Origin: an uncultured Gemmatimonadales bacterium
Lineage (GTDB): Bacteria; Gemmatimonadota; Gemmatimonadetes; Gemmatimonadales; Gemmatimonadaceae
Length of the DNA: 64,000 nt
Assembly (NCBI GenBank): GCA_963850905.1
Contig: CAWKMU010000003.1
Location: 1,536,001 to 1,600,000, forward strand
Direction: 5' to 3'
Position numbers and translations under genes: made by a program. This document shows, one piece after another, positions 1 to 64,000 of this stretch. Numbering within the stretch: the first letter of the stretch is position 1; each line of letters begins with the position of its first letter. The notes beneath the pieces were generated by a model, which ran no database searches, was not told the origin of the DNA, and saw only the letters and a list, made by a program, of their open reading frames with translations.

Positions 1-288
1 CTGCGCCATTTCCCCTATCACGTGATTCAACGCGCCTTTCGCGAGCACACCGAGAACCGCCTGCCAGGAGTGTTCTACATCCATCCGTGGGAGCTCGACA
101 CCGAGCAGCCGCGTCTGCCAGTGCCGCTCATGACGCGAGTCCGACACTACCGCGGCATCCGAAACACGGCGGAGCGCGTGGAGCGTCTCTTGTCAGAATT
201 CAGCTTCACCGCGTTGCGGGATGCGTTGCCGCCGACGGCCTCGTTGTGGAGCCTGCCGCCGCGACCCGACACGGCGGTCGTCCAGTGA
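1..288 (+). CDS. Polysaccharide deacetylase, XrtA/PEP-CTERM-associated (DUF3473), C-terminal part (truncated by window edge)
   Basis: Frame open from base 1 (LRHFPYHVIQRAF...VFYIHPWELDTEQPRL...RVRHYRGI). Same motifs as the DUF3473 domain at 51900-53783; directly followed by a FemAB-like gene. Confidence 0.85.
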   Translation: MRHFPYHVIQRAFREHTENRLPGVFYIHPWELDTEQPRLPVPLMTRVRHYRGIRNTAERVERLLSEFSFTALRDALPPTASLWSLPPRPDTAVVQ

Positions 289-1403
289 GCTCGTCCGCGC
301 CGCCCATCGCAGCCGGCGCCGGGAGCGTGTTATCGGCTCCGAGCGTCGTGAGTCCATCGGTTGCCACGTTCGAGGGTGATGGCCCCGACTGGGATGCATT
401 CGTCCGGTCGCAACCAAGCAGCACACACTGTCACGTGTATGGATGGCGGGGTGTGATGGCCGACGTATTCGGGCACGAATGCGTGTACCTCGTCGCGCGC
501 GATCGGTCGGGCCGGATCGAGGGTGTGTTGCCGATGGTACGCGTGAAGAGCCGGTTGTTCGGCCACTTCCTCGTGTCGATGCCTTTTCTCAACTATGGCG
601 GCCCGCTCGGCAGTCCGCGCGCCGTCGCTGCCCTCGCGGGCGCTGCGGCCGAGCGTGCGGCGCGAGAGCGGGTATCGCTGCTGGAGCTCAGGTCTCGTGC
701 GCCATGGTTTGGCGCGCCGACGAGTGGGTGGGTGGCGTCGACGCGCAAGGTCACCGTGGTGCTCGGATTGCCGTCCGTCGGCGGCGCGGCCGCGCTCTGG
801 AAGCAGCTCGACGCCAAGTTGCGCAGCCAGGTGCGGCGACCCCAGAAGGAAGGGGTCGAGGTTCGATTCGGGGTCGATCAGCTCGAGCCGTTCTACGAGG
901 TCTTTGCGCAGCACATGCGGGACCTGGGAACGCCTGCGCAACCACTTCGACTCTTCGAGGCCATCGCCACGGCGTTCCCCGACGACGTCTGGTTCGGGTG
1001 CGCATATCTGCAGGGCAGGCCGGTCGCGGCGGGGTGCGGATTCCGATGGCAATCGGAATTCGAGATGACGTGGGCGTCATCGCTCGTCGCGTACAAGCGC
1101 ACATCGCCCAACATGCTCTTGTACTGGGCCTTCATGGAGCGTGCGTGCGAGCAGGGGCTAGCCGCGTTCAACTTCGGTCGCTGCACGAGCGGGAGCGGCC
1201 CGCACAAGTTCAAGCTGCAATGGGGCGCGCGCGACGAGCAGCTCTGGTGGTACGACTGGCGGGCGGCAGATGCGGTCGAGGGTGTCGGAAAGACGCCCTC
1301 GCCGGACGACGCGGCCTATGCCTGGGGCCCGCGGCTCTGGAAGCGGCTCCCACTGCCGCTCGCGACGGCTCTCGGTCCGCGTATTGTGAAGTACATTCCG
1401 TAG
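285..1403 (+). CDS. FemAB-like GNAT protein (XrtA/PEP-CTERM system-associated)
   Basis: SRLFGHFLVSMPFLNYGGP, LRSQVRRPQKEG, MRDLGTP, NMLLYW, FNFGRCT, FKLQWG. Probable GTG start overlaps the upstream TGA (GTGA 285-288). Confidence 0.88.
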   Translation: MSSSAPPIAAGAGSVLSAPSVVSPSVATFEGDGPDWDAFVRSQPSSTHCHVYGWRGVMADVFGHECVYLVARDRSGRIEGVLPMVRVKSRLFGHFLVSMPFLNYGGPLGSPRAVAALAGAAAERAARERVSLLELRSRAPWFGAPTSGWVASTRKVTVVLGLPSVGGAAALWKQLDAKLRSQVRRPQKEGVEVRFGVDQLEPFYEVFAQHMRDLGTPAQPLRLFEAIATAFPDDVWFGCAYLQGRPVAAGCGFRWQSEFEMTWASSLVAYKRTSPNMLLYWAFMERACEQGLAAFNFGRCTSGSGPHKFKLQWGARDEQLWWYDWRAADAVEGVGKTPSPDDAAYAWGPRLWKRLPLPLATALGPRIVKYIP

Positions 1404-1454
1404 GGCACTGACTGCGGGATCAGGGTCGGGGAACGACCACCGCGACGACGAGAA

Positions 1455-1594
1455 GGGCGGCCTGAAGGCCGCCCCTACAGGTTGCTGCGGACGGTGTCAG
1501 ATTCGAATTCCGCGACGCGCAACGCACAGGCCCGTATGGCTCTCCGGTATTTCGCCGTCCGTGCCGACATGTAGGGGCGGGCTTCAGCCCGCCC
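1455..1594. repeat. Pair of inverted GTAG-family REP elements (REPIN/BIME-like)
   Basis: 1455-1479 reads on minus TGTAGGGGCGGCCTTCAGGCCGCCC; 1570-1594 reads on plus TGTAGGGGCGGGCTTCAGCCCGCCC. GTAG tetramer plus hairpin with a compensatory change between copies. Confidence 0.8.
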
Positions 1595-1651
1595 GCTAGT
1601 TGTCCGGTGCAGTTCAAGTACGCTGACCTGACCTCGTTGTTCAGGGCATCC

Positions 1652-2896
1652 ATGCGCGTGCGCTACCTCCCCCCAGTTTCCTCGCCGACCTGCTTCCGCG
1701 CGTTGACGCGTGCGGCGGTGGAGGCGGCGTGGCCGGAAAACGGCGGCAAGGCGAGTGGTGCCGCGTCGGATCGGGTCGCCGCGGCGTTGCGGGAGCGTTT
1801 TGGAGCGACGGCGATCGCCCTCACGGACAGCGGCACGTCGGCGCTGGTGATCGCGCTGCGCGCGATGGTGCGAGAGGGTGGGGCGGTGGCACTCCCGGCG
1901 TATGGGTGCGTGGACCTGATTGCCGCGGCGATCCGCTCAGGCGCGCGGGTCCGGCTGTACGATGTCGATCCCGGCACCCTGGGGCCTGACTTCGATTCGA
2001 TGCGGCGGACTCTGACGCGTGGAGTGGACGCGCTCGTCGTCACGCACCTGTACGGCTATCCCGTCGACATGGCCGCGGTGCGCGCCGTGACAGACGCGGC
2101 CGGTGTGCGGGTGATCGAGGATGCGGCGCAGCATGCAGGTGCCCGCTTGGGCGGTGTGGCAGTCGGGTCGAGCGGGCCGGTGACTGTGCTGAGCTTCGGT
2201 CGCGGCAAGGGGACGACGGGTGGTCGCGGCGGGGCGCTGTTCGCGACCAGGGCGGCGGACAAAGTTCTTGCGACGACGATCGAGGCGTGGGCGCGCGTAA
2301 ATGGTGCACAGGCGCGCGCGAACGGGAACGGGGCGGCTCGCGGGGCGGAGGTAGCCGGGTGGCGCGATGTCGGCCAAACCGCGGCCCAGTGGGCGTTTGG
2401 CCGTCCGTGGCTGTACGCGATCCCGGCGTCGATTCCTATGTTGGGGCTTGGACAGACCGTGTATCGGCCGGCGGGCGAGCCGGGGCGCCTCTCGCGCGCG
2501 GCAGGCGCGTTGGTGGAGCGGGCGTTGGCGCGGGTCGACGCCGATCGCATCTGTCGGTCGCAGCGCGCGCGGTGGTATGCGGAGCGTCTCTCTGGCGTGT
2601 CGACGCTGGCGCTCGTGCGCTCGATCGCTGGCGCGGAGCCGGGCTACCTCCGTCTCCCCGTGTTGACGGCGGTCGCGAATGACCCCAATCGCATCCCCGC
2701 GCCCAAGCTCGGCATCGTGCGCACCTATCCACTGCCCCTTGGTGAAGAGCCTGCCGCCGCCGCCGTGCTGCAGGTCGGGGAGCCAGCGATGCCTGGCGCG
2801 CGCGCGATTTGCAGTCGGCTTTTCTCGTTGCCGACACACGCGGCGGTGACGGATGCCGACGCCGAGCGCATTGTGGAGTGGGCGACGGCAACATGA
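1652..2896 (+). CDS. DegT/DnrJ/EryC1/StrS-family PLP-dependent aminotransferase-like protein
   Basis: TDSGTSAL, LYDVDP, VVTHLYGYP, VIEDAAQ, LSFGRGK (PLP Lys), SLPTH. ATG 1652 preferred because the longer start lies next to the REP pair. Confidence 0.85.
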   Translation: MRVRYLPPVSSPTCFRALTRAAVEAAWPENGGKASGAASDRVAAALRERFGATAIALTDSGTSALVIALRAMVREGGAVALPAYGCVDLIAAAIRSGARVRLYDVDPGTLGPDFDSMRRTLTRGVDALVVTHLYGYPVDMAAVRAVTDAAGVRVIEDAAQHAGARLGGVAVGSSGPVTVLSFGRGKGTTGGRGGALFATRAADKVLATTIEAWARVNGAQARANGNGAARGAEVAGWRDVGQTAAQWAFGRPWLYAIPASIPMLGLGQTVYRPAGEPGRLSRAAGALVERALARVDADRICRSQRARWYAERLSGVSTLALVRSIAGAEPGYLRLPVLTAVANDPNRIPAPKLGIVRTYPLPLGEEPAAAAVLQVGEPAMPGARAICSRLFSLPTHAAVTDADAERIVEWATAT

Positions 2897-2950
2897 TCTG
2901 CGGTCAGAGGGGTTTGTGGTGGCCCGTGACAGAGCCAGCCTGACGAGTCC

Positions 2951-4687
2951 GTGACCACTCTGCTCGAGAGTGCGGCCGCTGAACGCGTCGACGCGGGCCG
3001 GCGTGCGCGCCTGCGTGGAGTGTCCGTTGCCGCGCTTGTCGTGCTCTCGGCAGTCGGTGTCGGCCGGATCATCGCCACCTACTCCGTCTTCAGTCAAACG
3101 ACTGATGAGCCAGCCCACGTGGCTCCCGGTATGGAATGGCTGCAGCGCGGCTCTTACACGCTCGAGGCCATTACCCCGCCGCTCGCTCGTGTCGCGGATG
3201 CGCTCGGCCCGTATCTCTCGGGGCGTCGCCTGGCACCGACGGGCGGTTTGTGGAAGCAGGGCGACGACATCCTGATGGCTCCGGGCCGTTACCAGCACGA
3301 GCTCGCGCTCGCGCGCCTGGGCGCGCTGCCGTTCTTCCTTCTTGCGGTGCTCGTGGTGTGGGATTGGACGCGCCGGCGGTACGGAGACCCGGCAGCGATC
3401 CTCGCGGCGGGACTGCTGACCACGACGCCTGCGGTGTTGGCGCATTCGGGGCTGGCCACGACGGATATGGCTGTGGCGGCGACGTGCGCGTTCGCGCTCG
3501 CGGCGATGACGAATTTTCTGGAGCGGCCCACGTCCCGCGGGGCTGCCGTGCTGGGTTTCGCCGCCGGGCTCGCAACGCTGTCAAAATTCACCGCCGTCTT
3601 GCTCTTGCCGGCATGTGCGGTCGCGCTCGTCCTGTGGCGATGGTTCCTCCTGCGACGACAGTCCAAGCCGCCGCACCCTTGGCACCAACTGCTCCCGCCT
3701 CGGCGGGCCCTTGGCGTTGTCGCTGTGAGCGCCGTGCTGACCGTGTGGGCGGGATATCGCTTCTCTCTCGGTTCGATAACCGACGACACTGCCCGCCCGC
3801 ACACATCGATCGACCGGCTGGTTGGCTCGAGCGGCCGACTCCACAATGTCGCGTACACCGTGGCGGAGTCGTTCGTCGTCCCGGCTCCCGCATTTTTTCA
3901 CGGACTGGCCGAAGTGTCGAACAAGAACGCGAGGGGGCACGAAGGCTATTTGTTGGGCCACACTCGGCAGACCGGCTGGTGGTACTACTTTCCGGTCGCG
4001 CTGGGAGTGAAGACGCCACTCCCATTCTTGCTTCTCGTTGCCATCGGCGCCGTCTACCTGCTCAGAGAGGCGCGGCGCGAGCTCGACTGGGTCGTCGCCG
4101 CACCCGTGATCGCTGCGGGGGCGATCCTGCTGGTCTATCTGCCGAGCCACGTCAACATCGGGCTGCGATACATCCTCCCGATCTACCCCCCACTCGCGAT
4201 CGTGGCCGGCGTCGGGGCCTGGCGCTTGTGGAGCGAGGGCAAGTCGAAAGCAGTGGCTGCAGCGGTGGTCATGCTGCTCACCTGGCAGGTGGTCGCGTCA
4301 GTTCGCGCGCACCCCGACTATCTCGCGTACTTCAACGAGCTGGCGAGCCGGCATCCGGAGGACGTCCTGGTCGACAGCGATCTGGATTGGGGCCAGGACC
4401 TCTGGCGGTTGTCGACCGTTCTGCGAGAGCAGCACATCGATTCTGTCTCTCTGGTGTATGCCGGATCGCCGCAACTCGATCTGACCCAGTTCGGGCTGCC
4501 GCCGTTTCGTCTACTCAAGCCGTACGAGCACGCAAACGGGTGGGTGGCTATCAGCTTACTGCGGCTCAAGGCCGGTGGACTCGGGTTTCCTCCCGATGCC
4601 TACGCCTGGCTTGATGCGTATCAGCCCCACTCGCGGGTGGGGCGATCCATTTGGCTCTATCACTTGCCCCCAGACACGAATCGCTGA
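2951..4687 (+). CDS. GT-C (ArnT/PMT-like, GT39/GT83) membrane glycosyltransferase
   Basis: Multi-TM; QTTDEPAH first-loop acidic motif, LAHSGLATTD, SKFTA, GWWYYFP, LAYFNE, DSDLDWGQDL. Confidence 0.85.
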   Translation: MTTLLESAAAERVDAGRRARLRGVSVAALVVLSAVGVGRIIATYSVFSQTTDEPAHVAPGMEWLQRGSYTLEAITPPLARVADALGPYLSGRRLAPTGGLWKQGDDILMAPGRYQHELALARLGALPFFLLAVLVVWDWTRRRYGDPAAILAAGLLTTTPAVLAHSGLATTDMAVAATCAFALAAMTNFLERPTSRGAAVLGFAAGLATLSKFTAVLLLPACAVALVLWRWFLLRRQSKPPHPWHQLLPPRRALGVVAVSAVLTVWAGYRFSLGSITDDTARPHTSIDRLVGSSGRLHNVAYTVAESFVVPAPAFFHGLAEVSNKNARGHEGYLLGHTRQTGWWYYFPVALGVKTPLPFLLLVAIGAVYLLREARRELDWVVAAPVIAAGAILLVYLPSHVNIGLRYILPIYPPLAIVAGVGAWRLWSEGKSKAVAAAVVMLLTWQVVASVRAHPDYLAYFNELASRHPEDVLVDSDLDWGQDLWRLSTVLREQHIDSVSLVYAGSPQLDLTQFGLPPFRLLKPYEHANGWVAISLLRLKAGGLGFPPDAYAWLDAYQPHSRVGRSIWLYHLPPDTNR

Positions 4688-4785
4688 GGACTGTATCTCA
4701 TGGGGCGATGGCAAGCCAACGGCTGCATTGGGCGAGGCCTCGCGTACACTCGGCAGATTATGAGTGGGCGCCGGCGTGTCGACGA

Positions 4786-6519
4786 CTAGCGCGTCAGCTT
4801 GAAGAGAATGGCCCAGGGCGTCTCAGCGACGACGGGGAATTCACGTCGCATGTCGGTCTCGAACGTCGGACGCTTGGCGAGTGCTCGCCGCTCGACAATG
4901 AAGTAGCGCGCGCCGCGGCGCATCAGGGCATGCACCTCCGGTAGTGTATGGTCCTGCACGCAAGGGCTGAACCCTTTGTGGTCCGTCCAATAGAAGTACC
5001 ATGGATGCTCGTACGCAGACTCCGTCGGTGAGATGCAGTCGCCGCCGCTCGAGACGATCAGCACACCAGGCGGCATGAGCGGCGCGAACATGCGAGCGGT
5101 TTGGTATTCGGGGACCGACCGGCTCGTCGAGTGGCGCTCGGCGTAGGTGATCCTGGCGGTGGACAAGAGTGCGACTAGTACCAGAGAGGCGAGCGCACCT
5201 GTTGCCAGTGCCTTCGCCATGAGCGGACGGCGGTTGCGTGAGGGACGAGGCATTATTGTCACCAGGGCGCCTCCTGCTGCAGCCGCAATCAGAACTGCGG
5301 TCCCCGCTGCTTCGACGACGTGGTTCGCAACGACGAACGCGATCGTTGCGCACAGCGCGACGGCGCCTGCCATGCGACGACTTCTGGAGTCGAGGTCCTG
5401 GAAACGCAGTGCCAAGACCGCACCTGTCCACCCGACCAGCAAGGCCACGGGTGGAACTGAAACAATGTGATAGTACGTTCCCCAAGCGAACGCACTAGTG
5501 CCGGCAATGACGAGATAGTAGACGAAGACGGCACCATACCAGAACAGACCGTAACCCACATCGGACGGCCGCGGCCCGATGGCGATTGCCAGAGCTACCG
5601 CCAGCACACCCGCTAGCGTCCAAACGAAATGGACGTCGATGCCGATGATTGCCGGGATATAGGACGGGTCGGTGAACGTGGTCAGCCCGACGAAGTGGTG
5701 ATGGTTGGAGACGCCCAACGAGTTGCCATAGGCGAGCCAGAACTCGCGGGCGTGTGCGTACCACAATGCAGGGGGCAGGATTGCGGCCAGCGCGAAGGCC
5801 CACAAGCGGGCACTCTTCAGGATCGCTGGCCCTCGGCGCCACAGCGCGAGCATGGCAAACGCCAGTCCCACGTGGGCTGCGGGAGCCTTGGCGAGTATTG
5901 CGAACGAAGTGAGTACAAGCGCAGTCCAATACCAACGCCAGCGATTCTCCTGCAGCCAACGGACGAAGGCGTACATCGCGCCCACGTAGCCAAGTAGCAT
6001 GAACGGCTCTGGCTGGATCGTGGTCGCGAGTCGGACGGCGATCGGGTTGAGCGCAAAGAACACACCGGCAGCAATCGCTCCGGGTGGCGGAAGCAGATAG
6101 GCGGCGAGTCGCGTGAAGAGAAACAACGTGAGCAGCGCTGCCACGTAGGACAGCACTCGACCGATTTGCTCGTGAAACCCCACGATCTTATAGCCGACCG
6201 CGATCAGGTACGGGTAGATCGGAAACTCCATCTCCACGTATCCCGGACCATCGCCGCGCCAGTCTATCCGGGGCGACCGAATGTCCATGCCCTCGCGGGC
6301 AAAGTTGCGAGCGATCGCGGCTACGTCTGTCTCTCGCCAGATCTCCCAATCTCGTCCATCCAAGGGATGCCAGAGATTCACTGCGTTTACGGCGGCTCCG
6401 AGCAGGAGGATGGAGATGAGTGCTCGCCAGGAGAGGCGGCCACGGCCGATTCCGCGAGGTGGCGCCGAGCGGAGTGGCCGGGCCGCCGGTTCAACTGGTG
6501 TGGCGGCAGCGGCAGTCAC
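4786..6519 (-). CDS. GT-C (ArnT-like) membrane glycosyltransferase
   Basis: WRETDVAAIARNF, PRIDWRGDGPGYVEMEFPIYPY, many TM segments. Confidence 0.82.
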   Translation of the reverse strand: MTAAAATPVEPAARPLRSAPPRGIGRGRLSWRALISILLLGAAVNAVNLWHPLDGRDWEIWRETDVAAIARNFAREGMDIRSPRIDWRGDGPGYVEMEFPIYPYLIAVGYKIVGFHEQIGRVLSYVAALLTLFLFTRLAAYLLPPPGAIAAGVFFALNPIAVRLATTIQPEPFMLLGYVGAMYAFVRWLQENRWRWYWTALVLTSFAILAKAPAAHVGLAFAMLALWRRGPAILKSARLWAFALAAILPPALWYAHAREFWLAYGNSLGVSNHHHFVGLTTFTDPSYIPAIIGIDVHFVWTLAGVLAVALAIAIGPRPSDVGYGLFWYGAVFVYYLVIAGTSAFAWGTYYHIVSVPPVALLVGWTGAVLALRFQDLDSRSRRMAGAVALCATIAFVVANHVVEAAGTAVLIAAAAGGALVTIMPRPSRNRRPLMAKALATGALASLVLVALLSTARITYAERHSTSRSVPEYQTARMFAPLMPPGVLIVSSGGDCISPTESAYEHPWYFYWTDHKGFSPCVQDHTLPEVHALMRRGARYFIVERRALAKRPTFETDMRREFPVVAETPWAILFKLTR

Positions 6520-8123
6520 GGCTTGGCCCCGGCCGAAAGCGTCGCTCGCGGTGCCCGGGCGCTCAGATCATACAGTCGTGCCCACGCCCCCGTTGCGACG
6601 ATCGAGTCTCGTGGTTGTCCAATCGTCGACACGTAGTCGGCGAATGATGCTGGTGATTCGAACTGCGACCCCCACATGTAATGCGAGGCTATGATCCACA
6701 CGCGGGCGTAACCGCGGTACGCGTCCAAACGCGATCGAGCACAGCTGCCGGTATCCACTCTTGTCAGAGGGATACCGTAACGGTCAGCGTAGAATTGAAA
6801 CGGGACCTCCGCATTGCAGTAAACGTAGATGATGTCACCCGGCTGGCGTGCAACGGCGAGCTGCGCGACAACAGGGCGGAGATCCTCGTATACGCCTGTC
6901 GGATTGCGGGCAAACGACACGATCGGGGACACCAGCAGTGCCGAAAAGGCTGCGATTGTCAGCGCAGAGCCGAGTTTCCACGCGTCTCGGGCGAGACTGA
7001 TCGCCGACGCGATCGCAAGCACGATGAGCGGGGCAAGGAACAGCGCGAGGCGACCCTCTAACGGGTAGGCGTGTAGAGCCGACGCCCCAAGCGCAAAGAT
7101 CAATGGTAGAACCGCGGCAAGGCCCGCGGCACGGGATCGTCTGAGTAAGACCACGGCCCCGATCGCCCCAATCACTGCAACGAGCAGCGGCAGCGGCACC
7201 GCGACAAATTCAGCGACGAGGTCGCGGGCGAGCCGAGCGAGCCAGGTTGCATCGTGAAACGATCGAGGGCGAATGGGGAAGAACCCTGCGGCCCAGTACT
7301 AATGCATGCCCGCGATGAGCGATGAATCCGTCCGGCGTCGAACGTCGAGAATAGCGGCTCCTGCGCTTACGCCCCACGCTGCACCGAGGGTGAGCAAGCG
7401 CCATCGGTCGTCGCGCCGCTCGTGCCATCCGTGAACCACGGCGACAGCAGCTGTTGCGGCGAGCCCAAATACGGCCGTAAACGAGAGCCAAGGCGCGATC
7501 AATCCCCCGAGGGCAAGGGCGCCCCAACGAGTGCGGCTCGGGTGGTCGGCAACTAACACTATCGCTGCTAGTACGAGCACTACAGCCATGAAGACATCAA
7601 ACGCGTACGGTTTGACCTCCGCAGAGTAGTACACAAGCGGCGGTGCCACCGCGAAGAGCGCGACCGCTCCCACTGCGACCTCGGGAACCAAAAACTTTGC
7701 GAGTCGGGCAAACAGTACCAGAGCAGCCAGGCCGGCCAGGAGTGGCCAGAACCGGAGCGCAAGCTCGCTCGGTCCGAACATCGTCACGCTCAATCGCTCG
7801 AGCTCCACGAACCCGAGTGGTGCCATCTGCCAATAGTCCAAAGGATCGTGGGCGAGTTGAGTCGCGGAGTGCCGCACGAAGCTCTCGCTCAGGAATGCCT
7901 CGTCAAGCCAGAGGGAACGATCGCCGAAGTACTGCACCAAGCGCAGCACGATCCCAACTGTGACGGCCACGCCAATGAGACGCGACTGGTCGATCCATGG
8001 CCGTAGCCCGTTGGTTTGTGCCAACGGCCCCGATGTACGGGGGATCGCGATTGGAGGGTGCTCGTCCAGTACGTGCTTCGAGCCGGCAGGCAACGGTTGA
8101 CCGCTGCCGATCTCACCTGGCAT
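6516..8123 (-). pseudogene. GT-C membrane glycosyltransferase interrupted by one in-frame TAG (7299-7301)
   Basis: ORF 7299-8123 (RSLWLDEA, YYSAEVKPY) and ORF 6516-7199 are in the same frame. Read-through gives ...IAGMH*YWAAGFFPIRP...AVPLPLL with no other stop. Confidence 0.8.
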
Positions 8124-8928
8124 TTGGTACCGCGCCGTCCCGAGAGCGGTAGCGCATTCTCAGACGCAGCAGATCAATGCCGGACCGAACGAAATCGAAG
8201 AATTTTACCTTTGAACCGCTCACGTCGCGCCATTCCCGAAGCGGGAGTTCTACGACCTCGTGTTCGGCATCAATGCCACAAAGACACTGCAACCGCGCGA
8301 GCATCTCCACGTCAAACGACCAGCGCGAGAGAAACGGAGATTCGAGCACGCGAGCCAGCGCAGAATCGACTCGGAAGAGCTTCGCCCCGCACTGGGTGTC
8401 GTAGACTGGAAGCCGCAGCGTGAGGGACGCAGCGGTTGCGAACACGCGTCCGGCGTAGTGCCGACGCGCGCGTCGGTCGATGGACCTGCCGAGGAGCCGG
8501 ACGCGCGCGCCAATGATCCAACGAAACTGGGGCGACGTCTCCATCACGGCCAGGAAGTCCTGCACGGCATGCAGTGGTGTGGCTAGGTCGGCATCCCAGA
8601 AGCCGGTGTAGCGGTACCCCGCGCGGACACATTCGAGCATGCCCGCTCGCACCGTCTCGCCTTTCCCCTGATTTCGCGGCTGCCGGAGCAGCGCGACGCG
8701 AGGTGCGAGCTCGGCGCTCAGTGATTCGATGAGTGCGACCGTTCCGTCCGTGCTGCCGTCATCGACGAACAGGAGATCCACGTCGGTCTGGGCCGTGATG
8801 AACGCCCGGATGCGCGGGGTGTCGAGTCGCGCGGCTTCGTTGTAGCAGGGGATGACGATACAGGTGCGCTCACCCAATGGTGACGGCGTGGCACGATCGG
8901 GTCCGGCCACTGCGTGACCGTCGGTCAT
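8113..8928 (-). CDS. GT2 polyprenol-phosphate glycosyltransferase (DPM/DPG-synthase-like)
   Basis: IVIPCYNE, FVDDGSTDGT, NQGKG, FWDADLATP, YDTQCGAKLF, WSFDVE, GSKV. Confidence 0.9.
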   Translation of the reverse strand: MTDGHAVAGPDRATPSPLGERTCIVIPCYNEAARLDTPRIRAFITAQTDVDLLFVDDGSTDGTVALIESLSAELAPRVALLRQPRNQGKGETVRAGMLECVRAGYRYTGFWDADLATPLHAVQDFLAVMETSPQFRWIIGARVRLLGRSIDRRARRHYAGRVFATAASLTLRLPVYDTQCGAKLFRVDSALARVLESPFLSRWSFDVEMLARLQCLCGIDAEHEVVELPLREWRDVSGSKVKFFDFVRSGIDLLRLRMRYRSRDGAVPNAR

Positions 8929-10790
8929 GACCTCTTGGGCCTCTCCACTCCTGGAATGCAGGGGCGCTGCTCGGCGGGGTGGCGCTCGTGCACCAGGTAC
9001 GCGACTGCGGAATCGCTGGGTGCGCCAGGCCGCTCGAGGGCTTCGGTCGCCAATCCGGAATCAGAGTCGATTCTTATCAAAGGCCAGCCGTTGTTGGCGA
9101 GGTGTGCCACGACGAGTCCCGAGTAGGAACACAACGGGCTCGACGCATCGCGGGGTGACGCACTGAGGTAGCCCCGTGCCTCGATGACCTGAAGGAAGTT
9201 GTATGTGTAAATGGCAAATCGGGGCGCACGGGGATCCAGGTATGCGGCCCGGTCCATGGGGAAGACGTACTCAATATCCGGGCGCTGTTGGTAGTGCAGG
9301 ATCGGCATGAAGTTGAGGAGGCTGGGCACGATGACGACGGCGTGCGGAGGTACCACCTTCTCGAGGCGAAGACCAGGGCGTTCGCCTGGATTGGCACTGT
9401 AGCCGGCCCAGATAGGGTATACGGCGAGCAGGGCAAACACGCTGGCCCAGACGGCCCGGAAGCGACGGTTCGATGGGGCGCGTGAGGCAGCGCTCTCGAT
9501 ATCATCGAACGCCGCGGTCGTGAGCTCCATCCCGTGTGCGAGGATGATGCTGATCCCGACCGCGGATGGCAGCATATACCGATCGACGAAGATCGGCATC
9601 ACCGCGTGCGACAGGAGGAACGCAGCGAAGGGCACACATACGATCGACGTGGCGACCACCAGCAACGGATCGTTCCTAGCCGCCGCGCGGAAACCACCCG
9701 CCCGGACGATCACAGACCCGAGTACCGCCAGCAGGATGACGAGCATGAGCAGACCACTGCTTTGCTTCAGGAGGTCACTCGTTGTTCCGCCGGTGTGTAG
9801 GAAGCGGAAGGGGAGCCAGCTGATGCCTGCTGCTGCAACCGCAATGCCGATGGCGGCGACGATGCGTTTTCGGTGCCCCGCGTCTACGATCCGACCCACT
9901 GTGGGACCACGCGTCGTGGCGAAGAAACCGCCGAGGGCAGACAGCAGGACGACCAGGATGACGACAATGGGCAGCCGGCGCATCGCGACGCCAAAGACTT
10001 CCATCAGGGCGCCCGGCGTCGGCGCCGTAAGCCACCCCTGGGGACGCGCCAGGTCAGCGGCACGTCGCAGGGACGGCAGCCACGGAATGAAGGTGGCCCA
10101 CCCCGCAAGGATCGCGGCATAGCTCGCCGGACGCCATCGACCGGCGCAGCGATCCGCGATGACCCAGGCGGCCAGGATCGCCGCGCTGTACATCGCCCCG
10201 TACACGTGTGTGTATACGAGCGCGGCGTGCGTCGCGAAGATCGCGGCCAGCAGCTTCCACGACGTTCGCTCGGGCGTGAGAACGGCACGAGCGTACAAGT
10301 ACGTCGCGAGCGCGACGAGGGCGGTGAGGAATCCGTAGAAGCGGGCTTCGGAGACGTGGTACAGCACGAGCGCCGACAGTGGGAACGCGACCAACGCGCC
10401 AACAGCGGTGGCCTGGAGCGAGTATCGGCGACGGAGTGTCAGCCAGACGAGGACGAGGGCGACGATCATCATCGCGCAGGAGGGCGCACGGAGCGCGAGC
10501 TCACTCTGGCCGGCTGCGCGCGCCCAGAGCCAGAGGAGTGTGTGGTAGAGCGGTGGCGCGCTTTCGCCGCCTGCGGCGATCGTGCCGATCATGTGTGAGA
10601 GCGACGGGTCCGCCACGAGGTTCGCGGAATTGACCTCGTCGTACCAGAAGAATTTTTTTCCGGACGTGAGCACCGAGCAGACTGCCAGCGACGTGGCGGT
10701 GATGCCGAGCAACGCCCAGTCACCCCGACTCCATTGGTCACGAGTCGGAGGAACCATCTCGTCGTGTGCAGCTTGTGGCGGGGTGGGCAT
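8925..10790 (-). CDS. GT-C (PMT-like) membrane glycosyltransferase
   Basis: KFFWYDE, PPLYH, ELALRAPS, SEARFY, YTHVYG, many TM segments. Confidence 0.82.
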   Translation of the reverse strand: MPTPPQAAHDEMVPPTRDQWSRGDWALLGITATSLAVCSVLTSGKKFFWYDEVNSANLVADPSLSHMIGTIAAGGESAPPLYHTLLWLWARAAGQSELALRAPSCAMMIVALVLVWLTLRRRYSLQATAVGALVAFPLSALVLYHVSEARFYGFLTALVALATYLYARAVLTPERTSWKLLAAIFATHAALVYTHVYGAMYSAAILAAWVIADRCAGRWRPASYAAILAGWATFIPWLPSLRRAADLARPQGWLTAPTPGALMEVFGVAMRRLPIVVILVVLLSALGGFFATTRGPTVGRIVDAGHRKRIVAAIGIAVAAAGISWLPFRFLHTGGTTSDLLKQSSGLLMLVILLAVLGSVIVRAGGFRAAARNDPLLVVATSIVCVPFAAFLLSHAVMPIFVDRYMLPSAVGISIILAHGMELTTAAFDDIESAASRAPSNRRFRAVWASVFALLAVYPIWAGYSANPGERPGLRLEKVVPPHAVVIVPSLLNFMPILHYQQRPDIEYVFPMDRAAYLDPRAPRFAIYTYNFLQVIEARGYLSASPRDASSPLCSYSGLVVAHLANNGWPLIRIDSDSGLATEALERPGAPSDSAVAYLVHERHPAEQRPCIPGVERPKRS

Positions 10791-10834
10791 GCTGACGTCA
10801 ATTGGCCGTGATTCCAGCCACTTGCAAGGTCTGT

Positions 10835-10850
10835 TGCAAGATGCCGGCCC
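10835..10850 (-). promoter_or_regulatory. Putative sigma54 (-24/-12) promoter of the GT-C operon
   Basis: Minus strand GGGCCGGCATCTTGCA = GG-N10-GC with GGC and TTGCA, about 45 bp upstream of ATG 10790. Confidence 0.55.
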
Positions 10851-11064
10851 GCGTCCAAAGCGTGGATCACACCTGTGGGGCTGCGCGGCCGCCCCTTACC
10901 AATTCATCAAACGACGCTATGTGTTTGCCGATGGTCACGCGACACGCAGCCGCGCACCAGCACCGAGGAAGCGGCGTGGTGCGCTCGCCTGGCGTACAGC
11001 TTCTAGCCGGCAAGGCCCGAGACCTGCAGCCAACGGCACTCGTGAAACGGTGTTCTCACTGACG

Positions 11065-11565
11065 ATGTCTCCTGCGTCACCGCGTCCGCTGCGCGTGCTT
11101 TTTCTGTGCACCGGAAATGCTGTTCGCAGCCAGATGGCTGAGGCGCTGCTCAACTACAAGGGGCGAGGGCGATTTCGGGCTGAGAGTGCCGGATCGACGC
11201 CGACGGCGTGCGTTCATCCGCGTACAGTCGAGACGTTGCGCCAAGGGGGCATCGACTGGGAAGGCCGAACGCCGCGAGCCGTGAAGGGGCTCGAGGGCGA
11301 ATGCTGGGATCTCGTGATAACGGTGTGCGATCGAGCAATGGAATGCTGCCCAGTGTTTGCTGGTCACGCGGTGATCGCGCATTGGGGCATGGACGCGCCG
11401 GTGGATGTACAGGGGCCGGAAGACGAGCAGCAGCGAGCTTTTCAGGCCGCATTGGCAACGCTCTCGCACCGGATAGACCGGTTGGTCGGATTGCCGATCG
11501 AGGGACTTGATCGTTCCGTCCTCGCGGAGCATTTGCAAGTGATCGGCACCGAGGAAGAGGGTTAG
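11065..11565 (+). CDS. ArsC/low-molecular-weight protein-tyrosine-phosphatase family protein
   Basis: VLFLCTGNAVRSQMAE (CX5R loop), SAGS, VITVCD...CP, HWG. The ORF-track extension back to 10582 overlaps another gene and is not credible. Confidence 0.85.
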   Translation: MSPASPRPLRVLFLCTGNAVRSQMAEALLNYKGRGRFRAESAGSTPTACVHPRTVETLRQGGIDWEGRTPRAVKGLEGECWDLVITVCDRAMECCPVFAGHAVIAHWGMDAPVDVQGPEDEQQRAFQAALATLSHRIDRLVGLPIEGLDRSVLAEHLQVIGTEEEG

Positions 11566-11649
11566 TCTCGGTCGCTCGAACCTGACCGCCAACCCTCCCC
11601 CGGGGGCGCGCAATCATCGGCCCTCGCATCGTGGCGACTATTCGTCGGT

Positions 11650-11667
11650 TGTAGCGCTAGCGCCACA
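11650..11667. promoter_or_regulatory. Palindromic enhancer-like site TGTNGC-N6-GCNACA
   Basis: TGTAGC GCTAGC GCCACA, intergenic, about 110 bp upstream of a sigma54-type promoter. Confidence 0.6.
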
Positions 11668-11776
11668 ACTGCAATGAAATAGGCTAGGTCAGATCGCCCG
11701 CGCCGATCGTCGCGCTCCTTGGCTAACCGTGCACGGGTCGACTCGACAAGACGCGGTGCACGTCGGCCATATCAAC

Positions 11777-11792
11777 AGGCAAGCGCTTTGCT
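11777..11792 (+). promoter_or_regulatory. Putative sigma54 promoter of the phosphoramidate operon
   Basis: AGGCAAGCGCTTTGCT (GG-N10-GC, TTGCT). Confidence 0.6.
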
Positions 11793-11938
11793 GTATGTTA
11801 CATTCTCGTAACTGCGAGTTCAGCTATAGTCCGCGCCAAACGGGACGTAAGCCGCAGGCATAAAAAGGCTTAGGTCTCTCTTCAGTTTCGTAACGAAGTG
11901 ATGTTGCGCTTCGGGCAACGTAACGGCTACGGCGTCCC

Positions 11939-14863
11939 ATGCTGACAAAGCGACGAAAGACGAGACGTCAACTTGATGTCCAGCATCAAGTGTCAGCAGC
12001 ACGCGTGTACTGGATTACCGGATTGTCGGGCGCTGGCAAGACGACCGTTGGACGCGAGTTGGTGAAGCGCCTGCATGCGGCTGGTCGCCCAGTCATTTTC
12101 CTCGACGGCGATGCGTTGCGCGCGGCGATCGCGGAAGATCTCGGCCACACTGCTGCCAACCGCCGTCGATCGGCAATGCGCAACGCGCGGCTGTGCCACT
12201 TGCTTGCTGCACAGGGTACGGACGTCGTGTGCGCCACGATCTCGCTGTTGCACGAGGTCCAGCGGTGGAATCGGGAGAACATCCCCGGCTATCGGGAGAT
12301 CTACCTTCAGGTCCCGATGGAGGAGTTGCGGCGTCGGGATAGCAAGGGCATCTACGCCCGGGCCGAGTGTGGCGATGCGCGTGACGTCGTTGGTCTTGAC
12401 GTGCCCGCGGAGGCTCCGGAGGCGCCCGATCTGGTCCTCGACAATTATGGGGCGCTCGACGTTGTGACGGCGGTCGAGCGCATCTTGGCGGTATGCGGCA
12501 CGCCGAATGGCAAGCGTGCTGGAACGCCCCTGACGCGTGTCGTCGCGTTCAAAACGAAGGCAGAGTCGTTGGAAGCGCTGGCGCCCGTGCTGCGGAATGG
12601 GCGGGTCCTGCCACAAGTCCGATTCTCCGTTGCCGCCTGGCGCTCGGACGCCGCTGGCGTGTTGGCTTCGATCAATGCGGCGCCGTGGGGTTCGGGTTCC
12701 GTCATCGTGCGGAGCAGTGCACGGAGCGAGGACGGCGCCACGAGCTCTCAAGCCGGGAAGTACGATTCCCAACTCGGCGTCGCCGGCATCGAGGCAGTGG
12801 CACAGGCCATCGACCGGGTGGTTGCCTCGTTCGCAGACGAGGGCGATGACGACGACCAGATCTTCGTGCAGCCGATGCTCGACCGCGTCGCCATGGCCGG
12901 AGTGGCCTTCTCCCGCAATCCCAGTGGTGGCGCCTATTTCGTCATCAATTACGACGACCGTTCCGGGCTCACGGATCGCGTGACGGCCGGCGTCGGGTAC
13001 AATCTCGAAACTTTTTTCTGTCTCAAATCGCGTCCGGAGGCGTGCCCGGCTTCGCTGGTGCCGGTGATCGCGCTCGTGACCGAGCTCGAGAGTCTCCTAG
13101 CGTGCGACGCGATCGACGTGGAATTTGCGATCGGCGAAGACGGGCAGTTGTACCTGCTCCAAGTCCGCCCGCTCCTCGTGGACCGCCGGGGACAGGTGGC
13201 CGACAAGGAGATCGACGCCGCAGTCGCCGATGTCGCGCGCAAAGTCGAGCTCCTCAGCCGCCCGCACCCGTACCTGCACGGCAGCCGGACGATATTCGGG
13301 GTCATGCCGGACTGGAACCCTGCCGAAATCGTCGGAGTGCGGCCCTATCCCCTCTCGTTGTCGCTCTATCGCGAGCTGATCACCGACGCGATCTGGGCGT
13401 ATCAGCGTGACAACTACGGGTACAAGAACCTTCGCAGTTTCCCGTTGCTGGTGAGTTTTCACGGACTGCCGTACATCAATGTGCGTGTGAGCTTCAACTC
13501 GTTCATCCCACACGACGTCCCCGACGATCTCGCCGGCCGGCTGGCGAACTACTACATCGACCGACTCCTTGCCGAGCCGCATCTCCACGACAAGGTCGAA
13601 TTCGAGATCATCTTTTCCTGCTACACGCTCGATTTGCCGAAGCGAATCGCGACGCTCGCCGAGCACGGGTTCTCTTCGGACGACGTGGCCGAGCTCTCGA
13701 CCGCTTTGCGGCGTCTCACCAATCGGATCATACACGGCGACACCGCACTGTGGCGGCGGGATCGCGCCAAGATCGACCTATTGGCACAGCGTCTTCCGGT
13801 GATCTGCAACGCCGACATCGACAAGGTCGGCCGCATCTACTGGCTGATCGAAGACTGCAAGCGATACGGCACGCTACCCTTTGCGGGTCTCGCGCGGGCG
13901 GGTTTCGTCGCGGTCCAGCTGCTCCAATCGTTCGTCGACGTGGGCGTTTTTAGTGCCGATGAACGTGCGACATTCATGGCGAGCGTCGATACCGTCGGAT
14001 CGCGGATCGGGCACGACTTTGCGCGTCTTCCCAAGGCGGACTTCCTCGCGCGCTATGGCCACCTCCGGCCGGGCACGTACGACATCCTATCTCCCCGCTA
14101 CGACGAGGCACCCGACCTCTATTTCGACTGGTCGAGCGCGCGACCGACGTCGCCCCCGCCGCCTCGTTTCGCCCTGTCGATCGAGCAGCTGCGCCGCATC
14201 GAGCACCTGCTCAAGGAGCACGAGCTCGACATCGACGTCTTGAGCCTGATCGAGTTCATCAAGGCCGGCATCGAGGGTCGCGAATACGCGAAGTTCGTCT
14301 TCACGCGCAGTCTGAGCGACGCGCTGACGTTGATCAGGCGGCTGGGCGAGGATCATGGTCTGTCGGCGGAGGATTGCGCGTTTCTGAGTTACGATGCCAT
14401 CCGCACGCTCTATAGCGAGAGTTGCTCGGTGCGAGAGGCGTTGCTGGAGAGCGTCGCCCACGGCCGGGAGCGGCACGCGCTCACACGAAGTCTGGTACTG
14501 CCGCCCCTCATCGCGTCGGCAGAGGATGTGTTTGCCTTTCACCTGCCGCCGAGTCAGCCCAATTTCATTACGCGCAAGAGCGTTACCGCGCCGGTGGCGT
14601 CGCTCAGCGACCCTCCCGAAAGCTTCGCCGGACGCATTCTGTTCTTGCCGAGTGCAGATCCGGGCTTCGACTGGATCTTCACGCGTGGCATCAGCGGATT
14701 CGTCACGCAATTCGGCGGCGCCAACTCACATATGGCGATCCGCGCCAGTGAGCTCGGCATCCCTGCGGTGATCGGGGCCGGTGAGGCCATGTATCAGCCG
14801 TGGAGTGTCGCGCACACGCTGTGTCTGGACTGCACGAGCCAGAGGGTTTTGGTCATCGCATGA
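11939..14863 (+). CDS. Fusion: APS-kinase-like (Cj1415-like cytidine diphosphoramidate kinase) + PEP-utilizer/PPDK-like (Cj1418-like L-glutamine kinase)
   Basis: N-terminal WITGLSGAGKTT, LDGD, RRDSKGIY (CysC fold); then TKAESL, VRSSARSED, AGKY, FVQPML, DVEFA, LLQVRPL (ATP-grasp); FGVMPDWNPAEI, YGHLRPGTYDI; C-terminal GGANSHMAIRASELGIPAVIG (phospho-His domain). True start may be GTG 11990. Confidence 0.85.
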   Translation: MLTKRRKTRRQLDVQHQVSAARVYWITGLSGAGKTTVGRELVKRLHAAGRPVIFLDGDALRAAIAEDLGHTAANRRRSAMRNARLCHLLAAQGTDVVCATISLLHEVQRWNRENIPGYREIYLQVPMEELRRRDSKGIYARAECGDARDVVGLDVPAEAPEAPDLVLDNYGALDVVTAVERILAVCGTPNGKRAGTPLTRVVAFKTKAESLEALAPVLRNGRVLPQVRFSVAAWRSDAAGVLASINAAPWGSGSVIVRSSARSEDGATSSQAGKYDSQLGVAGIEAVAQAIDRVVASFADEGDDDDQIFVQPMLDRVAMAGVAFSRNPSGGAYFVINYDDRSGLTDRVTAGVGYNLETFFCLKSRPEACPASLVPVIALVTELESLLACDAIDVEFAIGEDGQLYLLQVRPLLVDRRGQVADKEIDAAVADVARKVELLSRPHPYLHGSRTIFGVMPDWNPAEIVGVRPYPLSLSLYRELITDAIWAYQRDNYGYKNLRSFPLLVSFHGLPYINVRVSFNSFIPHDVPDDLAGRLANYYIDRLLAEPHLHDKVEFEIIFSCYTLDLPKRIATLAEHGFSSDDVAELSTALRRLTNRIIHGDTALWRRDRAKIDLLAQRLPVICNADIDKVGRIYWLIEDCKRYGTLPFAGLARAGFVAVQLLQSFVDVGVFSADERATFMASVDTVGSRIGHDFARLPKADFLARYGHLRPGTYDILSPRYDEAPDLYFDWSSARPTSPPPPRFALSIEQLRRIEHLLKEHELDIDVLSLIEFIKAGIEGREYAKFVFTRSLSDALTLIRRLGEDHGLSAEDCAFLSYDAIRTLYSESCSVREALLESVAHGRERHALTRSLVLPPLIASAEDVFAFHLPPSQPNFITRKSVTAPVASLSDPPESFAGRILFLPSADPGFDWIFTRGISGFVTQFGGANSHMAIRASELGIPAVIGAGEAMYQPWSVAHTLCLDCTSQRVLVIA

Positions 14864-15462
14864 AGGCCGTGGCCGTCACCCAGCGGGTAACGATCGTTCC
14901 AGCCTATGGCGAGCGCCGTGACTCTTTGGATCAAGCATGGACGAGGTTCTTGGCTGCCTGCGGACTGCTTCCCGTGTTGCTCCCGAATGTCACCGAGGTG
15001 GCGCTGGCCATGTGCGAGAGGGCGGGCATCGGCGGGTTGTTGTTGACCGGAGGTAACGACCTGGCGGTGCTTGGCGGCGATGCCCCGGAACGCGACGCCG
15101 TGGAAAGTGCCCTGCTCGATCTGGCCGAGCAGCGTCGCCTGCCGGTCTTGGGTGTCTGTCGCGGTATGCAAGTGATTCAGCAGCGGTTCGCGGTTCAACT
15201 ACGGCGCATCGAAGGGCATGTGGCGCAACGTCAGGTGATCCGAGTCGACGGCGACTCACGAGAGGTCAACAGCTACCATTGCTTTGGCGCAGTTGACTCG
15301 AAACCGCCGCTCAATGTCTGGGCGGTCGCGGACGACGGCGTCGTCAAGGCGATCCGACATTCGACCCGACCCGTGACCGGGATCATGTGGCACCCGGAGC
15401 GCGTGGTCCCGTTCGCGCCGGCGGACGTGCAGCTCGTCCGACAGGTGTTCGGAGTCACATGA
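14860..15462 (+). CDS. Class I glutamine amidotransferase-like gamma-glutamyl hydrolase (Cj1417-like gamma-glutamyl-CDP-amidate hydrolase)
   Basis: TQRV...YGERRDSLDQAW, LTGGND, GVCRGMQ (Cys nucleophile), NSYH, MWHPER. ATGA overlap with the upstream gene. Confidence 0.85.
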   Translation: MKAVAVTQRVTIVPAYGERRDSLDQAWTRFLAACGLLPVLLPNVTEVALAMCERAGIGGLLLTGGNDLAVLGGDAPERDAVESALLDLAEQRRLPVLGVCRGMQVIQQRFAVQLRRIEGHVAQRQVIRVDGDSREVNSYHCFGAVDSKPPLNVWAVADDGVVKAIRHSTRPVTGIMWHPERVVPFAPADVQLVRQVFGVT

Positions 15463-16238
15463 TCCGCGCCGTGATCCTCGCGGCCGGCCGCGGCAGCCGC
15501 ATGGGCCATCTGTGTGATGACCGTCCCAAGTGCCTGGTCGAGCTCGGAGGCAAACGGTTGATCGAACGCCAGATCGCTGCGCTGCGGCGCGGTGGCGTAG
15601 ACGAGATTGGCGTTGTCCGCGGCTACCGCGCAGAGATGATCACCAGTCCGAGTCTTTCCTATTTCGCCAACGACCAATGGGCCGAAACGAACATGGTGAT
15701 GTCACTGGCCACGGCCGCTCGCTGGCTGCGGTCAGGGCCGGTCATCGTGAGCTACGCGGACATTTTCTATCGTAGCGAGCTGGTACGCAGCCTGGTCGCG
15801 GCTCACGGGCGACTGGTCGTCACGTACGACCGAGACTGGCGCCGGCTGTGGACGCGTCGTTTCGCCGATCCTTTGGCCGATGCCGAAACTTTTCGGACCG
15901 ACGGCGAAGGCCGGTTGCTGGAGATCGGCGGCAAGACGTCGCGCATCGAGGAGATTGAGGGGCAGTACATGGGCCTCTTGAAATTCACTCCACCAGCGTG
16001 GAGTGCGGTCGAGGGCTTGCTTGGTGTGCTCGAGACGCCGATTCGCGATCGGCTCGATCTGACAGGACTGCTGCGCCGGCTGCTGGCGGCACGCGAGCTC
16101 CCAATAGGGGCGCTTTCCACCGATGGTCAATGGGGCGAAATCGACAATCCGGAAGACGTAGCGTTGTACCAGCGCATGGTCACTGCAGGCGAGCTCCGCC
16201 TCGAGGAGACGTCTGACAGTGAGGTGATGCCACAATAA
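15459..16238 (+). CDS. NTP-transferase, LicC-like (Cj1416-like CTP:phosphoglutamine cytidylyltransferase)
   Basis: ILAAGRGSRM, RPKCL, WAETNMVMSL, SYADI, DPLADAETF, GQYMGL, WGEID. ATGA overlap. Confidence 0.85.
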   Translation: MIRAVILAAGRGSRMGHLCDDRPKCLVELGGKRLIERQIAALRRGGVDEIGVVRGYRAEMITSPSLSYFANDQWAETNMVMSLATAARWLRSGPVIVSYADIFYRSELVRSLVAAHGRLVVTYDRDWRRLWTRRFADPLADAETFRTDGEGRLLEIGGKTSRIEEIEGQYMGLLKFTPPAWSAVEGLLGVLETPIRDRLDLTGLLRRLLAARELPIGALSTDGQWGEIDNPEDVALYQRMVTAGELRLEETSDSEVMPQ

Positions 16239-16302
16239 TGGCGATGCGTTCCGAGCCCACCGTGACAACTTCCGACCAGAGGGGTTGCCAGTGTCAGTAA
16301 CG

Positions 16303-17070
16303 ATGAAACACGGCGATTTCACGCAGGTAGCCGGCGATTACGCCCGGTTTCGGCCGAGTTACGCGCCCCAGGTCGCGACTGCCATCCTCCGTTACGTCGG
16401 GCGGGACCCAGCCAGCATCAATGCGGCCGACATCGGCGCCGGAACCGGCATTTGGACGCGGATGCTCGCAGCGCAGGGTCTGCATTCCATCGTCGCCGTG
16501 GAACCAAATGCCAACATGCGTGCGCAAGGGATCGAGACCTCGCGGGGGAGCGACATTGTGTGGCGCGATGGTTCGGCCGAAGCGACGGGATTGCCGGACC
16601 GGTCAGCCGATCTTGTCAGTATGGCGTCGTCATTTCACTGGGCCGATTTCGACAAGGCCTGCGACGAATTTCACCGTATCCTGCGGCCGGGTGGCGTCTT
16701 CGTCGCCTTGTGGAATCCGCGTCTCATCGAGGTGAACCCATTGCTCGTCGAGATCGAGGCGCAGATCACGCGGCTCAAATCTGACGTGCGCCGTGTATCA
16801 TCAGGCCGCTCTGGCATCACCGAGCGGCTGACCGATATGCTGAGCGAGAAACCGCAATTCGCTGAGGTGCTGTATCTCGAAGGTAGGCACCGCATGTCCC
16901 AGACGCCGAATCAGTATCTCGGGGCGTGGCGCTCGGTGAATGATCTCCAAGTGCAATTGGGCCCTGAACTATTCCGGAAGTTCTTGGAATTCACCGAGGA
17001 GCGCGTGTCAGGTCTGACGGCTATCGAGACAACCTATGTGACCCGGGCCTGGATCGTGCGGCGCGCCTAG
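16303..17070 (+). CDS. Class I SAM-dependent methyltransferase (Cj1419/Cj1420-like)
   Basis: MKHGDFT, RPSY, DIGAGTGIW, VEPNANMR, MASSFHW, LWNPR, AWRSVND. Start could be GTG 16291 (GAGGGG at 16279). Confidence 0.85.
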   Translation: MKHGDFTQVAGDYARFRPSYAPQVATAILRYVGRDPASINAADIGAGTGIWTRMLAAQGLHSIVAVEPNANMRAQGIETSRGSDIVWRDGSAEATGLPDRSADLVSMASSFHWADFDKACDEFHRILRPGGVFVALWNPRLIEVNPLLVEIEAQITRLKSDVRRVSSGRSGITERLTDMLSEKPQFAEVLYLEGRHRMSQTPNQYLGAWRSVNDLQVQLGPELFRKFLEFTEERVSGLTAIETTYVTRAWIVRRA

Positions 17071-17181
17071 GCGGGCTCCTCCGCGGTAGATCTATCCGCG
17101 AAGCTCTGAGTCGCCTGGCTTGCCCACAGCGATCACAGGAAGTGCGGGCTGGCGGCTCCGTCGGCAAAGTTGAGCGTGTCC

Positions 17182-18213
17182 TCACCTACTCAGACGATAG
17201 CCGATATTCTCAATCCTTTTTTGGGTTTCCGCATTGAGATCATGCATAAAGCTTCTGAATCGAGGAACCTTCTCTTCAACAGCCAAAAAGCCGTACGGCT
17301 TGCTCCTCGGACGGGCCAGACATAGGCGGCTCACATCAAGATCGACTGACATGACTTCGACGATCTTAGAAAACTCCTTGACCGGATCGATCATGAAGTC
17401 CTCGAGCCGCAACGAGAGGGTCGCGGATCGGATGTAAAGCTCCGTCTCCTCAACAAATTCCGGGAACGACAAGAATGGCGGGCCTGGTGCGGCTGCGAAG
17501 AAACGCGGGTCCCCTTCGGCAAAGGCCTTGAATTCCGAAAAATTCTGGTCCAAATCGAGACACAGATCGTCAGCGTTTTTGTACACCTGCGTGATCCCGG
17601 GGACCATGGCTTTGTCGCGAACATACCTCCGCCAGAAGACCCAATTCGTCAGCAACGAATCCAGCGGGTGCCGGTAGACGAAGATCAGATCGGCAATGCG
17701 CGACTGGACCGCCTCCAATACACGGCTCGTCAACTCTGGCAACGCCTGAGCGCGAGACACGTATTTGATCGTGGCGTGTTCGGTGTAGATCATGGACGTC
17801 GGAAGTGGACGAAATCGCATCTCATGCCGGAGATATTTCGCCCGTTCGCCAATGTGCTGCAGCAGCAGTTCATAGACATACCAACGCCCACTGCCGAACA
17901 GTCCGACGAGATACGCTGTTCTGTCGTTCCCCGGATTATGGAGTTTCCAATACCAGTCCTTATTCACCAACCGGTGGCGAACGCTTTCCAGATGGTCGCG
18001 AGGGGTTTTGCGCGCGAATTCTGCCCAGTTCTCGCGCACGCTTCGCAATTTGTCTTGGCGCGATTTCCCGGTGAATCTGATGAGCCTTCGAAATACGGAT
18101 GGCCGCATCCGCTCCGGGCGGCCGCGAGCGCCCTTGTACGTTGATCTTACCCCTCCGTCATGGTCGACCCACGCCACGGCGTTCTTGGCCGACGGTGTCG
18201 TGTGGTCGCTCAC
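17182..18213 (-). CDS. Sulfotransferase-fold (P-loop) protein
   Basis: YLVGLFGSGRW (5'-PSB-like loop), FVYRHPLDSLLT (3'-PB-like RxPxD), LRLEDFMIDP, C-terminal IENIGY. Start may be ATG 18108. Confidence 0.65.
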   Translation of the reverse strand: MSDHTTPSAKNAVAWVDHDGGVRSTYKGARGRPERMRPSVFRRLIRFTGKSRQDKLRSVRENWAEFARKTPRDHLESVRHRLVNKDWYWKLHNPGNDRTAYLVGLFGSGRWYVYELLLQHIGERAKYLRHEMRFRPLPTSMIYTEHATIKYVSRAQALPELTSRVLEAVQSRIADLIFVYRHPLDSLLTNWVFWRRYVRDKAMVPGITQVYKNADDLCLDLDQNFSEFKAFAEGDPRFFAAAPGPPFLSFPEFVEETELYIRSATLSLRLEDFMIDPVKEFSKIVEVMSVDLDVSRLCLARPRSKPYGFLAVEEKVPRFRSFMHDLNAETQKRIENIGYRLSR

Positions 18214-18592
18214 GGGCGTGGCCTCATGTCAGCCCGACCGGCCGCGGCTCCCTTTGCGCGGCCCCTTCTGGTGTCAACCATGCTCAGCCTCTCCGCACGT
18301 TTCGTGCAGGCGCAAGCGTGGGCGGAAGTCAAGCGAATACAAGTGGTTACGCCGTTTGATACCCTAATCACCTCGCGGAATATGCTGCATGAACCCCACA
18401 CGATCGATGGCGATGTGCTGCGCGCTCGCGCGCGCCATCGCGGAGCCTATCGACTGGTGCGCTTCGTCGCCGCGCAGCAGCCGGTGCCGCCCGACGACGC
18501 GTGCAGCGTCGTGGCAGGCACGACGCCGCTGATGCTGATCGCCGCTCATGCTTGTCACGCCGCGCGGATCGAGGAGACGCGTCGTTGCAGAG

Positions 18593-18608
18593 TGGCGACT
18601 CAATTGCC
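18593..18608 (+). promoter_or_regulatory. Putative sigma54 promoter
   Basis: TGGCGACTCAATTGCC upstream of the GT4 gene; IHF-like ATACAAGTGGTTA at 18337-18349. Confidence 0.4.
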
Positions 18609-18649
18609 AGAGCGCGAGGATGATGTTGCGAGAGGCCAGTAACCGGGGC

Positions 18650-19900
18650 GTGCTAGTCGGTGGTGGTGCGCCTGACGGTCCGTCATCACTCGTCAGGCGG
18701 GCCAAGCCGCTGCGGGTTCTCTACGTCGAAGCGAACGAGGATGGCACCGTCGGGGGGTCCCATCAACTTGTTTACGATCTCGCACGCAGTGTACCCCGAG
18801 ATCGCATCGATCCCGTCGTACTGTTTTATCAGAACAATGCGTTCGTGGACCGTCTGAGGAGCCACGGGGTCACTGTCCTGTTGTACGACCACTTGCGCGT
18901 GCGCGAGCGCGCGGTCAATGCAACTGGAGGGCTTTTGCGCAGGCGTGCCGAGCAGGTCGCCGCCATCGGGAGGCGCTTCCAGCTACTTCGTCAGCAAAAT
19001 ATCGGTCTGGTCCACCTGAACAATTCCCCGACCGTCGGAGTCGACGACTGGCTGCCGGCTGCGATATGCGCCAACACGCCATGCGTGGTCAACGCGGGCG
19101 GTCTGCTCGGTCGGGATCGTCGCTTCATCCATCGGGCCTTAACGCGGCGCTTTGCGCGGGTGATCGCTGTGAGCGAATACATGGCGGCCGCGCTCCGCGA
19201 GCGCGGTTATCCGGAACGCCAGATCGAATGCGTGAATCTGTCCGTCGACATCGCGCGGTTGCAATCGAGAGTCTCGGCGTCGCGGACCGAGATTCGCACG
19301 AGCCTGAACATACGGCCTGACCGAGTTGTCATCACGATGGTAGGCAACGTCCGACAGTGGAAAGGGCAGCATGTCCTGCTGGAGGCAGTTGAGCTGCTCC
19401 TGCCGGCGGTCCGGGAACGCGTCCATGTGCTATTCGCCGGCGCGGTGTCCGAGGCCGATCGTTCGTATTTCGCCCATCTGCAACAGATCGTTGAGCGCGC
19501 GCACCTGGGCGACAGAGTTCAGTTTCTTGGTGCCCGGGACGACGTTGCTGATCTCCTCGCCGCGTCGGATGTTGCAGTTCACGCGTCGATTCTGCCGGAG
19601 CCATTTGGGCTCGTAATCATCGAGGCAATGGCGCTCGGGACTCCGGTGGTCGCGGCGCGGCTCGGAGCACCGCGCGACATCGTAACCTCGGCATCGGGCC
19701 TGTTGTACGATCCAGAGTCACCACGCGAGTTGGCAGAGCGGCTTACAGAACTCGTGTTGGACGCGGACCTTCGAAAACGTTTGGGCAAAGGCGCGATCGA
19801 TCGAGCCAAGGATTTCGGAGTCGTGCGCTACATCTCGCAGATAATGGCCGTGTACGAGAAGGTAGCACCCGCGCGTGATGACGAGCGTCTGATCGTTTAA
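18650..19900 (+). CDS. GT4 glycosyltransferase
   Basis: VGGSH, GNVRQWKGQ, FLGARDDV, EPFGLVIIEAMALGTPVV. Start uncertain (18620-18650). Confidence 0.9.
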   Translation: MLVGGGAPDGPSSLVRRAKPLRVLYVEANEDGTVGGSHQLVYDLARSVPRDRIDPVVLFYQNNAFVDRLRSHGVTVLLYDHLRVRERAVNATGGLLRRRAEQVAAIGRRFQLLRQQNIGLVHLNNSPTVGVDDWLPAAICANTPCVVNAGGLLGRDRRFIHRALTRRFARVIAVSEYMAAALRERGYPERQIECVNLSVDIARLQSRVSASRTEIRTSLNIRPDRVVITMVGNVRQWKGQHVLLEAVELLLPAVRERVHVLFAGAVSEADRSYFAHLQQIVERAHLGDRVQFLGARDDVADLLAASDVAVHASILPEPFGLVIIEAMALGTPVVAARLGAPRDIVTSASGLLYDPESPRELAERLTELVLDADLRKRLGKGAIDRAKDFGVVRYISQIMAVYEKVAPARDDERLIV

Positions 19901-19968
19901 CCTCTCACTCGCAACGTTCCACTCGTCGCCGTCACACAGATTCATTTCGCGAGCCTCGCAATTCGGGG

Positions 19969-19997
19969 TTGCGAAACGTGCGTGCGGCGGTCATCCT
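19969..19997 (+). promoter_or_regulatory. Putative sigma70-type promoter of riboswitch/lipoprotein unit 1
   Basis: TTGCGA-N17-CATCCT. Hexamers and 17-bp spacing are conserved in unit 2 while the spacer sequence diverges. Confidence 0.55.
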
Positions 19998-20023
19998 ACT
20001 CGCGACAATTGATCGTCGCGTTG

Positions 20024-20151
20024 GTTGTCCCGATGTGGGCTCCCGCGACAACGGCAAACCCGGCGAAAGCCGGCGACGCAAAGCTCTGGAGGCTACCGCT
20101 CACGCAGCAACACCGCGTGAGTCATGCCAGTCCGGCTACCGAACGGACAAC
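20024..20151 (+). ncRNA. c-di-GMP-I (GEMM) riboswitch, copy 1
   Basis: GGCAAACCCGGCGAAAGCCGGCGACGCAAAGC core with GNRA loop; P3 with GGCTAC/ATGCC receptor-like element and CTCACGC/GCGTGAG stem; 3' ACCG; closing helix GTTGTCC(20024)/GGACAAC(20145). Ends just before SD AGAGGA. Confidence 0.92.
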
Positions 20152-20168
20152 TCACAGAGGACACAGCC

Positions 20169-21524
20169 ATGCGCACTGCGCACGACTGGGGCCGAGCTAT
20201 AGGCCGTCCCCGCACGTCCGCACCGGTAAGCCGCAAGTCGTACTACTTCCGCGCGATCGTCTGCGGCGCAGCTGCGGCACTCGCTGCCTGCGACAACTCC
20301 GCGAAGAACACCACCAATCCAATGGATCCGGTCGCCGCGAGTGGTAGCGGTACCTTCCAGGACGAAGCGGTCCTCGTGATGTATCACGGTGTGGCGTACC
20401 CGCAGGTCAACGTGAAGCCCTCGGCCAACGTCGACATGAAGGTCGGCGAACAGTCGACGTTTACGGCGCGCTTGAACGAGCCCAGTGGCGACGCGTGGAC
20501 CTCGTGCTGCTCGACGTGGAAGAGCTCTGATGCGAGTGTCGCGTCGGTGAGCGTCACGGGTTACGGTGTTCGCGATGGCGAGCGCGGAGCCGTTGTCGCG
20601 CACAAGTCGGGCAAGGCGACGATCACGGTTACGACGCAGAGCGGAACGAAGGGGACGCTGGATGTCACTGTTGGTGATGGCTCCTCTGGAACCGGCTCCG
20701 GTGGCTCGAGCTCCGGCGGCAGTGGCGGGTCAGGCGGCGGCTCTGGGTCACCCCCCTCGAAGACCCCCGCGAAGAGTCCGACCGCGCCACCACCCAGCGG
20801 CAGCTACCATGAGCCGTCGGGCTTCGCGACGCAAATCAACACCGGGTCGATCTCATCGACGCGTGCGGTGAACGTCCTCACCCCGTCGTCGACCAGCCCG
20901 ACTGGTGGCTCGAGCGGAAATCTCACCGCCGCGCCCGGAGGCGGTCTCCGTATGTGGTACCGTCCGAACCTAGTGGCGGGCAACTCGCCGGTCCGATTTG
21001 GGTTCGACATCCCGTCATCGGGAAGCGGCTGGTACTATCAGCGAATGCAGGTCCGTTTCTCCTCCAACTGGACCAACGGGAATAACCCGCTCGTCAAGTT
21101 GTGCGAGCCGCGAACCATGCAATCCGGCAGCCCCACGGGTCCAGACGAGAACCATGTCATCTCGGCATTCGCCAGCGGCGCGCCGACCAACGGCTATCTG
21201 GGGGTGCTGTTGCAGGGTCCCGACAACCATTTCAGGGATCTGACCGAGGAGTCGGCCGGCATGGGGAATCTGAGTGACGGGAATTGGCACACAGTGGAAG
21301 TGCTCTTCAGCCCAGAGTCGTCACCCGGTGCTGGAAATGGCAGCTACCAGGGGTGGGTCGACGGCAAGGAGGTCGCCAACTATCGCAACGTCCAGTGGCT
21401 CGCGGCGGGGAACCGAGCGGGTTGGCCCTACCTGATGTTCGATCCGGTCTACGGGGGAACGAAGAGCGCCCCAGCGCACACCATGTACTGGGACGTCAAC
21501 AACATTTTCGTGGCTACACGCTAG
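20169..21524 (+). CDS. Lipoprotein: Ig-like (Big_2) domain, Gly/Ser/Pro linker, C-terminal beta-jelly-roll (polysaccharide-lyase/ConA-like) domain; paralog 1
   Basis: Lipobox LAA-C; WKSSDASVASVS...GKATITVT; C-terminal WHTVEV...GNGSYQGWVDG...FDPVYGG...YWD. SD AGAGGA precedes ATG 20169. Confidence 0.8.
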   Translation: MRTAHDWGRAIGRPRTSAPVSRKSYYFRAIVCGAAAALAACDNSAKNTTNPMDPVAASGSGTFQDEAVLVMYHGVAYPQVNVKPSANVDMKVGEQSTFTARLNEPSGDAWTSCCSTWKSSDASVASVSVTGYGVRDGERGAVVAHKSGKATITVTTQSGTKGTLDVTVGDGSSGTGSGGSSSGGSGGSGGGSGSPPSKTPAKSPTAPPPSGSYHEPSGFATQINTGSISSTRAVNVLTPSSTSPTGGSSGNLTAAPGGGLRMWYRPNLVAGNSPVRFGFDIPSSGSGWYYQRMQVRFSSNWTNGNNPLVKLCEPRTMQSGSPTGPDENHVISAFASGAPTNGYLGVLLQGPDNHFRDLTEESAGMGNLSDGNWHTVEVLFSPESSPGAGNGSYQGWVDGKEVANYRNVQWLAAGNRAGWPYLMFDPVYGGTKSAPAHTMYWDVNNIFVATR

Positions 21525-21546
21525 TTCGTAGCACCTGACGCGACAT

Positions 21547-21581
21547 AAGAAGGGCAGGTCGAACTACGACCTGCCCTTCTT
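21547..21581 (+). terminator. Perfect 15-bp hairpin, probable terminator
   Basis: AAGAAGGGCAGGTCG-AACTA-CGACCTGCCCTTCTT just after the paralog 1 stop. Confidence 0.75.
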
Positions 21582-21837
21582 GCATCGCACAGAAGATCCG
21601 ACGCCGATTGTTGCACGACGCAGCACTCAGCGCGATGCCGGGTCGCGACGCGACGTAGTGAACCCGTGACGCGCATCGGTGAGAATGGACGTTGATCAAC
21701 TCGGTCGCGCGGATGATGTGTTGACGTCAAACGTTTTGTCGCGACTCACTCGCGTGCGCGCACATCAACGAACTCCATGCGATGCCCCACTGAACGCGCT
21801 TCTGAGACGAACCCAGCGAAAATCTTTCGTAAAGGGG

Positions 21838-21866
21838 TTGCGTATCAGACTGTTGATGGGCATCGT
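21838..21866 (+). promoter_or_regulatory. Putative sigma70-type promoter of unit 2
   Basis: TTGCGT-N17-CATCGT, followed by the same CGCGAC/GTCGCG hairpin as unit 1. Confidence 0.55.
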
Positions 21867-21892
21867 ACGCGCGACAACTGAACGTCGCGCTG

Positions 21893-22016
21893 GTTGTCCA
21901 GTGTGGGCACCCGCGACAACGGCAAACCCGGCGAAAGCCGGCGACGCAAAGCTCTGGAGGCTACCGCTCACGCACGCTGCCGCGTGAGCCACGCCAGTCC
22001 GGCTACCGAACGGACA
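21893..22016 (+). ncRNA. c-di-GMP-I (GEMM) riboswitch, copy 2
   Basis: Near-identical to copy 1; differences are mostly in the P3 loop. Upstream of SD AGAGGA and ATG 22036. Confidence 0.92.
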
Positions 22017-22035
22017 TCTCACAGAGGACACAGCC

Positions 22036-23388
22036 ATGCGCATTGCGCACGACTGGGGCCGAGCTTCGGGCCGTCCCCGCACGTCCGCCAAGGTAAGCCG
22101 AAAGTCGTCCTACGCCCGCGCGCTGCTATGTAGTGCAGCGGCTGCGCTCGCAGCGTGCGACAATTCCCCGAAAAGCGCCGCGAATCCGACGGATCCAGTC
22201 AACGCGATGGGTTCGCGTGAGAATGAGGCGGTTGGCACAGAGGTTCGCGGCGTGGCCTACCCACTGGTCACCGTGAAGCCATCGGCTAGCGTCGACATGA
22301 GTGTCGGCCAGCAGTCGACGTTCTCGGCACTGTTGAGCGAGCCGAATGGGAATTCATGGACGTCGTGCTGCTCGACGTGGACGAGTTCCGATGCGAGTAT
22401 CGCGTCGGTAAGCGCGACCGGCTACGGGGTTGAGGATGGCGAGCGTGGGATTGTTGTCGCGCACAAAGCCGGTACCGCAACGATCACGGTCACGACTCAA
22501 AGCGGAACGAGCGGCACGCTGAACGTCACCGTCGGAAGCGAGTCATCTGGGTCAGGGTCTGCTGGTGCCAGCTCCGGCGGCACTGGTGGCTCGAGTGGTG
22601 GCTCGGGGTCGGGTGGGACGCCAACGGCGAGTCCCTCGCCACCGCCACCGAGCGGTAGCTACCACCAGCCGTCGGGTTTCGTCCAGCAGGTCAATATGCC
22701 ATCGATTACATCGACTGCAGCGTTTTCCAACTTCAGTCCTACCAGCACCAGCTCGACCGGCCAGTGGAGCGGGAACCTGACTACAGTGCCTGGCGGATCC
22801 GGGTTGAGGATTACGTATCGCCCGAACCTCATGGCTGGAGGGTCTCCCGTCCGCTTCGGAATCTCTCTGGCATCAGCCGGATCGGGTTGGTACTACCAGC
22901 GCATGAAGATTCGCTTCTCGTCGAACTGGACGAATGCAAATAACCCGGTGGTGAAACTGTGCGAGCCCCAAACGGAGCAGGAGGGCAATCCGGCGGGGCC
23001 GGACGAAAACCATGTCATCTCGGCATTCGTCCACGCCGATCCGACTCAGAGCTACCTGACCGTTCTGTTGCAAGGCCCTGATAGCCACTTCCGGGATCTG
23101 ACAGAGCAACCGGTCGCTAACCCGGCTGCAAACTTGAGCGACGGGAATTGGCACACGATGGAGGTGCTGTTCGGTCCCGAGTCGTCGCCGGGTGCCGGGA
23201 ACGGAACGTACACCGGGTGGGTCGACGGCACGCAGGTCGCAAGCTACACCAACGTACAATGGCTCGCGGCCGGGAACCGAGCGGGTTGGCCGTACCTCTT
23301 GTTCGATCCGGTCTACGGCGGCATGGACAGTAGCCCGCCGTACATCATGTACTGGGACTTCGACGCCTTGTACGTCAGCACGCGCTAA
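22036..23388 (+). CDS. Lipoprotein Big_2 + lyase/ConA-like domain; paralog 2
   Basis: Lipobox LAA-C; co-linear and highly similar to paralog 1. Confidence 0.8.
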   Translation: MRIAHDWGRASGRPRTSAKVSRKSSYARALLCSAAAALAACDNSPKSAANPTDPVNAMGSRENEAVGTEVRGVAYPLVTVKPSASVDMSVGQQSTFSALLSEPNGNSWTSCCSTWTSSDASIASVSATGYGVEDGERGIVVAHKAGTATITVTTQSGTSGTLNVTVGSESSGSGSAGASSGGTGGSSGGSGSGGTPTASPSPPPPSGSYHQPSGFVQQVNMPSITSTAAFSNFSPTSTSSTGQWSGNLTTVPGGSGLRITYRPNLMAGGSPVRFGISLASAGSGWYYQRMKIRFSSNWTNANNPVVKLCEPQTEQEGNPAGPDENHVISAFVHADPTQSYLTVLLQGPDSHFRDLTEQPVANPAANLSDGNWHTMEVLFGPESSPGAGNGTYTGWVDGTQVASYTNVQWLAAGNRAGWPYLLFDPVYGGMDSSPPYIMYWDFDALYVSTR

Positions 23389-23457
23389 ATGTCTCCCGGA
23401 CAACAATCCTATAGCATGTACCGGGACGTCGATCAGATCCTTGTCAGCACGCGCTGA
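23389..23457 (+). pseudogene. Remnant duplicate of the paralog 3' end (MSPGQQSYSMYRDVDQILVSTR*)
   Basis: In frame directly after the paralog 2 TAA. Matches the paralog 3 terminus YTMYWDVDQIYVSTR* at DNA level (catgtac.gggacgtcgatcagatc...gtcagcac.cgctga). Confidence 0.7.
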
Positions 23458-23496
23458 TCGATGGCGCGGTCGGTGACCGTGGCACGTTAGAAGTTG

Positions 23497-23533
23497 GCGA
23501 GGGAGCAGGTCAAACATTGACCTGCTCCCTCGC
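23497..23533 (+). terminator. Perfect 17-bp hairpin, probable terminator
   Basis: GCGAGGGAGCAGGTCAA-ACA-TTGACCTGCTCCCTCGC then GCTCTTTC. Shares the GCAGGTC/GACCTGC core with the unit 1 hairpin. Confidence 0.7.
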
Positions 23534-23993
23534 GCTCTTTCGCGACACTTGTCTCACTGCGGTTCGACGTTGCGAAACCGTCTCAAGACCCGCTGCTTTC
23601 CGGCGACCGCGAGGTCGCCGACACCAGCGGGTGAGTGCCGCCTCCGACCACCGGTTGACATCGGCCGGCGCGGGTATCTCGCGCACCGTTCCCAACCGAC
23701 CTCTCCAGTCGTCGCTCTTCCGCGCTCGACTAGCGGGATTCCCCGCCGATCGGCACGGCTAAGGGAGGGTGCGAAGCCAGTTCAGCGGACAATTTGACTG
23801 ATCGTAGGCCTACGCCCCCATTAATAGGGGCTGGCGCTGTTGAGTCCGCTTGCTTACGTTAACTGGTAGCAAGGCTTTGGGGACGGTCGCCCGGCTGGCT
23901 CGATGTCAGGTCAAACCGCCCGACCCCAACCACGGACCGAGCAAGCGGGAGACTTCTAGATCACAGAAATGATCGCGGTGCCCCCCGAGGGCC

Positions 23994-24092
23994 TGCGACA
24001 AAGGCAAACCCGGCGAAAGCCGGGGACGCAAAGCTACGAGGCTACGGTCTGCCCTCAGAGTCGGGCATGCTATGCCAGTCGGGCCGCCGAAC
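23994..24092 (+). ncRNA. c-di-GMP-I (GEMM) riboswitch, copy 3
   Basis: GCGACAAAGGCAAACCCGGCGAAAGCCGGGGACGCAAAGC...GGCTAC...TGCCC/GGGCA...TATGCCAG...GCCG. Upstream of SD GGAGGG and ATG 24109. Confidence 0.9.
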
Positions 24093-24108
24093 AGAGCTGG
24101 AGGGGATC

Positions 24109-26007
24109 ATGGACGCTGCGATCAAACATCGCAGGCTGGCGGTCGCCGCCATCTGTCTCGTGGTGGCGGGTGGCTTTGCATGCTTCCGAGGCGACTCCCT
24201 CGTCGACCCCCCGGGGACAGCAGGCTACCGACCTCCCGACCCCCACGTAACCGCTATCACGCTCGCGCCGACTTCAGTCAATGCGCCGACGGGCGCTCAA
24301 GTCCACATTTCGGCTGACCCTATTGGCCCTTCTGGCGCTCCCGTGGCGGCCGATGTCGTCGCTTGGGTGTCGTCCGACCCCGATGCCGCAACTGTGTCGG
24401 GCTCAGGGATGGTCTCGCTACTTCACCGGGGCAAAACGACGATTACCGCCATCGCGGACGGAGTGACGGCGTCCGTCGCAGCCGTGGCCGAGGCACCGCT
24501 GGCGGCTTCGATGACGGTCACGCCGAGCACCAGCTTGATCGAGGCGGGTCAGCAGGTGCAGCTGATCGCGGTCGCGTACGATGCAACCGGTTCCGTCGAC
24601 TCCGGCGTGACGGTAACTTGGTCGTCCTCAAACACGGGAACGGTATCGGTGTCCAGCGGGGGTCTGGTGACGGCGATCGCGGTCGGCGTGGCAACCATTA
24701 CGGCGTCATCCGGCAGTGTGCGCTCGACGGCGACGATCCAAGTCACCTCCTCTACACCCGCAGTGGCGACGGTATCGGTCGCGCCGAACACGTCGTCGCT
24801 TTATCCTGGGAGCAATGAGCAGTTGACGGCTACGCTAAAGGACGCGGCGGGCGACATCCTGGGTGGCATCCCCGTAGCATGGTCGACATCGAGCGCGGGT
24901 GTTGCTTCCATTTCCGCTAGCGGTGTCGCGTTGGCGAACGCCATCGGATCGGCAACCATAACTGCGACTGCTGGTGGACACAGCGGCACCGCGACAGTGG
25001 ACGTCACGGCTCCGGTCGTCGCGTCGGTGTCTGTCAACCCCAGTTCTGGAACGATTAGCATCGGGCAAATCGAGCAATTCACGGCCACTCCCCTCGACGC
25101 CCAAGGCGCGCGGCTGAGCGTTCAAGTTTCGTGGAGCTCTAGCGACCCGAGCATGGCGTCGGTGTCGGCGAGCGGCGCCGTAACGGGTGATGCGGCGGGA
25201 TCGGTCAGTATCACCGCATCAGCAGGCGGCGTCACCGGCGCCGCGGCGGTGACGGTGCAATCGGGGCCGCCTGGTGGGTACCACGAGCCCTCAGGCATGG
25301 CGACTCAGATCAACACGGGGCCGATTACGTCGACGAGCGTGGTGACCACCTTCAGCCCGTCCACGATGACCTCTACCGGTGAGTGGATTGGGAACCTGAG
25401 TCTTGTGCCGGGAGGGACTGGCCTTCGGCTGACGTACACCACGAGCCTCGCGGCTGGCAACTCGCCGGTGCGCTTTGGCCACGGAATCGCGTCCGCGGGG
25501 ACGGGTTGGTACTATCAGCGCATGAAGGTCCGTTTCTCGTCGAACTGGACCAACGGGAACAATCCAATCATCAAAATGTGTGAGCCGCGGACCGAGCAGA
25601 CTGGTAGCGGTACGGGGCCCAACGAGAACCATGTCATTGGCGGCTGGGCCGGCAGCGCTCCCACCAAGAGCTATCTAACGGTGTTGTTGCAAGGCCCGAA
25701 TAACAATTTCCGGGACCTGATCGAACAGCCGCAGAGTAATCCTCAAGCGAATATGAGTGACGGGAACTGGCACGTCATGGAGGTGCTCTTCGGTCCCGAG
25801 TCATCCCCGGGTGCCGGCAATGGGACGTACCAGGGCTGGGTCGACGGCGTGCAAATCGCGAATTACACCAACGTGCTCTGGCTCGCGCCCGGCAACAATG
25901 TCGGCTGGCCATACCTCATGTTCGACCCGGTGTACGGTGGGACCAAGAGCAGTCCGCCCTATACCATGTACTGGGACGTCGATCAGATCTACGTCAGCAC
26001 CCGCTGA
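24109..26007 (+). CDS. Lipoprotein with about four Big_2 Ig-like repeats + lyase/ConA-like domain; paralog 3
   Basis: Signal peptide ending GFA-C; four W(x)SS...V..G.V...G..TITA repeats; same C-terminal domain (YHEPSG...GWYYQRMKVRFSSNW...YWDVDQIYVSTR). Confidence 0.82.
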   Translation: MDAAIKHRRLAVAAICLVVAGGFACFRGDSLVDPPGTAGYRPPDPHVTAITLAPTSVNAPTGAQVHISADPIGPSGAPVAADVVAWVSSDPDAATVSGSGMVSLLHRGKTTITAIADGVTASVAAVAEAPLAASMTVTPSTSLIEAGQQVQLIAVAYDATGSVDSGVTVTWSSSNTGTVSVSSGGLVTAIAVGVATITASSGSVRSTATIQVTSSTPAVATVSVAPNTSSLYPGSNEQLTATLKDAAGDILGGIPVAWSTSSAGVASISASGVALANAIGSATITATAGGHSGTATVDVTAPVVASVSVNPSSGTISIGQIEQFTATPLDAQGARLSVQVSWSSSDPSMASVSASGAVTGDAAGSVSITASAGGVTGAAAVTVQSGPPGGYHEPSGMATQINTGPITSTSVVTTFSPSTMTSTGEWIGNLSLVPGGTGLRLTYTTSLAAGNSPVRFGHGIASAGTGWYYQRMKVRFSSNWTNGNNPIIKMCEPRTEQTGSGTGPNENHVIGGWAGSAPTKSYLTVLLQGPNNNFRDLIEQPQSNPQANMSDGNWHVMEVLFGPESSPGAGNGTYQGWVDGVQIANYTNVLWLAPGNNVGWPYLMFDPVYGGTKSSPPYTMYWDVDQIYVSTR

Positions 26008-26035
26008 TTAGCAGACGGGGCAGGCCCGCCGAGCC

Positions 26036-27361
26036 CTACTCAATTCTTCGGGTTGCGCTTCCCGCGCGTGCAAGTTCGATGTATCTGGGGATCAGATCAC
26101 ACCCGATCTTCTCCCATGAGTAGTGCCGTTCGACCGTAGCTCGCGCCGCGGCGCCGAGCCGTTTTCGCAGCGCCGCGTCTGTCGTGACGGCTTGCACTGC
26201 CTCGGCGAACGCAACTGGATCGTCCCGAACGAGAATGTTAGCGCCGTCGCACGCCTCGAGTCCCTCACAGCCAACGCTCGTGCTGACCACCGCCTTCCCC
26301 ATCGCCCACGCATCCAAGATCTTGATTCGGGTCCCGCCGCCGACCCGAATCGGCACAATGTAGCACGCGGCTGCTCGAATCGCGGGCCGTACATCCTCCA
26401 CATACCCGGTCAGTTTGACGCCGAACCGTTCCTCATAGGCCCGGCGGTGCAGGTCAGTTGCTCTACCGATCCACTGAACGGGCACCGCCGACCCTGCCGC
26501 TCGCAGATGGGGCAGGATGGACTCGCAAAAGAAATCCAAACCATCTCGATTCGCAAAAGAGCTCAGCCCGCCCACTGCGACGAGACCGGTAGGAGCGACG
26601 TCGGTACTGGGCGTAAATGTGCTTACATCGACCCCGTTGGGCACAACCGCGAATCGGGCAGTGGGAGCAATGGACCTCAACGCTGCCTCGTCGACAGGCG
26701 ATACCGTGAGGTTGAGGGCGACTCGCGGGCACCACAGTCGTTCCTCATCTTCGGTAAGGCGCGCTTGGAGCGCGACGAAATGTTGGCGCAGCACACCTCG
26801 CTCAGCAGCCGCTCGACGACGCAACAGCACTGACTGCGCGTCATGGTGCGTGCAAACAATAGGCAGTCGGCCCAACTCCCCGAAATAGCCGGACAGGTCT
26901 AAGCTGTCGGCGTGCACGAGGTCGAACCGCTGACGAGATATTGCGATCCGCAACCGATGGAGGAAGTCGGCCGATTCATATGCGAACACAGTGTAGGCCC
27001 TCTGTTTGGCCACACTTCTCGCGTGGTCCCACAACAATCGGACCTTCGAGTGCTCCTGCGGAATCGGAAAGGCTTCGATCTTGCCGTATTCGCCAAGAGC
27101 GGCGAGCGCTTCGCCGACATCCGTGTGAAACAGGCCAGGCTTGTGGCGATAGAAGCAGAGCGCTGTAATGTCGAACGCGCCCGAGAGAAGGCGCATAATG
27201 TGGTACGTTCTGATCTTGGCACCGCCATCTGGGGGGTAGGGAAGGCCTTGTGACAAGAACAGCAGCTTGAGGCGGTCACGTGTGAGTGATTTAGTCACGT
27301 AGTGGTTTTCTCTCCGTGAAAACAGGGCGCGACGTCCGCCGGCCTGCGGCGTGGATTCCAT
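26036..27361 (-). CDS. GT4 glycosyltransferase (PEP-CTERM/XrtA-associated type)
   Basis: LPYPPDGGAKIRTY, VVPNGVD, TGYVEDVRP, PIRVGGGTRIKILDAWAMGKAVVST, YSWE. Confidence 0.9.
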   Translation of the reverse strand: MESTPQAGGRRALFSRRENHYVTKSLTRDRLKLLFLSQGLPYPPDGGAKIRTYHIMRLLSGAFDITALCFYRHKPGLFHTDVGEALAALGEYGKIEAFPIPQEHSKVRLLWDHARSVAKQRAYTVFAYESADFLHRLRIAISRQRFDLVHADSLDLSGYFGELGRLPIVCTHHDAQSVLLRRRAAAERGVLRQHFVALQARLTEDEERLWCPRVALNLTVSPVDEAALRSIAPTARFAVVPNGVDVSTFTPSTDVAPTGLVAVGGLSSFANRDGLDFFCESILPHLRAAGSAVPVQWIGRATDLHRRAYEERFGVKLTGYVEDVRPAIRAAACYIVPIRVGGGTRIKILDAWAMGKAVVSTSVGCEGLEACDGANILVRDDPVAFAEAVQAVTTDAALRKRLGAAARATVERHYSWEKIGCDLIPRYIELARAGSATRRIE

Positions 27362-28212
27362 CACTCAGCTGCTAGCTCCTGATCGCTGCCAGGCTCCGCC
27401 AAAATACAACTGACTCGGTTCACGAACAGTTCGCGTGCGGGCGAATGCCGCAACCAGTTCAACCCCCAACTGCAGTCGTACCGTTTGAACGTGCAGCGAA
27501 GACCTGACTCTTTCACCAGGCGCTCGAATTTCGCGAGCGACATCTGGCCGAGCCCCCCTCCCAGTACGTTCTCGGCCCATCGGACCGAAATAGGGAACGC
27601 GCCGACATTACAGTTTGCTCCGAAAACAAAAGTTGCACCCACGACAACCAGCAGAAGTACGCCATGTGAGCGCCCCAAGGCGCGTACCAGGGCGGCGCGA
27701 AGGTGATGAAGATTTTCCCGCCGGGCGCCAGTGTTTTGCGTATTTCGGCCAAAATCTCTGTTGGATTCAGGAAATGCTCGAAGCTGTTCTGGCTAATCAC
27801 GACGTCGCTTCGAGTGCCGCTGGGGATCTTCGACACGAAGCGTACCTTGTTCTCCACGCCTTTCTCGCTGCTGCGCCGGCTCGCGGCTTGAAGACACTGT
27901 TCGTTTGTGTCGACGCCGATCACTTGACATCTCCCAGTCATGGCGAACGCCACAGCCTGATACCCCAGGCCACAACCGAAATCCATCACGACCTTGCCCT
28001 GCAGTTCACTCTCGATGTCAGGAAAAACCTCGCGGAGCCGATCGAGTTCCTTCCCGTCCTCCCAATGGACTCCTTATCATAGGATAATCGGGCGTTCCTG
28101 GCGCACGACAGAAAAGCAATAGTGCACGTACGCGCCATCCGCGAGCTGCTGCAGCATGGGTTGCGTTGCTCACCGGCGTTCCCTCCTGCTTCTGCCTCCC
28201 ATGGTAAGCCAT
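27361..28212 (-). pseudogene. Class I SAM methyltransferase with two frameshifts (~28078 and G6 run 27553-27558)
   Basis: Three fragments join into one methyltransferase: ...RAPGTPDYP / HWEDGKELDRLREVFPD...VMDFGCGLG...NSFEH...PPWYAPWGAHM...RTYWEG / GLGQMSLAKFERLV... Confidence 0.75.
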
Positions 28213-28253
28213 GAGTCGTGGCACGCGAGCGAGGGGCGTGTCTCGCGGTTCCT

Positions 28254-30305
28254 CTACCGCTCGAGCGTAGCGCCACTCATGCACCGAGCCAGCGTTTGGA
28301 TCGTGGTGGTGTTGATGCGTGGAGACCCGAAAGCGCGCGCGACATTCATCGCGGGCTTTCGCGGCCGTAGCACGCGTTGCAACCCCATCCCAAGCCGGGA
28401 GAGCGCCTGCACGGCGACGGTCGGTAGCCAGATCACTCGCAAGTCGGGATTGCGTCGCCGCAGCTCATGCACAAGCTCTCGTCGTGTAGGTAGCACTGGC
28501 GCCACGAGATTCAGCAGCCGCGGGGCTTCGTCGAAATGCGCGGCCATCCAGAGCAGCGTGCGGGCGGCGAACTGGACGTCGACAGCGCCAATAGGATCAC
28601 CAGGCGACCCGACAGCGACGAAGAGGTTGCCAAGACGGCGGCCAAGCCGGCCGGGCGGCTCATACTTCGCGTAGTCTACGAGAGCTCCAGGTCGCACAAT
28701 CGCAACCGCAACACCTAGCTCCTGTCCTAGCTGCTGCACCAGCTTCTCGGATTCGAGTTTGCCCCATACATAGGGACCCGCTTCGCGCGGCTTCGGGTGG
28801 AGGGGGGTCGCCTCTGACAGACCGTCTCGGCTCCTCGCCGACGAAAGCACTGCCATGCTGCTCACGTGAATGAACTGTCGCACGCCGGCGGCGGCGGCGG
28901 CTCGAATCGCGTTTGCGCTCGCATCGATCGAATTCGCTTGATGTTCTCCCCAGCCTCCCGCGGTCTCCGCAGCGCAGTGGATGACGACGCATGCTCCGGC
29001 AAACGCGTCTGCTACAGAGTCTTGGCGGGCGAGGTCCGCAACGACGTATTGCACCCCCGGCTCGCAGTCCCAGCTTGCTGGCAATCGGCGCGCGATAGAC
29101 GCGACGGGCCTGCCTGCCGCGCGAGCGCTTCCCACCACTGCGCGCCCCAACATGCCAGTGCCCCCCGTTACAACAATCGTTGGCTGGCTGGTAGAAGCCG
29201 TCGGTTGGCGGACTCGCTCATCGAGATCGGCGAGGCCGGTGGCGACTTGTTCCCACACTCGAACCGACTGCAAAATGCTGTCGTCGGACATGGGCGCCTC
29301 ATTTTCGCCGCGCGCAGCGTCGTAAAACGCCGAGAATAGCTCGGTCAAGCCCGGGTAATAGCGTTGCCGCGCCAAAACACGGCGGCCCAGTGCAGCCGTT
29401 GTGCCCATGCCGAGCTGCCACGCTAGCTGGTACGGCGCGAGAAGTTTGTCGATTCCGGACGTGCCCGGCCCTATGTGCCGTTGGACCGTGCCACGGACGA
29501 AATCCGCATGCACCGATCCATTGCTACCGACAACTCGGAGATAACTCTCGACCGGACGGCCTTCGAGCGTGACTGTGAGCACTCCTGTCGTGGCGCCTCG
29601 CCGCAGGAGCGAGTGGATGGTCCCACCAGCTCCAATCTCGGTGGCCGCCAATTCTATGGGCCCCGACCCCGCGCGCTCGAGCACAGACAGCAGCAGATAT
29701 ACGGGGTGGGGCAGGATGTCGAGGAGTTGCAGGTCGGGGCGGAGAGGCAATCGTCCGTCGGGCGTACGTCGGACCGGCCGGAATGAGAAGTAACTCTCAA
29801 TGTGGCTGATCGTGCCGAGGGCCGGAAGTAACTCCCGGAGGCGACGTGCAGGCGCTTCATACAGCAGCTGATGTCCTGCACACATGATGAGGCCATGCGC
29901 TCGCGCCCTCGAGAAGAGGGCTCTCGCTTCGGCGACCGTCGGCGCGAACGGTTTCTCGATGTACGTGTGGCATCCTGCATCGAGGGCCAACCTACCGAGC
30001 GCCGCGTGCGTTTGAGGCGGAGTAACGATGTGGACAACGTCAGGTCGAAGCGATTCGAGCAGAGCGTCTAAACCCGTGAAGACCTCCGCGGCCGGTGCGA
30101 TCTCCTTCATGGCCGCGACCATTTTCGGATCTGGCTCGGCGACTCCGACGACCGTGGCGTCCGGGGCCAACCGGGTGACGGCGCGCGCGTGGTGCTGCGC
30201 CATCTTGCCGCCGCCTGCGATCGCGATACGCAATCCGCGGCCCTTCGGGACGATGCGAAGACTGTCTGTCTTTCCTACGGACACGATCTGCGAGATGGCG
30301 CTCAC
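28254..30305 (-). CDS. Fusion: Gfo/Idh/MocA oxidoreductase + NAD-dependent epimerase/dehydratase
   Basis: IAGGGKMA, HIVTPPQTH, YIEKPF, DILPHP; second Rossmann fold VTGGTGMLG, HVSS, YVWGK (YxxxK), RPG. Confidence 0.85.
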   Translation of the reverse strand: MSAISQIVSVGKTDSLRIVPKGRGLRIAIAGGGKMAQHHARAVTRLAPDATVVGVAEPDPKMVAAMKEIAPAAEVFTGLDALLESLRPDVVHIVTPPQTHAALGRLALDAGCHTYIEKPFAPTVAEARALFSRARAHGLIMCAGHQLLYEAPARRLRELLPALGTISHIESYFSFRPVRRTPDGRLPLRPDLQLLDILPHPVYLLLSVLERAGSGPIELAATEIGAGGTIHSLLRRGATTGVLTVTLEGRPVESYLRVVGSNGSVHADFVRGTVQRHIGPGTSGIDKLLAPYQLAWQLGMGTTAALGRRVLARQRYYPGLTELFSAFYDAARGENEAPMSDDSILQSVRVWEQVATGLADLDERVRQPTASTSQPTIVVTGGTGMLGRAVVGSARAAGRPVASIARRLPASWDCEPGVQYVVADLARQDSVADAFAGACVVIHCAAETAGGWGEHQANSIDASANAIRAAAAAGVRQFIHVSSMAVLSSARSRDGLSEATPLHPKPREAGPYVWGKLESEKLVQQLGQELGVAVAIVRPGALVDYAKYEPPGRLGRRLGNLFVAVGSPGDPIGAVDVQFAARTLLWMAAHFDEAPRLLNLVAPVLPTRRELVHELRRRNPDLRVIWLPTVAVQALSRLGMGLQRVLRPRKPAMNVARAFGSPRINTTTIQTLARCMSGATLER

Positions 30306-30424
30306 AATCGAAGATTGGCTGGCTAGAGTACGATATCAAGTGCCGCAACCCGGTGAAGCGGCGTTGTGACACGGCGGTAAGTTGGGGGTGTGTGCCGGAC
30401 GCCGGCACACGCCCACCTTGGCTG

Positions 30425-30440
30425 CGCAAGGGACGCGCCG
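30425..30440 (-). promoter_or_regulatory. Putative sigma54 promoter
   Basis: Minus strand CGGCGCGTCCCTTGCG, about 50 bp from the palindrome at 30490. Confidence 0.55.
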
Positions 30441-30489
30441 TCGGGTTGAAGTCTTGAATGCTGGACGAACGATATCGGCCGTTGGCACC

Positions 30490-30507
30490 TGTCGGATCTG
30501 CGCGACA
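30490..30507. promoter_or_regulatory. Enhancer-like palindrome (one mismatch)
   Basis: TGTCGG ATCTGC GCGACA in the divergent intergenic region. Confidence 0.5.
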
Positions 30508-30551
30508 GTCGATTGTTTGTAGGCCTGGCGGCTGACTATCCATCCAAGCGA

Positions 30552-31505
30552 ATGAATAGCGCTCGAAGGCTGGTGGAAGGAGGGCTGGTTTGGTGCGGCG
30601 TCGACCGGTGGGCGGTCCACCGGCGGCGGCGCGGGCAGGTCATCGTGCTCGCCTATCACAACATCATCCCCGACGATGTCCCCGCCGCGGGTGACCGATC
30701 GCTGCACCTGCGGCGCAGCCGCTTCGCCGAGCAACTCGACGTGCTGCTCGACTCTTACGACGTGATTCCGTTGCCGGACATCTTCTCGGACCGACCGCGG
30801 GACGCGCGTCCGGCCGTGGCGATCACCTTCGACAATGCGTACCACGGTGCGCTGACGCTCGGCGCCATGGAGTTGCAGGTTCGCCAGCTGCCAGCCACAA
30901 TGTTCGCAGCCCCAGGACTTCTCGGCGGCGACAGCTTCTGGTGGGACGCGCTTGCCGGCGCCGCCGACCTGAGTACTGGCGACCGGGAGTACGCGCTGGG
31001 GGAATTGCGTGGTGATGGGGCCGCCGTACGCGCCTGGGCAGCGCGCGCGGGGCGGCCCTGGCAAGAGATGCCGGCGTGGGGTCGTCCCGGCACTGAATCT
31101 GAGCTTGCCGCATGGGCGATGGTCGACTCATTCGCCGTTGGGGTCCACACATGGCGCCACGCGAATCTCTCGCGTTTGGCAGCGACCGAGCTCTCACACG
31201 AGCTCGCAAAGCCATTGGAGTGGCTCCGTAACCGATTCGGCAAACGGGTGCTGCCGTGGCTCACGTATCCATACGGCGTGTCAACGTCCGCCAGCGCCAC
31301 CGCTGCGAAGGCGCTCGGCTACAATGCGGCTCTCGCCGTCTCAGGCGGGTGGCTTCCCCCCCGGATTACGGATCCATACCTGCTCCCGCGGCTGAATATT
31401 CCGGCAGGATTGACAGCCAATGGCTTCAGGCTGCGGCTGGCGGGAATCGTTGGCAGCCCTGTTGCGCCGACGCTACACTCGGATCGGCCCGCTCCGGCGC
31501 CTTAA
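30552..31505 (+). CDS. Polysaccharide deacetylase (CE4)
   Basis: VLAYH, AITFDNAY, FWWD, GVHTWRH, YPYG, LPRLNI. Confidence 0.85.
   Translation: MNSARRLVEGGLVWCGVDRWAVHRRRRGQVIVLAYHNIIPDDVPAAGDRSLHLRRSRFAEQLDVLLDSYDVIPLPDIFSDRPRDARPAVAITFDNAYHGALTLGAMELQVRQLPATMFAAPGLLGGDSFWWDALAGAADLSTGDREYALGELRGDGAAVRAWAARAGRPWQEMPAWGRPGTESELAAWAMVDSFAVGVHTWRHANLSRLAATELSHELAKPLEWLRNRFGKRVLPWLTYPYGVSTSASATAAKALGYNAALAVSGGWLPPRITDPYLLPRLNIPAGLTANGFRLRLAGIVGSPVAPTLHSDRPAPAP
31460..31477. promoter_or_regulatory. Enhancer-like palindrome inside the deacetylase 3' end
   Basis: TGTTGC GCCGAC GCTACA, followed by IHF-like 31509-31521 and a sigma54-type promoter at 31559. Confidence 0.6.
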
Positions 31506-31558
31506 TCGTAAATACTTGTTGCATAAAGACTTACATGGCAATATGTTGAGAGGGGTCG

Positions 31559-31574
31559 GGGCCGTTTCCTTGCA
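31559..31574 (+). promoter_or_regulatory. Putative sigma54 promoter of the polymerase/ligase operon
   Basis: GGGCCGTTTCCTTGCA. Confidence 0.6.
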
Positions 31575-31589
31575 CGCTGGAAAGGGCAC

Positions 31590-32996
31590 ATGAGAGCAGC
31601 GCCAAGTACCGTCTCCCGGCCAGTGCCGCCGGGCGCGAGGCCGCTTGCCGGTCGCCGCCCCGCCGCCGTGCGCCTGCTGCCCAAAGGTCCGCTGACCGTG
31701 CCCCGCGATCCCTTTCACCTCGCGGTGCTCACCCTCGTGCTGCTGAACATCAGCCGCATGCATAAGCAGTTCCCGATGGTGAAGGCGATGCGGCCGGAGC
31801 TCGTCCTGACCATCGTGTGTGTCGGTCTTGCGTACGCCAAGCCCGCGTTCCTCTCGAAGCGGCACTTGCTGGAGACGTGGCCAGCGCGTGGAGTCGCGAT
31901 CTTCGGTGTTCTGGCCGTCCTGTCGACGTTCTTCGGCATCTCGCTGGGCCACTCGGCTGTTTTCATTCTCAACAATTACGTGAAGACGATCATCTTCACG
32001 TTTCTCGTCATCGCGTCAGTCCGGTCCGCCCGAGATCTCTATTCCCTCGTGTGGGCCGGTGTGCTGAGCGCCGGCTGGCTGGCGTATGTCTCTCTCTTTG
32101 TGTTCAAGTTGTCGTCGTACCAGAACTACCAACGACTGGCGAACCTCGACACGTACGACGCCAACGACGTCGGACTCGTCATGCTCGTTGGCCTCGCGCT
32201 CGCACTGCTCGCCTTTCAAACGAGCCGCCAGATCGGCAAAGCCGTCTGCGCATTTGTGCTGGTCGGCGTCGGCGCGACGATTGCGAGATCGGGGTCGCGC
32301 GGTGCGTTCGTCGGCCTCATTGCATTCGGCGCCGGTCTGATCCTGCTCGCGAATCGCGTTTCGATCGTCAAGCGAATCGGCTTCGTGGTGGCGATCGTGC
32401 TCGGCATGATCATCTACGCGCCGCCTGGCTACTGGCAGCAGATGCAAACGATCGAGAATCCGAAGGCGGACTACAACTGGAGCACCGTCAATGGGCGGCG
32501 GCAAGTGGCCCTCCGCGGCCTCGGGTACATGTTGCACTACCCGATTTTTGGCGTCGGCATCAATAACTTCGCAAAGGCGGAGTGTGAGATCTCCGACAAA
32601 GCCAAGACGCACGTCGAAGGCACGGGCATTCGGTGCACGCCGCCCCACAATGCCTACATCGAGGCGGCGGCCGAGACGGGCATTCCGGGGGGGATCCTCT
32701 GGATCGTGATGGTGCCAGGCGGCGTCGTGTGGCTCGCGCGACTTCGCCGCAAGATCCCTCCGAGCTGGGCAAACGGGGACCAGGAGCAACGATTCCTCTA
32801 TCTGTGCACGCTTTACTTCGCGGTGCTCCTCGTTGGCTATGCCGCCGGATCCTTCTTTCTTTCGTTCACGTGGTACGACGTCTCGTATTACATCTTCGCG
32901 ATGCTCGCTGGACTGCAGGTCTCCATCACCGAAAAGTTGCGTCGGTCTCAGCCCATAGCTGTCAATGACGTCCGTCTTGGTGAGCGACGGCGATGA
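31590..32996 (+). CDS. O-antigen ligase/Wzy polymerase family membrane protein
   Basis: Multi-TM; DANDVG, SGSRGAF, GR...P.FGVG..NF, PHNAY. Confidence 0.85.
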   Translation: MRAAPSTVSRPVPPGARPLAGRRPAAVRLLPKGPLTVPRDPFHLAVLTLVLLNISRMHKQFPMVKAMRPELVLTIVCVGLAYAKPAFLSKRHLLETWPARGVAIFGVLAVLSTFFGISLGHSAVFILNNYVKTIIFTFLVIASVRSARDLYSLVWAGVLSAGWLAYVSLFVFKLSSYQNYQRLANLDTYDANDVGLVMLVGLALALLAFQTSRQIGKAVCAFVLVGVGATIARSGSRGAFVGLIAFGAGLILLANRVSIVKRIGFVVAIVLGMIIYAPPGYWQQMQTIENPKADYNWSTVNGRRQVALRGLGYMLHYPIFGVGINNFAKAECEISDKAKTHVEGTGIRCTPPHNAYIEAAAETGIPGGILWIVMVPGGVVWLARLRRKIPPSWANGDQEQRFLYLCTLYFAVLLVGYAAGSFFLSFTWYDVSYYIFAMLAGLQVSITEKLRRSQPIAVNDVRLGERRR

Positions 32997-34152
32997 GCGA
33001 GCTGCCCTCGCCGTCGTCCGGTCCTTAGGCCGCGCTGGTTTCGAGGTGCACGTGTGCGGCCGACGGCGGCGCACGCTGGCGGGTGTGTCGCGCCAAGCCA
33101 CGCATGCCTTCGTCGCGCCCGATCCGTTGCGGCAACCCCGCGACTTCAGCGACACGCTCGTGTCGTATGTCGAGACGCGAGGCATCGATGTCGTCTTACC
33201 TGTTACTGAGCCCGCCTTGCTCGCCGTGCTCGGTGATCGCACACGGTTCGGGCGAGCACGGATCCCCTTTCCACCGATCGACACGTTTCTCACCGCGAAT
33301 GACAAGCAAGCACTGAGCGCCATGGCGCCAGCGCTCGGCATCAATGTGCCACGGCAGTGGGACATTTTGACTCCAGAGGGCCTCGCACGTCTCGAGACAA
33401 CCACGTTGCCGTATCCGGTCGTGATCAAGCCGGCGCGATCGGTCGGTGAGCGTGACGGGATCCGCTCGAAACACACCGTGCGATACGCCAGAGACGCTGC
33501 AGAGCTGCGGACCCGCATCGCCGACATGCCCACAGCCGCCTACCCGTTGCTGATCCAACAGCGGGTAACCGGGCCGGGGTGCGGCGTCTTCCTGCTACGG
33601 TGGGATGGCGTGACCATCGCATCTTTTGCACATCGGCGCATTCGCGAGAAACCACCGGCGGGCGGCGTCAGTGTGTACGCGGAGGCGGTTGCGCTCGATT
33701 CGGGGCTGATGGCGCAATCGGAGCGGCTACTGGATGCGCTCAACTGGCGCGGAGTGGCGATGGTCGAGTACAAGCTCGATGCGGCCACGGGGACGACGTA
33801 CCTGATGGAAATCAACGGGCGGTTCTGGGGATCGCTGCAGCTCGCGATCGACGCCGGTGTCGATTTCCCGCAGCTGCTCGTACGGTGCGCCCTGGGAGAA
33901 CCCGTCGCGGCCAAGTCCAGCTATCGCGTTGGTACACGGGGCCGATGGTGGTGGGGCGAGGTCGACCATGTCCTGGCGCGGCTCCGTCGCACCAATGCAG
34001 AACTGGCGCTGCCGCCTGGAGCTCCGACTCGGGCGTCGGTCGTCGCCGATTTCCTCGCGCGCTGGCGGCTGCACGAGCGTGACGCGGTCTTTCGGTTCGA
34101 CGATCCCATGCCGTTCTTGAACGAGTCGGCACGGTGGTTCCGGGGACAGTGA
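32965..34152 (+). CDS. ATP-grasp ligase (carboxylate-amine ligase type)
   Basis: ALAVVRSLGRAG, YPVVIKP, LIQQRV, HRRIREKPPAGGVS, MVEYK, LMEINGRFWGSLQLA. Confidence 0.88.
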   Translation: MTSVLVSDGDERAALAVVRSLGRAGFEVHVCGRRRRTLAGVSRQATHAFVAPDPLRQPRDFSDTLVSYVETRGIDVVLPVTEPALLAVLGDRTRFGRARIPFPPIDTFLTANDKQALSAMAPALGINVPRQWDILTPEGLARLETTTLPYPVVIKPARSVGERDGIRSKHTVRYARDAAELRTRIADMPTAAYPLLIQQRVTGPGCGVFLLRWDGVTIASFAHRRIREKPPAGGVSVYAEAVALDSGLMAQSERLLDALNWRGVAMVEYKLDAATGTTYLMEINGRFWGSLQLAIDAGVDFPQLLVRCALGEPVAAKSSYRVGTRGRWWWGEVDHVLARLRRTNAELALPPGAPTRASVVADFLARWRLHERDAVFRFDDPMPFLNESARWFRGQ

Positions 34153-34946
34153 TGCCGCCGAGAGCGATCGGTCTCGCCGGGGCGGTCCATGTCCACAGCT
34201 CGTACTCGCGCGATGGGCAGGACCCGCTCGACAGGATCCGGGATCGCGCAGTCGCTGCTGGCATTCGATTCATTGGCATGACGGATCACGCCGAGGACTT
34301 CGACGCCGGCCGGTTCGCCGAGTATCGCGCGGCGTGTAACGCGGTGTCCGATGATCGCGTCACGCTGATCCCCGGGCTCGAGTTTCGGTTTGCGAAACAC
34401 CGAGGACTGCACTTGCTGGCGTGCGGTCTCGATCGTTGGGTAGAGCCTCCGGCCACGCTGGAAGGTTTTGCCGAGGAGGTCGCCGATGCGGCTCGTCTGA
34501 CGATTCTGGCGCACCCCATCTTGACCGCGTATCGCGTGCCCGGGATCGTTCGCGACTGCATCGACGCTGTCGAAGTCTGGAATGCGTCCTACAACACACG
34601 CTATCTGCCCGACCCACGCGCGATCGCGCTGTTGCACGTCGTCCAGCGATCGCGCCCCGCAGTCGTCGGCGTCGCGGGGCTGGACCAGCATGATGCCAGC
34701 AACGACCGTCGGACCCGCGTGGTCTTGACGGATCAACGTGATCTGGCCGACCCACTCGTTGCCATTCGCGAAGGCCGGTTTCGGAATCATGGCCAGACGA
34801 TGTCCTTCGCTGCAAATGCCGAGCTGTCGGGGGTGATGTTGTTCGGCCTGATGGCGGTCCGCGCGGTCTTCGATCGGGTCGAGCGCACGCAGGAGCGTGT
34901 GACACGTGCGTGGCGCCGGCGGAATGCGCGCCCGGTGAGACACTAG
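34152..34946 (+). CDS. PHP-domain metallo-phosphoesterase-like protein
   Basis: HVHSSYSRDG, MTDH, PGLE, HLL, AHP, EVWN, GLDQH. Confidence 0.8.
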   Translation: MPPRAIGLAGAVHVHSSYSRDGQDPLDRIRDRAVAAGIRFIGMTDHAEDFDAGRFAEYRAACNAVSDDRVTLIPGLEFRFAKHRGLHLLACGLDRWVEPPATLEGFAEEVADAARLTILAHPILTAYRVPGIVRDCIDAVEVWNASYNTRYLPDPRAIALLHVVQRSRPAVVGVAGLDQHDASNDRRTRVVLTDQRDLADPLVAIREGRFRNHGQTMSFAANAELSGVMLFGLMAVRAVFDRVERTQERVTRAWRRRNARPVRH

Positions 34947-34948
34947 CT

Positions 34949-36016
34949 GTGTCCCGCGACACGGACTCGGCGACGCCCAGCATCTCGGTGGTGATACCGA
35001 CTTACAACCGAGGAGCATTGCTGCCTCGGGCGATTGCATCCGCGCTCGAGCAAACCTGTTCGCCGTCCGAGGTGATCGTTGTAGACGATGGCTCGTCTGA
35101 CGACACACCTCAGCGTTGCGGGGAGTGGGGCGATCGCATTCGATATCTGCGCACTCCCAACGGTGGTGTCGCGGCGGCGCGGAACGCCGGGATTGCGCAG
35201 GCACGTGGCGATTGGATTGCGCTTCTCGACTCGGACGACTGGTGGGAGCCGACGAAGCTGGAAGTCCAGATGGCGGCGCACCGAGCGAACTCGGCGGCCG
35301 CATGGTCTGTCACGGGATGCGTGATCGTCGATGGTACCGGTCACGCTCGCGACGGTCTACAAAGCTTCGCAGGCGCGTTCCCTGTGTTCGGGGAGACTGG
35401 TTGCGAACCCGAGGAGTTGTTCATCAAGCACCTGCAGGCCTTCACGGTCACCGCCGCCGGCGCCGAGCATGCCTGCTTTCAGGGCGATCTGTTCGGTCTC
35501 CTTTTTCTCGGCAACGTTGCGCTGCCTTCATCGGCGTTGATCAGGCGAGCGTTTTTCACGCAAATCGGTGGCTTTGATGCGTCGTTGCGACTGGCCGAGG
35601 AGACAGAGTTCTTCCACCGCGCGGCCGCGCATTCACCGGCCCTGGTGGTGATGTCGAGACTGGTCCGCTATCGTATGGCGAGTAATGACTCGCTCACCGC
35701 GGGGCGCAACGTCGACCGGCTCACGGAAATCGCGCTTCGCAGCCTCGATGCGGCGGCCACCCGTCGGCCGATGCATGCTGCCTATCGCGAGGCGCACGCC
35801 ACTGGCCGACGCAACCTGCTGCTCCGACTGGCGTACGCGCAGCTCAGCGAGCGGGACGGGACCGCGGTGCGAAAGACCTTGCGCCGCCTTCGTGAGTCTG
35901 ACGTGCCGATCGGGCGTCGGGGCGCCGCGATGTGGGCCGCGAGCCTCCTGCCGCCGACCGCGCTAGGCGCGCTCCACGGGGGCAAACGCCTCTTGCGGCG
36001 CGTGACCCGTCGATGA
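34949..36016 (+). CDS. GT2 glycosyltransferase
   Basis: SVVIPTYNR, VVDDGSSD, NGGVAAARN, LLDSDD. Confidence 0.9.
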   Translation: MSRDTDSATPSISVVIPTYNRGALLPRAIASALEQTCSPSEVIVVDDGSSDDTPQRCGEWGDRIRYLRTPNGGVAAARNAGIAQARGDWIALLDSDDWWEPTKLEVQMAAHRANSAAAWSVTGCVIVDGTGHARDGLQSFAGAFPVFGETGCEPEELFIKHLQAFTVTAAGAEHACFQGDLFGLLFLGNVALPSSALIRRAFFTQIGGFDASLRLAEETEFFHRAAAHSPALVVMSRLVRYRMASNDSLTAGRNVDRLTEIALRSLDAAATRRPMHAAYREAHATGRRNLLLRLAYAQLSERDGTAVRKTLRRLRESDVPIGRRGAAMWAASLLPPTALGALHGGKRLLRRVTRR

Positions 36017-37185
36017 CGACGCCAGTCGCGCGCAAACTCGTTGTTGCACAGATGCTCGAGTCGGACGGTCCGGGGGGGGCCGAGATGGTCGTACTCCGAC
36101 TGGCCGAGGCGTTGCGAGCCAGAGGACACGAGGTCGTACCAGTAGGCCCGGCGACCGGGTGCGGGTGGCTCGCCGAGAAGTTTCGGGAACGCGGGTTCCA
36201 GCCTGAGCAGTTTCTGCTGCGTCGGCCGTTGGATTGGCGGTGTGCGCGAGGCATGGCCGCGATGCTCAGGCGCCGGCACGTTGACGTCATCCACAGCCAC
36301 GAGTTCACCATGGCGGTGTATGGCGCGGCGACCGCGAGTTGGCTGCGCCGGCCACACATCACGACAATGCATGGCAACCAGGTAATGACGACCCGCTGGC
36401 GACGTCGGGTGTCATTGCGCGCCGCATTTCGGTTGAGCGACGCCGTTGTCGCTGTGTCTCAGGACACCAAGCGTTTTCTGGACGAGCAGCTGGGGCTTCG
36501 TCCGGGCGTGCTGCGCGTTATCCCCAACGGCGTCCCGCCCTCCACGGGTGATCGGCCACGACTGCGTCGCGAGTTGCGGATTGCCCCTGACGAGCTGCTC
36601 GTGCTCGCGACCGGTAGCCTGGTTCCACGGAAGGGGCACGCAGTGCTCATTCGCGCGCTGGCCGCACTTCCTGCAGAGGGCGCGTCCTGGCGACTGGCGA
36701 TCGCCGGCAACGGTGCCGAGAGAGCTGCGTTAGAGTCGCTCTGCCGGGAGATGGACGTCACCGACAGAGTACACATGCTTGGCCATCGGGATGATGTTGG
36801 CGACCTGCTGGCGGCCGCCGACATTTTTGCGATGCCGTCGCTCTGGGAGGGGTTGCCTCTGGCATTGCTGGAGGCCATGCGCGCGGGCAAGGCGATCGTC
36901 GCGTCGGCGACGTCGGGGATCCCGGAAGCCGTTGCCGACGACGTCGACGGTCTGCTCACGCCGCCCGGAGACGTCGGGAAGTTGACTGCGGCGCTCGAGC
37001 GGTTGCGGGCGCAGCCGGCCCTGAGGCAACGCTTGGCGAATGCCGCCTCGACGCGTGCGCTGACTGACTTCTCAATTGAGACGATGACGGCCGCCTACGA
37101 ACAGCTGTACGTGGCGTCGCTCCTCAGTCCTTCCGAGCTAGGAGTTGTGGCTCGGGAACGCGGCGGTCTCGCGGCCTCGCATTAG
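36013..37185 (+). CDS. GT4 glycosyltransferase
   Basis: GGAE, HSH, IPNGV, RKGH, PSLWEGLPLALLEAM. Confidence 0.9.
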   Translation: MTTPVARKLVVAQMLESDGPGGAEMVVLRLAEALRARGHEVVPVGPATGCGWLAEKFRERGFQPEQFLLRRPLDWRCARGMAAMLRRRHVDVIHSHEFTMAVYGAATASWLRRPHITTMHGNQVMTTRWRRRVSLRAAFRLSDAVVAVSQDTKRFLDEQLGLRPGVLRVIPNGVPPSTGDRPRLRRELRIAPDELLVLATGSLVPRKGHAVLIRALAALPAEGASWRLAIAGNGAERAALESLCREMDVTDRVHMLGHRDDVGDLLAAADIFAMPSLWEGLPLALLEAMRAGKAIVASATSGIPEAVADDVDGLLTPPGDVGKLTAALERLRAQPALRQRLANAASTRALTDFSIETMTAAYEQLYVASLLSPSELGVVARERGGLAASH

Positions 37186-38181
37186 TGCGAGGAGCGCCGC
37201 GAAGGGCGCGAGGAGTAAGCGCGTAACCGCGCGGAGACGGACGTCTGGATAGTAGAGCGCGTGGTAATAGGCCTTGCACGCCAACCCTGACTTGCCGGCG
37301 CGGAAGAAATGGTATCCCGCTCCGAGCCACGCCCTCCCGAGTCGACGTCGCAGCACGTCCCGCCGTGGCGGGCTGGTCGTCAAAGGCAAGGTGCGAGTGA
37401 GCGCATCGATGTCTGGCAGGAGCTTCGCATCCGCCCGGCGATAGCTGTTCTGCGCGTGGCGCCGGACCTCGACGAGTGGCTCATCAATGTATGCGCCGTT
37501 TGCGACGCGATACGTGTTCAATACGTAGAAAAGGTCTTGACTGAGCCTCATGTCCGCCGGAAACTCGAGCCCGCGCACCAACTCGGTGCGCGCGAGCATC
37601 GTCTGGGTCCAGCATGGGAGCTGAGACAACGGCACCAGGTTGCAAAAAGTGTCGCCGGCAATGACATGGCCGCCGCCCGCGCGCGATGGCCGACTGGGCA
37701 GCGTTGCCAGCTCCGGCACCAGGTCGAATTGCGTCTCCGTGTGAAAGCCTCCGTCGTCGAAGCGGACGAAATTCGTGAAGACGAAACCGACATCGGGTTC
37801 GCTCTCGAGGAGTGCGATTTGCCGAGCCAATTTGCCCGGGCGCCATCGATCGTCGGCATCGAGAAATGCGATATGCCGTCCACGCGCCAATGACAGGCCG
37901 TGGTTGCGAGCCGCGCCGACTCCGCCGTGTGGCAGGCGCTCAGTGCGCAGTCTCGGATCGGTCATGCGTGCCAGGCGCTCGGCCGTATCGTCGATCGACC
38001 CATCGTCGACGATGATGACTTCGACCCCGGGGACGTCCTGATCGAGCACGCTCGCCACTGCGTCTTCGATGACGTGCCCGAAGTTGTACGTCGGGATGAT
38101 GACGCTGACGGTCGGTGTGGCGGGCCGAGCCGATCGGCTATACGCTGCCGTTGCCGGTAATCGAGCCGTTGGGTCGGTCAT
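37138..38181 (-). CDS. GT2 glycosyltransferase
   Basis: SVIIPTYN, IVDDGS, AARN, FLDADD. Confidence 0.9.
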   Translation of the reverse strand: MTDPTARLPATAAYSRSARPATPTVSVIIPTYNFGHVIEDAVASVLDQDVPGVEVIIVDDGSIDDTAERLARMTDPRLRTERLPHGGVGAARNHGLSLARGRHIAFLDADDRWRPGKLARQIALLESEPDVGFVFTNFVRFDDGGFHTETQFDLVPELATLPSRPSRAGGGHVIAGDTFCNLVPLSQLPCWTQTMLARTELVRGLEFPADMRLSQDLFYVLNTYRVANGAYIDEPLVEVRRHAQNSYRRADAKLLPDIDALTRTLPLTTSPPRRDVLRRRLGRAWLGAGYHFFRAGKSGLACKAYYHALYYPDVRLRAVTRLLLAPFAALLALMRGRETAAFPSHNS

Positions 38182-38232
38182 CGTCGCACCGGTGGACCGC
38201 CAGTGTGAGAATCTTCTGGTTGCCGCGGGCCA

Positions 38233-39792
38233 TCACGACGGGACTGCATTCTCGGTGCCTGCGCGTCGGAGGACACCGACCGCGGCGTCCAGGAGCTTGC
38301 TCCCCAGGCCGCGGACCGCCTGTCGTTCGGCCTGCGTGAGGATCGGCAGCTTCCACGCGAGTGTCACGTACACGGCGAACAAGGACACGCGAGCGACAAT
38401 GGCCAGCGAGAGTGGACCAGCTGGCAGCAGCACACCGGCGATCACGACGCCGGTAGCCAACGCAAGGAGCCGCATGACCGGAGGCCAGTTGTATCGCACC
38501 GGCCAGAGCTGCTGTGACTTCACGTAGGCCCCCACGTAGCGGACCAAATAACCAATCACCGTGGCGATCGCGGCGCCCCAGCTGCCCCAACGCGGGATGA
38601 GGAGCGCATAGCCCGCGAATACCGCGACTGCGGCGAGCCAGTTGGCGATGGCCGTCCATTTCGTACGCTCGCTAATGCTGATGCCAATGTCCTGCGCAGC
38701 CGTCCAGGCCTGAAGCACCATCGCGATCAGCAGGATGGGAACAACGTTGGCGGCGGGCCAGTATGCTGGCGGTGTCAGCACCTGCAAGCCGACCCGCACG
38801 AACAGGCAGATGCCAACGGCACCGGTGAGGAGGATGAAGTTCTGGTACAGGAACATCTGCGCGTATATGCCATGCCGGTCGCCGCGATCGGCCAGCTCGT
38901 AGCGCTTCGGGCTCAGGACCATCTCGATGGGGGTCTGTGCGAGGAAGGGGAGGAGAAAGGCAAACTGATAGGCCAGCGTGTAGTTGCCGACGTAGGTGAG
39001 ATTCCTCGACGCGCGCAGAAACGGGCGGTCCCCATAGGTCAGTACGAAGGTCGCAACTTGGGTCGCCATGAGCGGAAGACCGAACCGATACAGGTCGTGC
39101 GCCACGGAGCGCACGTATCGAAGTCCCACACCACGTACCGCCAGGACCATGAGCACGGCGCCAATACAGGAATTCGCCACGATCGTGCTCAGAAACATCG
39201 CCCGAGCTCCCAGGTGAGCGACTGTCAAGAGCAGGACATTGAGGATCACCTGTATCGACAAACGGGCCAGCTGAGCGCCAACGATGAGGCGGAACCGACC
39301 CATCGCGCGGAAGTATGGCCCTGGGACGAAAGTCGGTGCGGACGTGATGGCACTCACGGCCCCCAACCGGACTAACCCCGTGTACTTGTCGGACCCCAGC
39401 ACATAGTGCGCGATCGGCGGCGCCAGGAGGAGTGCGAGTAGCCCCGCCACCGCATAGCCGCCGCAAACGATCCATAGCGAGGTGGAGATCACGCCGCGAC
39501 GCTCAGCGTCGGTGCTCGCTTTGTAGTAGAAGCGAAAGACGCCGCCTAGCAATCGCGACCCGGCGACAATCGTCAAGACATCGAGGCTGTTCTCGACCAG
39601 CTCGAGGGCGCCGTAATCGGCCACCGACAGATAGTGCGTGTACAGCGGCAGCATCATGAAGGACAGCATCTTGCTGATGAGTGCCGCGCCTGCGAACAAC
39701 AGGGCACTCTTGCCCATCGCCTCGAACTTGACCGGCGCGGGCGGCGCCTCGATGTCGACGGGCGGCATGAATGGATCGCCGCCGATGGACAT
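38233..39792 (-). CDS. wzx: Wzx-type polysaccharide flippase
   Basis: LPLYTHYLS..DYG, FGLPL, DR.FL, VG.Y..A, GAAIAT; many TM segments. Confidence 0.85.
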   Translation of the reverse strand: MSIGGDPFMPPVDIEAPPAPVKFEAMGKSALLFAGAALISKMLSFMMLPLYTHYLSVADYGALELVENSLDVLTIVAGSRLLGGVFRFYYKASTDAERRGVISTSLWIVCGGYAVAGLLALLLAPPIAHYVLGSDKYTGLVRLGAVSAITSAPTFVPGPYFRAMGRFRLIVGAQLARLSIQVILNVLLLTVAHLGARAMFLSTIVANSCIGAVLMVLAVRGVGLRYVRSVAHDLYRFGLPLMATQVATFVLTYGDRPFLRASRNLTYVGNYTLAYQFAFLLPFLAQTPIEMVLSPKRYELADRGDRHGIYAQMFLYQNFILLTGAVGICLFVRVGLQVLTPPAYWPAANVVPILLIAMVLQAWTAAQDIGISISERTKWTAIANWLAAVAVFAGYALLIPRWGSWGAAIATVIGYLVRYVGAYVKSQQLWPVRYNWPPVMRLLALATGVVIAGVLLPAGPLSLAIVARVSLFAVYVTLAWKLPILTQAERQAVRGLGSKLLDAAVGVLRRAGTENAVPS

Positions 39793-39859
39793 GACGCCGC
39801 CGGTCTCGGCGTTTGCGCGCGCCGCCGCTTCGGTCGTTCCGGACGGCGGTTCGGCGGGA

Positions 39860-41434
39860 CTACTCACGCGGCGCTGCCGGTTGCGCACGGACGATTTGCA
39901 CGCCATCGAACGACACCGGAGCGTCCAGATGGTCATGGGCGCCCAAGTAGGTGAGTACCAGTGTCGGACCGTCCTTGAGAGGGTCGAGAACTTGGGCCGC
40001 CGTGACGAACCACACCGGATGCTGCATCGCGTTCAGAGAGGCGAGGCGTGCTGCCACGACTGTGGTGTCTCGAATCACGTATGAGGTCGGGTCGTACCTG
40101 TCGAGATTGATGTCCACTGGCACTCCGTAGACCGGAGTGCTCCGATCGATCGGTTGGAAGTAGTCGTTGAAGGGCAGCAAACGGTCTGGATCGTACACCA
40201 ATACGATGTCGCCGGGCGCCGCCCGGTCTGCGACGTAGCGTGCGGCACTCCGCCAGTCCTCGCGTTGCACGCCGTGCCGTTGATAACTCAGGAGACAAAT
40301 GGCCGTGAGTCCCGCGACGCCGCCGCGCTCGACGAGGCGCGCCCACCCCATCGTCGTGCGGTCGATCCACATGGCATAAATGAGCAGTAAGCCTGGCATT
40401 GCGATCAGCAAGTGCTGGGGGTGCACGGGGGTCACACGGAACAGGTGCAGCAAGCCGAGCACCGCGAGCGGGAGGAAGGCCGACACCGTGAGCCCCACTT
40501 CATCCCGATCCCACGGAGTTCGAGGCGCCACCGTGCGCAGCAGCGGAAACGCGATGGCGATGGCTAGGAAGATCGGCACGATGTGTGGCCACGACAGGAC
40601 CTCGGCGCGACCCTCGAAGGCACCCATCATCACTTCGCCTGTCTTATACAAAGCGTATCGAAGATTGGTCGAAGGAGCGATCGAGTTGTCGATCGGATGC
40701 AGCGCGATCTGTGACCGGATGACCAGGACCATCGGTGCGACGGCGCAGCCGGCGATGGCCAACATGCCAGTGACTAGCGACGTGCGGCGCTTGGCGATGA
40801 CGGAAGCGCCCCACTGGCCCGCCAGAGCGAAGCCGCCGTAGTAGAACGTGAAAAGCAGGGCGATGGCCGAGCCGGCGTAACCGACGAGATTCCTGGGAGC
40901 CACGCGCGTCGTGCTGCGGACGATCCCGAGGAAGAAGTAGAGCGTGAGCGCTGTGAGCAGCAGGGCCAGTGCATAGCCACGAAGCTCGGATGCGGCCCAC
41001 ACGACCCCTGGAACGAACGCGGAAGCTATCCCCAGCCACCGCCACTGCGTGAGCCCGGCGCGCCGCCCGATCGCGGCCATCACGACGACAAATGCCATGG
41101 CTGCCAGTGTCGATAACGCGCGCCCGAACATCACGCTGCTATTGATCTCGCGCCAGAGGGCGAGCAACCCAAAGTAGAGCGGGGCCTGCAGCTCGTAGTG
41201 CAACCCGCGACGGATCGCGCCCAGCACCGGAAGGCGCGACGTGTACTCCGAGTACGCCTCGTCGATCCAGAGGCTCTTGTGCGCAGAGTTCCACGTCGCG
41301 AGCGCGCCAAGCGCGACCGCCGAGCCTGCGACCGCCCACCGCGCACCGCGCGACGTCACCGGGGTGCTAGGGAGCGACCCAGTTGGTGTCGCTGGCCGCG
41401 CCAGTGTATCGGTAGACGTAACGAGGGTATCCAT
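39860..41434 (-). CDS. GT-C (PMT-like) membrane glycosyltransferase
   Basis: KSLWIDEAY, APLYF, SELRGYAL, EDWRSAA. Confidence 0.82.
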   Translation of the reverse strand: MDTLVTSTDTLARPATPTGSLPSTPVTSRGARWAVAGSAVALGALATWNSAHKSLWIDEAYSEYTSRLPVLGAIRRGLHYELQAPLYFGLLALWREINSSVMFGRALSTLAAMAFVVVMAAIGRRAGLTQWRWLGIASAFVPGVVWAASELRGYALALLLTALTLYFFLGIVRSTTRVAPRNLVGYAGSAIALLFTFYYGGFALAGQWGASVIAKRRTSLVTGMLAIAGCAVAPMVLVIRSQIALHPIDNSIAPSTNLRYALYKTGEVMMGAFEGRAEVLSWPHIVPIFLAIAIAFPLLRTVAPRTPWDRDEVGLTVSAFLPLAVLGLLHLFRVTPVHPQHLLIAMPGLLLIYAMWIDRTTMGWARLVERGGVAGLTAICLLSYQRHGVQREDWRSAARYVADRAAPGDIVLVYDPDRLLPFNDYFQPIDRSTPVYGVPVDINLDRYDPTSYVIRDTTVVAARLASLNAMQHPVWFVTAAQVLDPLKDGPTLVLTYLGAHDHLDAPVSFDGVQIVRAQPAAPRE

Positions 41435-42968
41435 GATTGAACCGCTTGGGGGTTCCCGCCAACGCAACGAACCGCTCCCCCCAATCGCGGTCGAGCGTAT
41501 AGTACCGCGCCAGCAAGGAAACCGGTGGGGTTTCCTTCTCGAGCGGAATGTTCGTCAGCACGTACGCCTGGCCAGCAGGATGGACGACCGGCCCAAGCAG
41601 CTGCCACGCGCGCGTGCGATCGGCTTGTGTGTGTCCGGGTCCGCGACCCATGTCCTCGAGCGCCACCCAATGCTCGGCCGGCTCGAATAGCGGCACTCCG
41701 CTCGTCTGACCGATGTCCGGCGCGTACACGGGGGCGCCGAGCGCCCGCACCGCGGCGACGAAGTCCGCGTAGGCCGCGCGGGCGTCGGGCTCCGGTACGA
41801 TCGCGCGTCGAGGATCGTACAGCAGCGGCAGCATGACACAGACGGCGCCGAGCTGAGGGGCCGCTCGCGCCCAGGTTGGCCTATGCTTCACGGCTTCCGC
41901 CAGACGGCCAAGGCCGATCATGGCAAGTACGAGCGTAAAGGCACCGAAGGGGATGAAGACGTTGTTGGCCGATCCCCAGTCGAGCGCGCCCATGACCGCC
42001 GACGCAGCGCCCGCGATGAACTGCGCATCCCACGCGGTGAAACGCGTCTGTATCCGCCTAACGTCGATCAGGAACGTGAGTCCGGCGAACAGGAGCGCAA
42101 ACGGGTACCACACGCCGAAGTAGCGCACGAGCCGGATCACCATATCGAATCCGACGCGCGACCACCCGCGTGGCACCGACCAGGTGAAGTAATGGAACGC
42201 TGGCCCAAACGGCCACTGGACTGCCGCCACGTACGCGACGGGGCCGAGCAGCATCGCGATCGCCCAATACGGTATCGATCGGCGCCACCCTTCGCGCCAA
42301 GTCAAATACAGCACGCCCGCCATCGCGAAGAGTGCACCATGCTGCTTGAACCAGAACGACAGGACGAGCACGGCGACGCCAACCATCCGCGTCCGCCGCG
42401 ATTCCGCCCCGATGAGATACGTGCCCAGCAACGCTGCGCAGAGCATCCAGGAATCCGAATGCGCCGTGTCCAGGTAGGAGTCCATCACGTAGTAGGCGGT
42501 GGCGAAGGCGCCGAGGGCGATCGCGCCCCACCATGTGGATTGCGTCGCTCGACGAACGGCCGCAAAGATCACGAGCCCGCTGCCGGCTTGCCCCAAGATC
42601 GCCACGACCCGGAGCACGCTCAGGTTCGGGCCAAACACCCACATGGCAGGCGCGGCGAGGTAGTAATACAGCGGGTTGTAGGCAAGAGCGACGAACGCCG
42701 GCAAAGGCTGAGGATAGACCGGCTTCCCCGTCGCTGCGCGGACTGCGTGCTGCAGAATCGTCCCTTCCATGAGGTCGAGGTGCAATGGGAAGGGCACATG
42801 ATCGAACCAGAGCCAGATGGTGAACCCGATGGCTGCAACGGCGGCGAAGAGGAGCCACGCGCGCGCCCACGACCGCGCCGTCCCGAGCTCGCCTCGGGCG
42901 AAATCGGCACCGGTCAGGCCAAAGGCCCCGCCGATATACAGGGCACGTATCGCGAGGCCCACCGTCAT
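41367..42968 (-). CDS. GT-C-like multi-pass membrane protein
   Basis: LDLMEG, YNPLYYY, DTAHSD, FKQ; many TM segments. Confidence 0.7.
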   Translation of the reverse strand: MTVGLAIRALYIGGAFGLTGADFARGELGTARSWARAWLLFAAVAAIGFTIWLWFDHVPFPLHLDLMEGTILQHAVRAATGKPVYPQPLPAFVALAYNPLYYYLAAPAMWVFGPNLSVLRVVAILGQAGSGLVIFAAVRRATQSTWWGAIALGAFATAYYVMDSYLDTAHSDSWMLCAALLGTYLIGAESRRTRMVGVAVLVLSFWFKQHGALFAMAGVLYLTWREGWRRSIPYWAIAMLLGPVAYVAAVQWPFGPAFHYFTWSVPRGWSRVGFDMVIRLVRYFGVWYPFALLFAGLTFLIDVRRIQTRFTAWDAQFIAGAASAVMGALDWGSANNVFIPFGAFTLVLAMIGLGRLAEAVKHRPTWARAAPQLGAVCVMLPLLYDPRRAIVPEPDARAAYADFVAAVRALGAPVYAPDIGQTSGVPLFEPAEHWVALEDMGRGPGHTQADRTRAWQLLGPVVHPAGQAYVLTNIPLEKETPPVSLLARYYTLDRDWGERFVALAGTPKRFNHGYPRYVYRYTGAASDTNWVAP

Positions 42969-45640
42969 GGTCCGCACCCCGCTGGGAGGTCGTGGCGTTG
43001 AGCGAGGGTGGCTAGCAGTGCGCCAGCGGCAGCGCGATGCCCCTCGGCGTTCCAGTGCCACGCGTCCGTGAAGTAGACGGGCTGCGGCTCGTGCCGTCGG
43101 AGGGAGTCCGATAGGTCAACGACGGGCAGGCCGACGGATGCAGCCAGTGGGCGAAGCTCGGCGAGTGGCCGATCGAGGTCGTAGGTCCCCGGGTCCGAAA
43201 ACGGTATCCCCGACTGTGGGACGTAAACCAGGTCCGCCCTGCGCGACACCTGGACGGCGCCCGGCACGAACGCAATGACGAGATCCGCGCCGACGCTACG
43301 CGCGGTGTCGCGAATCGAAGTCAGGAACGCCGTCATCCGTGCGATGTTGTCCGGTGCGTACAGTCTGTTCGGCCCGCGACGGAAATACTCGAGCAGCAAC
43401 TTCCATTGGCTCCGACGCGAGGGGTGCCTGCGAATCGCGGAGAATGCGGCGTCGTAATCCTCTGACAGGTGTGTGACGAGCTGCGAACGTCCGAGGAGTG
43501 CGATGCGGCCCAAGCGAGGCCGCACGAGTCCGATGTTCCGGCGACGCGAGGCGGAGTCGATCAAGATGTCCGACCACTCGTTGACGTAGAACTGATAGAC
43601 GATCACGTTGGGACGAAAGAGCGGCCCGAGCTCGCTGATCTCGGGTCCTTCTTCATTCGGGCCGTAGCCCGTCACGCCTCCGTCGATGACTTGCACCGGC
43701 GCCGCGGTCGCGCATCGACTCAACGCAGTCTGCAACAACGCGGGGTACGAGTACTCGTAGTTCAGCCCCTCCGGCATCGTGAACGCGTCGCCGACGGCGA
43801 GGAGCCGATACGTGTTGGGCACCGCGCGGGCCGGCGTGATATCCGGACCCTCGAGCCCCAGCGAGTTCGTGCGGACGACGTAGTCGTAATCGTTGTACCG
43901 TAGTCGTGTGACCCGATTTGGGATGAGGCCGTACGCGCGCGTCGGATGCACCATGAGGGCCGGACGCTCTCCCCAGCCTCCGACCTCGGTCGGCGCAAAT
44001 CGGGCTAACACGCCCTCACCCGCGAGTAACACGACGAGCGTCAGCGCCGCACCACCGGCCCACGCGCGAGCCAGCTCGACGCGTCGCCGCGACAAGAGGG
44101 TCGTCCACGCCGCCAGGACGATGGCGACGAGCGTGGCGAGATAACCGTAGCCAGCCGGCAGCACGAACAGGCTCGCGAATGCGCCCGCGAGCGCCGTGCG
44201 GCGGCAGAACTGTGCGAGGGCAGACTCGCTCGGCGACGCATTTCGCGCCGTCCACTCGAGCCAGCCGCAGAGTACGACGCTCGCGGCGAGAATCACGCAA
44301 AGCGCCCGCTGTGGTCGATCATCGGGTGTCAGGTGGGGCTCGATGACAAGCAGTAGGACTGGAACGACGAACCCGAGGGCGTAGGACAGCGCACGATCCC
44401 GCGTCGCAGCCCAAACGGCGGCATCGCGCTCGACCCACGCGACCAGTCGCTCGACCGCAACCGCGCCCGGGATTGACAACGCCAACACCAGCACGGCTGC
44501 AGTCCCGTGAGCGATCGGTCGCGACCGGAGCAGTTCGGCGGTCCAACGGAGCGGCGTCTGGTGCAGCAGGAATACTGCGTACGACGCGCCGCCCAGCCAC
44601 ATGATCGCGCGGGCCAGTGGTCCGAATCTGCGCACGCCCTGCCAGAGCGCGTAGGCCAGGCCAGTGAGTCCGAGCGTGACGAGCAGGTTCGACACCAACG
44701 CGCCCCACAAGAAGATCGACGCGCCCAGGCCAACGATATAACATGCGGCAGCACCCACGAAGATCCGCAGTGTTCCGCGGTCATCGTCGGACGCAAACGC
44801 GGGTCGCTTGGTCAACCACACCGCCGCACACATGCCCGCCGTGAACTCGGCCAGTCGCGAGCCGAAGAACATGCCAGTGAGCCAGAAGTAGCGGTCGTGC
44901 GACAACTCGATCCCTACTGTACGGGACGCGAGCGTGAACACGAAAGTGGCGACGAAGAACCGGCCGACACCGAGCCGTCCGACTACCCGCCACAGGAACG
45001 GGTAGACGATGTACAGCTGGATGATGAGCCAGACGAACCACCACGACGGCGAGATTGCAAAGAACAGCGATGGCAATCCGCGGAACCCCGTTGCGCTCAC
45101 GAACGTCGATGGCGCCCCGAACGTGAGTGTGCTCGGCACGAGCAAGGCGAGCGTCAGAATGACGAAGTGCATCGCGATGTACAGGGGGTAGAGCCGCGCG
45201 GCACGCCGTCGATAGAATGGTGCGATCTCGAACGGGCCGCCCAGCACACCATCACTGCGGGACAGCGTCGCCAACGTCAGCCCGAGCCCACTTGTGAAAA
45301 TGAACACACCAGGCCCGGCGTCGCCGAGAAAACCAAGGACGCGGACGACCGTCAGCGGCGCGTTCGGGCCGGACAGAAAGAAGGTGTGCAGCCGGGTCGA
45401 CAGCGATGCCGGGAAATTGTTGTCCGGGTTGGTGAACCACGGACCGGGGGCAAACGACTCCACCAGGTGGTTCAGCAGGATCCCGATGATCGCGAATGCC
45501 TTCGCCGCCTCTACCCAGTCGAGGCGGCCGGACCTGCCAACACCAGTCGGCGGCTGAAACGACGAATGAGCGAAGTCGGCGCCGGACTCTACGACGCCGG
45601 CGCCTGGGACACCGACGCCCGCGGCGCCGGTCACCGTCAT
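42965..45640 (-). CDS. Acyltransferase-3 + SGNH-like domain (OafA/OatA-type O-acyltransferase)
   Basis: RLDW...H, GVFIFTSGLGL, FYRRRAARLYP, WF..LIIQLY..YP, SY..FLLH; C-terminal NSLG, VGDAFT, GVTGYG, DAWHWN..GH. Confidence 0.85.
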   Translation of the reverse strand: MTVTGAAGVGVPGAGVVESGADFAHSSFQPPTGVGRSGRLDWVEAAKAFAIIGILLNHLVESFAPGPWFTNPDNNFPASLSTRLHTFFLSGPNAPLTVVRVLGFLGDAGPGVFIFTSGLGLTLATLSRSDGVLGGPFEIAPFYRRRAARLYPLYIAMHFVILTLALLVPSTLTFGAPSTFVSATGFRGLPSLFFAISPSWWFVWLIIQLYIVYPFLWRVVGRLGVGRFFVATFVFTLASRTVGIELSHDRYFWLTGMFFGSRLAEFTAGMCAAVWLTKRPAFASDDDRGTLRIFVGAAACYIVGLGASIFLWGALVSNLLVTLGLTGLAYALWQGVRRFGPLARAIMWLGGASYAVFLLHQTPLRWTAELLRSRPIAHGTAAVLVLALSIPGAVAVERLVAWVERDAAVWAATRDRALSYALGFVVPVLLLVIEPHLTPDDRPQRALCVILAASVVLCGWLEWTARNASPSESALAQFCRRTALAGAFASLFVLPAGYGYLATLVAIVLAAWTTLLSRRRVELARAWAGGAALTLVVLLAGEGVLARFAPTEVGGWGERPALMVHPTRAYGLIPNRVTRLRYNDYDYVVRTNSLGLEGPDITPARAVPNTYRLLAVGDAFTMPEGLNYEYSYPALLQTALSRCATAAPVQVIDGGVTGYGPNEEGPEISELGPLFRPNVIVYQFYVNEWSDILIDSASRRRNIGLVRPRLGRIALLGRSQLVTHLSEDYDAAFSAIRRHPSRRSQWKLLLEYFRRGPNRLYAPDNIARMTAFLTSIRDTARSVGADLVIAFVPGAVQVSRRADLVYVPQSGIPFSDPGTYDLDRPLAELRPLAASVGLPVVDLSDSLRRHEPQPVYFTDAWHWNAEGHRAAAGALLATLAQRHDLPAGCGP

Positions 45641-47418
45641 GGGCCGATGCCGGCCACCAGCTCGGAGTCGCTGGCTGCGCCTGACCAGGCCAAGGCGCGG
45701 TTCAAGAGGCGCCATTCGCCATCACCGGCGGGTGCATGCGCGTCGGGCGCCTCGATTTCGGCGGCTTCGGGGACCGCGCAGCCCGTCACGCAGGTCGCGG
45801 CAATTCGGCGCACCTCATCGAACTGCACACGTGAGAACGCGTCCGCCGCGAATCGCCCGTTGAGGAACCCGACGAGCGCGCGCACCTCATGCGCGAGTCC
45901 ACGCTCCATCGCCACGAACGCGTCCGAGACGAAATCGATCAAGGCCGGATCGGGCGCGTTGTGACCGCGCCCGATGCCGACGTAGCGCGTCGTCGGGTTC
46001 GCAACCGTGGTCCGCGACCACGCGTTCGCGCCGTCGACGACGCAGCGGAGGCGCGGCGCCGCTTCCAGCACCACGTTCGGGCAATCCACGTAGTCCCGAT
46101 GAGCCGTGCAGATGATCACCGTCTCCGCCCCGGCCATCGCGTCGACCAGGTCGTTCGTGAACTCGGGCGCGAATCCACTCCTGACCAGATTCTGGTCGTC
46201 GCGCTTGACGTAGGGATCGTGCAGCCGCACCCGTGCCCCGCGCTCACGCAGCAGCCGGGCGAGGACGAGTGTCGGGGAGTTTCGCGTATCCTCGGAATTG
46301 AAGCGATACGCGACGCCGAGCAGCGTCACTGCCTGCCGCACGCTCGCCGGGCCGAGTGCACGCTCGGCCAGACGGATGGTCTCCTCAGGCGACTCGTCGT
46401 TGATCCGGCGCGCTTCGAGAATGAGACTGCGCGAGGCGTCGACGTGTGCCTCGAGCGCCCGCCACCAGAGCAGGATCCCGTCCTTGGGCAGGCAATGCCC
46501 GCCGACACCAATGGTGGGCACCAGCAAGCCGCCGCTGGGTACGGCTGTGGGTCGATGGGAGGCATCGTCTGACTGCCCCTGGCGCGTATTCACGGCGTCG
46601 CGCACGGCGTAGAAATCGACGTCGTGCACATCGCACCAGCGCACGACCTCCGCCGCGAACGCGATGCGCACATCGCGATACGCATTCTCGAGCGTCTTCA
46701 CGACCTCCGCCGTCATGCTGTTGGTCGGGTGCAGCGTGCCCTGGGTGACGATCCGACTGTACAAGCGCCGGATGAGCTCGGGCGTGATCGGGTTGAGGCC
46801 GGCCACGATCTTGTCGGATGAGCGGACGCGCTCCACGAGACGCCCCGGCATCACGCGATTGGGGCTATTCCCGAGCAGAATGTCGCGCCCCTCGACCAGC
46901 CCATACCGGGCGAAGTGCTCCCGCACGATGGTCGTCATCGACGACGGCGCCAAGGTCGACTCGAAGATGATGAGCGGCATGTTGCCCTGCGGTCGCGCAC
47001 GGAGGTGCTCGCCCACGCCCGTCAGCGCCTCGAATAACGGGCCGTAGTCCGGGCCGAAGCCGCGTTTGTCGGTCTGCACGCAGACGAGGATCACGTCCGC
47101 GTCGCGAACGGTGGCATAATCGCTCGTCGCGCTCAACAGCCCTGCCTGGACGGACTCCGCCACGACGCGGTCGAGCTCCGGCTCGACCCCTCCGATCGGC
47201 GAGCGACCGGCGTTGATGGCATCGACCTTCCAGCCCGACGTCGGCGACGGGCGCTGGAGCACGACCACTTTGGCCGGATCGGGGGTGCCTTCCCGAATCC
47301 GTGCGTGTGCCAGCAGCGCGGCCATCGGCATCCCGACGATGCCAGGCCCTATGACGACGATCTTGCGGACTTCCCAGCTCGCGCGAGTTGGATGCGCGGA
47401 ATCGAGAGTGAGGGGCAC
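45637..47418 (-). CDS. Nucleotide-sugar dehydrogenase (UDP-glucose/GDP-mannose dehydrogenase family)
   Basis: VIGPGIVG, ESTLAP, PNRVMPG, AEVVKTLENAYRDV, GVGGHCLPKDG, GVAY...DTRNSP. Start approximate. Confidence 0.9.
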   Translation of the reverse strand: MPLTLDSAHPTRASWEVRKIVVIGPGIVGMPMAALLAHARIREGTPDPAKVVVLQRPSPTSGWKVDAINAGRSPIGGVEPELDRVVAESVQAGLLSATSDYATVRDADVILVCVQTDKRGFGPDYGPLFEALTGVGEHLRARPQGNMPLIIFESTLAPSSMTTIVREHFARYGLVEGRDILLGNSPNRVMPGRLVERVRSSDKIVAGLNPITPELIRRLYSRIVTQGTLHPTNSMTAEVVKTLENAYRDVRIAFAAEVVRWCDVHDVDFYAVRDAVNTRQGQSDDASHRPTAVPSGGLLVPTIGVGGHCLPKDGILLWWRALEAHVDASRSLILEARRINDESPEETIRLAERALGPASVRQAVTLLGVAYRFNSEDTRNSPTLVLARLLRERGARVRLHDPYVKRDDQNLVRSGFAPEFTNDLVDAMAGAETVIICTAHRDYVDCPNVVLEAAPRLRCVVDGANAWSRTTVANPTTRYVGIGRGHNAPDPALIDFVSDAFVAMERGLAHEVRALVGFLNGRFAADAFSRVQFDEVRRIAATCVTGCAVPEAAEIEAPDAHAPAGDGEWRLLNRALAWSGAASDSELVAGIGP

Positions 47419-47441
47419 AGAGAAAAAGTCGAGAGGAGAGC

Positions 47442-49322
47442 TCAGGCGTCCACGAACTCGCGGAACCACAGCTCGAGGTTGACGAGACCCCACAGGCGAC
47501 GACCGAACGCGAACTCATCGTCCAACAGCCGCTCGACCGCCTGGGGCTCGAAGAGCCCTCGCTCGCGTGCCTGGGCGGACAGCAGGACGTCGGCGAAGAA
47601 GTCACGCGACGCACCCTTGGCCCAGAGATGCAGCGGGACCGGGAAACCCATCTTGTCCTTGCGTTCCGCAATCGTCGCGGGGAGTACGTTCGCGGTCGAG
47701 CGCTTGAGCACGTACTTGAGCTCCCCACCGCGGAATTTCATGCGCGGGGGCATGCTCGTGACGAGATCTGCCAAGCGATGGTCGAGGAGCGGGACGCGCG
47801 ACTCCAGCGACGATGCCATGCTCACGCGATCCTCGACATGCAGCAGCGCCGGCAAGCCGGTCACCAGGTCGAAGTGCGTCATCTTGTTGTAGTACGACTT
47901 CGTGTCCGGGTGATTGAACACGCTCTGGAATCGCGCAAACAGCGCTTCCCGGTCGTACGCGGCTCGAAAATCCTCGCTGAACAGGTCGAGAGAGCCGCCG
48001 CTCCGGTCGATCAGGCGGAAGTAGCGACGGTCCATCGGCTCGAACACGTCGTGCTGCCAGAAGTGCTGCAGCATCGGCGCGTACTGCCGGAGCGCAGGCA
48101 GGTTGGGGATGATCGACTTGAGCGAGACGATGTGCTCGGCCTCCTCGGTGCTCTCGAAGATGGCGCCTTTGATCGCTTGCTCGAGATAGGCAACCAGGTA
48201 CCGTGCGTACCCCCCGAAGATCTCATCGCCTCCCTGGCCGCCGAGGCACACCTTGACGGTCCGTGACGCGCAGCGCGCGACGACGAACTGTGGGAAGAGG
48301 CCGGGTCCAGCGACCGGCTCGTCCATCTGATAGATCATGTCGGGCAGGAGGTCCACGAATTGGCGCTCGGTCGGCACGATCTCGTGCATCCGTGCGCCGC
48401 ACTCGCCGGCGACCTCGCGAGCGTATCGGGACTCATCGAACTCAGGTCCGTCGCGGAACACGCCCGTGAACGTGTGCAACGGATGTGATGCATGCGGCGC
48501 CGCCAACAGCGTCACGATGCTCGAGTCCATCCCGCCGCTGAGGTAGGCGCCGACCGGCACGTCGCTGCGCAGCTGGATGCGTATCGCGTCCTCGAGGAGT
48601 CGGCGGACCTCGACGACGAAATATTCTTCCGTATGGTATGGATCGATCGTGAATCGGGGCTCCCAATAGCCGCGAGTCTCGACGCGTCCGGAGACGAGAT
48701 CGACGAGTTGCCAATGGCCGGGGAGCAACTTGTTGATACCGGTGAACAGCGTGCGCTCGCCGGTCACGAATTGGAAGGTGAGATACTCCCGGACCGCATC
48801 GAAGTCGGGCTGGACGGTCACCGAGGGATGGCGCAAGAGCGCCTTGATCTCGGAGGCAAACAGCAAATGCCGCTCGGATGCGTGGTAGTAGAGCGGCTTG
48901 ATGCCGAAGTGATCCCGCGCCGCGAACACCGTCTGTCGGGCGCGATCGTACAGCAGAAAGGCGAACATGCCGTTCAGCGCCTTGACGCAGTCTGGCCCGT
49001 ACGCGGCATACATCGCGAGAATCACTTCCGTATCGGACTTGGTCTGAAACGTGTGACCGCGGCGGATGAGATCGGCCCGCAACTCCACGTAGTTGTAGAT
49101 CTCGCCATTGAACACGATCGTGAGCGGCCCGACCGTCATCGGTTGGGCGCCGGTGACGAGGTCGATGATGGCGAGCCGTTTGTGATAGAAGCCGAGGGGC
49201 CCGTCGATGAACTCTCCCTCGCCGTCCGGCCCCCGGTGATCGAGGGCCTGCGCCATGTCCGCCAGTATGGCTCGCTCGACCGTCTGGCGGTCCCGGTTGA
49301 TGATGCCGACGATGCCACACAT
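47442..49322 (-). CDS. asnB: Asparagine synthase (glutamine-hydrolysing)-like amidotransferase
   Basis: MCGIVG, HRGPD, RLAIID, FNGEIYNY, SDTEV, RDHFGIKPLYY, LSGGMDSS, GQGGDEIFGGY, DRVSMASSLESRVP, KMGFPVP. Confidence 0.93.
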   Translation of the reverse strand: MCGIVGIINRDRQTVERAILADMAQALDHRGPDGEGEFIDGPLGFYHKRLAIIDLVTGAQPMTVGPLTIVFNGEIYNYVELRADLIRRGHTFQTKSDTEVILAMYAAYGPDCVKALNGMFAFLLYDRARQTVFAARDHFGIKPLYYHASERHLLFASEIKALLRHPSVTVQPDFDAVREYLTFQFVTGERTLFTGINKLLPGHWQLVDLVSGRVETRGYWEPRFTIDPYHTEEYFVVEVRRLLEDAIRIQLRSDVPVGAYLSGGMDSSIVTLLAAPHASHPLHTFTGVFRDGPEFDESRYAREVAGECGARMHEIVPTERQFVDLLPDMIYQMDEPVAGPGLFPQFVVARCASRTVKVCLGGQGGDEIFGGYARYLVAYLEQAIKGAIFESTEEAEHIVSLKSIIPNLPALRQYAPMLQHFWQHDVFEPMDRRYFRLIDRSGGSLDLFSEDFRAAYDREALFARFQSVFNHPDTKSYYNKMTHFDLVTGLPALLHVEDRVSMASSLESRVPLLDHRLADLVTSMPPRMKFRGGELKYVLKRSTANVLPATIAERKDKMGFPVPLHLWAKGASRDFFADVLLSAQARERGLFEPQAVERLLDDEFAFGRRLWGLVNLELWFREFVDA

Positions 49323-49324
49323 GG

Positions 49325-50351
49325 TTACGCTCGAGAGTGACCCGCGGGCGCGGGAGCAGCCGTGAACGCAGCGGTCGTCGGATGTGACACCCGCCGGCGC
49401 GCGAGTGCCCCGCGCTCGTCGATCGCCCGCGCGTGGGTGCTCATGTTCACGAGACGGAAATGGCGCTGCAGAGCATGTACGACCCGGACGAACAGGTCTT
49501 TCTTGCGCGCGCTGGTCAAGTCCATGCCGGGGAAGAACCGCAGTGCGGGAGCCTGATCCCCACCGAGGAGATCGAGGGGGTGGAGCAGAAAACTCGGCTC
49601 GGTCCCCGTGAGGCGGCAGATCCCGAGTGCCGTCTCGAGATACCCCATCATGGCCGTCTCCGATACGCGGCTCAGATAGAGCAGATAACTCGAGATGGAA
49701 CGGCACCTTGATCCCCGGAATCGTCGTCACCGGGATCTCGAGGAGCGTGCGGCCCGAGGGCAGTGACCACCGGTACGGCCGCACTGGCCGGAGGCCGTCG
49801 CGCGCGCCGCCAAAGAGCGTCGCGCGCTCTTCACGCTGTGCGCGCGTGAGCCGGGCAGTCCAGAAGTAGTACGCGCGTGCGAGCGGGCCGAGATAGGTGG
49901 GGAGGGTAGACGCATCGTACAGGTATCCGCGGTCTACGAGGACCTCGAACAGCGCCGGACTCCAGCTGTATCCGGGGCCCCGAAATCCGAGCGTCCGCTG
50001 GCCCGTGGCCGCGTAGATTGCCGCTTCGGCGTCGGCGATCTCCTGTGCGACCCGCTCGGCCGAGTAGCGATTGAGCCAGGGCTCGTGCTCGAATGAGTGG
50101 TTGCCCAGCTCATGCCCTGCGGCGACAGCTGCGCGGAGATGCACGGCATTCGCGGGAACCACCGCATCGCACCCGACGACGAAGAACGTCAGCTGCACGC
50201 CGAGCTGATCAAGGACCGGGAGCACGGTCCCGAAAAAGGCGTCGTAGTACGACGGTCGCCGCTCCCATCCGGCGTCGCCGTGGGTCTTCATGTACGACCA
50301 TTGGTTGTCGACGTCGAGTGAGATGCTCGCGAGAGGCCGGGGGTCGTTCAT
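49325..50351 (-). pseudogene. Polysaccharide deacetylase with a +1 frameshift at ~49691
   Basis: SLDVDNQWSY, TFFVVG, HELGNHS, GFRGPG, EIPVTT...PFHL, then continues in another frame SYLLYL...LLHPLD...FFPGM (ORF 49325-49651). Confidence 0.8.
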
Positions 50352-51910
50352 GCGCGGGCCGGGACGATTTGGATGGGGGACGGTCCCCCACTGGCGCGGC
50401 CAGTGTTGTCCTGCGATCGCACTACGGCGTTCGTCACGACGGATGGTCCGGCGCCATTGCGCAAGAGTGGAGCGAGTGCGTCAGCCTGACGCGCGGCGAG
50501 CGCGAGCGTTTCGTTCACATTCAGCGTACCGTAGGCGATCTGCGCAGAGTTGACGACAAACACGTGATCGATTGATGTCGCGAGCGCGGGTAAGAAATCG
50601 CTCGAGTACTTCAGGGTGGAGATCGCTTGCACGTCTCGGGCCCGGGCGACGCGTGAGGCAATCACGTCGTCCACCCGGAAATCGGGATACATGCGAGCCA
50701 GTCCCTCGATCGACTCGCTCAGGATCGAACTGTCACTCCGTTGCCAGGTCGGGTCGCTCTGCGAGAGATAGCGTGGCAGATAGACCAACGTGTGGCCCCC
50801 GAACGTGGAGGGGTCGACCAACGCCGTCATCTCGATGACACCGGTAAAGGGCACCCAGGCGTCGGTGATGTTGGTGACATAGTATCCCGCGAGCGGCCGC
50901 CGGAGCAGCAGCGACGGGCAGATTACTCCCTGGTAAATCACCTTACGCAATCGCTCGCGTTCGGTCGCCGTCAACTGCGGGCACAACGTGGCCACTTGCC
51001 CACACGGGACAGTCAGGACGACGTCGTCGAATCGTTCAGTCCTGCGCTGTTCGGCGTTGGCGCCTTTCTCCTCTCCCCTCTCTCCTTTCTCGCGCGCCCC
51101 TGCGCCCGCACCCGCCGTATCGATCTCGGCGCCATGTCCGTCGCCGCGCACGGCGGTCGCGGGGCGGCTGCAGCGAATCTCGACGCCGCGAGCTTGCACG
51201 GCCGCCCGCAATCGCTGCAGCACCACGGAATATCCGCCCTCGACGTATCCGAACATCTCTCGCTTGAGCCCGGACCGGCGGGCGGCGTACAGGCGAGCGA
51301 TGATGGCCCAGATGAACGCCGCGCTTGCGTCCTGAGCATGCGGGCCGAGCTTGCTGCGCAACAGCGGAAGCCAGATCCGTTCGACGGTGCGGCGTCCCGA
51401 CAGGCGGGTGAGCCACTCGACGGCCGTGATCTTCTCCAGCGGTCGGGGGTCGGTGATGCGCGAGGCCGCGAGGATCGTCCAGGCAAGGCGAGCCTTGGAC
51501 CATAAGCCGAGCGGCGGGAACATCAGGAAGTCGAGGCTGGACGACATCGGCACGAGCCGGCCATCGACGAAGAACCCGGTACGAGTCGTCCGCCAATGCA
51601 GCTGGTCGGCGAGCCCGATTTCCTGCAACAGGTCGCGGAGGTAGCTGTCGGAGAGTAGTGTCACGTGGTAGAAGCGATCCCACGTGACCCCGCCGATGGC
51701 ATCGGCGCTCGCCAATCCGCCAACGGTCGGTGACGCCTCGAGGACCGTCACGCGGTGGCCTTGTTCGACGAGGCGGAGGGCCAGACCCAGGCCGAGCATG
51801 CCGCCACCGACAATACCAACGTGACGGCCCCGTCCGCCTTCTGCGGTGGCCGGTCGCCCGTTCGCCGGCGAGCTCACTGCATCCATCGCGCGCGGCCGTT
51901 CAGCGTACAC
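50348..51910 (-). CDS. FAD-dependent oxidoreductase (amine oxidase/protoporphyrinogen oxidase-like)
   Basis: IVGGGMLG, LE...VGGLA, DRFYH, GYVEGG, YYVTNI, TGVIEMT. Confidence 0.85.
   Translation of the reverse strand: MYAERPRAMDAVSSPANGRPATAEGGRGRHVGIVGGGMLGLGLALRLVEQGHRVTVLEASPTVGGLASADAIGGVTWDRFYHVTLLSDSYLRDLLQEIGLADQLHWRTTRTGFFVDGRLVPMSSSLDFLMFPPLGLWSKARLAWTILAASRITDPRPLEKITAVEWLTRLSGRRTVERIWLPLLRSKLGPHAQDASAAFIWAIIARLYAARRSGLKREMFGYVEGGYSVVLQRLRAAVQARGVEIRCSRPATAVRGDGHGAEIDTAGAGAGAREKGERGEEKGANAEQRRTERFDDVVLTVPCGQVATLCPQLTATERERLRKVIYQGVICPSLLLRRPLAGYYVTNITDAWVPFTGVIEMTALVDPSTFGGHTLVYLPRYLSQSDPTWQRSDSSILSESIEGLARMYPDFRVDDVIASRVARARDVQAISTLKYSSDFLPALATSIDHVFVVNSAQIAYGTLNVNETLALAARQADALAPLLRNGAGPSVVTNAVVRSQDNTGRASGGPSPIQIVPARA
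51064..51091. repeat. Heptamer tandem array inside a coding region
   Basis: CTTTCTC CTCTCCC CTCTCTC CTTTCTC; encodes low-complexity EKGERGEEKG. Confidence 0.6.
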
Positions 51911-53783
51911 GTGGCATCGTCACTCGCAGAACGGCGAGCCGTGCCAGCAACGCCAAGTGGCCAAGAATGGTCCGAAATACCTTCATCTTCGACCGGCCGA
52001 TCATACGGACTTCGAGTGTCGTGGGAAACTCGACGATCCTCGACCCGTGCAAATCGAGCCAGCCAAGCATTTCCGCTACGCCGAGGAATCCCGTGTGCTC
52101 GACGCGCACCGCGGCTGCGGCCGAACGTCGGTACACGCGGAAGCAGCTCGTGTAGGTCGCAAGCTTTTGGTGCAGCACCATGCGGTAGAGGTGCGACAGC
52201 GATTTCGACAACCCCAGCCTCCATCGGGGCACATTCCGGACGAGACCGTGCAGATGGTATGGCGACGCCGTGACGAGGTCTACGCCAGGTGCCAGCAGCG
52301 GAATCATGCGCGCGAGCTCGTGCGGATCGTAGGTGCAGTCACAATCCATCGAGCACACGATGTCGGTGGTCGCTCGCTGAATCCCCGTGAGGATTCCCGC
52401 TGCGACGCCGCAATTGACGGCGTGCCGAACGAATACGGAATTCGGTCGATCGCCAAAGACGCGGTGCAGCGCATCCCACGTGCCGTCGGTGCTGTGATCG
52501 TCGACGAAAATGAACGTGAAGTTGTATTCGGTCAGCTCGTTCTCGACGCTCGTCAGGGTGTTGGCGAGGTAGGGAAGGATCAGCTCCTCGTTGTAACACG
52601 GAATGACGACCGTCACCGACGTCGGCGTCGCGACGGCGATGACCGAGTCAGCGTCCACGGCCTCATCGCCGACCGCACTCTCGCCGGCCGGCAGCATCCC
52701 GGCGACGGAAAACGCCGGAAGCTCTGGCGGGGTCGGCGATACGATGGCGATGTCTGGGTTCTGCGGCACGATGTTGACGACGCCACCCGAGATTCGCCGC
52801 CGGCCCCGGACTTCCTCGGGGCGGAGGCTCTCCTGCTCCAAGCCGAGATAGGCGGCGGCGCTCGTGAACTCGTAGCGCTCCAGGAAATACCGCAGGTAGT
52901 CCGCCATCCGGTCGAGATTGCGGTATTGGCGCACGCGCGACACGAACGGCGCGGAGTTGATCTTGGGCTGGTCCGGGTCGAGCTCCCAGGTGTGGAAGTA
53001 CATGATGTAGGGCGCGGAGTACGTCCGCGTCCAATGCGCCACGGCCCGTCGCACGAAGCCGTGCGGCAGCTGGCGGAAGTAGTTCCCCCCGGCAATCGGG
53101 ACCAGCATGCCAAAGATGTCCGCGGTCGAGATCGGGAGCTCCCAGAGCGTCCGCTCGCCGTATCGGTGCAAATGCGCAAAGCGCCGCCACGGCTGCGAGC
53201 TGTAGGTCCGGAGAATGGGGCCGATGCTCGAGTCGTACTCGTACCCTTCCTCGGCCAGAACGTCGAGAGCCCATAGATCATGGGGTTGGAACCAGGCGTC
53301 GGCGACTCGATACCCGAGGATCCGGTGACCGCCCGCCCGCTCGAGCGCCTCACGAGCACGCGTCAGGTCGTCGCGGAATTCGGCCGGCGTGAGCTGACCG
53401 ATGTTGCGGTGATAGTACCCTTTGCTCGCGACCTCGTGACCACGCGCCGTGACGAGGCGAACGAGCTCGGGCATCGTATCCGCGACCCAACCAAGCACGA
53501 AGAAAGTGGCGCGTGCCTGGAACTGGTCGAGCAGGTCGAGCGCGCGCATCGTGCTGCCTTCGATACGGCGCTCGAACCGGTACCACTGGCCGCGCTGGAT
53601 GAGGTGATTGAAGGCGCCGACCTGGTAATAGTCCTCGAGGGCGATCGTCAGGATGTGAGGCCCGGTCGCGGACACTTCGGCGCCAAGACTCGTGCGCCGT
53701 GTCGGCACGAGTCCCAGCCCGGGGGAGGAGACCGGCACCGTCGCCGAGGGCGAGGAGGTCGGGGAGATCGCGGCACCGGGCAT
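51900..53783 (-). CDS. Fusion: DUF3473 polysaccharide deacetylase + GT2 (DPM-synthase-like)
   Basis: LEDYYQV, ATFFVLGW, GHEVAS, GGNYFR, YFHTWELDPDQP; then VIPCYNE, VDDHSTDGT, MDCDCTYDP, TASPYH, SCFRVYR. Start uncertain (53783, ~53870 or 53900). Confidence 0.85.
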   Translation of the reverse strand: MPGAAISPTSSPSATVPVSSPGLGLVPTRRTSLGAEVSATGPHILTIALEDYYQVGAFNHLIQRGQWYRFERRIEGSTMRALDLLDQFQARATFFVLGWVADTMPELVRLVTARGHEVASKGYYHRNIGQLTPAEFRDDLTRAREALERAGGHRILGYRVADAWFQPHDLWALDVLAEEGYEYDSSIGPILRTYSSQPWRRFAHLHRYGERTLWELPISTADIFGMLVPIAGGNYFRQLPHGFVRRAVAHWTRTYSAPYIMYFHTWELDPDQPKINSAPFVSRVRQYRNLDRMADYLRYFLERYEFTSAAAYLGLEQESLRPEEVRGRRRISGGVVNIVPQNPDIAIVSPTPPELPAFSVAGMLPAGESAVGDEAVDADSVIAVATPTSVTVVIPCYNEELILPYLANTLTSVENELTEYNFTFIFVDDHSTDGTWDALHRVFGDRPNSVFVRHAVNCGVAAGILTGIQRATTDIVCSMDCDCTYDPHELARMIPLLAPGVDLVTASPYHLHGLVRNVPRWRLGLSKSLSHLYRMVLHQKLATYTSCFRVYRRSAAAAVRVEHTGFLGVAEMLGWLDLHGSRIVEFPTTLEVRMIGRSKMKVFRTILGHLALLARLAVLRVTMPRVR

Positions 53784-53883
53784 TGGTTCGGCGGATCGCA
53801 ATTCCCGGACGACCTGAGAGTCAGAGATCGCGGCCAGCGCTGCGGCGGGCCAATGTGACAGCCGTTTCACGCTGGCAACTCCT

Positions 53884-53899
53884 CGCAAGCCGACGGCCA
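53884..53899 (-). promoter_or_regulatory. Putative sigma54 promoter of the long minus-strand operon
   Basis: Minus strand TGGCCGTCGGCTTGCG; IHF-like TGACAATCATTTA at 53959-53971; palindrome at 54048. Confidence 0.55.
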
Positions 53900-54047
53900 T
53901 CGGCGCGTGGCCAGGGCTGACGGGGCTGGCTCGGATACACGAGCGCTAACACGCAGAATGACAATCATTTACACACTTCCGCCACCCCAACGCCCGATGG
54001 TGATTCCCGACACCAAGTGGTGTGGAACCCGCGGGTGTCCCACACGG

Positions 54048-54065
54048 TGTCGCATATTGGCAACA
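54048..54065. promoter_or_regulatory. Enhancer-like palindrome TGTNGC-N6-GCNACA
   Basis: TGTCGC ATATTG GCAACA, intergenic. Confidence 0.62.
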
Positions 54066-54181
54066 CTTAGTCGACAGGACAGGTGCACAAGCTCTCAAGT
54101 CCGTATCCGCCGATGCGCGACTGCCGCTCGTCTGCCACGTGACGTGCAGCACACAAGGTATCGGCAGGCACTGGTCCGCGC

Positions 54182-55474
54182 GTGTTGACGCTGCTAGAGT
54201 CACATCTCGTGCCGCGTGGTGCTGGAGGAGCGCTGGACGGTCCGCTGTCAGTGCTGCACGTGCTGGCGCCGGCGCCGGCAGGAGGGCTCGAGCGGGTGGT
54301 GCGTACGCTCGCGCGCGCCCAAGCCGCGCGTGGCTACGGGGTCACGGTCGCGGCCGTCTTGACGGCTCCTGTCGTCGGGGCAAGTCGCGCGGCGCGGGCC
54401 GACACGAACGAAGCGGTGCTCGCATCGCTAGGGTGTGACGGAGCGACCGTCGTCCCGGTGATCGTGTCCGGACGTGGTTACAGGGAGGAGCGGCGGCAGG
54501 TTGCCGCCCTTGCGCAACGGCACGACGTGCGAGTCGCGCACACCCATGGCTACCGCCCCGATGTGGTCGATGCCGGTGCGTTGCGAGCACTCGGCCTGCC
54601 AGTGGTCTCCACCGTCCACGGCTTCACTGGCGGAGATTGGCGCAATCGCTTGTACCAACGCTTGCAGCGTTGGTCGTTCCGTCGTTTCGACGCCGTCGTC
54701 GCGGTCTCAGAACCGATGGTGAACGGGCTCGTCGCGTCGGGCGTGCCGGCCGCGCGCATCCGCGTTATTCCGAATGGGTACGCTCCGACGGCGCCGATCG
54801 TGTCGCGGAAGGCCGCCCGCGAATCGCTTGGCCTCCCGGCCGACGCGTACATCGTCGGCTGGGTAGGGCGCCTCTCCCACGAGAAAGGTCTTGATGTCCT
54901 GCTCGACGCGCTGGCACTGCTGCGCGATCGACCGATCGTGCTGGCGGTGGTTGGGGATGGCCGTGAACGCGCCCGGCTGCAGGCACGAGCCGCCGCGCTT
55001 CGGATCGCGCCGGCGATCCGATGGATCGGACTCGTACCGGATGCGGCGCCGCTGTACCGCGCGTTCGACGTGTTCGCGCTGAGCTCGCGGACAGAAGGGA
55101 CGCCGATCGCCCTCTTCGAGGCGATGGATGCCCTGGTGCCGGCGGTGGCGACCGCCGTGGGTGGCGTGCCGGCCGTCGTGTCATCCGCGGAGGCGCTGCT
55201 CGTGCCGCCCGACCAACCAGCGCAACTGGCGGAGGCGCTGCACACCGTGCTTGCAGATCCGGCTGCAGCGCGCACGCGCGCGTCGGCGGCGCGCGAGCGA
55301 CTCGTGAGGACGTACGGAGTCCACACATGGACCCAGCGATATGAGGACGTCTATCGGGAAGTGCTGGAACGGCGGGATCAGAGGTCAGGGGTAAGGGGTC
55401 AGGGAACGACCGAACGACCGAGGTCGGAGCCGACCGACACGGCGGTCCGAGGACGCAAGGATGTCGTCGCATGA
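54182..55474 (+). CDS. GT4 glycosyltransferase
   Basis: GGLE, HTHGYR, IPNG, GRLSHEKG, SSRTEGTPIALFEAM. Confidence 0.9.
   Translation: MLTLLESHLVPRGAGGALDGPLSVLHVLAPAPAGGLERVVRTLARAQAARGYGVTVAAVLTAPVVGASRAARADTNEAVLASLGCDGATVVPVIVSGRGYREERRQVAALAQRHDVRVAHTHGYRPDVVDAGALRALGLPVVSTVHGFTGGDWRNRLYQRLQRWSFRRFDAVVAVSEPMVNGLVASGVPAARIRVIPNGYAPTAPIVSRKAARESLGLPADAYIVGWVGRLSHEKGLDVLLDALALLRDRPIVLAVVGDGRERARLQARAAALRIAPAIRWIGLVPDAAPLYRAFDVFALSSRTEGTPIALFEAMDALVPAVATAVGGVPAVVSSAEALLVPPDQPAQLAEALHTVLADPAAARTRASAARERLVRTYGVHTWTQRYEDVYREVLERRDQRSGVRGQGTTERPRSEPTDTAVRGRKDVVA
55375..55409. repeat. Degenerate heptamer array in the GT4 3' end
   Basis: GGGATCA GAGGTCA GGGGTAA GGGGTCA GGGAACG. Confidence 0.5.
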
Positions 55475-56664
55475 TGAGTGTACGGGAGGCTGTGGGGCTG
55501 GTAATGGTGGCGACACCGATCGGGCTCCTGCTGTACGCCTACGTCGGGTATCCAGCGCTGTTGGCCGTGGTCGGCGCCATGCGCCGCGCACCGCCCAGAC
55601 CGAGTGAGCCGGCCGAGTGGCCCCACATCACGATCACGGTGCCAGCGTTCAACGAAGCCGGATCGATCGCGGCCACGATCGACCGGCTGCTCGCAACGGA
55701 CTATCCGGCGGATCGCCGCCACGTCCTCATCGTCTCGGATGCGTCGACAGACGGTACCGACGACATCGTGCGCACGTATGCGGGCCGTGGTGTCGAGCTG
55801 CTGCGACTGCACGTGCGAGGCGGCAAGACGGCGGCCGAGAACGCAGCCGCACGGGCGGTGCAGTCCGAGATCATCGTCAACACCGACGCGTCCGTACAGG
55901 TGCACCCGGCCGCCCTCAAGCCCCTGGTGCGTGCGCTCGAGGATCGGACCGTTGGAGTCGCATCCGGTCGCGACGTCAGCGCGGGCAATGTGGCGGTCGA
56001 AGGGAACGCCGGGGAGTCAGGGTATGTCGGGTACGAAATGCGTGTGCGTGCCCTGGAGACGCGGATCGGGTCCATCATCGGGGCGAGCGGCTGCTTCTAC
56101 GCCTTTCGTCGCTCGGTGTATGACGCGCAGTTCCCGCCGGAGCTGAGCCGCGACTTCGCGAGCGTGTTGATTGCGCGGGAGCAGGGGTACCGCGCGGTTT
56201 CGGTTGACGATGCCGTGTGCGTGGTGCCGCGTACGGTGTCACTCGACGCAGAATACCGCCGCAAGGTGCGCACGATGGCCCGCGGACTGGCGACGCTCTG
56301 GTACAAGCGGTCACTCCTCAACCCCTTTCGGTACGGCATGTTTGCCGTGATGCTGGCGAGCCACAAGCTCGTGCGGTGGCTCGTCTACGCCGCCCTGCCG
56401 TTCGGCGTCCTGGGTCTGCTACTTCTCGCACCCGACCAACCCGCCGCGATCGCCGCGCTGGCGGGCGCCACGGTCGGTGCGGTCCTTGGCGTGATCGGGC
56501 TCCGCTGGCCACCCCCCAGCGCACCCCCACGGGTCCTCGCACTCGCCGCGTTTGTCTGGGCGAGCGCCCTCGCCGGTGTCGTCGCCTGGCGCGATGCCTT
56601 GGCCGGCCGCCGGCGTGCCGTGTGGGAGCCGACGCGTCGGCCGGGTCCAGCGTCCAGCGTCTAG
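55471..56664 (+). CDS. GT2 glycosyltransferase (CESA-like, membrane-anchored)
   Basis: YAYVGYP, VPAFNE, SDASTDGTD, GKTAAEN, NTDA, GASGCFYA, EYRRKVR, SHKL.RW. Confidence 0.9.
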   Translation: MMSVREAVGLVMVATPIGLLLYAYVGYPALLAVVGAMRRAPPRPSEPAEWPHITITVPAFNEAGSIAATIDRLLATDYPADRRHVLIVSDASTDGTDDIVRTYAGRGVELLRLHVRGGKTAAENAAARAVQSEIIVNTDASVQVHPAALKPLVRALEDRTVGVASGRDVSAGNVAVEGNAGESGYVGYEMRVRALETRIGSIIGASGCFYAFRRSVYDAQFPPELSRDFASVLIAREQGYRAVSVDDAVCVVPRTVSLDAEYRRKVRTMARGLATLWYKRSLLNPFRYGMFAVMLASHKLVRWLVYAALPFGVLGLLLLAPDQPAAIAALAGATVGAVLGVIGLRWPPPSAPPRVLALAAFVWASALAGVVAWRDALAGRRRAVWEPTRRPGPASSV

Positions 56665-57554
56665 CCCTTCAGCCTCCACACACACACCGCGGCCCAGGCC
56701 GCGACCGTCAAGATCAGAGTGGGGTCGCCCCAGACGACCTCCGTCGGCGTCTCGCCTTTGCCGCCCGATTCGACGAGATACCAGTATCTGAAGAGGCCGA
56801 AGAGCACGAACGGCATGGTGACGTTGAGGCGTGGCCGGATCGTCACGACAAACAGACCATAGAACACGATCGCGCTCAACGCCGCGGTCTCGGCGTATCG
56901 GTCGAGGAGTGGCAGGGTGTAGAACTGCAGCACGGACCGAGTTGTCGCGCCGCTCGTGGCGAGCTCCTGGTGCCGTTTGATCACGGCGAGATACAGTGCG
57001 AGTGAGAGCGTCGTGATCAGCATCCATGATGAGACCGGGACGTCGATGGCAGCCGCGCCGGCGTAGACGCGAAATACGAAGCCCGCCGCGAGCGTGAAGA
57101 TGTCCACGACCGGTATCCGCTTCAGTCGGAGCGAATAGGCGATGTTGAGGGCGACGTAGCCCGTCGCGACGAGAGCCGTCGGCACGTTCCACGCGAATGC
57201 CGCGAGCACCAGCAACAAGAGCACGGCCAGCAGCGCCCGGGCTTGTGCCATCGACAGATCGCCCGACGCGAGCGGTCGTGTCCGAGACTTGACGGGGTGC
57301 CGTGCATCGGCCGGGGCGTCGATGATGTCGTTGAACACGTAGGCCGCGGACGCGGCAACGCAAAACAGCGCCGCGGCGAGCAGTGCGTTGCGCACTGCCG
57401 CGGGCTTCGTGAAGGACCCCGAGAAGATGAGCGGCGCCAGGACGAACGCGTTCTTGACCCACTGGCGGGGCCGCAGCAGACGGAGGGTCGCGCGCGCCGA
57501 GGCGCTTCGCGCCGCCCGTTGCAGCTTCGGGGGCGACGCGGGGACAGTCGTCAT
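56661..57554 (-). CDS. UbiA-family decaprenyl-phosphate phosphoribosyltransferase-like protein
   Basis: LRPRQWVKN, YVFNDIID...DARHPVK..RPLASG, YSL.LK, KR..EL, Y...LLD. Confidence 0.88.
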   Translation of the reverse strand: MTTVPASPPKLQRAARSASARATLRLLRPRQWVKNAFVLAPLIFSGSFTKPAAVRNALLAAALFCVAASAAYVFNDIIDAPADARHPVKSRTRPLASGDLSMAQARALLAVLLLLVLAAFAWNVPTALVATGYVALNIAYSLRLKRIPVVDIFTLAAGFVFRVYAGAAAIDVPVSSWMLITTLSLALYLAVIKRHQELATSGATTRSVLQFYTLPLLDRYAETAALSAIVFYGLFVVTIRPRLNVTMPFVLFGLFRYWYLVESGGKGETPTEVVWGDPTLILTVAAWAAVCVWRLKG

Positions 57555-57562
57555 GTCCCTAC

Positions 57563-58447
57563 CTACCACCCTCCGCGCTTGAACAGCATCACAGGCACAG
57601 TCTTCAACATAATACGAACATCTTCCGCGACGCTTTGTCGCCGCAGGTACTCGAGGTCGTAGCGGATCTTCTGCCGGACATCATCCAGGCTCTGATCGTA
57701 TGCGTGGTTGATCTGAGCGAGGCCGGTGATGCCGGGCTTGGCGCGATGGCGAAGACCGTACTCGGAGATATCCTTCCGGAGTTGCGCCACGATGGTCGGG
57801 CGCTCGGGTCGGGGGCCGACGATGTTCATGTCGCCCTTGAGCACGTTGAACAGCTGCGGTAGCTCGTCCAGCCGCGTCTTGCGCAAGAAACGCCCGACGG
57901 GCGTGGCGCGCGGGTCATCCGGCTTGGCCCACACGACCCCCGAAACGCGCTCTGCGTCCACGTTCATCGAGCGGAACTTGTAGATGGTGAAGACCGATCC
58001 GCCGGCGTCTCGAGCGCGGCGATCGTACAGCGCCAACGCACGCCGCGATCGGCGGTCGATGCCGACACGCGTCTGGGTGTAGAGGATCGGGCCCGGCGAG
58101 GTGAGGCGCACCAAGAGAGCCACGATCACGAAAACCGGTGCCAGCACAATGATCGCGACGACCGCGATCATGACATTGACGATGCGGTTCGCGACCGCCG
58201 AACGGGACCGGGGGACGACGCGGCTGATCGCGCCTGACGTCCGACTGGGGACCAAGCCATCGGCGTTGCGAAGCACTGGTATCGGCCGTTCGTCGTCCCC
58301 CAGCGCGCGGGCCACGCCGCCCGATGTCCGGCGAATGCGCAACTCGCCAGAGATGCGGGCCTGGGCAGTCGCCGCTGGTTTGGCCTCGCCCCGAATTGCT
58401 CCGATGGCCGACAGGTGGAAATCGCCGGGCGGCATCGATTGGTCCAT
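57563..58447 (-). CDS. Priming (bacterial) sugar transferase
   Basis: SPGPILY.Q.RVG, IYKFRSM, DDPR.T.VGRFLRKTRLDELPQL.NVLKGDM..VGPRPE, KPGITGLAQ. Confidence 0.93.
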   Translation of the reverse strand: MDQSMPPGDFHLSAIGAIRGEAKPAATAQARISGELRIRRTSGGVARALGDDERPIPVLRNADGLVPSRTSGAISRVVPRSRSAVANRIVNVMIAVVAIIVLAPVFVIVALLVRLTSPGPILYTQTRVGIDRRSRRALALYDRRARDAGGSVFTIYKFRSMNVDAERVSGVVWAKPDDPRATPVGRFLRKTRLDELPQLFNVLKGDMNIVGPRPERPTIVAQLRKDISEYGLRHRAKPGITGLAQINHAYDQSLDDVRQKIRYDLEYLRRQSVAEDVRIMLKTVPVMLFKRGGW

Positions 58448-58469
58448 GTTCCCCAGAGGTTCAGTCACG

Positions 58470-59243
58470 CTAGCGCGTCGCGATAATGGCAATGCTTGTC
58501 GCGATTCCCGCGACCGCAACAGCGATGCCGAGGTACCGGAGGAGATTGCCGCCCGGAGGACTCGCGGCCACCACGATCTCGTCACCCGGTCGCAGCGCGA
58601 GCTGGTCGACCGTTTCGCCGTTGGCCATAGCGGTTTGCAGCGTCTTGGCCGTGTAGACCGTTTGACCGCCGCGCTTAACTACGGTCTTCCCAAGATCCGA
58701 GCTATTGGTCAGCCCGCCAGCATGCATCAGCAGGCTGGTCGCCAGCTCGTCGGCAGCCACCGAGTAGTAGCCCGGCCGCGGCACCTGGCCCAAGACGGCA
58801 ATGCGGACCAGCGGAGTCGCGTGGACCACCGGATCCTTGATGTAGCGCGCCAAGTCGCGTGTGAGCGTGTCCTTCAGCTCCGCGTGAAGCACGCCGTGCA
58901 AGGTGACGTCCGGGATATTGGGCAGCCGGAGGACCTGACCCTCGCGCACGGTGAACGTGTCGGTCAGGGCGGGCTCGCCGCCGCCGGCGTCGGTCACGGC
59001 CAGGGCGATGCGGTCACCGACCTGGAAGTCACCGTTGGCAAGGCGTTCCTGCGCGGTCACAGCGGCCGGTCCGGACCCCGACGCGGCTTGCTGCAAGCTC
59101 GCTCGCGTCGAGAACGCACCGGTGCTGAGCGCGTCGGGTTGGTACGCTACACGCGCCGTGTCACCAGGTTGCTGGGCAGCACCTGCCACGGGCACGGCCG
59201 CGAGACCGCAGGCGATGCCAAGGAGCAGGCGGACGATCGTCAT
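58470..59243 (-). CDS. Wza-like polysaccharide export protein (Poly_export + SLBB)
   Basis: Signal peptide; FQVGDRI, LPNI, V.GQV.RPG.Y, AGG, LRPGDEI. Confidence 0.8.
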   Translation of the reverse strand: MTIVRLLLGIACGLAAVPVAGAAQQPGDTARVAYQPDALSTGAFSTRASLQQAASGSGPAAVTAQERLANGDFQVGDRIALAVTDAGGGEPALTDTFTVREGQVLRLPNIPDVTLHGVLHAELKDTLTRDLARYIKDPVVHATPLVRIAVLGQVPRPGYYSVAADELATSLLMHAGGLTNSSDLGKTVVKRGGQTVYTAKTLQTAMANGETVDQLALRPGDEIVVAASPPGGNLLRYLGIAVAVAGIATSIAIIATR

Positions 59244-59860
59244 GAGAGCGGTGTGGCAACGACCGACACGGCCTGAGAGCATGGCCGGTGTCGACGTGAT
59301 CCGGGTCACGTAATGCATTGAGCGCAATGGCGAAGCACCTGATTTTGAGACAGACCCAACGAGCAATGCCCCGCTGACACGCAGCACCCGTGCTTGGACT
59401 CGCAACGATCGGGTGAAGGTCCTAACCCGTTGTCGCGATGCTCGTTGTGCGTTTTGCCCCTTCGTCGACCGTGCGATCTGCGCGATCTATGTGTTGAGAA
59501 CAGACCACACGAGTGTGGCGAGCCACGAGGCGACTAGGACGAAAGGCAAAAGGTGGCGCCGTGCAACGAAGGACCTGTGATGCACGTCACCCCTTGCCAG
59601 ACAGGTGAAACCGCCGCGCACCCGCCTCGACGATTTGAAGGATTTCGATTCCGCGGGGGTTCGCTTCTTGTAGTTCCTGACGTGCGACCGGTGACCTCCG
59701 ACCGCTAATCATTTGTGTCAGTCATCACCATCAATGCTGTTGTGCAGGTGCTGCATAGTTTCGTTACGGTTGAGTGCGCTAGAGAGACAGAAGTCCTTTA
59801 TTCTCAAGGAGTTCAGAGATCGTTAAAGCCCTGCACGAGTCGTGCATACGCGAGCGCGCC

Positions 59861-60922
59861 ATGACTGATCCCGCTGGCCACGCGCGCGCTCGTGCGGCGC
59901 GACCACTTCTCGTGCTCATCGCGAACGACCAGGAATGGTCGGCTCGTTCGCTCGAGACGATCCTCGGACCGCGTGGCTACGCGGTGCTCCGTAGCTACAA
60001 CGCGCGCCAAACGCTGGATCTCGCGCGACGCGTCCGGCCGGATGTCGTCATTCTCGACATCCGCTTCGCGGATGGCGACGGACGGGATGTCTGCCGCACG
60101 CTGCGAGAGCCGGGCTATCTGGGATCGGCGACGCCGATCCTCATGACATCGTCAGACCCGGGGCATCGCGGAGAACAGGTGGCGGCCTATGCGGCCGGTG
60201 CATGGGACTACGTGCTCTTGCCGCTGGACGGGGAAGTGTTGCTGCACAAGCTGGACACCTTCGCGGCAGCGAAACGCGAGGCGGATCGCCTCCGCGAGGA
60301 GGGGCTGCTCGATCCGGCGACTGGGCTGTACAACGCCCGTGGTCTGGCGAGGCGGGCCCGTGAGATCGGAGCCGAAGCGTCGCGCAGACGCGACCCACTC
60401 GCCTGTGTCGCCCTCATACCGGCCCCGGGAGACGGGACCGAATTCGATGATTCGACCGCCGATGATGTCGTGAGCCGCGTCGCTGAGAAGCTGGGAGGCG
60501 TGCTCCGTCGCACCGGCCGGACGTCCGATGCTGTCGGCCGCCTGGGTCGAACGGAATTCGCCATTATCGCGCCAGCGACCGAGGCTGCCGGGGCGCAGCG
60601 GCTCGCGGAACGTGTGCAGGCCGCCGTAGAAGCCGAGCGCATCCCCGTCACCAGTGGCACGCTCGTCGGCACCGGGGCTGCGTCGCACGCCCTCGGCAAT
60701 GGGTCCCACGACAAGCTGTCGCCAGGTGACGCCGACGGCTCGGATACCGGGTACGTCCGGGTGCGCGTCGTGTATTACGCCGTACCCGACTTCGCCGACT
60801 CACCCGTCGACGCGGTGGAGATGCTGGTGCGCGCTGCGACCGCTTTGCGCCAATCCCTCCCGGGTGGCGACGCCTCGGTGATCCAGGAGTTCAGTGAGGC
60901 CGAGAGAGCCAGCGCGAAATAG
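59861..60922 (+). CDS. Atypical receiver domain + degenerate GGDEF domain
   Basis: LIANDQEW, ILD, AGAWDY; LLDPATGLYN, RTSDAVGRLGRTEF (RxxD intact; GGDEF becomes GRTEF). Confidence 0.85.
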   Translation: MTDPAGHARARAARPLLVLIANDQEWSARSLETILGPRGYAVLRSYNARQTLDLARRVRPDVVILDIRFADGDGRDVCRTLREPGYLGSATPILMTSSDPGHRGEQVAAYAAGAWDYVLLPLDGEVLLHKLDTFAAAKREADRLREEGLLDPATGLYNARGLARRAREIGAEASRRRDPLACVALIPAPGDGTEFDDSTADDVVSRVAEKLGGVLRRTGRTSDAVGRLGRTEFAIIAPATEAAGAQRLAERVQAAVEAERIPVTSGTLVGTGAASHALGNGSHDKLSPGDADGSDTGYVRVRVVYYAVPDFADSPVDAVEMLVRAATALRQSLPGGDASVIQEFSEAERASAK

Positions 60923-61058
60923 GGGCAAGGGGTTTGGGGTCTGGGGTTTGGGGTAAATGCGACAGACGCGTAGGGCCAGTCACGGTGCATAGCGACTGGC
61001 CCTCGCGCTTTGTTGTGTTGCCCCAAACCCCAGACCCCAAACCCCAAACCCCAGACCC
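60922..61058. repeat. Inverted pair of heptamer arrays (GGGGNNN)5 ... (CCCCANA)5
   Basis: GGGGCAA GGGGTTT GGGGTCT GGGGTTT GGGGTAA (60922-60956) and CCCCAAA CCCCAGA CCCCAAA CCCCAAA CCCCAGA (61021-61055), between convergent genes. Confidence 0.85.
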
Positions 61059-61067
61059 GCCGTTGCC

Positions 61068-63548
61068 CTACCCAGGCGTCACCACTTCGCCCACGCGCGA
61101 GGGCAACTGCGCGCGCTTCTCCCCGTCATCCAGCTCGTAGCCGTACAGGTACGAGTAGTATCGGAAGGCGCCCTCGGCCTTGACGTCGTTGAGGACGGCG
61201 CCCAGCACTCGGACCGGATAGCGCTGCAACACTCCGAGCTTGGCCTGCGCCATCTGGCGATCGCTTTTCCCGATTCGCAGCACGAGGACCATGTTGCCGG
61301 TCGCCGCGCCGAGTGCAAACGGATCGATACCGGCGCCAAGCGGCGGGCTATCGACGATGATCGTGTCGAACAGGGGCCGGACTGCGCCGAGGAACTGTAG
61401 CATCGCCTGAGATGCCAGTAGCTCCGGTCCTCGATGTCTGCGGCCGCCGCAGGTCACGATCGTCAGTCGTTCGTAGTCCGTCTCCTGCAATACCTCTTCG
61501 AGCGACGCGTTGCCGGTGAGATAGTCCAGGAGGCCCGGTGACTGGCGCACGCCAAAGGTGCTGTGCAGCTGGCCGCGCCGGATGTCCCCGTCGACGACAA
61601 GCGTGCGCCGGCCGCTCTCGGCGAACGACATCCCCAGGTTCGACGAGATGAGCGACTTGCCATCCCCGGCGCCCGGACTGGTGATCGTAAACACGATCGG
61701 GCCGTCCGGATCGGTGAGGTGCAGGATGTTGAGGCGGATCGTGCGGAACGCCTCCACGACCTGTGCCGCTTCCTCCGGGTCGAATTCGCCCGAGCGGGGT
61801 TTCACGCCCGGCACCGTGCCGATGATCGGTAGCCCCAGCTCGTCGGTGGCCTGCTCCGGGTACCGCATCCGGCGGTCGAGGCGGTCAAAGAGCAGCGCCA
61901 GCGCCAGGCCTACGCCAAGTCCCGTCGCAAGCGCGAGCATGAAAATGCGCGGCTTCGAGTTGCGGCTGGGAGACTGTGGCGCGATCGCCTTGTCGAGTAC
62001 CTGGACATCGGGGATGGCGCTCTGCTGCGTGAGGAGTGCTTCTTCGTAGTGCGCTTGCAGCGTGTTGTATATCTGGGAGCTCTGTGTGACTTCTGCCTGC
62101 CGGCGCATCTCCTCGATCTCGGTGGCGGGGAGCTGCGTCGCGGTCAGTTGCGCGTTCGCGATGCGCTCGCTCCACCGCTGCGAGGTTGCACGCAGCCGGG
62201 CGAGGGATTGGGCCGCGAGCTGCGGGATCTGTGTGGTTTGGAGTGTGGCGATCTGAGCCTGGAGATCCAGCACGGGTTTGTACGAGTCCGTGTATTTCAG
62301 CTTGAGCTGGCGGAGATCGTTGGACTTCGTGGTGTAGTCCTGGATCGCCGACCGCAGATCCTCGGCCCCTTGCATGAGGGACGGGACGGCCACGAGGTCT
62401 TCCGGGTTCACCGGCGGGTGTGCCAGGATGTCCTGCACCCGAGCGATGTCATCGTGCAGGTTGTCGTTGGCGAACTTGAGACCGTAGTAATCGGCGACGG
62501 TGGGCGCAGCATTGTTTGCTCCGCCGAGCGCAGGGCCGCCACCCGATCCCCCACCGCCGTCGAGACCCTGCCCCGCGATCATCTGCGCGCTCGCCTTGCC
62601 CGCGTTGACCGCCGCCTGTTGGCCGTGGGAGATGGCGTTTCGCTCGAACTCCTCCAGGGCCTGTTCCGCGTCGTTCAACCGGCTGTGGGCGATCGCCGTC
62701 TGTGTTTGCAGGATCGACGTGCGCTGATCGACTTTCCGCCGCTTGAGCTCTCCGGCGACGTTCACGAATTGCGTCAGCCAGACGTTGAGTGTGGCGGCGG
62801 TCCCCGAGGGCGAATCGCCTATCAGCGCCGCGCGCATGTAGCTCGGGTTGTCCGGCAATACGGTGGTCACGTTGGCGATGAGCCCCTCGGACGCTTGACT
62901 CAACGACGAGACGGAGAAGTCCACACTTCCCGCCTGGCGCAGCTGCGTACCGCTGGGCTGCCAGAGCAACCCCAGACGTCGGCCGACCGAGTCACCGAGT
63001 CGCCCGCGATCCACCACCGTCCCTTCGGCGCCGGTCGTCAACAGGTACTGATTCCCGGTAGGCGAGACCTTCAACGTGTAGCCACCCGGCTGATAGCCGC
63101 TGGTGACGCTGAAGTTCGTGAACAGCGCGGAGTCGAGCTTGGGGATCCCGAGGTACAGGCGGCGCTGCATAACCACCGAGTCGGTCACTCGGTGGCTGCG
63201 GAACAACTCGTCCCAGCCGGTAGGGTTGAGAAGCTCCTGCGCCTGGATCGGCCCTTGCTGCGGCCCCCGATCATCGGTCGAGATCCAAATGGTGGCATGC
63301 GATTCGTACTCGGGCGTCGAGAGCTTCGCACCGACGAAGCCCCCGGCGGCGCCGAGAATGAGGCAGCCCGCTACGAGCCAGCGATATCGAGCCAGCGCGG
63401 AGAGGTAGCGGTGCCAAGGGGTCGGCCGCTCCGTGTCTTCCACATAGGACAGCGGGGCGGAGGGCTCGTCGACCGCCGGCATGAACGCCGCATCATGCGA
63501 CTGCGCGGGGAGCGTCGAGCGTCCGGGCGGGAGGGACTTGGGGGCCAT
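61068..63548 (-). CDS. wzc: Wzc polysaccharide co-polymerase / BY-kinase
   Basis: Two TM segments flanking a coiled coil; EAFRTIRLN, Walker A SPGAGDGKS, VDGDIRR, IVDSPP, C-terminal Tyr cluster RYYSYLYGY. Confidence 0.92.
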   Translation of the reverse strand: MAPKSLPPGRSTLPAQSHDAAFMPAVDEPSAPLSYVEDTERPTPWHRYLSALARYRWLVAGCLILGAAGGFVGAKLSTPEYESHATIWISTDDRGPQQGPIQAQELLNPTGWDELFRSHRVTDSVVMQRRLYLGIPKLDSALFTNFSVTSGYQPGGYTLKVSPTGNQYLLTTGAEGTVVDRGRLGDSVGRRLGLLWQPSGTQLRQAGSVDFSVSSLSQASEGLIANVTTVLPDNPSYMRAALIGDSPSGTAATLNVWLTQFVNVAGELKRRKVDQRTSILQTQTAIAHSRLNDAEQALEEFERNAISHGQQAAVNAGKASAQMIAGQGLDGGGGSGGGPALGGANNAAPTVADYYGLKFANDNLHDDIARVQDILAHPPVNPEDLVAVPSLMQGAEDLRSAIQDYTTKSNDLRQLKLKYTDSYKPVLDLQAQIATLQTTQIPQLAAQSLARLRATSQRWSERIANAQLTATQLPATEIEEMRRQAEVTQSSQIYNTLQAHYEEALLTQQSAIPDVQVLDKAIAPQSPSRNSKPRIFMLALATGLGVGLALALLFDRLDRRMRYPEQATDELGLPIIGTVPGVKPRSGEFDPEEAAQVVEAFRTIRLNILHLTDPDGPIVFTITSPGAGDGKSLISSNLGMSFAESGRRTLVVDGDIRRGQLHSTFGVRQSPGLLDYLTGNASLEEVLQETDYERLTIVTCGGRRHRGPELLASQAMLQFLGAVRPLFDTIIVDSPPLGAGIDPFALGAATGNMVLVLRIGKSDRQMAQAKLGVLQRYPVRVLGAVLNDVKAEGAFRYYSYLYGYELDDGEKRAQLPSRVGEVVTPG

Positions 63549-63652
63549 GATTATGGGCAGAGAGCGTGGGCGCCGATGGGCTGGCGGCGTCTGTGATCAG
63601 AATTTAAGAGGCCACCGGACCCGCGCGACCCCTGCTTTCCCGGGGTCGGGGA

Positions 63653-63668
63653 CGCAAAATCGGGCCCA
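63653..63668 (-). promoter_or_regulatory. Possible sigma54 promoter of wzc
   Basis: Minus strand TGGGCCCGATTTTGCG (GG-N10-GC, non-consensus G after GG). Confidence 0.4.
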
Positions 63669-63719
63669 GGCGTCGGGTTCGCGGCCAAGCGGGCCGAGCC
63701 GCAAGACGCGATACCTGTA

Positions 63720-63737
63720 TGTAGCAAATATGCTACA
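63720..63737. promoter_or_regulatory. Enhancer-like palindrome TGTNGC-N6-GCNACA
   Basis: ATGTAGCA-AATA-TGCTACAT perfect inverted repeat (63719-63738). Confidence 0.65.
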
Positions 63738-63860
63738 TGATGTCGGCTTAGGAACACATGTGTGTGTTGCAAGCGCAACGTCGTGCCTTGACACATGCAA
63801 CACTTCGTGCTTACGTAGACCGGCTTGCTGGTCTCAAACTCCGGGCTAGGAGCTTCATTC

Positions 63861-64000
63861 ATGACGTCCTCCGGTGGTCCGCTGAACACAGCGGTCGACC
63901 TTCCCTTTGATGCGACTGGTCCTGGCGGAGGGCTCGCCACAGGGTTTACACCGCCCACCGGTGTCGGGGTTCTCACCCCGGCCTCGGAGGACGCGAAGCT
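63861..64000 (+). CDS. Possible 5' end of a divergent gene (truncated)
   Basis: AGGAG at 63848-63852, ATG 63861, frame open to window end; TTGACA at 63788. Confidence 0.4.
   Translation, partial: MTSSGGPLNTAVDLPFDATGPGGGLATGFTPPTGVGVLTPASEDAK

Follow-up and report, generated by a model that had tools for sequence, protein, structure and literature searches.

The window, the whole 64,000-nucleotide stretch of DNA that was analysed, carries a donor cassette at 11939-17070, in which ORF calls and Pfam matches identify four co-oriented plus-strand genes with five domains. ATGA stop/start overlaps join genes A and B (14860-14863) and genes B and C (15459-15462), and 64 nt separate gene C from the methyltransferase gene D, which confirms the arrangement described in the first-pass annotation. 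That annotation also regarded the pathway within these limits as apparently complete, but it overlooked the transferase, which is probably encoded by the adjacent ORF, gene E, convergent with the operon. In a blastn comparison with 159 fetched loci, DNA similarity sets in close to where gene A begins and runs out in the 5' portion of gene E, and coverage is zero at the points sampled in 8000-11900 and 18100-21000.

11939..14863, plus strand: gene A, 974 aa, fusion of a Cj1415-type nucleotide 3'-kinase and a Cj1418-type L-glutamine kinase
14860..15462, plus strand: gene B, 200 aa, class I glutamine-amidotransferase-type hydrolase, probable gamma-glutamyl-CDP-amidate hydrolase (Cj1417-like)
15459..16238, plus strand: gene C, 259 aa, NTP transferase, probable CTP:phosphoglutamine cytidylyltransferase (Cj1416-like)
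16303..17070, plus strand: gene D, 255 aa, class I SAM methyltransferase starting MKHGDFT; alternative TTG start at 16285
17182..18213, minus strand: gene E, at most 343 aa, sulfotransferase-fold protein, probable phosphoramidate transferase
11939..18050, no strand: extent of the portable module (blastn similarity to the 159 loci)
18548-19900: GT4 (context, Pfam)
31590-32996: Wzy_C (context, Pfam)
38233-39936: Wzx-like (context, Pfam)
57563-58585: priming transferase (context, Pfam)
58470-59405: Wza-like (context, Pfam)
61068-63548: Wzc-like (context, Pfam)

Pfam assigns APS_kinase (aa 23-168), PPDK_N (aa 253-350) and PEP-utilizers (aa 898-966) to gene A, Peptidase_C26/GATase to gene B, NTP_transf_3 to gene C and Methyltransf_11 to gene D, and it marks the window as a large glycan-synthesis region with GT2, GT4, GT-C, Wzx-, Wzy-, Wza- and Wzc-like genes. 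The glycan-synthesis region at 18548..63548 lies outside the module and is a candidate source of the acceptor.

Donor-forming enzymes

Gene A comprises a 3'-kinase (aa ~18-185) followed by a glutamine kinase (aa ~202-974) with ATP-grasp, central and C-terminal phospho-His domains, and its catalytic motifs, a P-loop at aa 28 and His931, are intact. The glutamine kinase domain belongs to NF004508 (925 bits, cut-off 501), a model that C. jejuni P0211 (779 aa) matches with 1172, and the two proteins are identical at 317/787 positions (40%) over the full length of this domain, with His931 corresponding to His737. We take P0211 to be Cj1418 and its His737 to be the phospho-His, on the basis of length, species and synteny. 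The central region is strongly conserved with the C. jejuni protein, and the DWNPAE motif is found in 83/84 loci. Readings of gene A as PEP synthase/PPDK (56-59 against PEP synthase cut-offs of 598-740) or as rifampin phosphotransferase (Rph, 45 against 999) were rejected; in the former case, the His domain also extends over aa 898-966 in a protein of 974 aa and leaves no space for the pyruvate-binding C-terminal domain. The 3'-kinase domain, in turn, scores 175 bits with NF004041 (cut-off 127), which places it among the cassette-type kinases, as this is the top model also for the three Campylobacterales cassette kinases that were scanned (235-275), with 35% identity to a Campylobacterales cassette kinase. 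Its TISL and VVGLD motifs are also those of cassette kinases (TISM and VVGID in Campylobacterales), whereas solved APS kinases carry SFVSPY/SAISPY and FTGID-type motifs instead. As a true APS kinase (CysC) it falls short throughout (TIGR00455 (apsK), 112 against 138.7; PRK00889, 115 against 244; PRK03846, 101 against 163). The fusion of the two kinases is present in 47/79 related loci.

The top NCBIfam match of gene B, NF045546, reaches 114 bits and leads the next model by 67 bits, yet it stays below the cut-off of 250, which leaves the protein outside this equivalog family though the triad Cys100-His178-Glu180 is intact. Several of the Campylobacterales hydrolases, to which gene B is 27-32% identical, exceed that cut-off. 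Although outside the family, gene B probably functions like a gamma-glutamyl-CDP-amidate hydrolase, judging by its sequence; PuuD gamma-glutamyl-GABA hydrolase was rejected (NF008471, 40.7 bits against 266). Gene C is orthologous to the cytidylyltransferase of the Campylobacterales cassette L098 (33% over 256 columns, E 2e-51), and no dedicated family model was present among the NCBIfam matches of the window and Campylobacterales proteins. LicC was rejected for gene C, with 1jyk aligning only to aa 2-112 at E 5.9e-10, an E-value from a search space different from that of the L098 comparison. Gene D shares 37-41% full-length identity with the MKQGDF-type genes of Campylobacterales cassettes and 32% with C. 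jejuni P0246; it belongs to the methyltransferase family that occurs in Campylobacter MeOPN loci, from which a role in O-methylation can be inferred only weakly.

Taken at the level of sequence, the cassette very probably makes the activated P-N donor known from the Campylobacter capsule. Following the glutamine kinase (step 1), gene C would convert phosphoglutamine and CTP to CDP-L-glutamine (step 2), gene B would remove glutamate to leave cytidine diphosphoramidate (step 3), and the N-terminal kinase of gene A would add a 3'-phosphate, yielding 3'-phospho-CDP-amidate, a shape mimic of PAPS (step 4). That steps 1-4 operate here as in C. jejuni, for whose orthologues they have been shown (PMC11800397; Borg preprint, bioRxiv 10.1101/2024.11.05.622173), is in our view highly likely. 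Gene D may O-methylate the phosphoramidate (step 6), for which we would give even chances. The match to the MeOPN pathway proposed in the first-pass annotation thus holds for all four donor activities (NF004508, NF004041 and the similarity to L098), and comparison with the Campylobacterales enzymes gives a better fit than CysC, PEP synthase, PuuD or LicC; the methyl step is not established, because Cj1419/20 have no functional assignment according to PMC11800397.

Full-length homologues of all four donor-making activities of C. jejuni (Cj1415-Cj1418) are present at 27-40% identity, and the order glutamine kinase-hydrolase-cytidylyltransferase is common to the cassette and L098. In contrast to C. 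jejuni, the glutamine kinase carries the 3'-kinase as an N-terminal fusion, a single methyltransferase takes the place of two methyltransferase-like genes (Cj1419/Cj1420), there is no NF058596/DUF2972 transferase, and the genes are surrounded by a glycan region of the Wzy type, in a genome with 63% GC, instead of belonging to a kps capsule locus. The Borg cluster Cobalt 308-311, from an archaeal extrachromosomal element, likewise has a Cj1416-1418-like set in a surface-glycan region, predicted only, but one cytidylyltransferase is fused to a PEP mutase and the available text of the preprint mentions neither a 3'-kinase nor a sulfotransferase-fold transferase (bioRxiv 10.1101/2024.11.05.622173). 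TalE of phosphoramidon/talopeptin biosynthesis is, like gene A, a PPDK-like kinase forming an N-P bond, but it acts on a dipeptide amine within a three-gene natural-product cluster that has no nucleotide-activated donor, and it is <20% identical to Cj1418 (PMC6482885).

Gene E and the transfer step

Gene E, the likelier start of which is the ATG at 18108 (308 aa), has no match in Pfam or NCBIfam searches, NF058596 included. Its AF2 model (pLDDT 91.7) finds PAPS sulfotransferases as top Foldseek and VIA matches (Z 13.3, rmsd 3.6, 199 aligned), and the P-loop alpha/beta fold together with motifs for binding the 5'- and 3'-phosphates places it in the sulfotransferase fold superfamily. A P-loop-like motif at aa 104, His146 and the 3'-phosphate-binding-type motif at aa 181 are invariant or nearly so in its relatives. 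With SULT7A1 (5x2b), StaL (2ov8), the olefin-synthase ST domain (4gox), TPST and heparan 3-OST it shares the fold (Z 12-13), the conserved His and the 3'-phosphate-binding-type motif; unlike these PAPS enzymes, to which it is only 10-19% identical, it has no Pfam sulfotransferase match, is linked to a phosphoramidate donor cassette and lies in a genome in which a PAPS supply was not found. The fold by itself indicates neither function nor donor, and the genomic context points away from PAPS.

The Campylobacter protein P0277 exceeds the cut-off of NF058596, 'O-methyl phosphoramidate transferase' (680 > 600), and the model of its C-terminal 390 aa (pLDDT 88.8) has sulfotransferases in its top 17 VIA matches (best Z 10.9, rmsd 4.3, 203 aligned), while Foldseek with the Campylobacter transferase model returned nothing at E <= 0.001 (best 0.015). 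Like gene E, Cj1421/Cj1422 (NF058596, DUF2972) adjoin donor genes and are predicted to adopt a sulfotransferase fold, in which strand 1 is followed by a P-loop and an R-[DH]-P motif is present, but they are ~600 aa long with an N-terminal region of ~240 aa that gene E (~300 aa) lacks. Comparison by hhalign detects no similarity between gene E and the known MeOPN transferases (probability 0.15%), and a local DUF2972-type profile has no match in the genome of the window. Because the sulfotransferase fold is shared by the curated MeOPN transferase from Campylobacter that was modelled, gene E is the probable transferase of the phosphoramidate to a surface sugar, using 3'-phospho-CDP-amidate as a PAPS mimic. 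It would hold the 3',5'-bisphosphate part as sulfotransferases hold PAP, pass the phosphoramidate to a hydroxyl and release cytidine 3',5'-bisphosphate (step 5); given the fold, the linkage and the fold common to known transferases, we consider this step likely. The attachment of phosphoramidate appears never to have been reconstituted.

The gene E family adjoins the cassette in 36/79 related loci and, in the reverse search, core cassette genes lie in 15/19 gene-E loci having at least 3 kb on both sides. A sulfotransferase-fold gene of any family was found in 58/79 loci, compared with 56 Sulfotransfer_3 matches in ~211 Mb of such genomes, and was not found in the other 21/79; it accompanies 53/70 loci with the 3'-kinase and 5/9 without. 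A second gene-E copy (57%) in the genome of the window has no cassette beside it. Further gene-E fusions, read by eye, are to GT2/methyltransferase domains or to amphipathic coiled-coil repeats suggesting a membrane glycan.

Distribution, acceptor and alternative readings

In 79 related loci, the gene for the glutamine kinase is again accompanied by the cassette set (kinase in 70, hydrolase in 65, cytidylyltransferase in 71, methyltransferase in 64). Because these loci share descent through the cassette, the counts are not independent. The clustering is not due to chance, as the set is conserved across phyla, and occurrence is patchy (2/61 relatives; 2/301 genomes of the phylum). The modification was initially called rare, which is overstated, as GTDB species-representative genomes contain at least 445 stretches that match and homologues from outside Campylobacter have already been published for Borgs (bioRxiv 10.1101/2024.11.05.622173). 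On balance, we favour a self-contained, horizontally mobile module that builds a phosphoramidate group and transfers it onto a probable surface glycan.

Here, a cell-surface glycan would be the likeliest acceptor, an assignment that we hold tentatively and at about one chance in two. It agrees with the glycan-region setting, which recurs in L006, L007, L014, L015, L031, L037 and others, with glycan neighbours in 19/32 more distant loci, and with the GT2 domain fused to the gene-E family member of L001. Pointing instead to a non-EPS target (LPS, a different lipid-linked glycan, a glycoprotein or a small molecule), with the donor pathway and gene E transfer intact and the glycan location incidental, are the end of DNA similarity at the module's own edges, the nearest neighbours in L001-L044 (mainly efflux, hydrolase, kinase and transposase genes, with 10/109 for glycan synthesis) and the gene E model, which has no transmembrane segment, so that the protein should act in the cytoplasm; we regard this as unlikely. 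Glycan-synthesis genes are not kept beside the cassette in relatives, only 12/47 fused-type loci, a lower bound, showing glycan genes nearby, and the Wzy/Wzx core lies 14-45 kb away. Of the proposal that a Wzy-type EPS is the acceptor, the glycan region stands, but DNA similarity covers the cassette only and the link is circumstantial, because the cassette is mobile and its position in close relatives is mostly elsewhere than in glycan loci. Still further from the glycan, phosphoramidate might be put on DNA or protein by a defence or regulatory system, an idea raised by 6/36 loci in which a BREX BrxC-like ATPase, represented by its N-terminal half, is fused ahead of the gene-E domain (270-360 bits, cut-off 400) and by the non-glycan position of most close relatives. 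The window gene E lacks this fusion, the other fusions suggest a membrane glycan and the sole characterised system acts on capsule, which makes the idea very improbable; we think it equally improbable that the BrxC-fused members themselves modify DNA or protein rather than glycan.

The sulfotransferase fold of gene E, the APS_kinase Pfam membership of its partner kinase and the ATP sulfurylase present in 23/35 gene-E genomes would also fit a true PAPS sulfotransferase, in which case the kinase would make PAPS, perhaps also the amidate, the glycan would be sulfated and an unlinked enzyme would transfer the P-N group. However, the kinase stays under every true APS-kinase cut-off and over the model best matched by Campylobacterales cassette kinases, and its domain is the single real APS_kinase match of its genome. 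That genome (82% complete) has no PF01507 or PF01747 match and ATP sulfurylase was not found in it, just as neither CysD nor Sat was found in 12/35 genomes, themselves incomplete, that have the cassette and the gene E family. Cytosolic sulfotransferases have a lysine-bearing P-loop motif, whereas that of gene E reads G-x-G-R, and gene E shares its fold with the known family of MeOPN transferases, all of which renders this reading improbable. Slightly less credit is due to drifted enzymes (27-40% identity to those characterised) that use a different amide or amine or a different nucleotide, or that end in another phosphorus-containing group, e.g. methyl phosphate: gene B does lie under its equivalog cut-off and no hydrolase was found in the fetched stretch of some relatives that otherwise carry the cassette (e.g. 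L013, L020, L021, L024, L056), but the conservation of the glutamine-kinase central region, DWNPAE included, and the retention of all parts together argue otherwise. Finally, the generic Pfam labels would allow an ordinary CysC, PEP synthase or rifampin phosphotransferase, PuuD, LicC and generic methyltransferase gathered by chance, a reading that scores far under the family cut-offs and conservation across phyla effectively refute.

Beyond this locus, we lean slightly towards the view that much of the sulfotransferase fold superfamily, so far unrecognised as such, consists of phosphoramidyl transferases using 3'-phospho-CDP-amidate as a PAPS mimic, with a portable donor-plus-transferase cassette having spread P-N decoration. 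If so, they would include the Pfam-less family of gene E, two Sulfotransfer_1/_3-labelled families and the Campylobacter DUF2972 MeOPN transferases, and P-N decoration would extend across many soil bacterial phyla, masked by 'cysC / sulfotransferase / cysQ' labels. CysQ-like phosphatases, which would clear 3',5'-bisphosphate, occur in 11/79 loci.

Donor genes of the cassette

The four-gene layout and the translational coupling of the first three genes, as proposed by the first-pass annotation, are borne out by the ORF coordinates, by ATGA overlaps at the A/B and B/C junctions and by the Pfam domains. The cassette and its convergent neighbour are as follows:

11939-14863, plus strand: gene A, 974 aa, Pfam APS_kinase, PPDK_N and PEP-utilizers
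14860-15462, plus strand: gene B, 200 aa, Pfam Peptidase_C26/GATase
15459-16238, plus strand: gene C, 259 aa, Pfam NTP_transf_3
16303-17070, plus strand: gene D, 255 aa, Pfam Methyltransf_11
17182-18213, minus strand: gene E, convergent, no Pfam match

A promoter and terminator scan of 11500-18700 returned no signal exceeding that of shuffled sequence. On NF004508 (cut-off 501), residues 202-973 of gene A scored 925 bits, whereas the PEP synthase and Rph models, with cut-offs of 598-1700, gave them no more than 31-59 bits. A 779-aa C. jejuni protein (P0211, from a cluster of 4885) reached 1172 bits on NF004508 and aligned end to end with gene A (317/787 identities), such that His931 of gene A faces His737 of P0211; we take P0211 to be Cj1418 and His737 to be the phospho-His, both in agreement with synteny. 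The N-terminal kinase of gene A lies above the cut-off of NF004041 (175 > 127) and below the true APS-kinase models, a pattern shared by three Campylobacterales cassette kinases, and it carries TISL and VVGLD at the positions where APS kinases of known structure show SFVSPY/SAISPY and FTGID-type motifs. A scan of GTDB species genomes gave at least 445 matching stretches; among the best 79 loci, which were kept, the two kinases are fused in 47.

For gene B, which has an intact Cys-His-Glu triad, the top model was the gamma-glutamyl-CDP-amidate hydrolase NF045546 (114 bits, under the cut-off of 250), while the PuuD model gave 41 bits. A Campylobacterales cassette, L098, holds the entire reference set at one locus, namely a transferase, two methyltransferases, glutamine kinase, hydrolase (314 bits), cytidylyltransferase and kinase. 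Gene C is 33% identical to its cytidylyltransferase over 256 columns, and the match of gene C to LicC is confined to aa 2-112. Gene D shares 37-41% identity with MKQGDF-type methyltransferases of Campylobacterales cassettes. A generic reading of genes A to C as CysC, PEP synthase, PuuD and LicC was rejected because of the low scores on the generic models and the partial LicC match.

According to the available part of PMC11800397, Cj1415-1418 produce CDP-phosphoramidate 3'-phosphate out of glutamine, ATP and CTP. The proposed correspondence to the C. jejuni pathway stands for the donor enzymes, through the orthology of genes A, B and C, but not for methylation by Cj1419/20 as an established step, since the same part of that source gives neither gene a functional assignment; the likeness of gene D to Cj1419/20 is for this reason one of homology only. 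By analogy, the C-terminal part of gene A would phosphorylate glutamine with ATP, gene C would convert the resulting Gln-phosphate to CDP-Gln, gene B would split this into CDP-amidate and glutamate, and the N-terminal part of gene A would form 3'-phospho-CDP-amidate. These four steps, demonstrated with the C. jejuni enzymes, very probably occur here as well, judging from the sequences. Gene E would then transfer the phosphoramidate group onto a hydroxyl, freeing cytidine 3',5'-bisphosphate, a role that we consider likely, and gene D might optionally add an O-methyl group.

Gene E as candidate transferase

The donor pathway is established chemistry found in a new setting, and one more occurrence of it is modest news; the interest lies in the candidate transferase and in a fold common to it and the known O-methyl phosphoramidate (MeOPN) transferases. 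Gene E, which encodes a small protein that seems to be soluble, had no significant match in Pfam, NCBIfam or PDB sequences. It adjoins the cassette in 36 of the best 79 loci, and its family is found in 0/300 other genomes of the phylum. Conversely, when metagenome loci are chosen by gene E alone, 34 of 80 hold core cassette genes, many of the contigs being short, and among contigs with at least 3 kb on both sides of gene E the fraction is 15/19. The family is small, with 125 representatives after clustering at 50% identity, a good many of which are fragmentary, and conserves G-x-x-G-[ST]-G-R, a His and R-H-P-x-D-S. Its language-model neighbours include Sulfotransfer_1 and Sulfotransfer_3 clusters. 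With the gene E model (pLDDT 91.7), every row listed by Foldseek was a PAPS sulfotransferase, as were the top 21 rows by VIA (best Z 13.3, rmsd 3.6, 199 aligned).

A second family member, 57% identical, lies in the host genome at G000:C3:684413-685627 (minus strand; locus L102), with no donor genes in the 20 kb fetched. At six loci (L004, L012, L020, L022, L028 and L036), proteins of 924-1026 aa end in a gene-E-type domain and begin with ~550 aa that match the N-terminal half of BREX BrxC (NF033441, 270-360 bits, cut-off 400); an amphipathic/coiled-coil unit, repeated 1-3 times in other members, links the two parts. At L001:16274-18985 (minus strand), a 903-aa protein combines a methyltransferase, a GT2 and a gene-E-type domain and recalls, by eye, glycan chain-terminating enzymes.

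The sulfotransferase fold and sulfation as an alternative

P0277, a Campylobacter-type protein, scored above the cut-off of NF058596, the curated model for 'O-methyl phosphoramidate transferase' (680 > 600). The model of its C-terminal 390 residues (pLDDT 88.8) matched sulfotransferases in the top 17 rows by VIA (best Z 10.9, rmsd 4.3, 203 aligned); Foldseek on this DUF2972 model gave none at E <= 0.001, the best row having E 0.015 and the weak rows being mostly sulfotransferases. Profile-profile comparison detected no similarity between the gene E and DUF2972 families. Since both models match sulfotransferases, gene E and the genetically defined MeOPN transferase family seem to share a fold, which would explain the otherwise odd, PAPS-like 3'-phosphate on the donor. 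In the available part of PMC11800397, the transferases Cj1421 and Cj1422 are known from knockouts only and 3'-phospho-CDP-amidate is merely the 'likely donor'. A search of literature that excludes most subscription papers found no link in print between the sulfotransferase fold and MeOPN transferases or phosphoramidate transfer. The part of PMC5808241 consulted places a 'transmembrane domain' after residue 244 of MeOPN transferases; in P0277 (L098:3202-5046) this overlaps the modelled first core beta-strand and P-loop, and may therefore be no membrane span.

A sulfotransferase fold could also be taken to mean sulfation with PAPS as donor. Loci without gene E often have another sulfotransferase-fold family adjoining the cassette (Sulfotransfer_3-type, Sulfotransfer_1-type or DUF2972), and by local profiles such a gene of any family is present at 58 of the best 79 loci; for comparison, 56 Sulfotransfer_3 matches fall in ~211 Mb of 35 such genomes (our sum, with a detector that differs from the locus profiles). 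The gene accompanies 53 of 70 loci with the 3'-kinase versus 5 of 9 without, several kinase-negative loci being incomplete. CysQ-like genes, found at 11 of these best 79 loci, are compatible with the by-product of either donor. Among the 35 genomes of the 36 gene-E loci, CysD occurs in 16 and Sat in 7, as a sulfating system would need, but 12 have neither (completeness not given), and the host genome, 82% complete, has no match to PF01507, PF01747 or PF13469, its sole real APS_kinase match being gene A. This survey leans towards a donor other than PAPS. TagF-like (Glyphos_transf) genes adjoin the cassette at L073, L075 and L079, with a Pfam match for two L073 proteins, and are a possible second transferase type.

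If phosphoramidate transfer is correct, P-N decoration would be common in environmental bacteria and numerous sulfation annotations in genomes would want revision; gene E, from a non-pathogen, would also be suited to probing the transfer step.

Mobility, acceptor and setting

The closest among the matches listed have ~75-89% best-segment identity and come from Acidobacteria, Gemmatimonadales, Binataceae, Eremiobacteraceae, Isosphaeraceae, Actinomycetota and Alpha-/Gammaproteobacteria. Full-length glutamine kinase is present in 2/61 genomes among the host's relatives, its own included, and in 2/301 genomes of the phylum. DNA similarity to 159 fetched loci spans ~11900-12000 to ~17900-18050 and is zero across the flanking genes; by its sequence, the cassette is a portable module. 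It differs from the C. jejuni pathway in its fused kinases, its other transferase family, its mobility and its occurrence in environmental bacteria. In the parts of the sources available, orthologues are reported in 13/30 Campylobacter strains and phosphoramidates lacking the methyl group in the LPS of Xanthomonas and Shewanella (PMC3907429), a Borg preprint describes a cluster resembling Cj1416-1418, and the glutamine kinase is described as specific to C. jejuni in a 2022 review (PMC9561416); related material is in PMC6482885, PMC6429109 and PMC9961378. Among titles and abstract openings, most subscription papers excluded, no report of such cassettes in soil bacteria was found. MeOPN serves as a receptor for Campylobacter phages (PMC5808241, in part), so a cassette that moves between genomes may modulate how sensitive soil communities are to phage.

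At 55.5%, the GC content of gene E is below that of genes A-D (61-64%), as would fit its acquisition or exchange separately from the rest of the module. At L013, L020, L021, L024 and L056, the kinases, cytidylyltransferase and gene E are present and the hydrolase was not found within the fetched stretch. A protein of ~430 aa that matches neither Pfam nor NCBIfam, metallophosphoesterase-like by eye, accompanies the cassette and gene E at 12 of the best 79 loci (e.g. L023:15946-17226, L001:14708-16018) and was not found in the host genome.

The remaining window is a glycan-synthesis region by Pfam (GT2, GT4, GT-C, Wzy_C, Wzx-, Wza- and Wzc-like genes), the Wzy/Wzx core lying 14-45 kb from the cassette. 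Decoration of an EPS, as first suggested, is plausible in this setting, but the case is circumstantial. With 21 window glycan proteins as queries, and counts being lower bounds, glycan genes lie near at least 12 of 47 fused-type loci (at least 11 of 34 long ones) versus at least 19 of 32 others, within the best 79. Among 109 nearest neighbours at 40 of loci L001-L044, restricted to uncut ORFs of at least 180 aa outside three recurring clusters, 10 proteins (6 loci) belong to glycan-synthesis families at E <= 1e-15, and transposase or resolvase genes occur at 3 loci. The gene-E-type fusions include one relative with methyltransferase and GT2 and six behind half a BrxC-like ATPase. A glycan may be the likeliest acceptor. 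In Pseudomonas (L075, L077), the cassette adjoins, by eye, FlgK/FlgL-like flagellar hook genes, which suggests a flagellar glycosylation island.

Immediately upstream of the cassette, an LMW phosphatase/ArsC-like gene (11077-11565, plus strand) falls below the NCBIfam ArsC cut-offs and is beside the cassette in 0/79 of the best loci (of at least 445). Two long ORFs without Pfam match (39860-43061, minus strand; 535 and 564 aa) lie within the glycan region. At 2951-10790, four PMT_2-type (GT-C) membrane glycosyltransferase ORFs surround a GT2, and 7299-8123 and 6516-7199 in this stretch may be a single split gene. Three tandem Ig-like (Big_2) paralogues occupy 20124-26007 (plus strand), the first two ~70% identical and one member with a weak polysaccharide-lyase match.

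Follow-up and report, generated by a model that had tools for sequence, protein, structure and literature searches.

We propose that the open reading frame at 17182-18213 encodes a phosphoramidate transferase that uses 3'-phospho-CDP-amidate as its donor and decorates a surface polysaccharide; we place the probability of this reading at roughly 0.7, with the mechanism inferred. The frame lies in a window (the whole 64,000-nucleotide stretch of DNA that was analysed) next to an operon for a pathway related to that of O-methyl phosphoramidate (MeOPN) in Campylobacter. The last MeOPN step, transfer to the sugar, has been assigned genetically to Cj1421/Cj1422. Passages of PMC12409886 describe this transfer to the sugar as work still to come. 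Judged by titles and abstract openings, no literature was found that joins "phosphoramidate" and "sulfotransferase" on this subject, and a search combining "glutamine kinase", "phosphoramidate" and "Acidobacteria" found no paper with all three. If the prediction is true, an enzyme as small (285-343 aa), soluble and highly conserved as this would open the transfer step to direct tests in vitro, and the puzzling 3'-phosphorylation of the donor would have a structural reason. A scaffold for sulfuryl transfer would have been reused for phosphoryl-type transfer, and P-N sugar decoration would extend beyond one pathogen genus to abundant soil bacteria.

The donor operon and its polysaccharide locus

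All 64 kb of the window form a polysaccharide locus of the Wzx/Wzy type, with many GT2, GT4 and GT-C genes. Its principal features are the following:

10582-11565: low-molecular-weight phosphatase
11939-14863, plus strand: fused kinase, 974 aa, N-terminal APS-kinase-like (Cj1415-like) domain and C-terminal Cj1418-like L-glutamine kinase
14800-15462, plus strand: Cj1417-like class I glutamine amidotransferase-fold hydrolase (Peptidase_C26 and GATase in Pfam)
15387-16238, plus strand: Cj1416-like nucleotidyltransferase of the CTP:phosphoglutamine cytidylyltransferase type (NTP_transf_3, 80.3 bits)
16285-17070, plus strand: class I SAM methyltransferase (Methyltransf_11, 66 bits)
17182-18213, minus strand: candidate phosphoramidate transferase, 343 aa, GTG start, soluble, predicted sulfotransferase fold
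18108, minus strand: alternative start of the candidate frame (M36)
31590-32996: Wzy_C
38233-39936: flippase
57563-58585: priming Bac_transf
61068-63548: Wzc-like kinase

The four operon genes correspond to Cj1415 plus Cj1418, Cj1417, Cj1416 and Cj1419/Cj1420 of the Campylobacter O-methyl phosphoramidate pathway. In the fused kinase, Pfam identified PF01583 at residues 23-168 (112.9 bits) together with PPDK_N and PEP-utilizers domains, while the NCBIfam matches were NF004508 (924.7 bits, cut-off 501) and NF004041 (175 bits, cut-off 127). Its N-terminal domain is predicted from sequence to be of the cytidine diphosphoramidate 3'-kinase type. For the Cj1417-like protein the best NCBIfam match was NF045546 (gamma-glutamyl-CDP-amidate hydrolase) at 113.8 bits, which is under the cut-off of 250. 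The Cj1416-like gene is kept with the cassette in 44 of the 79 related loci described below (median identity 77%) and the methyltransferase gene in 43; the methyltransferase is a candidate O-methylase of the phosphoramidate, in the role of Cj1419/Cj1420. As described in parts of PMC6429109 and 10.64898/2026.02.12.704994, the Campylobacter pathway takes N-phospho-L-glutamine to 3'-phospho-5'-cytidine diphosphoramidate by way of CDP-glutamine and cytidine diphosphoramidate.

As the original prediction had it, the candidate gene converges on this plus-strand operon, and the operon proved to be as described: the methyltransferase gene ends at 17070 and the candidate frame at 17182, so that 111 bp separate the two. 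Around the candidate gene, neither promoter-like nor terminator-like sites were seen. Residues 1-48 of the protein are of low confidence or disordered in the AlphaFold model. An N-terminal AWVDHDG motif is common to the paralog (see below) and other homologs, which supports the long start over M36. The protein has no transmembrane segment (maximum 19-residue Kyte-Doolittle mean, or KD19, of 0.98), and the AlphaFold (AF2) model contains no long hydrophobic helix.

A predicted sulfotransferase fold with a retained 3'-phosphate motif

Compared on its own with Pfam (E up to 10), the candidate protein gave no sulfotransferase match and only T2SSJ at E 0.13; NCBIfam (E up to 1) returned 0 families, and phmmer against the PDB returned nothing. 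The sulfotransferase character of this protein, which single-sequence HMMs do not detect, is clear from its fold and its family profile. The AlphaFold model has a mean pLDDT of 84, rising above 90 over most of residues 99-340. With this model, Foldseek gave only sulfotransferases among the matches listed (E 1.4e-5 to 2.2e-4), at modest TM-scores of 0.30-0.45. VIA-align, which was run independently of Foldseek against 48,161 chains, placed sulfotransferase-family chains at all of ranks 1-21 (Z 13.4-8.9), the next chains being P-loop kinases near Z 8; the top match was SULT7A1 (5x2b; Z 13.4, rmsd 3.7, 210 residues aligned). The family profile pointed the same way: 18 of its 19 matches in the PDB (E up to 10) were sulfotransferases, the best being LGS1 (E 2.5e-4), and protein language-model look-alikes likewise agree with the assignment. 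In the HMMER alignments, RHPLDSLLtNW of the family falls on REPKDVLVSYW of LGS1 and RNPRDVLVSGY of SULT2A1, and LRfEDf falls on LRYEDM. In its predicted structure, therefore, the candidate protein has a sulfotransferase fold and retains the 3'-phosphate motif; structure prediction with Foldseek had been suggested as a check on the original prediction, and VIA-align gave the same fold.

Three elements of the putative active site, in the order in which they occur in the protein, are:

17881-17904, minus strand: P-loop-like motif GLFGSGRW, residues 104-111, flanked by strand 99-104 and helix 110-120
17776-17778, minus strand: invariant His146, where strand 142-147 ends; in sequence order it follows the P-loop and precedes the 3'-phosphate motif
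17641-17673, minus strand: 3'-phosphate-binding motif RHPLDSLLTNW, residues 181-191, running from the last part of strand 174-180 into the first part of helix 183-200

The protein belongs to an unnamed GLFGxGR / RHPLDSLLxNW family, mostly from Acidobacteriota, with 979 relatives at E up to 0.001 (116 representatives after reduction at 50% identity). Among the 120 matches listed of these 979, none has a Pfam domain and all are named "hypothetical". In an alignment of 32 sequences with 22-74% identity to the candidate protein (alignment A1), G109, R110, H146, R181, E256 and E271 are invariant, and G104, G107, H182, P183, L184, D185, N190 and W191 are at least 90% conserved. Membership of the candidate protein follows from full-length similarity and from the presence of all six invariant residues. 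When the 32 members were compared with Pfam, Sulfotransfer_1 was found in nine and Sulfotransfer_3 in three, all weakly (best E 0.0012 and 0.00066), and the gathering score was reached by 0/32.

The original prediction had singled out two motifs, a retained YRHPLD (residues 180-185, window positions 17659-17676 on the minus strand) and an altered loop, GLFGSGRW; both are present in the protein, and the conservation across the 32 sequences shows that they are not a product of chance. Within the loop, G104, G107, G109 and R110 are conserved, and there is no Lys/Arg-Ser-Gly-Thr. Motif order and secondary structure, rather than a tool alignment, suggest that GLFGSGRW occupies the position of the 5'-phosphosulfate loop, which in canonical sulfotransferases is of the PKSGTT or RSGT type with Lys/Arg. 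In cytosolic sulfotransferases, the stretch from P-loop to 3'-phosphate motif contains the catalytic His, and His146 has the corresponding place here; it is a candidate catalytic base. Comparison with PAPS sulfotransferases (cytosolic SULTs, StaL/Teg12, tyrosylprotein sulfotransferases, heparan sulfate 3-O-ST and NDST) thus shows three likenesses: the fold matches, the RxPxD...S/T and LR(L/F)ED motifs align by profile, and the order of P-loop, His and 3'-phosphate motif is the same. The candidate differs from them in having no Pfam membership, in its GLFGxGR loop in place of PKSGTT/RSGT, and in its genetic setting, as no PAPS-making genes were found in the genus and a cytidine phosphoramidate donor pathway is linked instead.

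The resemblance to Cj1421/Cj1422 is one of setting. In both cases the proposed reaction is the transfer of (methyl)phosphoramidate onto a surface-polysaccharide sugar, the genes are linked to donor genes of the Cj1415-Cj1418 type and a methyltransferase gene, and there are several paralogs per genome. According to a portion of PMC5808241, Cj1421 and Cj1422 begin with a conserved region (residues 1-244) and end in DUF2972, with a transmembrane domain in between. In contrast, the candidate is a 343-aa protein with no transmembrane segment and has no HMM match to NF058596 (CJJ1420_fam) or DUF2972 (PF11186). The original prediction had recognised no Cj1421/Cj1422-like transferase in the window. 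Neither NF058596 nor PF11186 was found there, in the rest of the 82%-complete genome or in five other glutamine-kinase genomes, in a search that had no positive control and gave no match anywhere; a canonical MeOPN transferase elsewhere in the genome was among the outcomes that would have counted against the prediction.

Loss of the P-loop lysine could alternatively mean different chemistry or no catalysis. The candidate might thus be a non-catalytic or regulatory nucleotide-binding protein, with the real transferase being one of the glycosyltransferases or the product of a Cj1421-type gene that the assembly does not include. The missing lysine, the 82% completeness of the assembly and the lack of a positive control in the canonical-family searches speak for this alternative. 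We regard it as very improbable for three reasons. First, Arg110, His146, Arg181, Glu256 and Glu271 are invariant down to 22% identity, which argues for a conserved active site. Second, every other gene that travels with the cassette among the 79 loci is biosynthetic. Third, several loci contain tandem duplicates of candidate-type genes (up to three copies), as expected for acceptor-specific transferases.

Some relatives of the candidate occur as the C-terminal domain within proteins of 600-960 aa. Of 18 such longer relatives compared with Pfam, 12 had no match, three had weak AAA_16/NACHT-like N-termini, and one (P0124) consists of a methyltransferase, a GT2 glycosyltransferase and a candidate-type domain. 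P0124 was considered as a Rosetta-stone fusion and dropped, its methyltransferase being only generically similar to that of the operon (24% identity). A family-profile search restricted to proteins of 1125-3210 aa found no longer fused forms.

Donor linkage, PAPS supply and proposed mechanism

To follow the gene beyond the window, one genome per species was scanned. This yielded 147 relatives, and 79 loci were retained for tblastn with the window proteins. Acidobacteriota MAGs account for most of these loci; Gemmatimonadales, Verrucomicrobia and Alphaproteobacteria contribute one each, and Eremiobacterota-type MAGs two. Core donor genes were present within the available flanks in 46/79 loci (33/50 where each flank reaches 8 kb or more and 13/29 with shorter flanks), and their proteins are 64-86% identical to those of the window. 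The nearest donor gene lies within 500 bp in 31 of the 46 linked loci and within 1500 bp in 40. Four arrangements occur: 37 loci are convergent, as in the window, and the other nine take three other forms. When 12 other window genes between 4786 and 30305 were tested, each recurred in 0/79 loci; the unit that travels is thus the four donor genes plus the candidate gene.

Fifteen genomes were examined in which the flanks of the family member contain no operon, and 11 of them have a glutamine kinase elsewhere. For comparison, a glutamine kinase was present in 4/400 other genomes of the phylum sample around G407 and in 1/400 of the window's own phylum. The proposal that homologs co-occur with Cj1418-like genes is therefore borne out by 46/79 loci and 11/15 further genomes, against a background of 1%. 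Other results count against the transferase reading. No donor genes were found in the flanks of 33/79 loci, including 17 of the 50 with full flanks, and glutamine kinase was absent from four of the 15 orphan-copy genomes, which are MAGs with completeness not given; three of these four also lacked any APS-kinase-type gene. Operon-adjacent and orphan copies are intermixed on the family tree (27 label changes versus 28.9 when shuffled), so that no operon-specific clade can be defined.

The cassette may not be native to the window organism. In a tree of 91 family sequences, the window copy nests among Acidobacteriota, while a second copy in the same genome (G000:C3:684521-685372, 63% identical to the candidate) is sister to a Gemmatimonadales sequence with support of 99. 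The donor proteins of the window are 77-86% identical to those of Acidobacteriota, and G+C content dips at 16001-18000 (0.586 versus about 0.63). The tree placement of the two copies and the G+C dip suggest that the cassette came in by transfer. The family was found in 0/400 other genomes of the window's own phylum, and the candidate gene is therefore foreign to that phylum's sample.

The capacity to make PAPS bears directly on the identity of the donor. In the window genome (82% complete), the only APS-kinase domain is that of the fused kinase; two other PF01583 matches cover the P-loop alone. ATP sulfurylase (Sat or CysD), which the original prediction had not recognised in the window, was found neither there nor in the rest of this genome. 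Because the assembly is only 82% complete, searches of the genus were added. Among ten genomes of the genus, four of them 92-98% complete, Sat (PF01747) and CysD (TIGR02039) were each found in 0/10, as was a canonical APS kinase; PF01583 matches occurred in 3/10, all of the low-scoring Cj1415-like class. Judging from this gene content, the window organism appears to be unable to make PAPS. In 50 genomes that carry the family, canonical CysC (187-238 bits) was present in 22, the Cj1415-like class alone (84-134 bits) in 25, and neither in three; the Cj1415-like class as a whole was present in 45/50. PAPS would be available in the first 22, which counts against the transferase reading, whereas the 25 genomes with the Cj1415-like class alone mean that PAPS cannot be the family's general donor. 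In one of these 25, G841, there is also an extra copy, split, whose type is uncertain.

These data also weigh on the explanation that the candidate is an ordinary PAPS-dependent polysaccharide sulfotransferase carried in the same cassette, with sulfate and phosphoramidate as two separate decorations. Sulfotransferases are frequent in polysaccharide loci, the fold and 3'-phosphate motif are those of PAPS enzymes, and the 22 genomes with canonical CysC and the four orphan-copy genomes with no glutamine kinase would fit such an enzyme. We nevertheless find it quite improbable, given that neither type of ATP sulfurylase nor a canonical APS kinase was found in any of the ten genus genomes and that half of the family genomes have the Cj1415-like class alone. 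Furthermore, the Lys/Arg of the PKSGT/RSGT loop is replaced by an invariant GxGR, no family member reaches the Pfam sulfotransferase cut-off, and the linkage to donor genes persists through four arrangements. The homologs are thus not tied to cysDN/sat, an association that had been named as the alternative to linkage with Cj1418-like genes.

A phosphoramidate transferase could work as follows. The C. jejuni route runs from L-glutamine kinase through cytidylyltransferase and hydrolase to 3'-kinase, and from homology the neighbouring genes would make 3'-phospho-cytidine-5'-diphosphoramidate by this route. This donor shares the layout of PAPS: its nucleotide is phosphorylated at the 3' position and is joined through a 5'-phosphoanhydride to a tetrahedral group that can be transferred. 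In the proposed enzyme, R181 and T189 of the RxPxD...S/T motif would hold the 3'-phosphate of the donor and the GxGR loop its 5'-diphosphoramidate, with Arg110 in place of the usual loop lysine. His146, acting as a base, would activate a hydroxyl on a sugar of the repeat unit that the surrounding Wzx/Wzy locus makes on undecaprenyl, and cytidine 3',5'-bisphosphate would be released. Transfer would take place in the cytoplasm, and the adjacent methyltransferase would make the O-methyl ester either before or after it. The second genomic copy may serve another acceptor, like Cj1421 and Cj1422 in Campylobacter.

The acceptor is the part of this scheme to which the linkage data do not speak, as they tie the candidate to the donor and to no acceptor. 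It is conceivable, if unlikely, that 3'-phospho-CDP-amidate (or a derivative) is used with no sugar decoration, either on a lipid, protein or small-molecule acceptor or by a donor-editing or salvage hydrolase. The genes that flank the cassette vary among loci, the second copy sits outside any polysaccharide locus and adjoins a phosphoesterase-family gene, and the AAA_16/NACHT-like ATPase regions fused to some relatives are not glycan enzymes. On the other hand, the cassette here is embedded in a 64-kb Wzx/Wzy locus, P0124 joins a candidate-type domain to a GT2 glycosyltransferase and a methyltransferase, and the only known biological use of the donor, going by portions of PMC9561416 and PMC12409886, is the decoration of Campylobacter glycans.

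Sulfotransferase-type proteins at other glutamine-kinase loci

The candidate family was found in 0/5 randomly sampled glutamine-kinase genomes (G216, G435, G585, G787 and G806), and is therefore not a general partner of the pathway. The original prediction that a sulfotransferase fold was repurposed for phosphoramidate transfer passed each of the computational checks proposed with it, but needs narrowing: the family is one of several candidate transferases for the pathway. A Cj1415-like kinase gene adjoins the glutamine kinase in four of the five genomes, and in three loci the flanking genes offer other candidates. The first, in G216, is a weak TagF-like (Glyphos_transf) protein, at a locus whose Cj1415-like 3'-kinase lies at L086:8169-8825.

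The other two candidates, like the one described here, directly adjoin the Cj1415-like kinase or glutamine kinase gene of a phosphoramidate operon. In G806, a 419-aa protein (L090:12238-13497) matches Sulfotransfer_3 at 28.9 bits (cut-off 27) and contains the motifs GRSGS and RDPYE, its assignment as a sulfotransferase being by Pfam match and motifs alone; unlike the candidate, it keeps a canonical GRSGS loop. In G585, a 413-aa protein (L091:8019-9260), 19 of whose 64 homologs contain PF06990, has a model (pLDDT 87.7) in two parts, one Ig-like and the other matching heparan sulfate 6-O- and 2-O-sulfotransferases (Z 14.4 and 14.2), and so shares a predicted sulfotransferase fold with the candidate. 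Neither protein has a detectable sequence relation to the candidate family: when the family profile was compared by hhalign with the three candidate transferases of other loci, no match was significant (probability below 1% for G806 and G585). Canonical CysC is present in both the G806 and G585 genomes, so PAPS use is possible for their sulfotransferase-type proteins.

The sulfotransferase-type proteins that adjoin the phosphoramidate pathway thus belong to at least three sequence families that are unrelated to one another, and this independent recurrence speaks for the transferase reading. A broader and more tentative idea, which we hold to be somewhat less than an even chance, is that the sulfotransferase fold is a general scaffold for biological phosphoramidate transfer, which would explain the 3'-phosphate on the donor. 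At least three unrelated lineages would have been recruited to cassettes that contain the Cj1415-like 3'-kinase (the GxGR family, a Sulfotransfer_3-like lineage and one like the heparan sulfate 2-O/6-O-sulfotransferases), and the cassette might, just as tentatively, move between phyla. To our knowledge, P-N-decorated exopolysaccharides have so far been known from Campylobacter; if the fold does serve as a general scaffold, they should occur widely among soil Acidobacteriota and neighbouring groups.

Origin of the cassette and a second family copy

The five-gene cassette (window 11939-18213), which includes the window copy of the GLFGxGR / RHPLDSLLxNW sulfotransferase-fold family, looks to have been acquired horizontally. 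Its donor proteins show 64-86% identity to those of Acidobacteriota MAGs. When 400 genomes of the window's own phylum were sampled, glutamine kinase was identified in one and the family in none, and within the window G+C drops to 0.586 at 16001-18000.

The window's genome (G000) carries another family member, 63% identical to the window copy:

G000:C3:684521-685372 (L002; L003:9411-10625, minus strand), second family copy

There is no polysaccharide locus around this gene. It adjoins a Phosphoesterase-family (PF04185) gene and lies near a gene for a Ser/Thr kinase with TPR repeats. In the family tree, its sister is a Gemmatimonadales sequence, which is not the case for the window copy.

Domain forms and copy number of the family

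Relatives such as P0126, P0137, P0138 and P0124 carry the family as a C-terminal domain, in some cases within proteins of 850-960 aa with weakly AAA_16/NACHT-like N-termini; in 12 of the 18 long forms scanned, the N-terminal region had no Pfam match. One member is joined to a methyltransferase-GT2 in a fusion protein. At loci L079, L033, L057 and L060, two or three family copies are found in a single 15-21 kb stretch, an arrangement that recalls the Cj1421/Cj1422 pair of Campylobacter and fits acceptor-specific paralogs.

Transferase candidates at other phosphoramidate loci and sulfate activation

G216, a genome of the same taxonomic family, has a set of phosphoramidate donor genes in which the Cj1415-like kinase has a gene of its own; no sulfotransferase-type gene was seen with this set. 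Three candidates were noted in this and two further glutamine-kinase genomes, G585 and G806:

L086:6991-8304 (G216), 437-aa protein directly upstream of the donor genes, weak TagF-like Glyphos_transf match
L091:8019-9260 (G585), sulfotransferase-type protein, N-terminal Ig-like domain and heparan sulfate 2-O/6-O-sulfotransferase-like fold
L090:12238-13497 (G806), sulfotransferase-type protein, Sulfotransfer_3-like, canonical GRSGS loop

The G216 protein is possibly another kind of phosphoramidate transferase, using a CDP-type donor. The G585 and G806 proteins, which are unrelated, each flank another version of the phosphoramidate operon.

Searches of 10 genomes from the genus of G000 turned up neither ATP sulfurylase (Sat or CysD) nor a canonical APS kinase. 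Sulfate activation seems to be wholly missing from these bacteria, which raises the question of their sulfur source.

Other genes of the polysaccharide locus

Two unusual fusions and four consecutive or close glycosyltransferase genes were identified in the window:

47442-50351, polysaccharide deacetylase and asparagine synthase fusion, 969 aa
51900-53900, polysaccharide deacetylase, DUF3473 and GT2 fusion, 666 aa
2951-4687, 4786-6519, 7299-8123 and 8925-10790, PMT_2 (GT-C type) matches

The deacetylase fusions suggest that the polymer made by this locus contains sugars that are amidated or de-N-acetylated. Midway through the locus, three successive genes (20124-26007) encode Big_2 Ig-like repeat proteins, one with a weak polysaccharide-lyase match; these proteins may be secreted and serve in polymer processing or anchoring. 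Beside the cassette (2951-10790), glycosyltransferases using lipid-linked donors are unusually dense.
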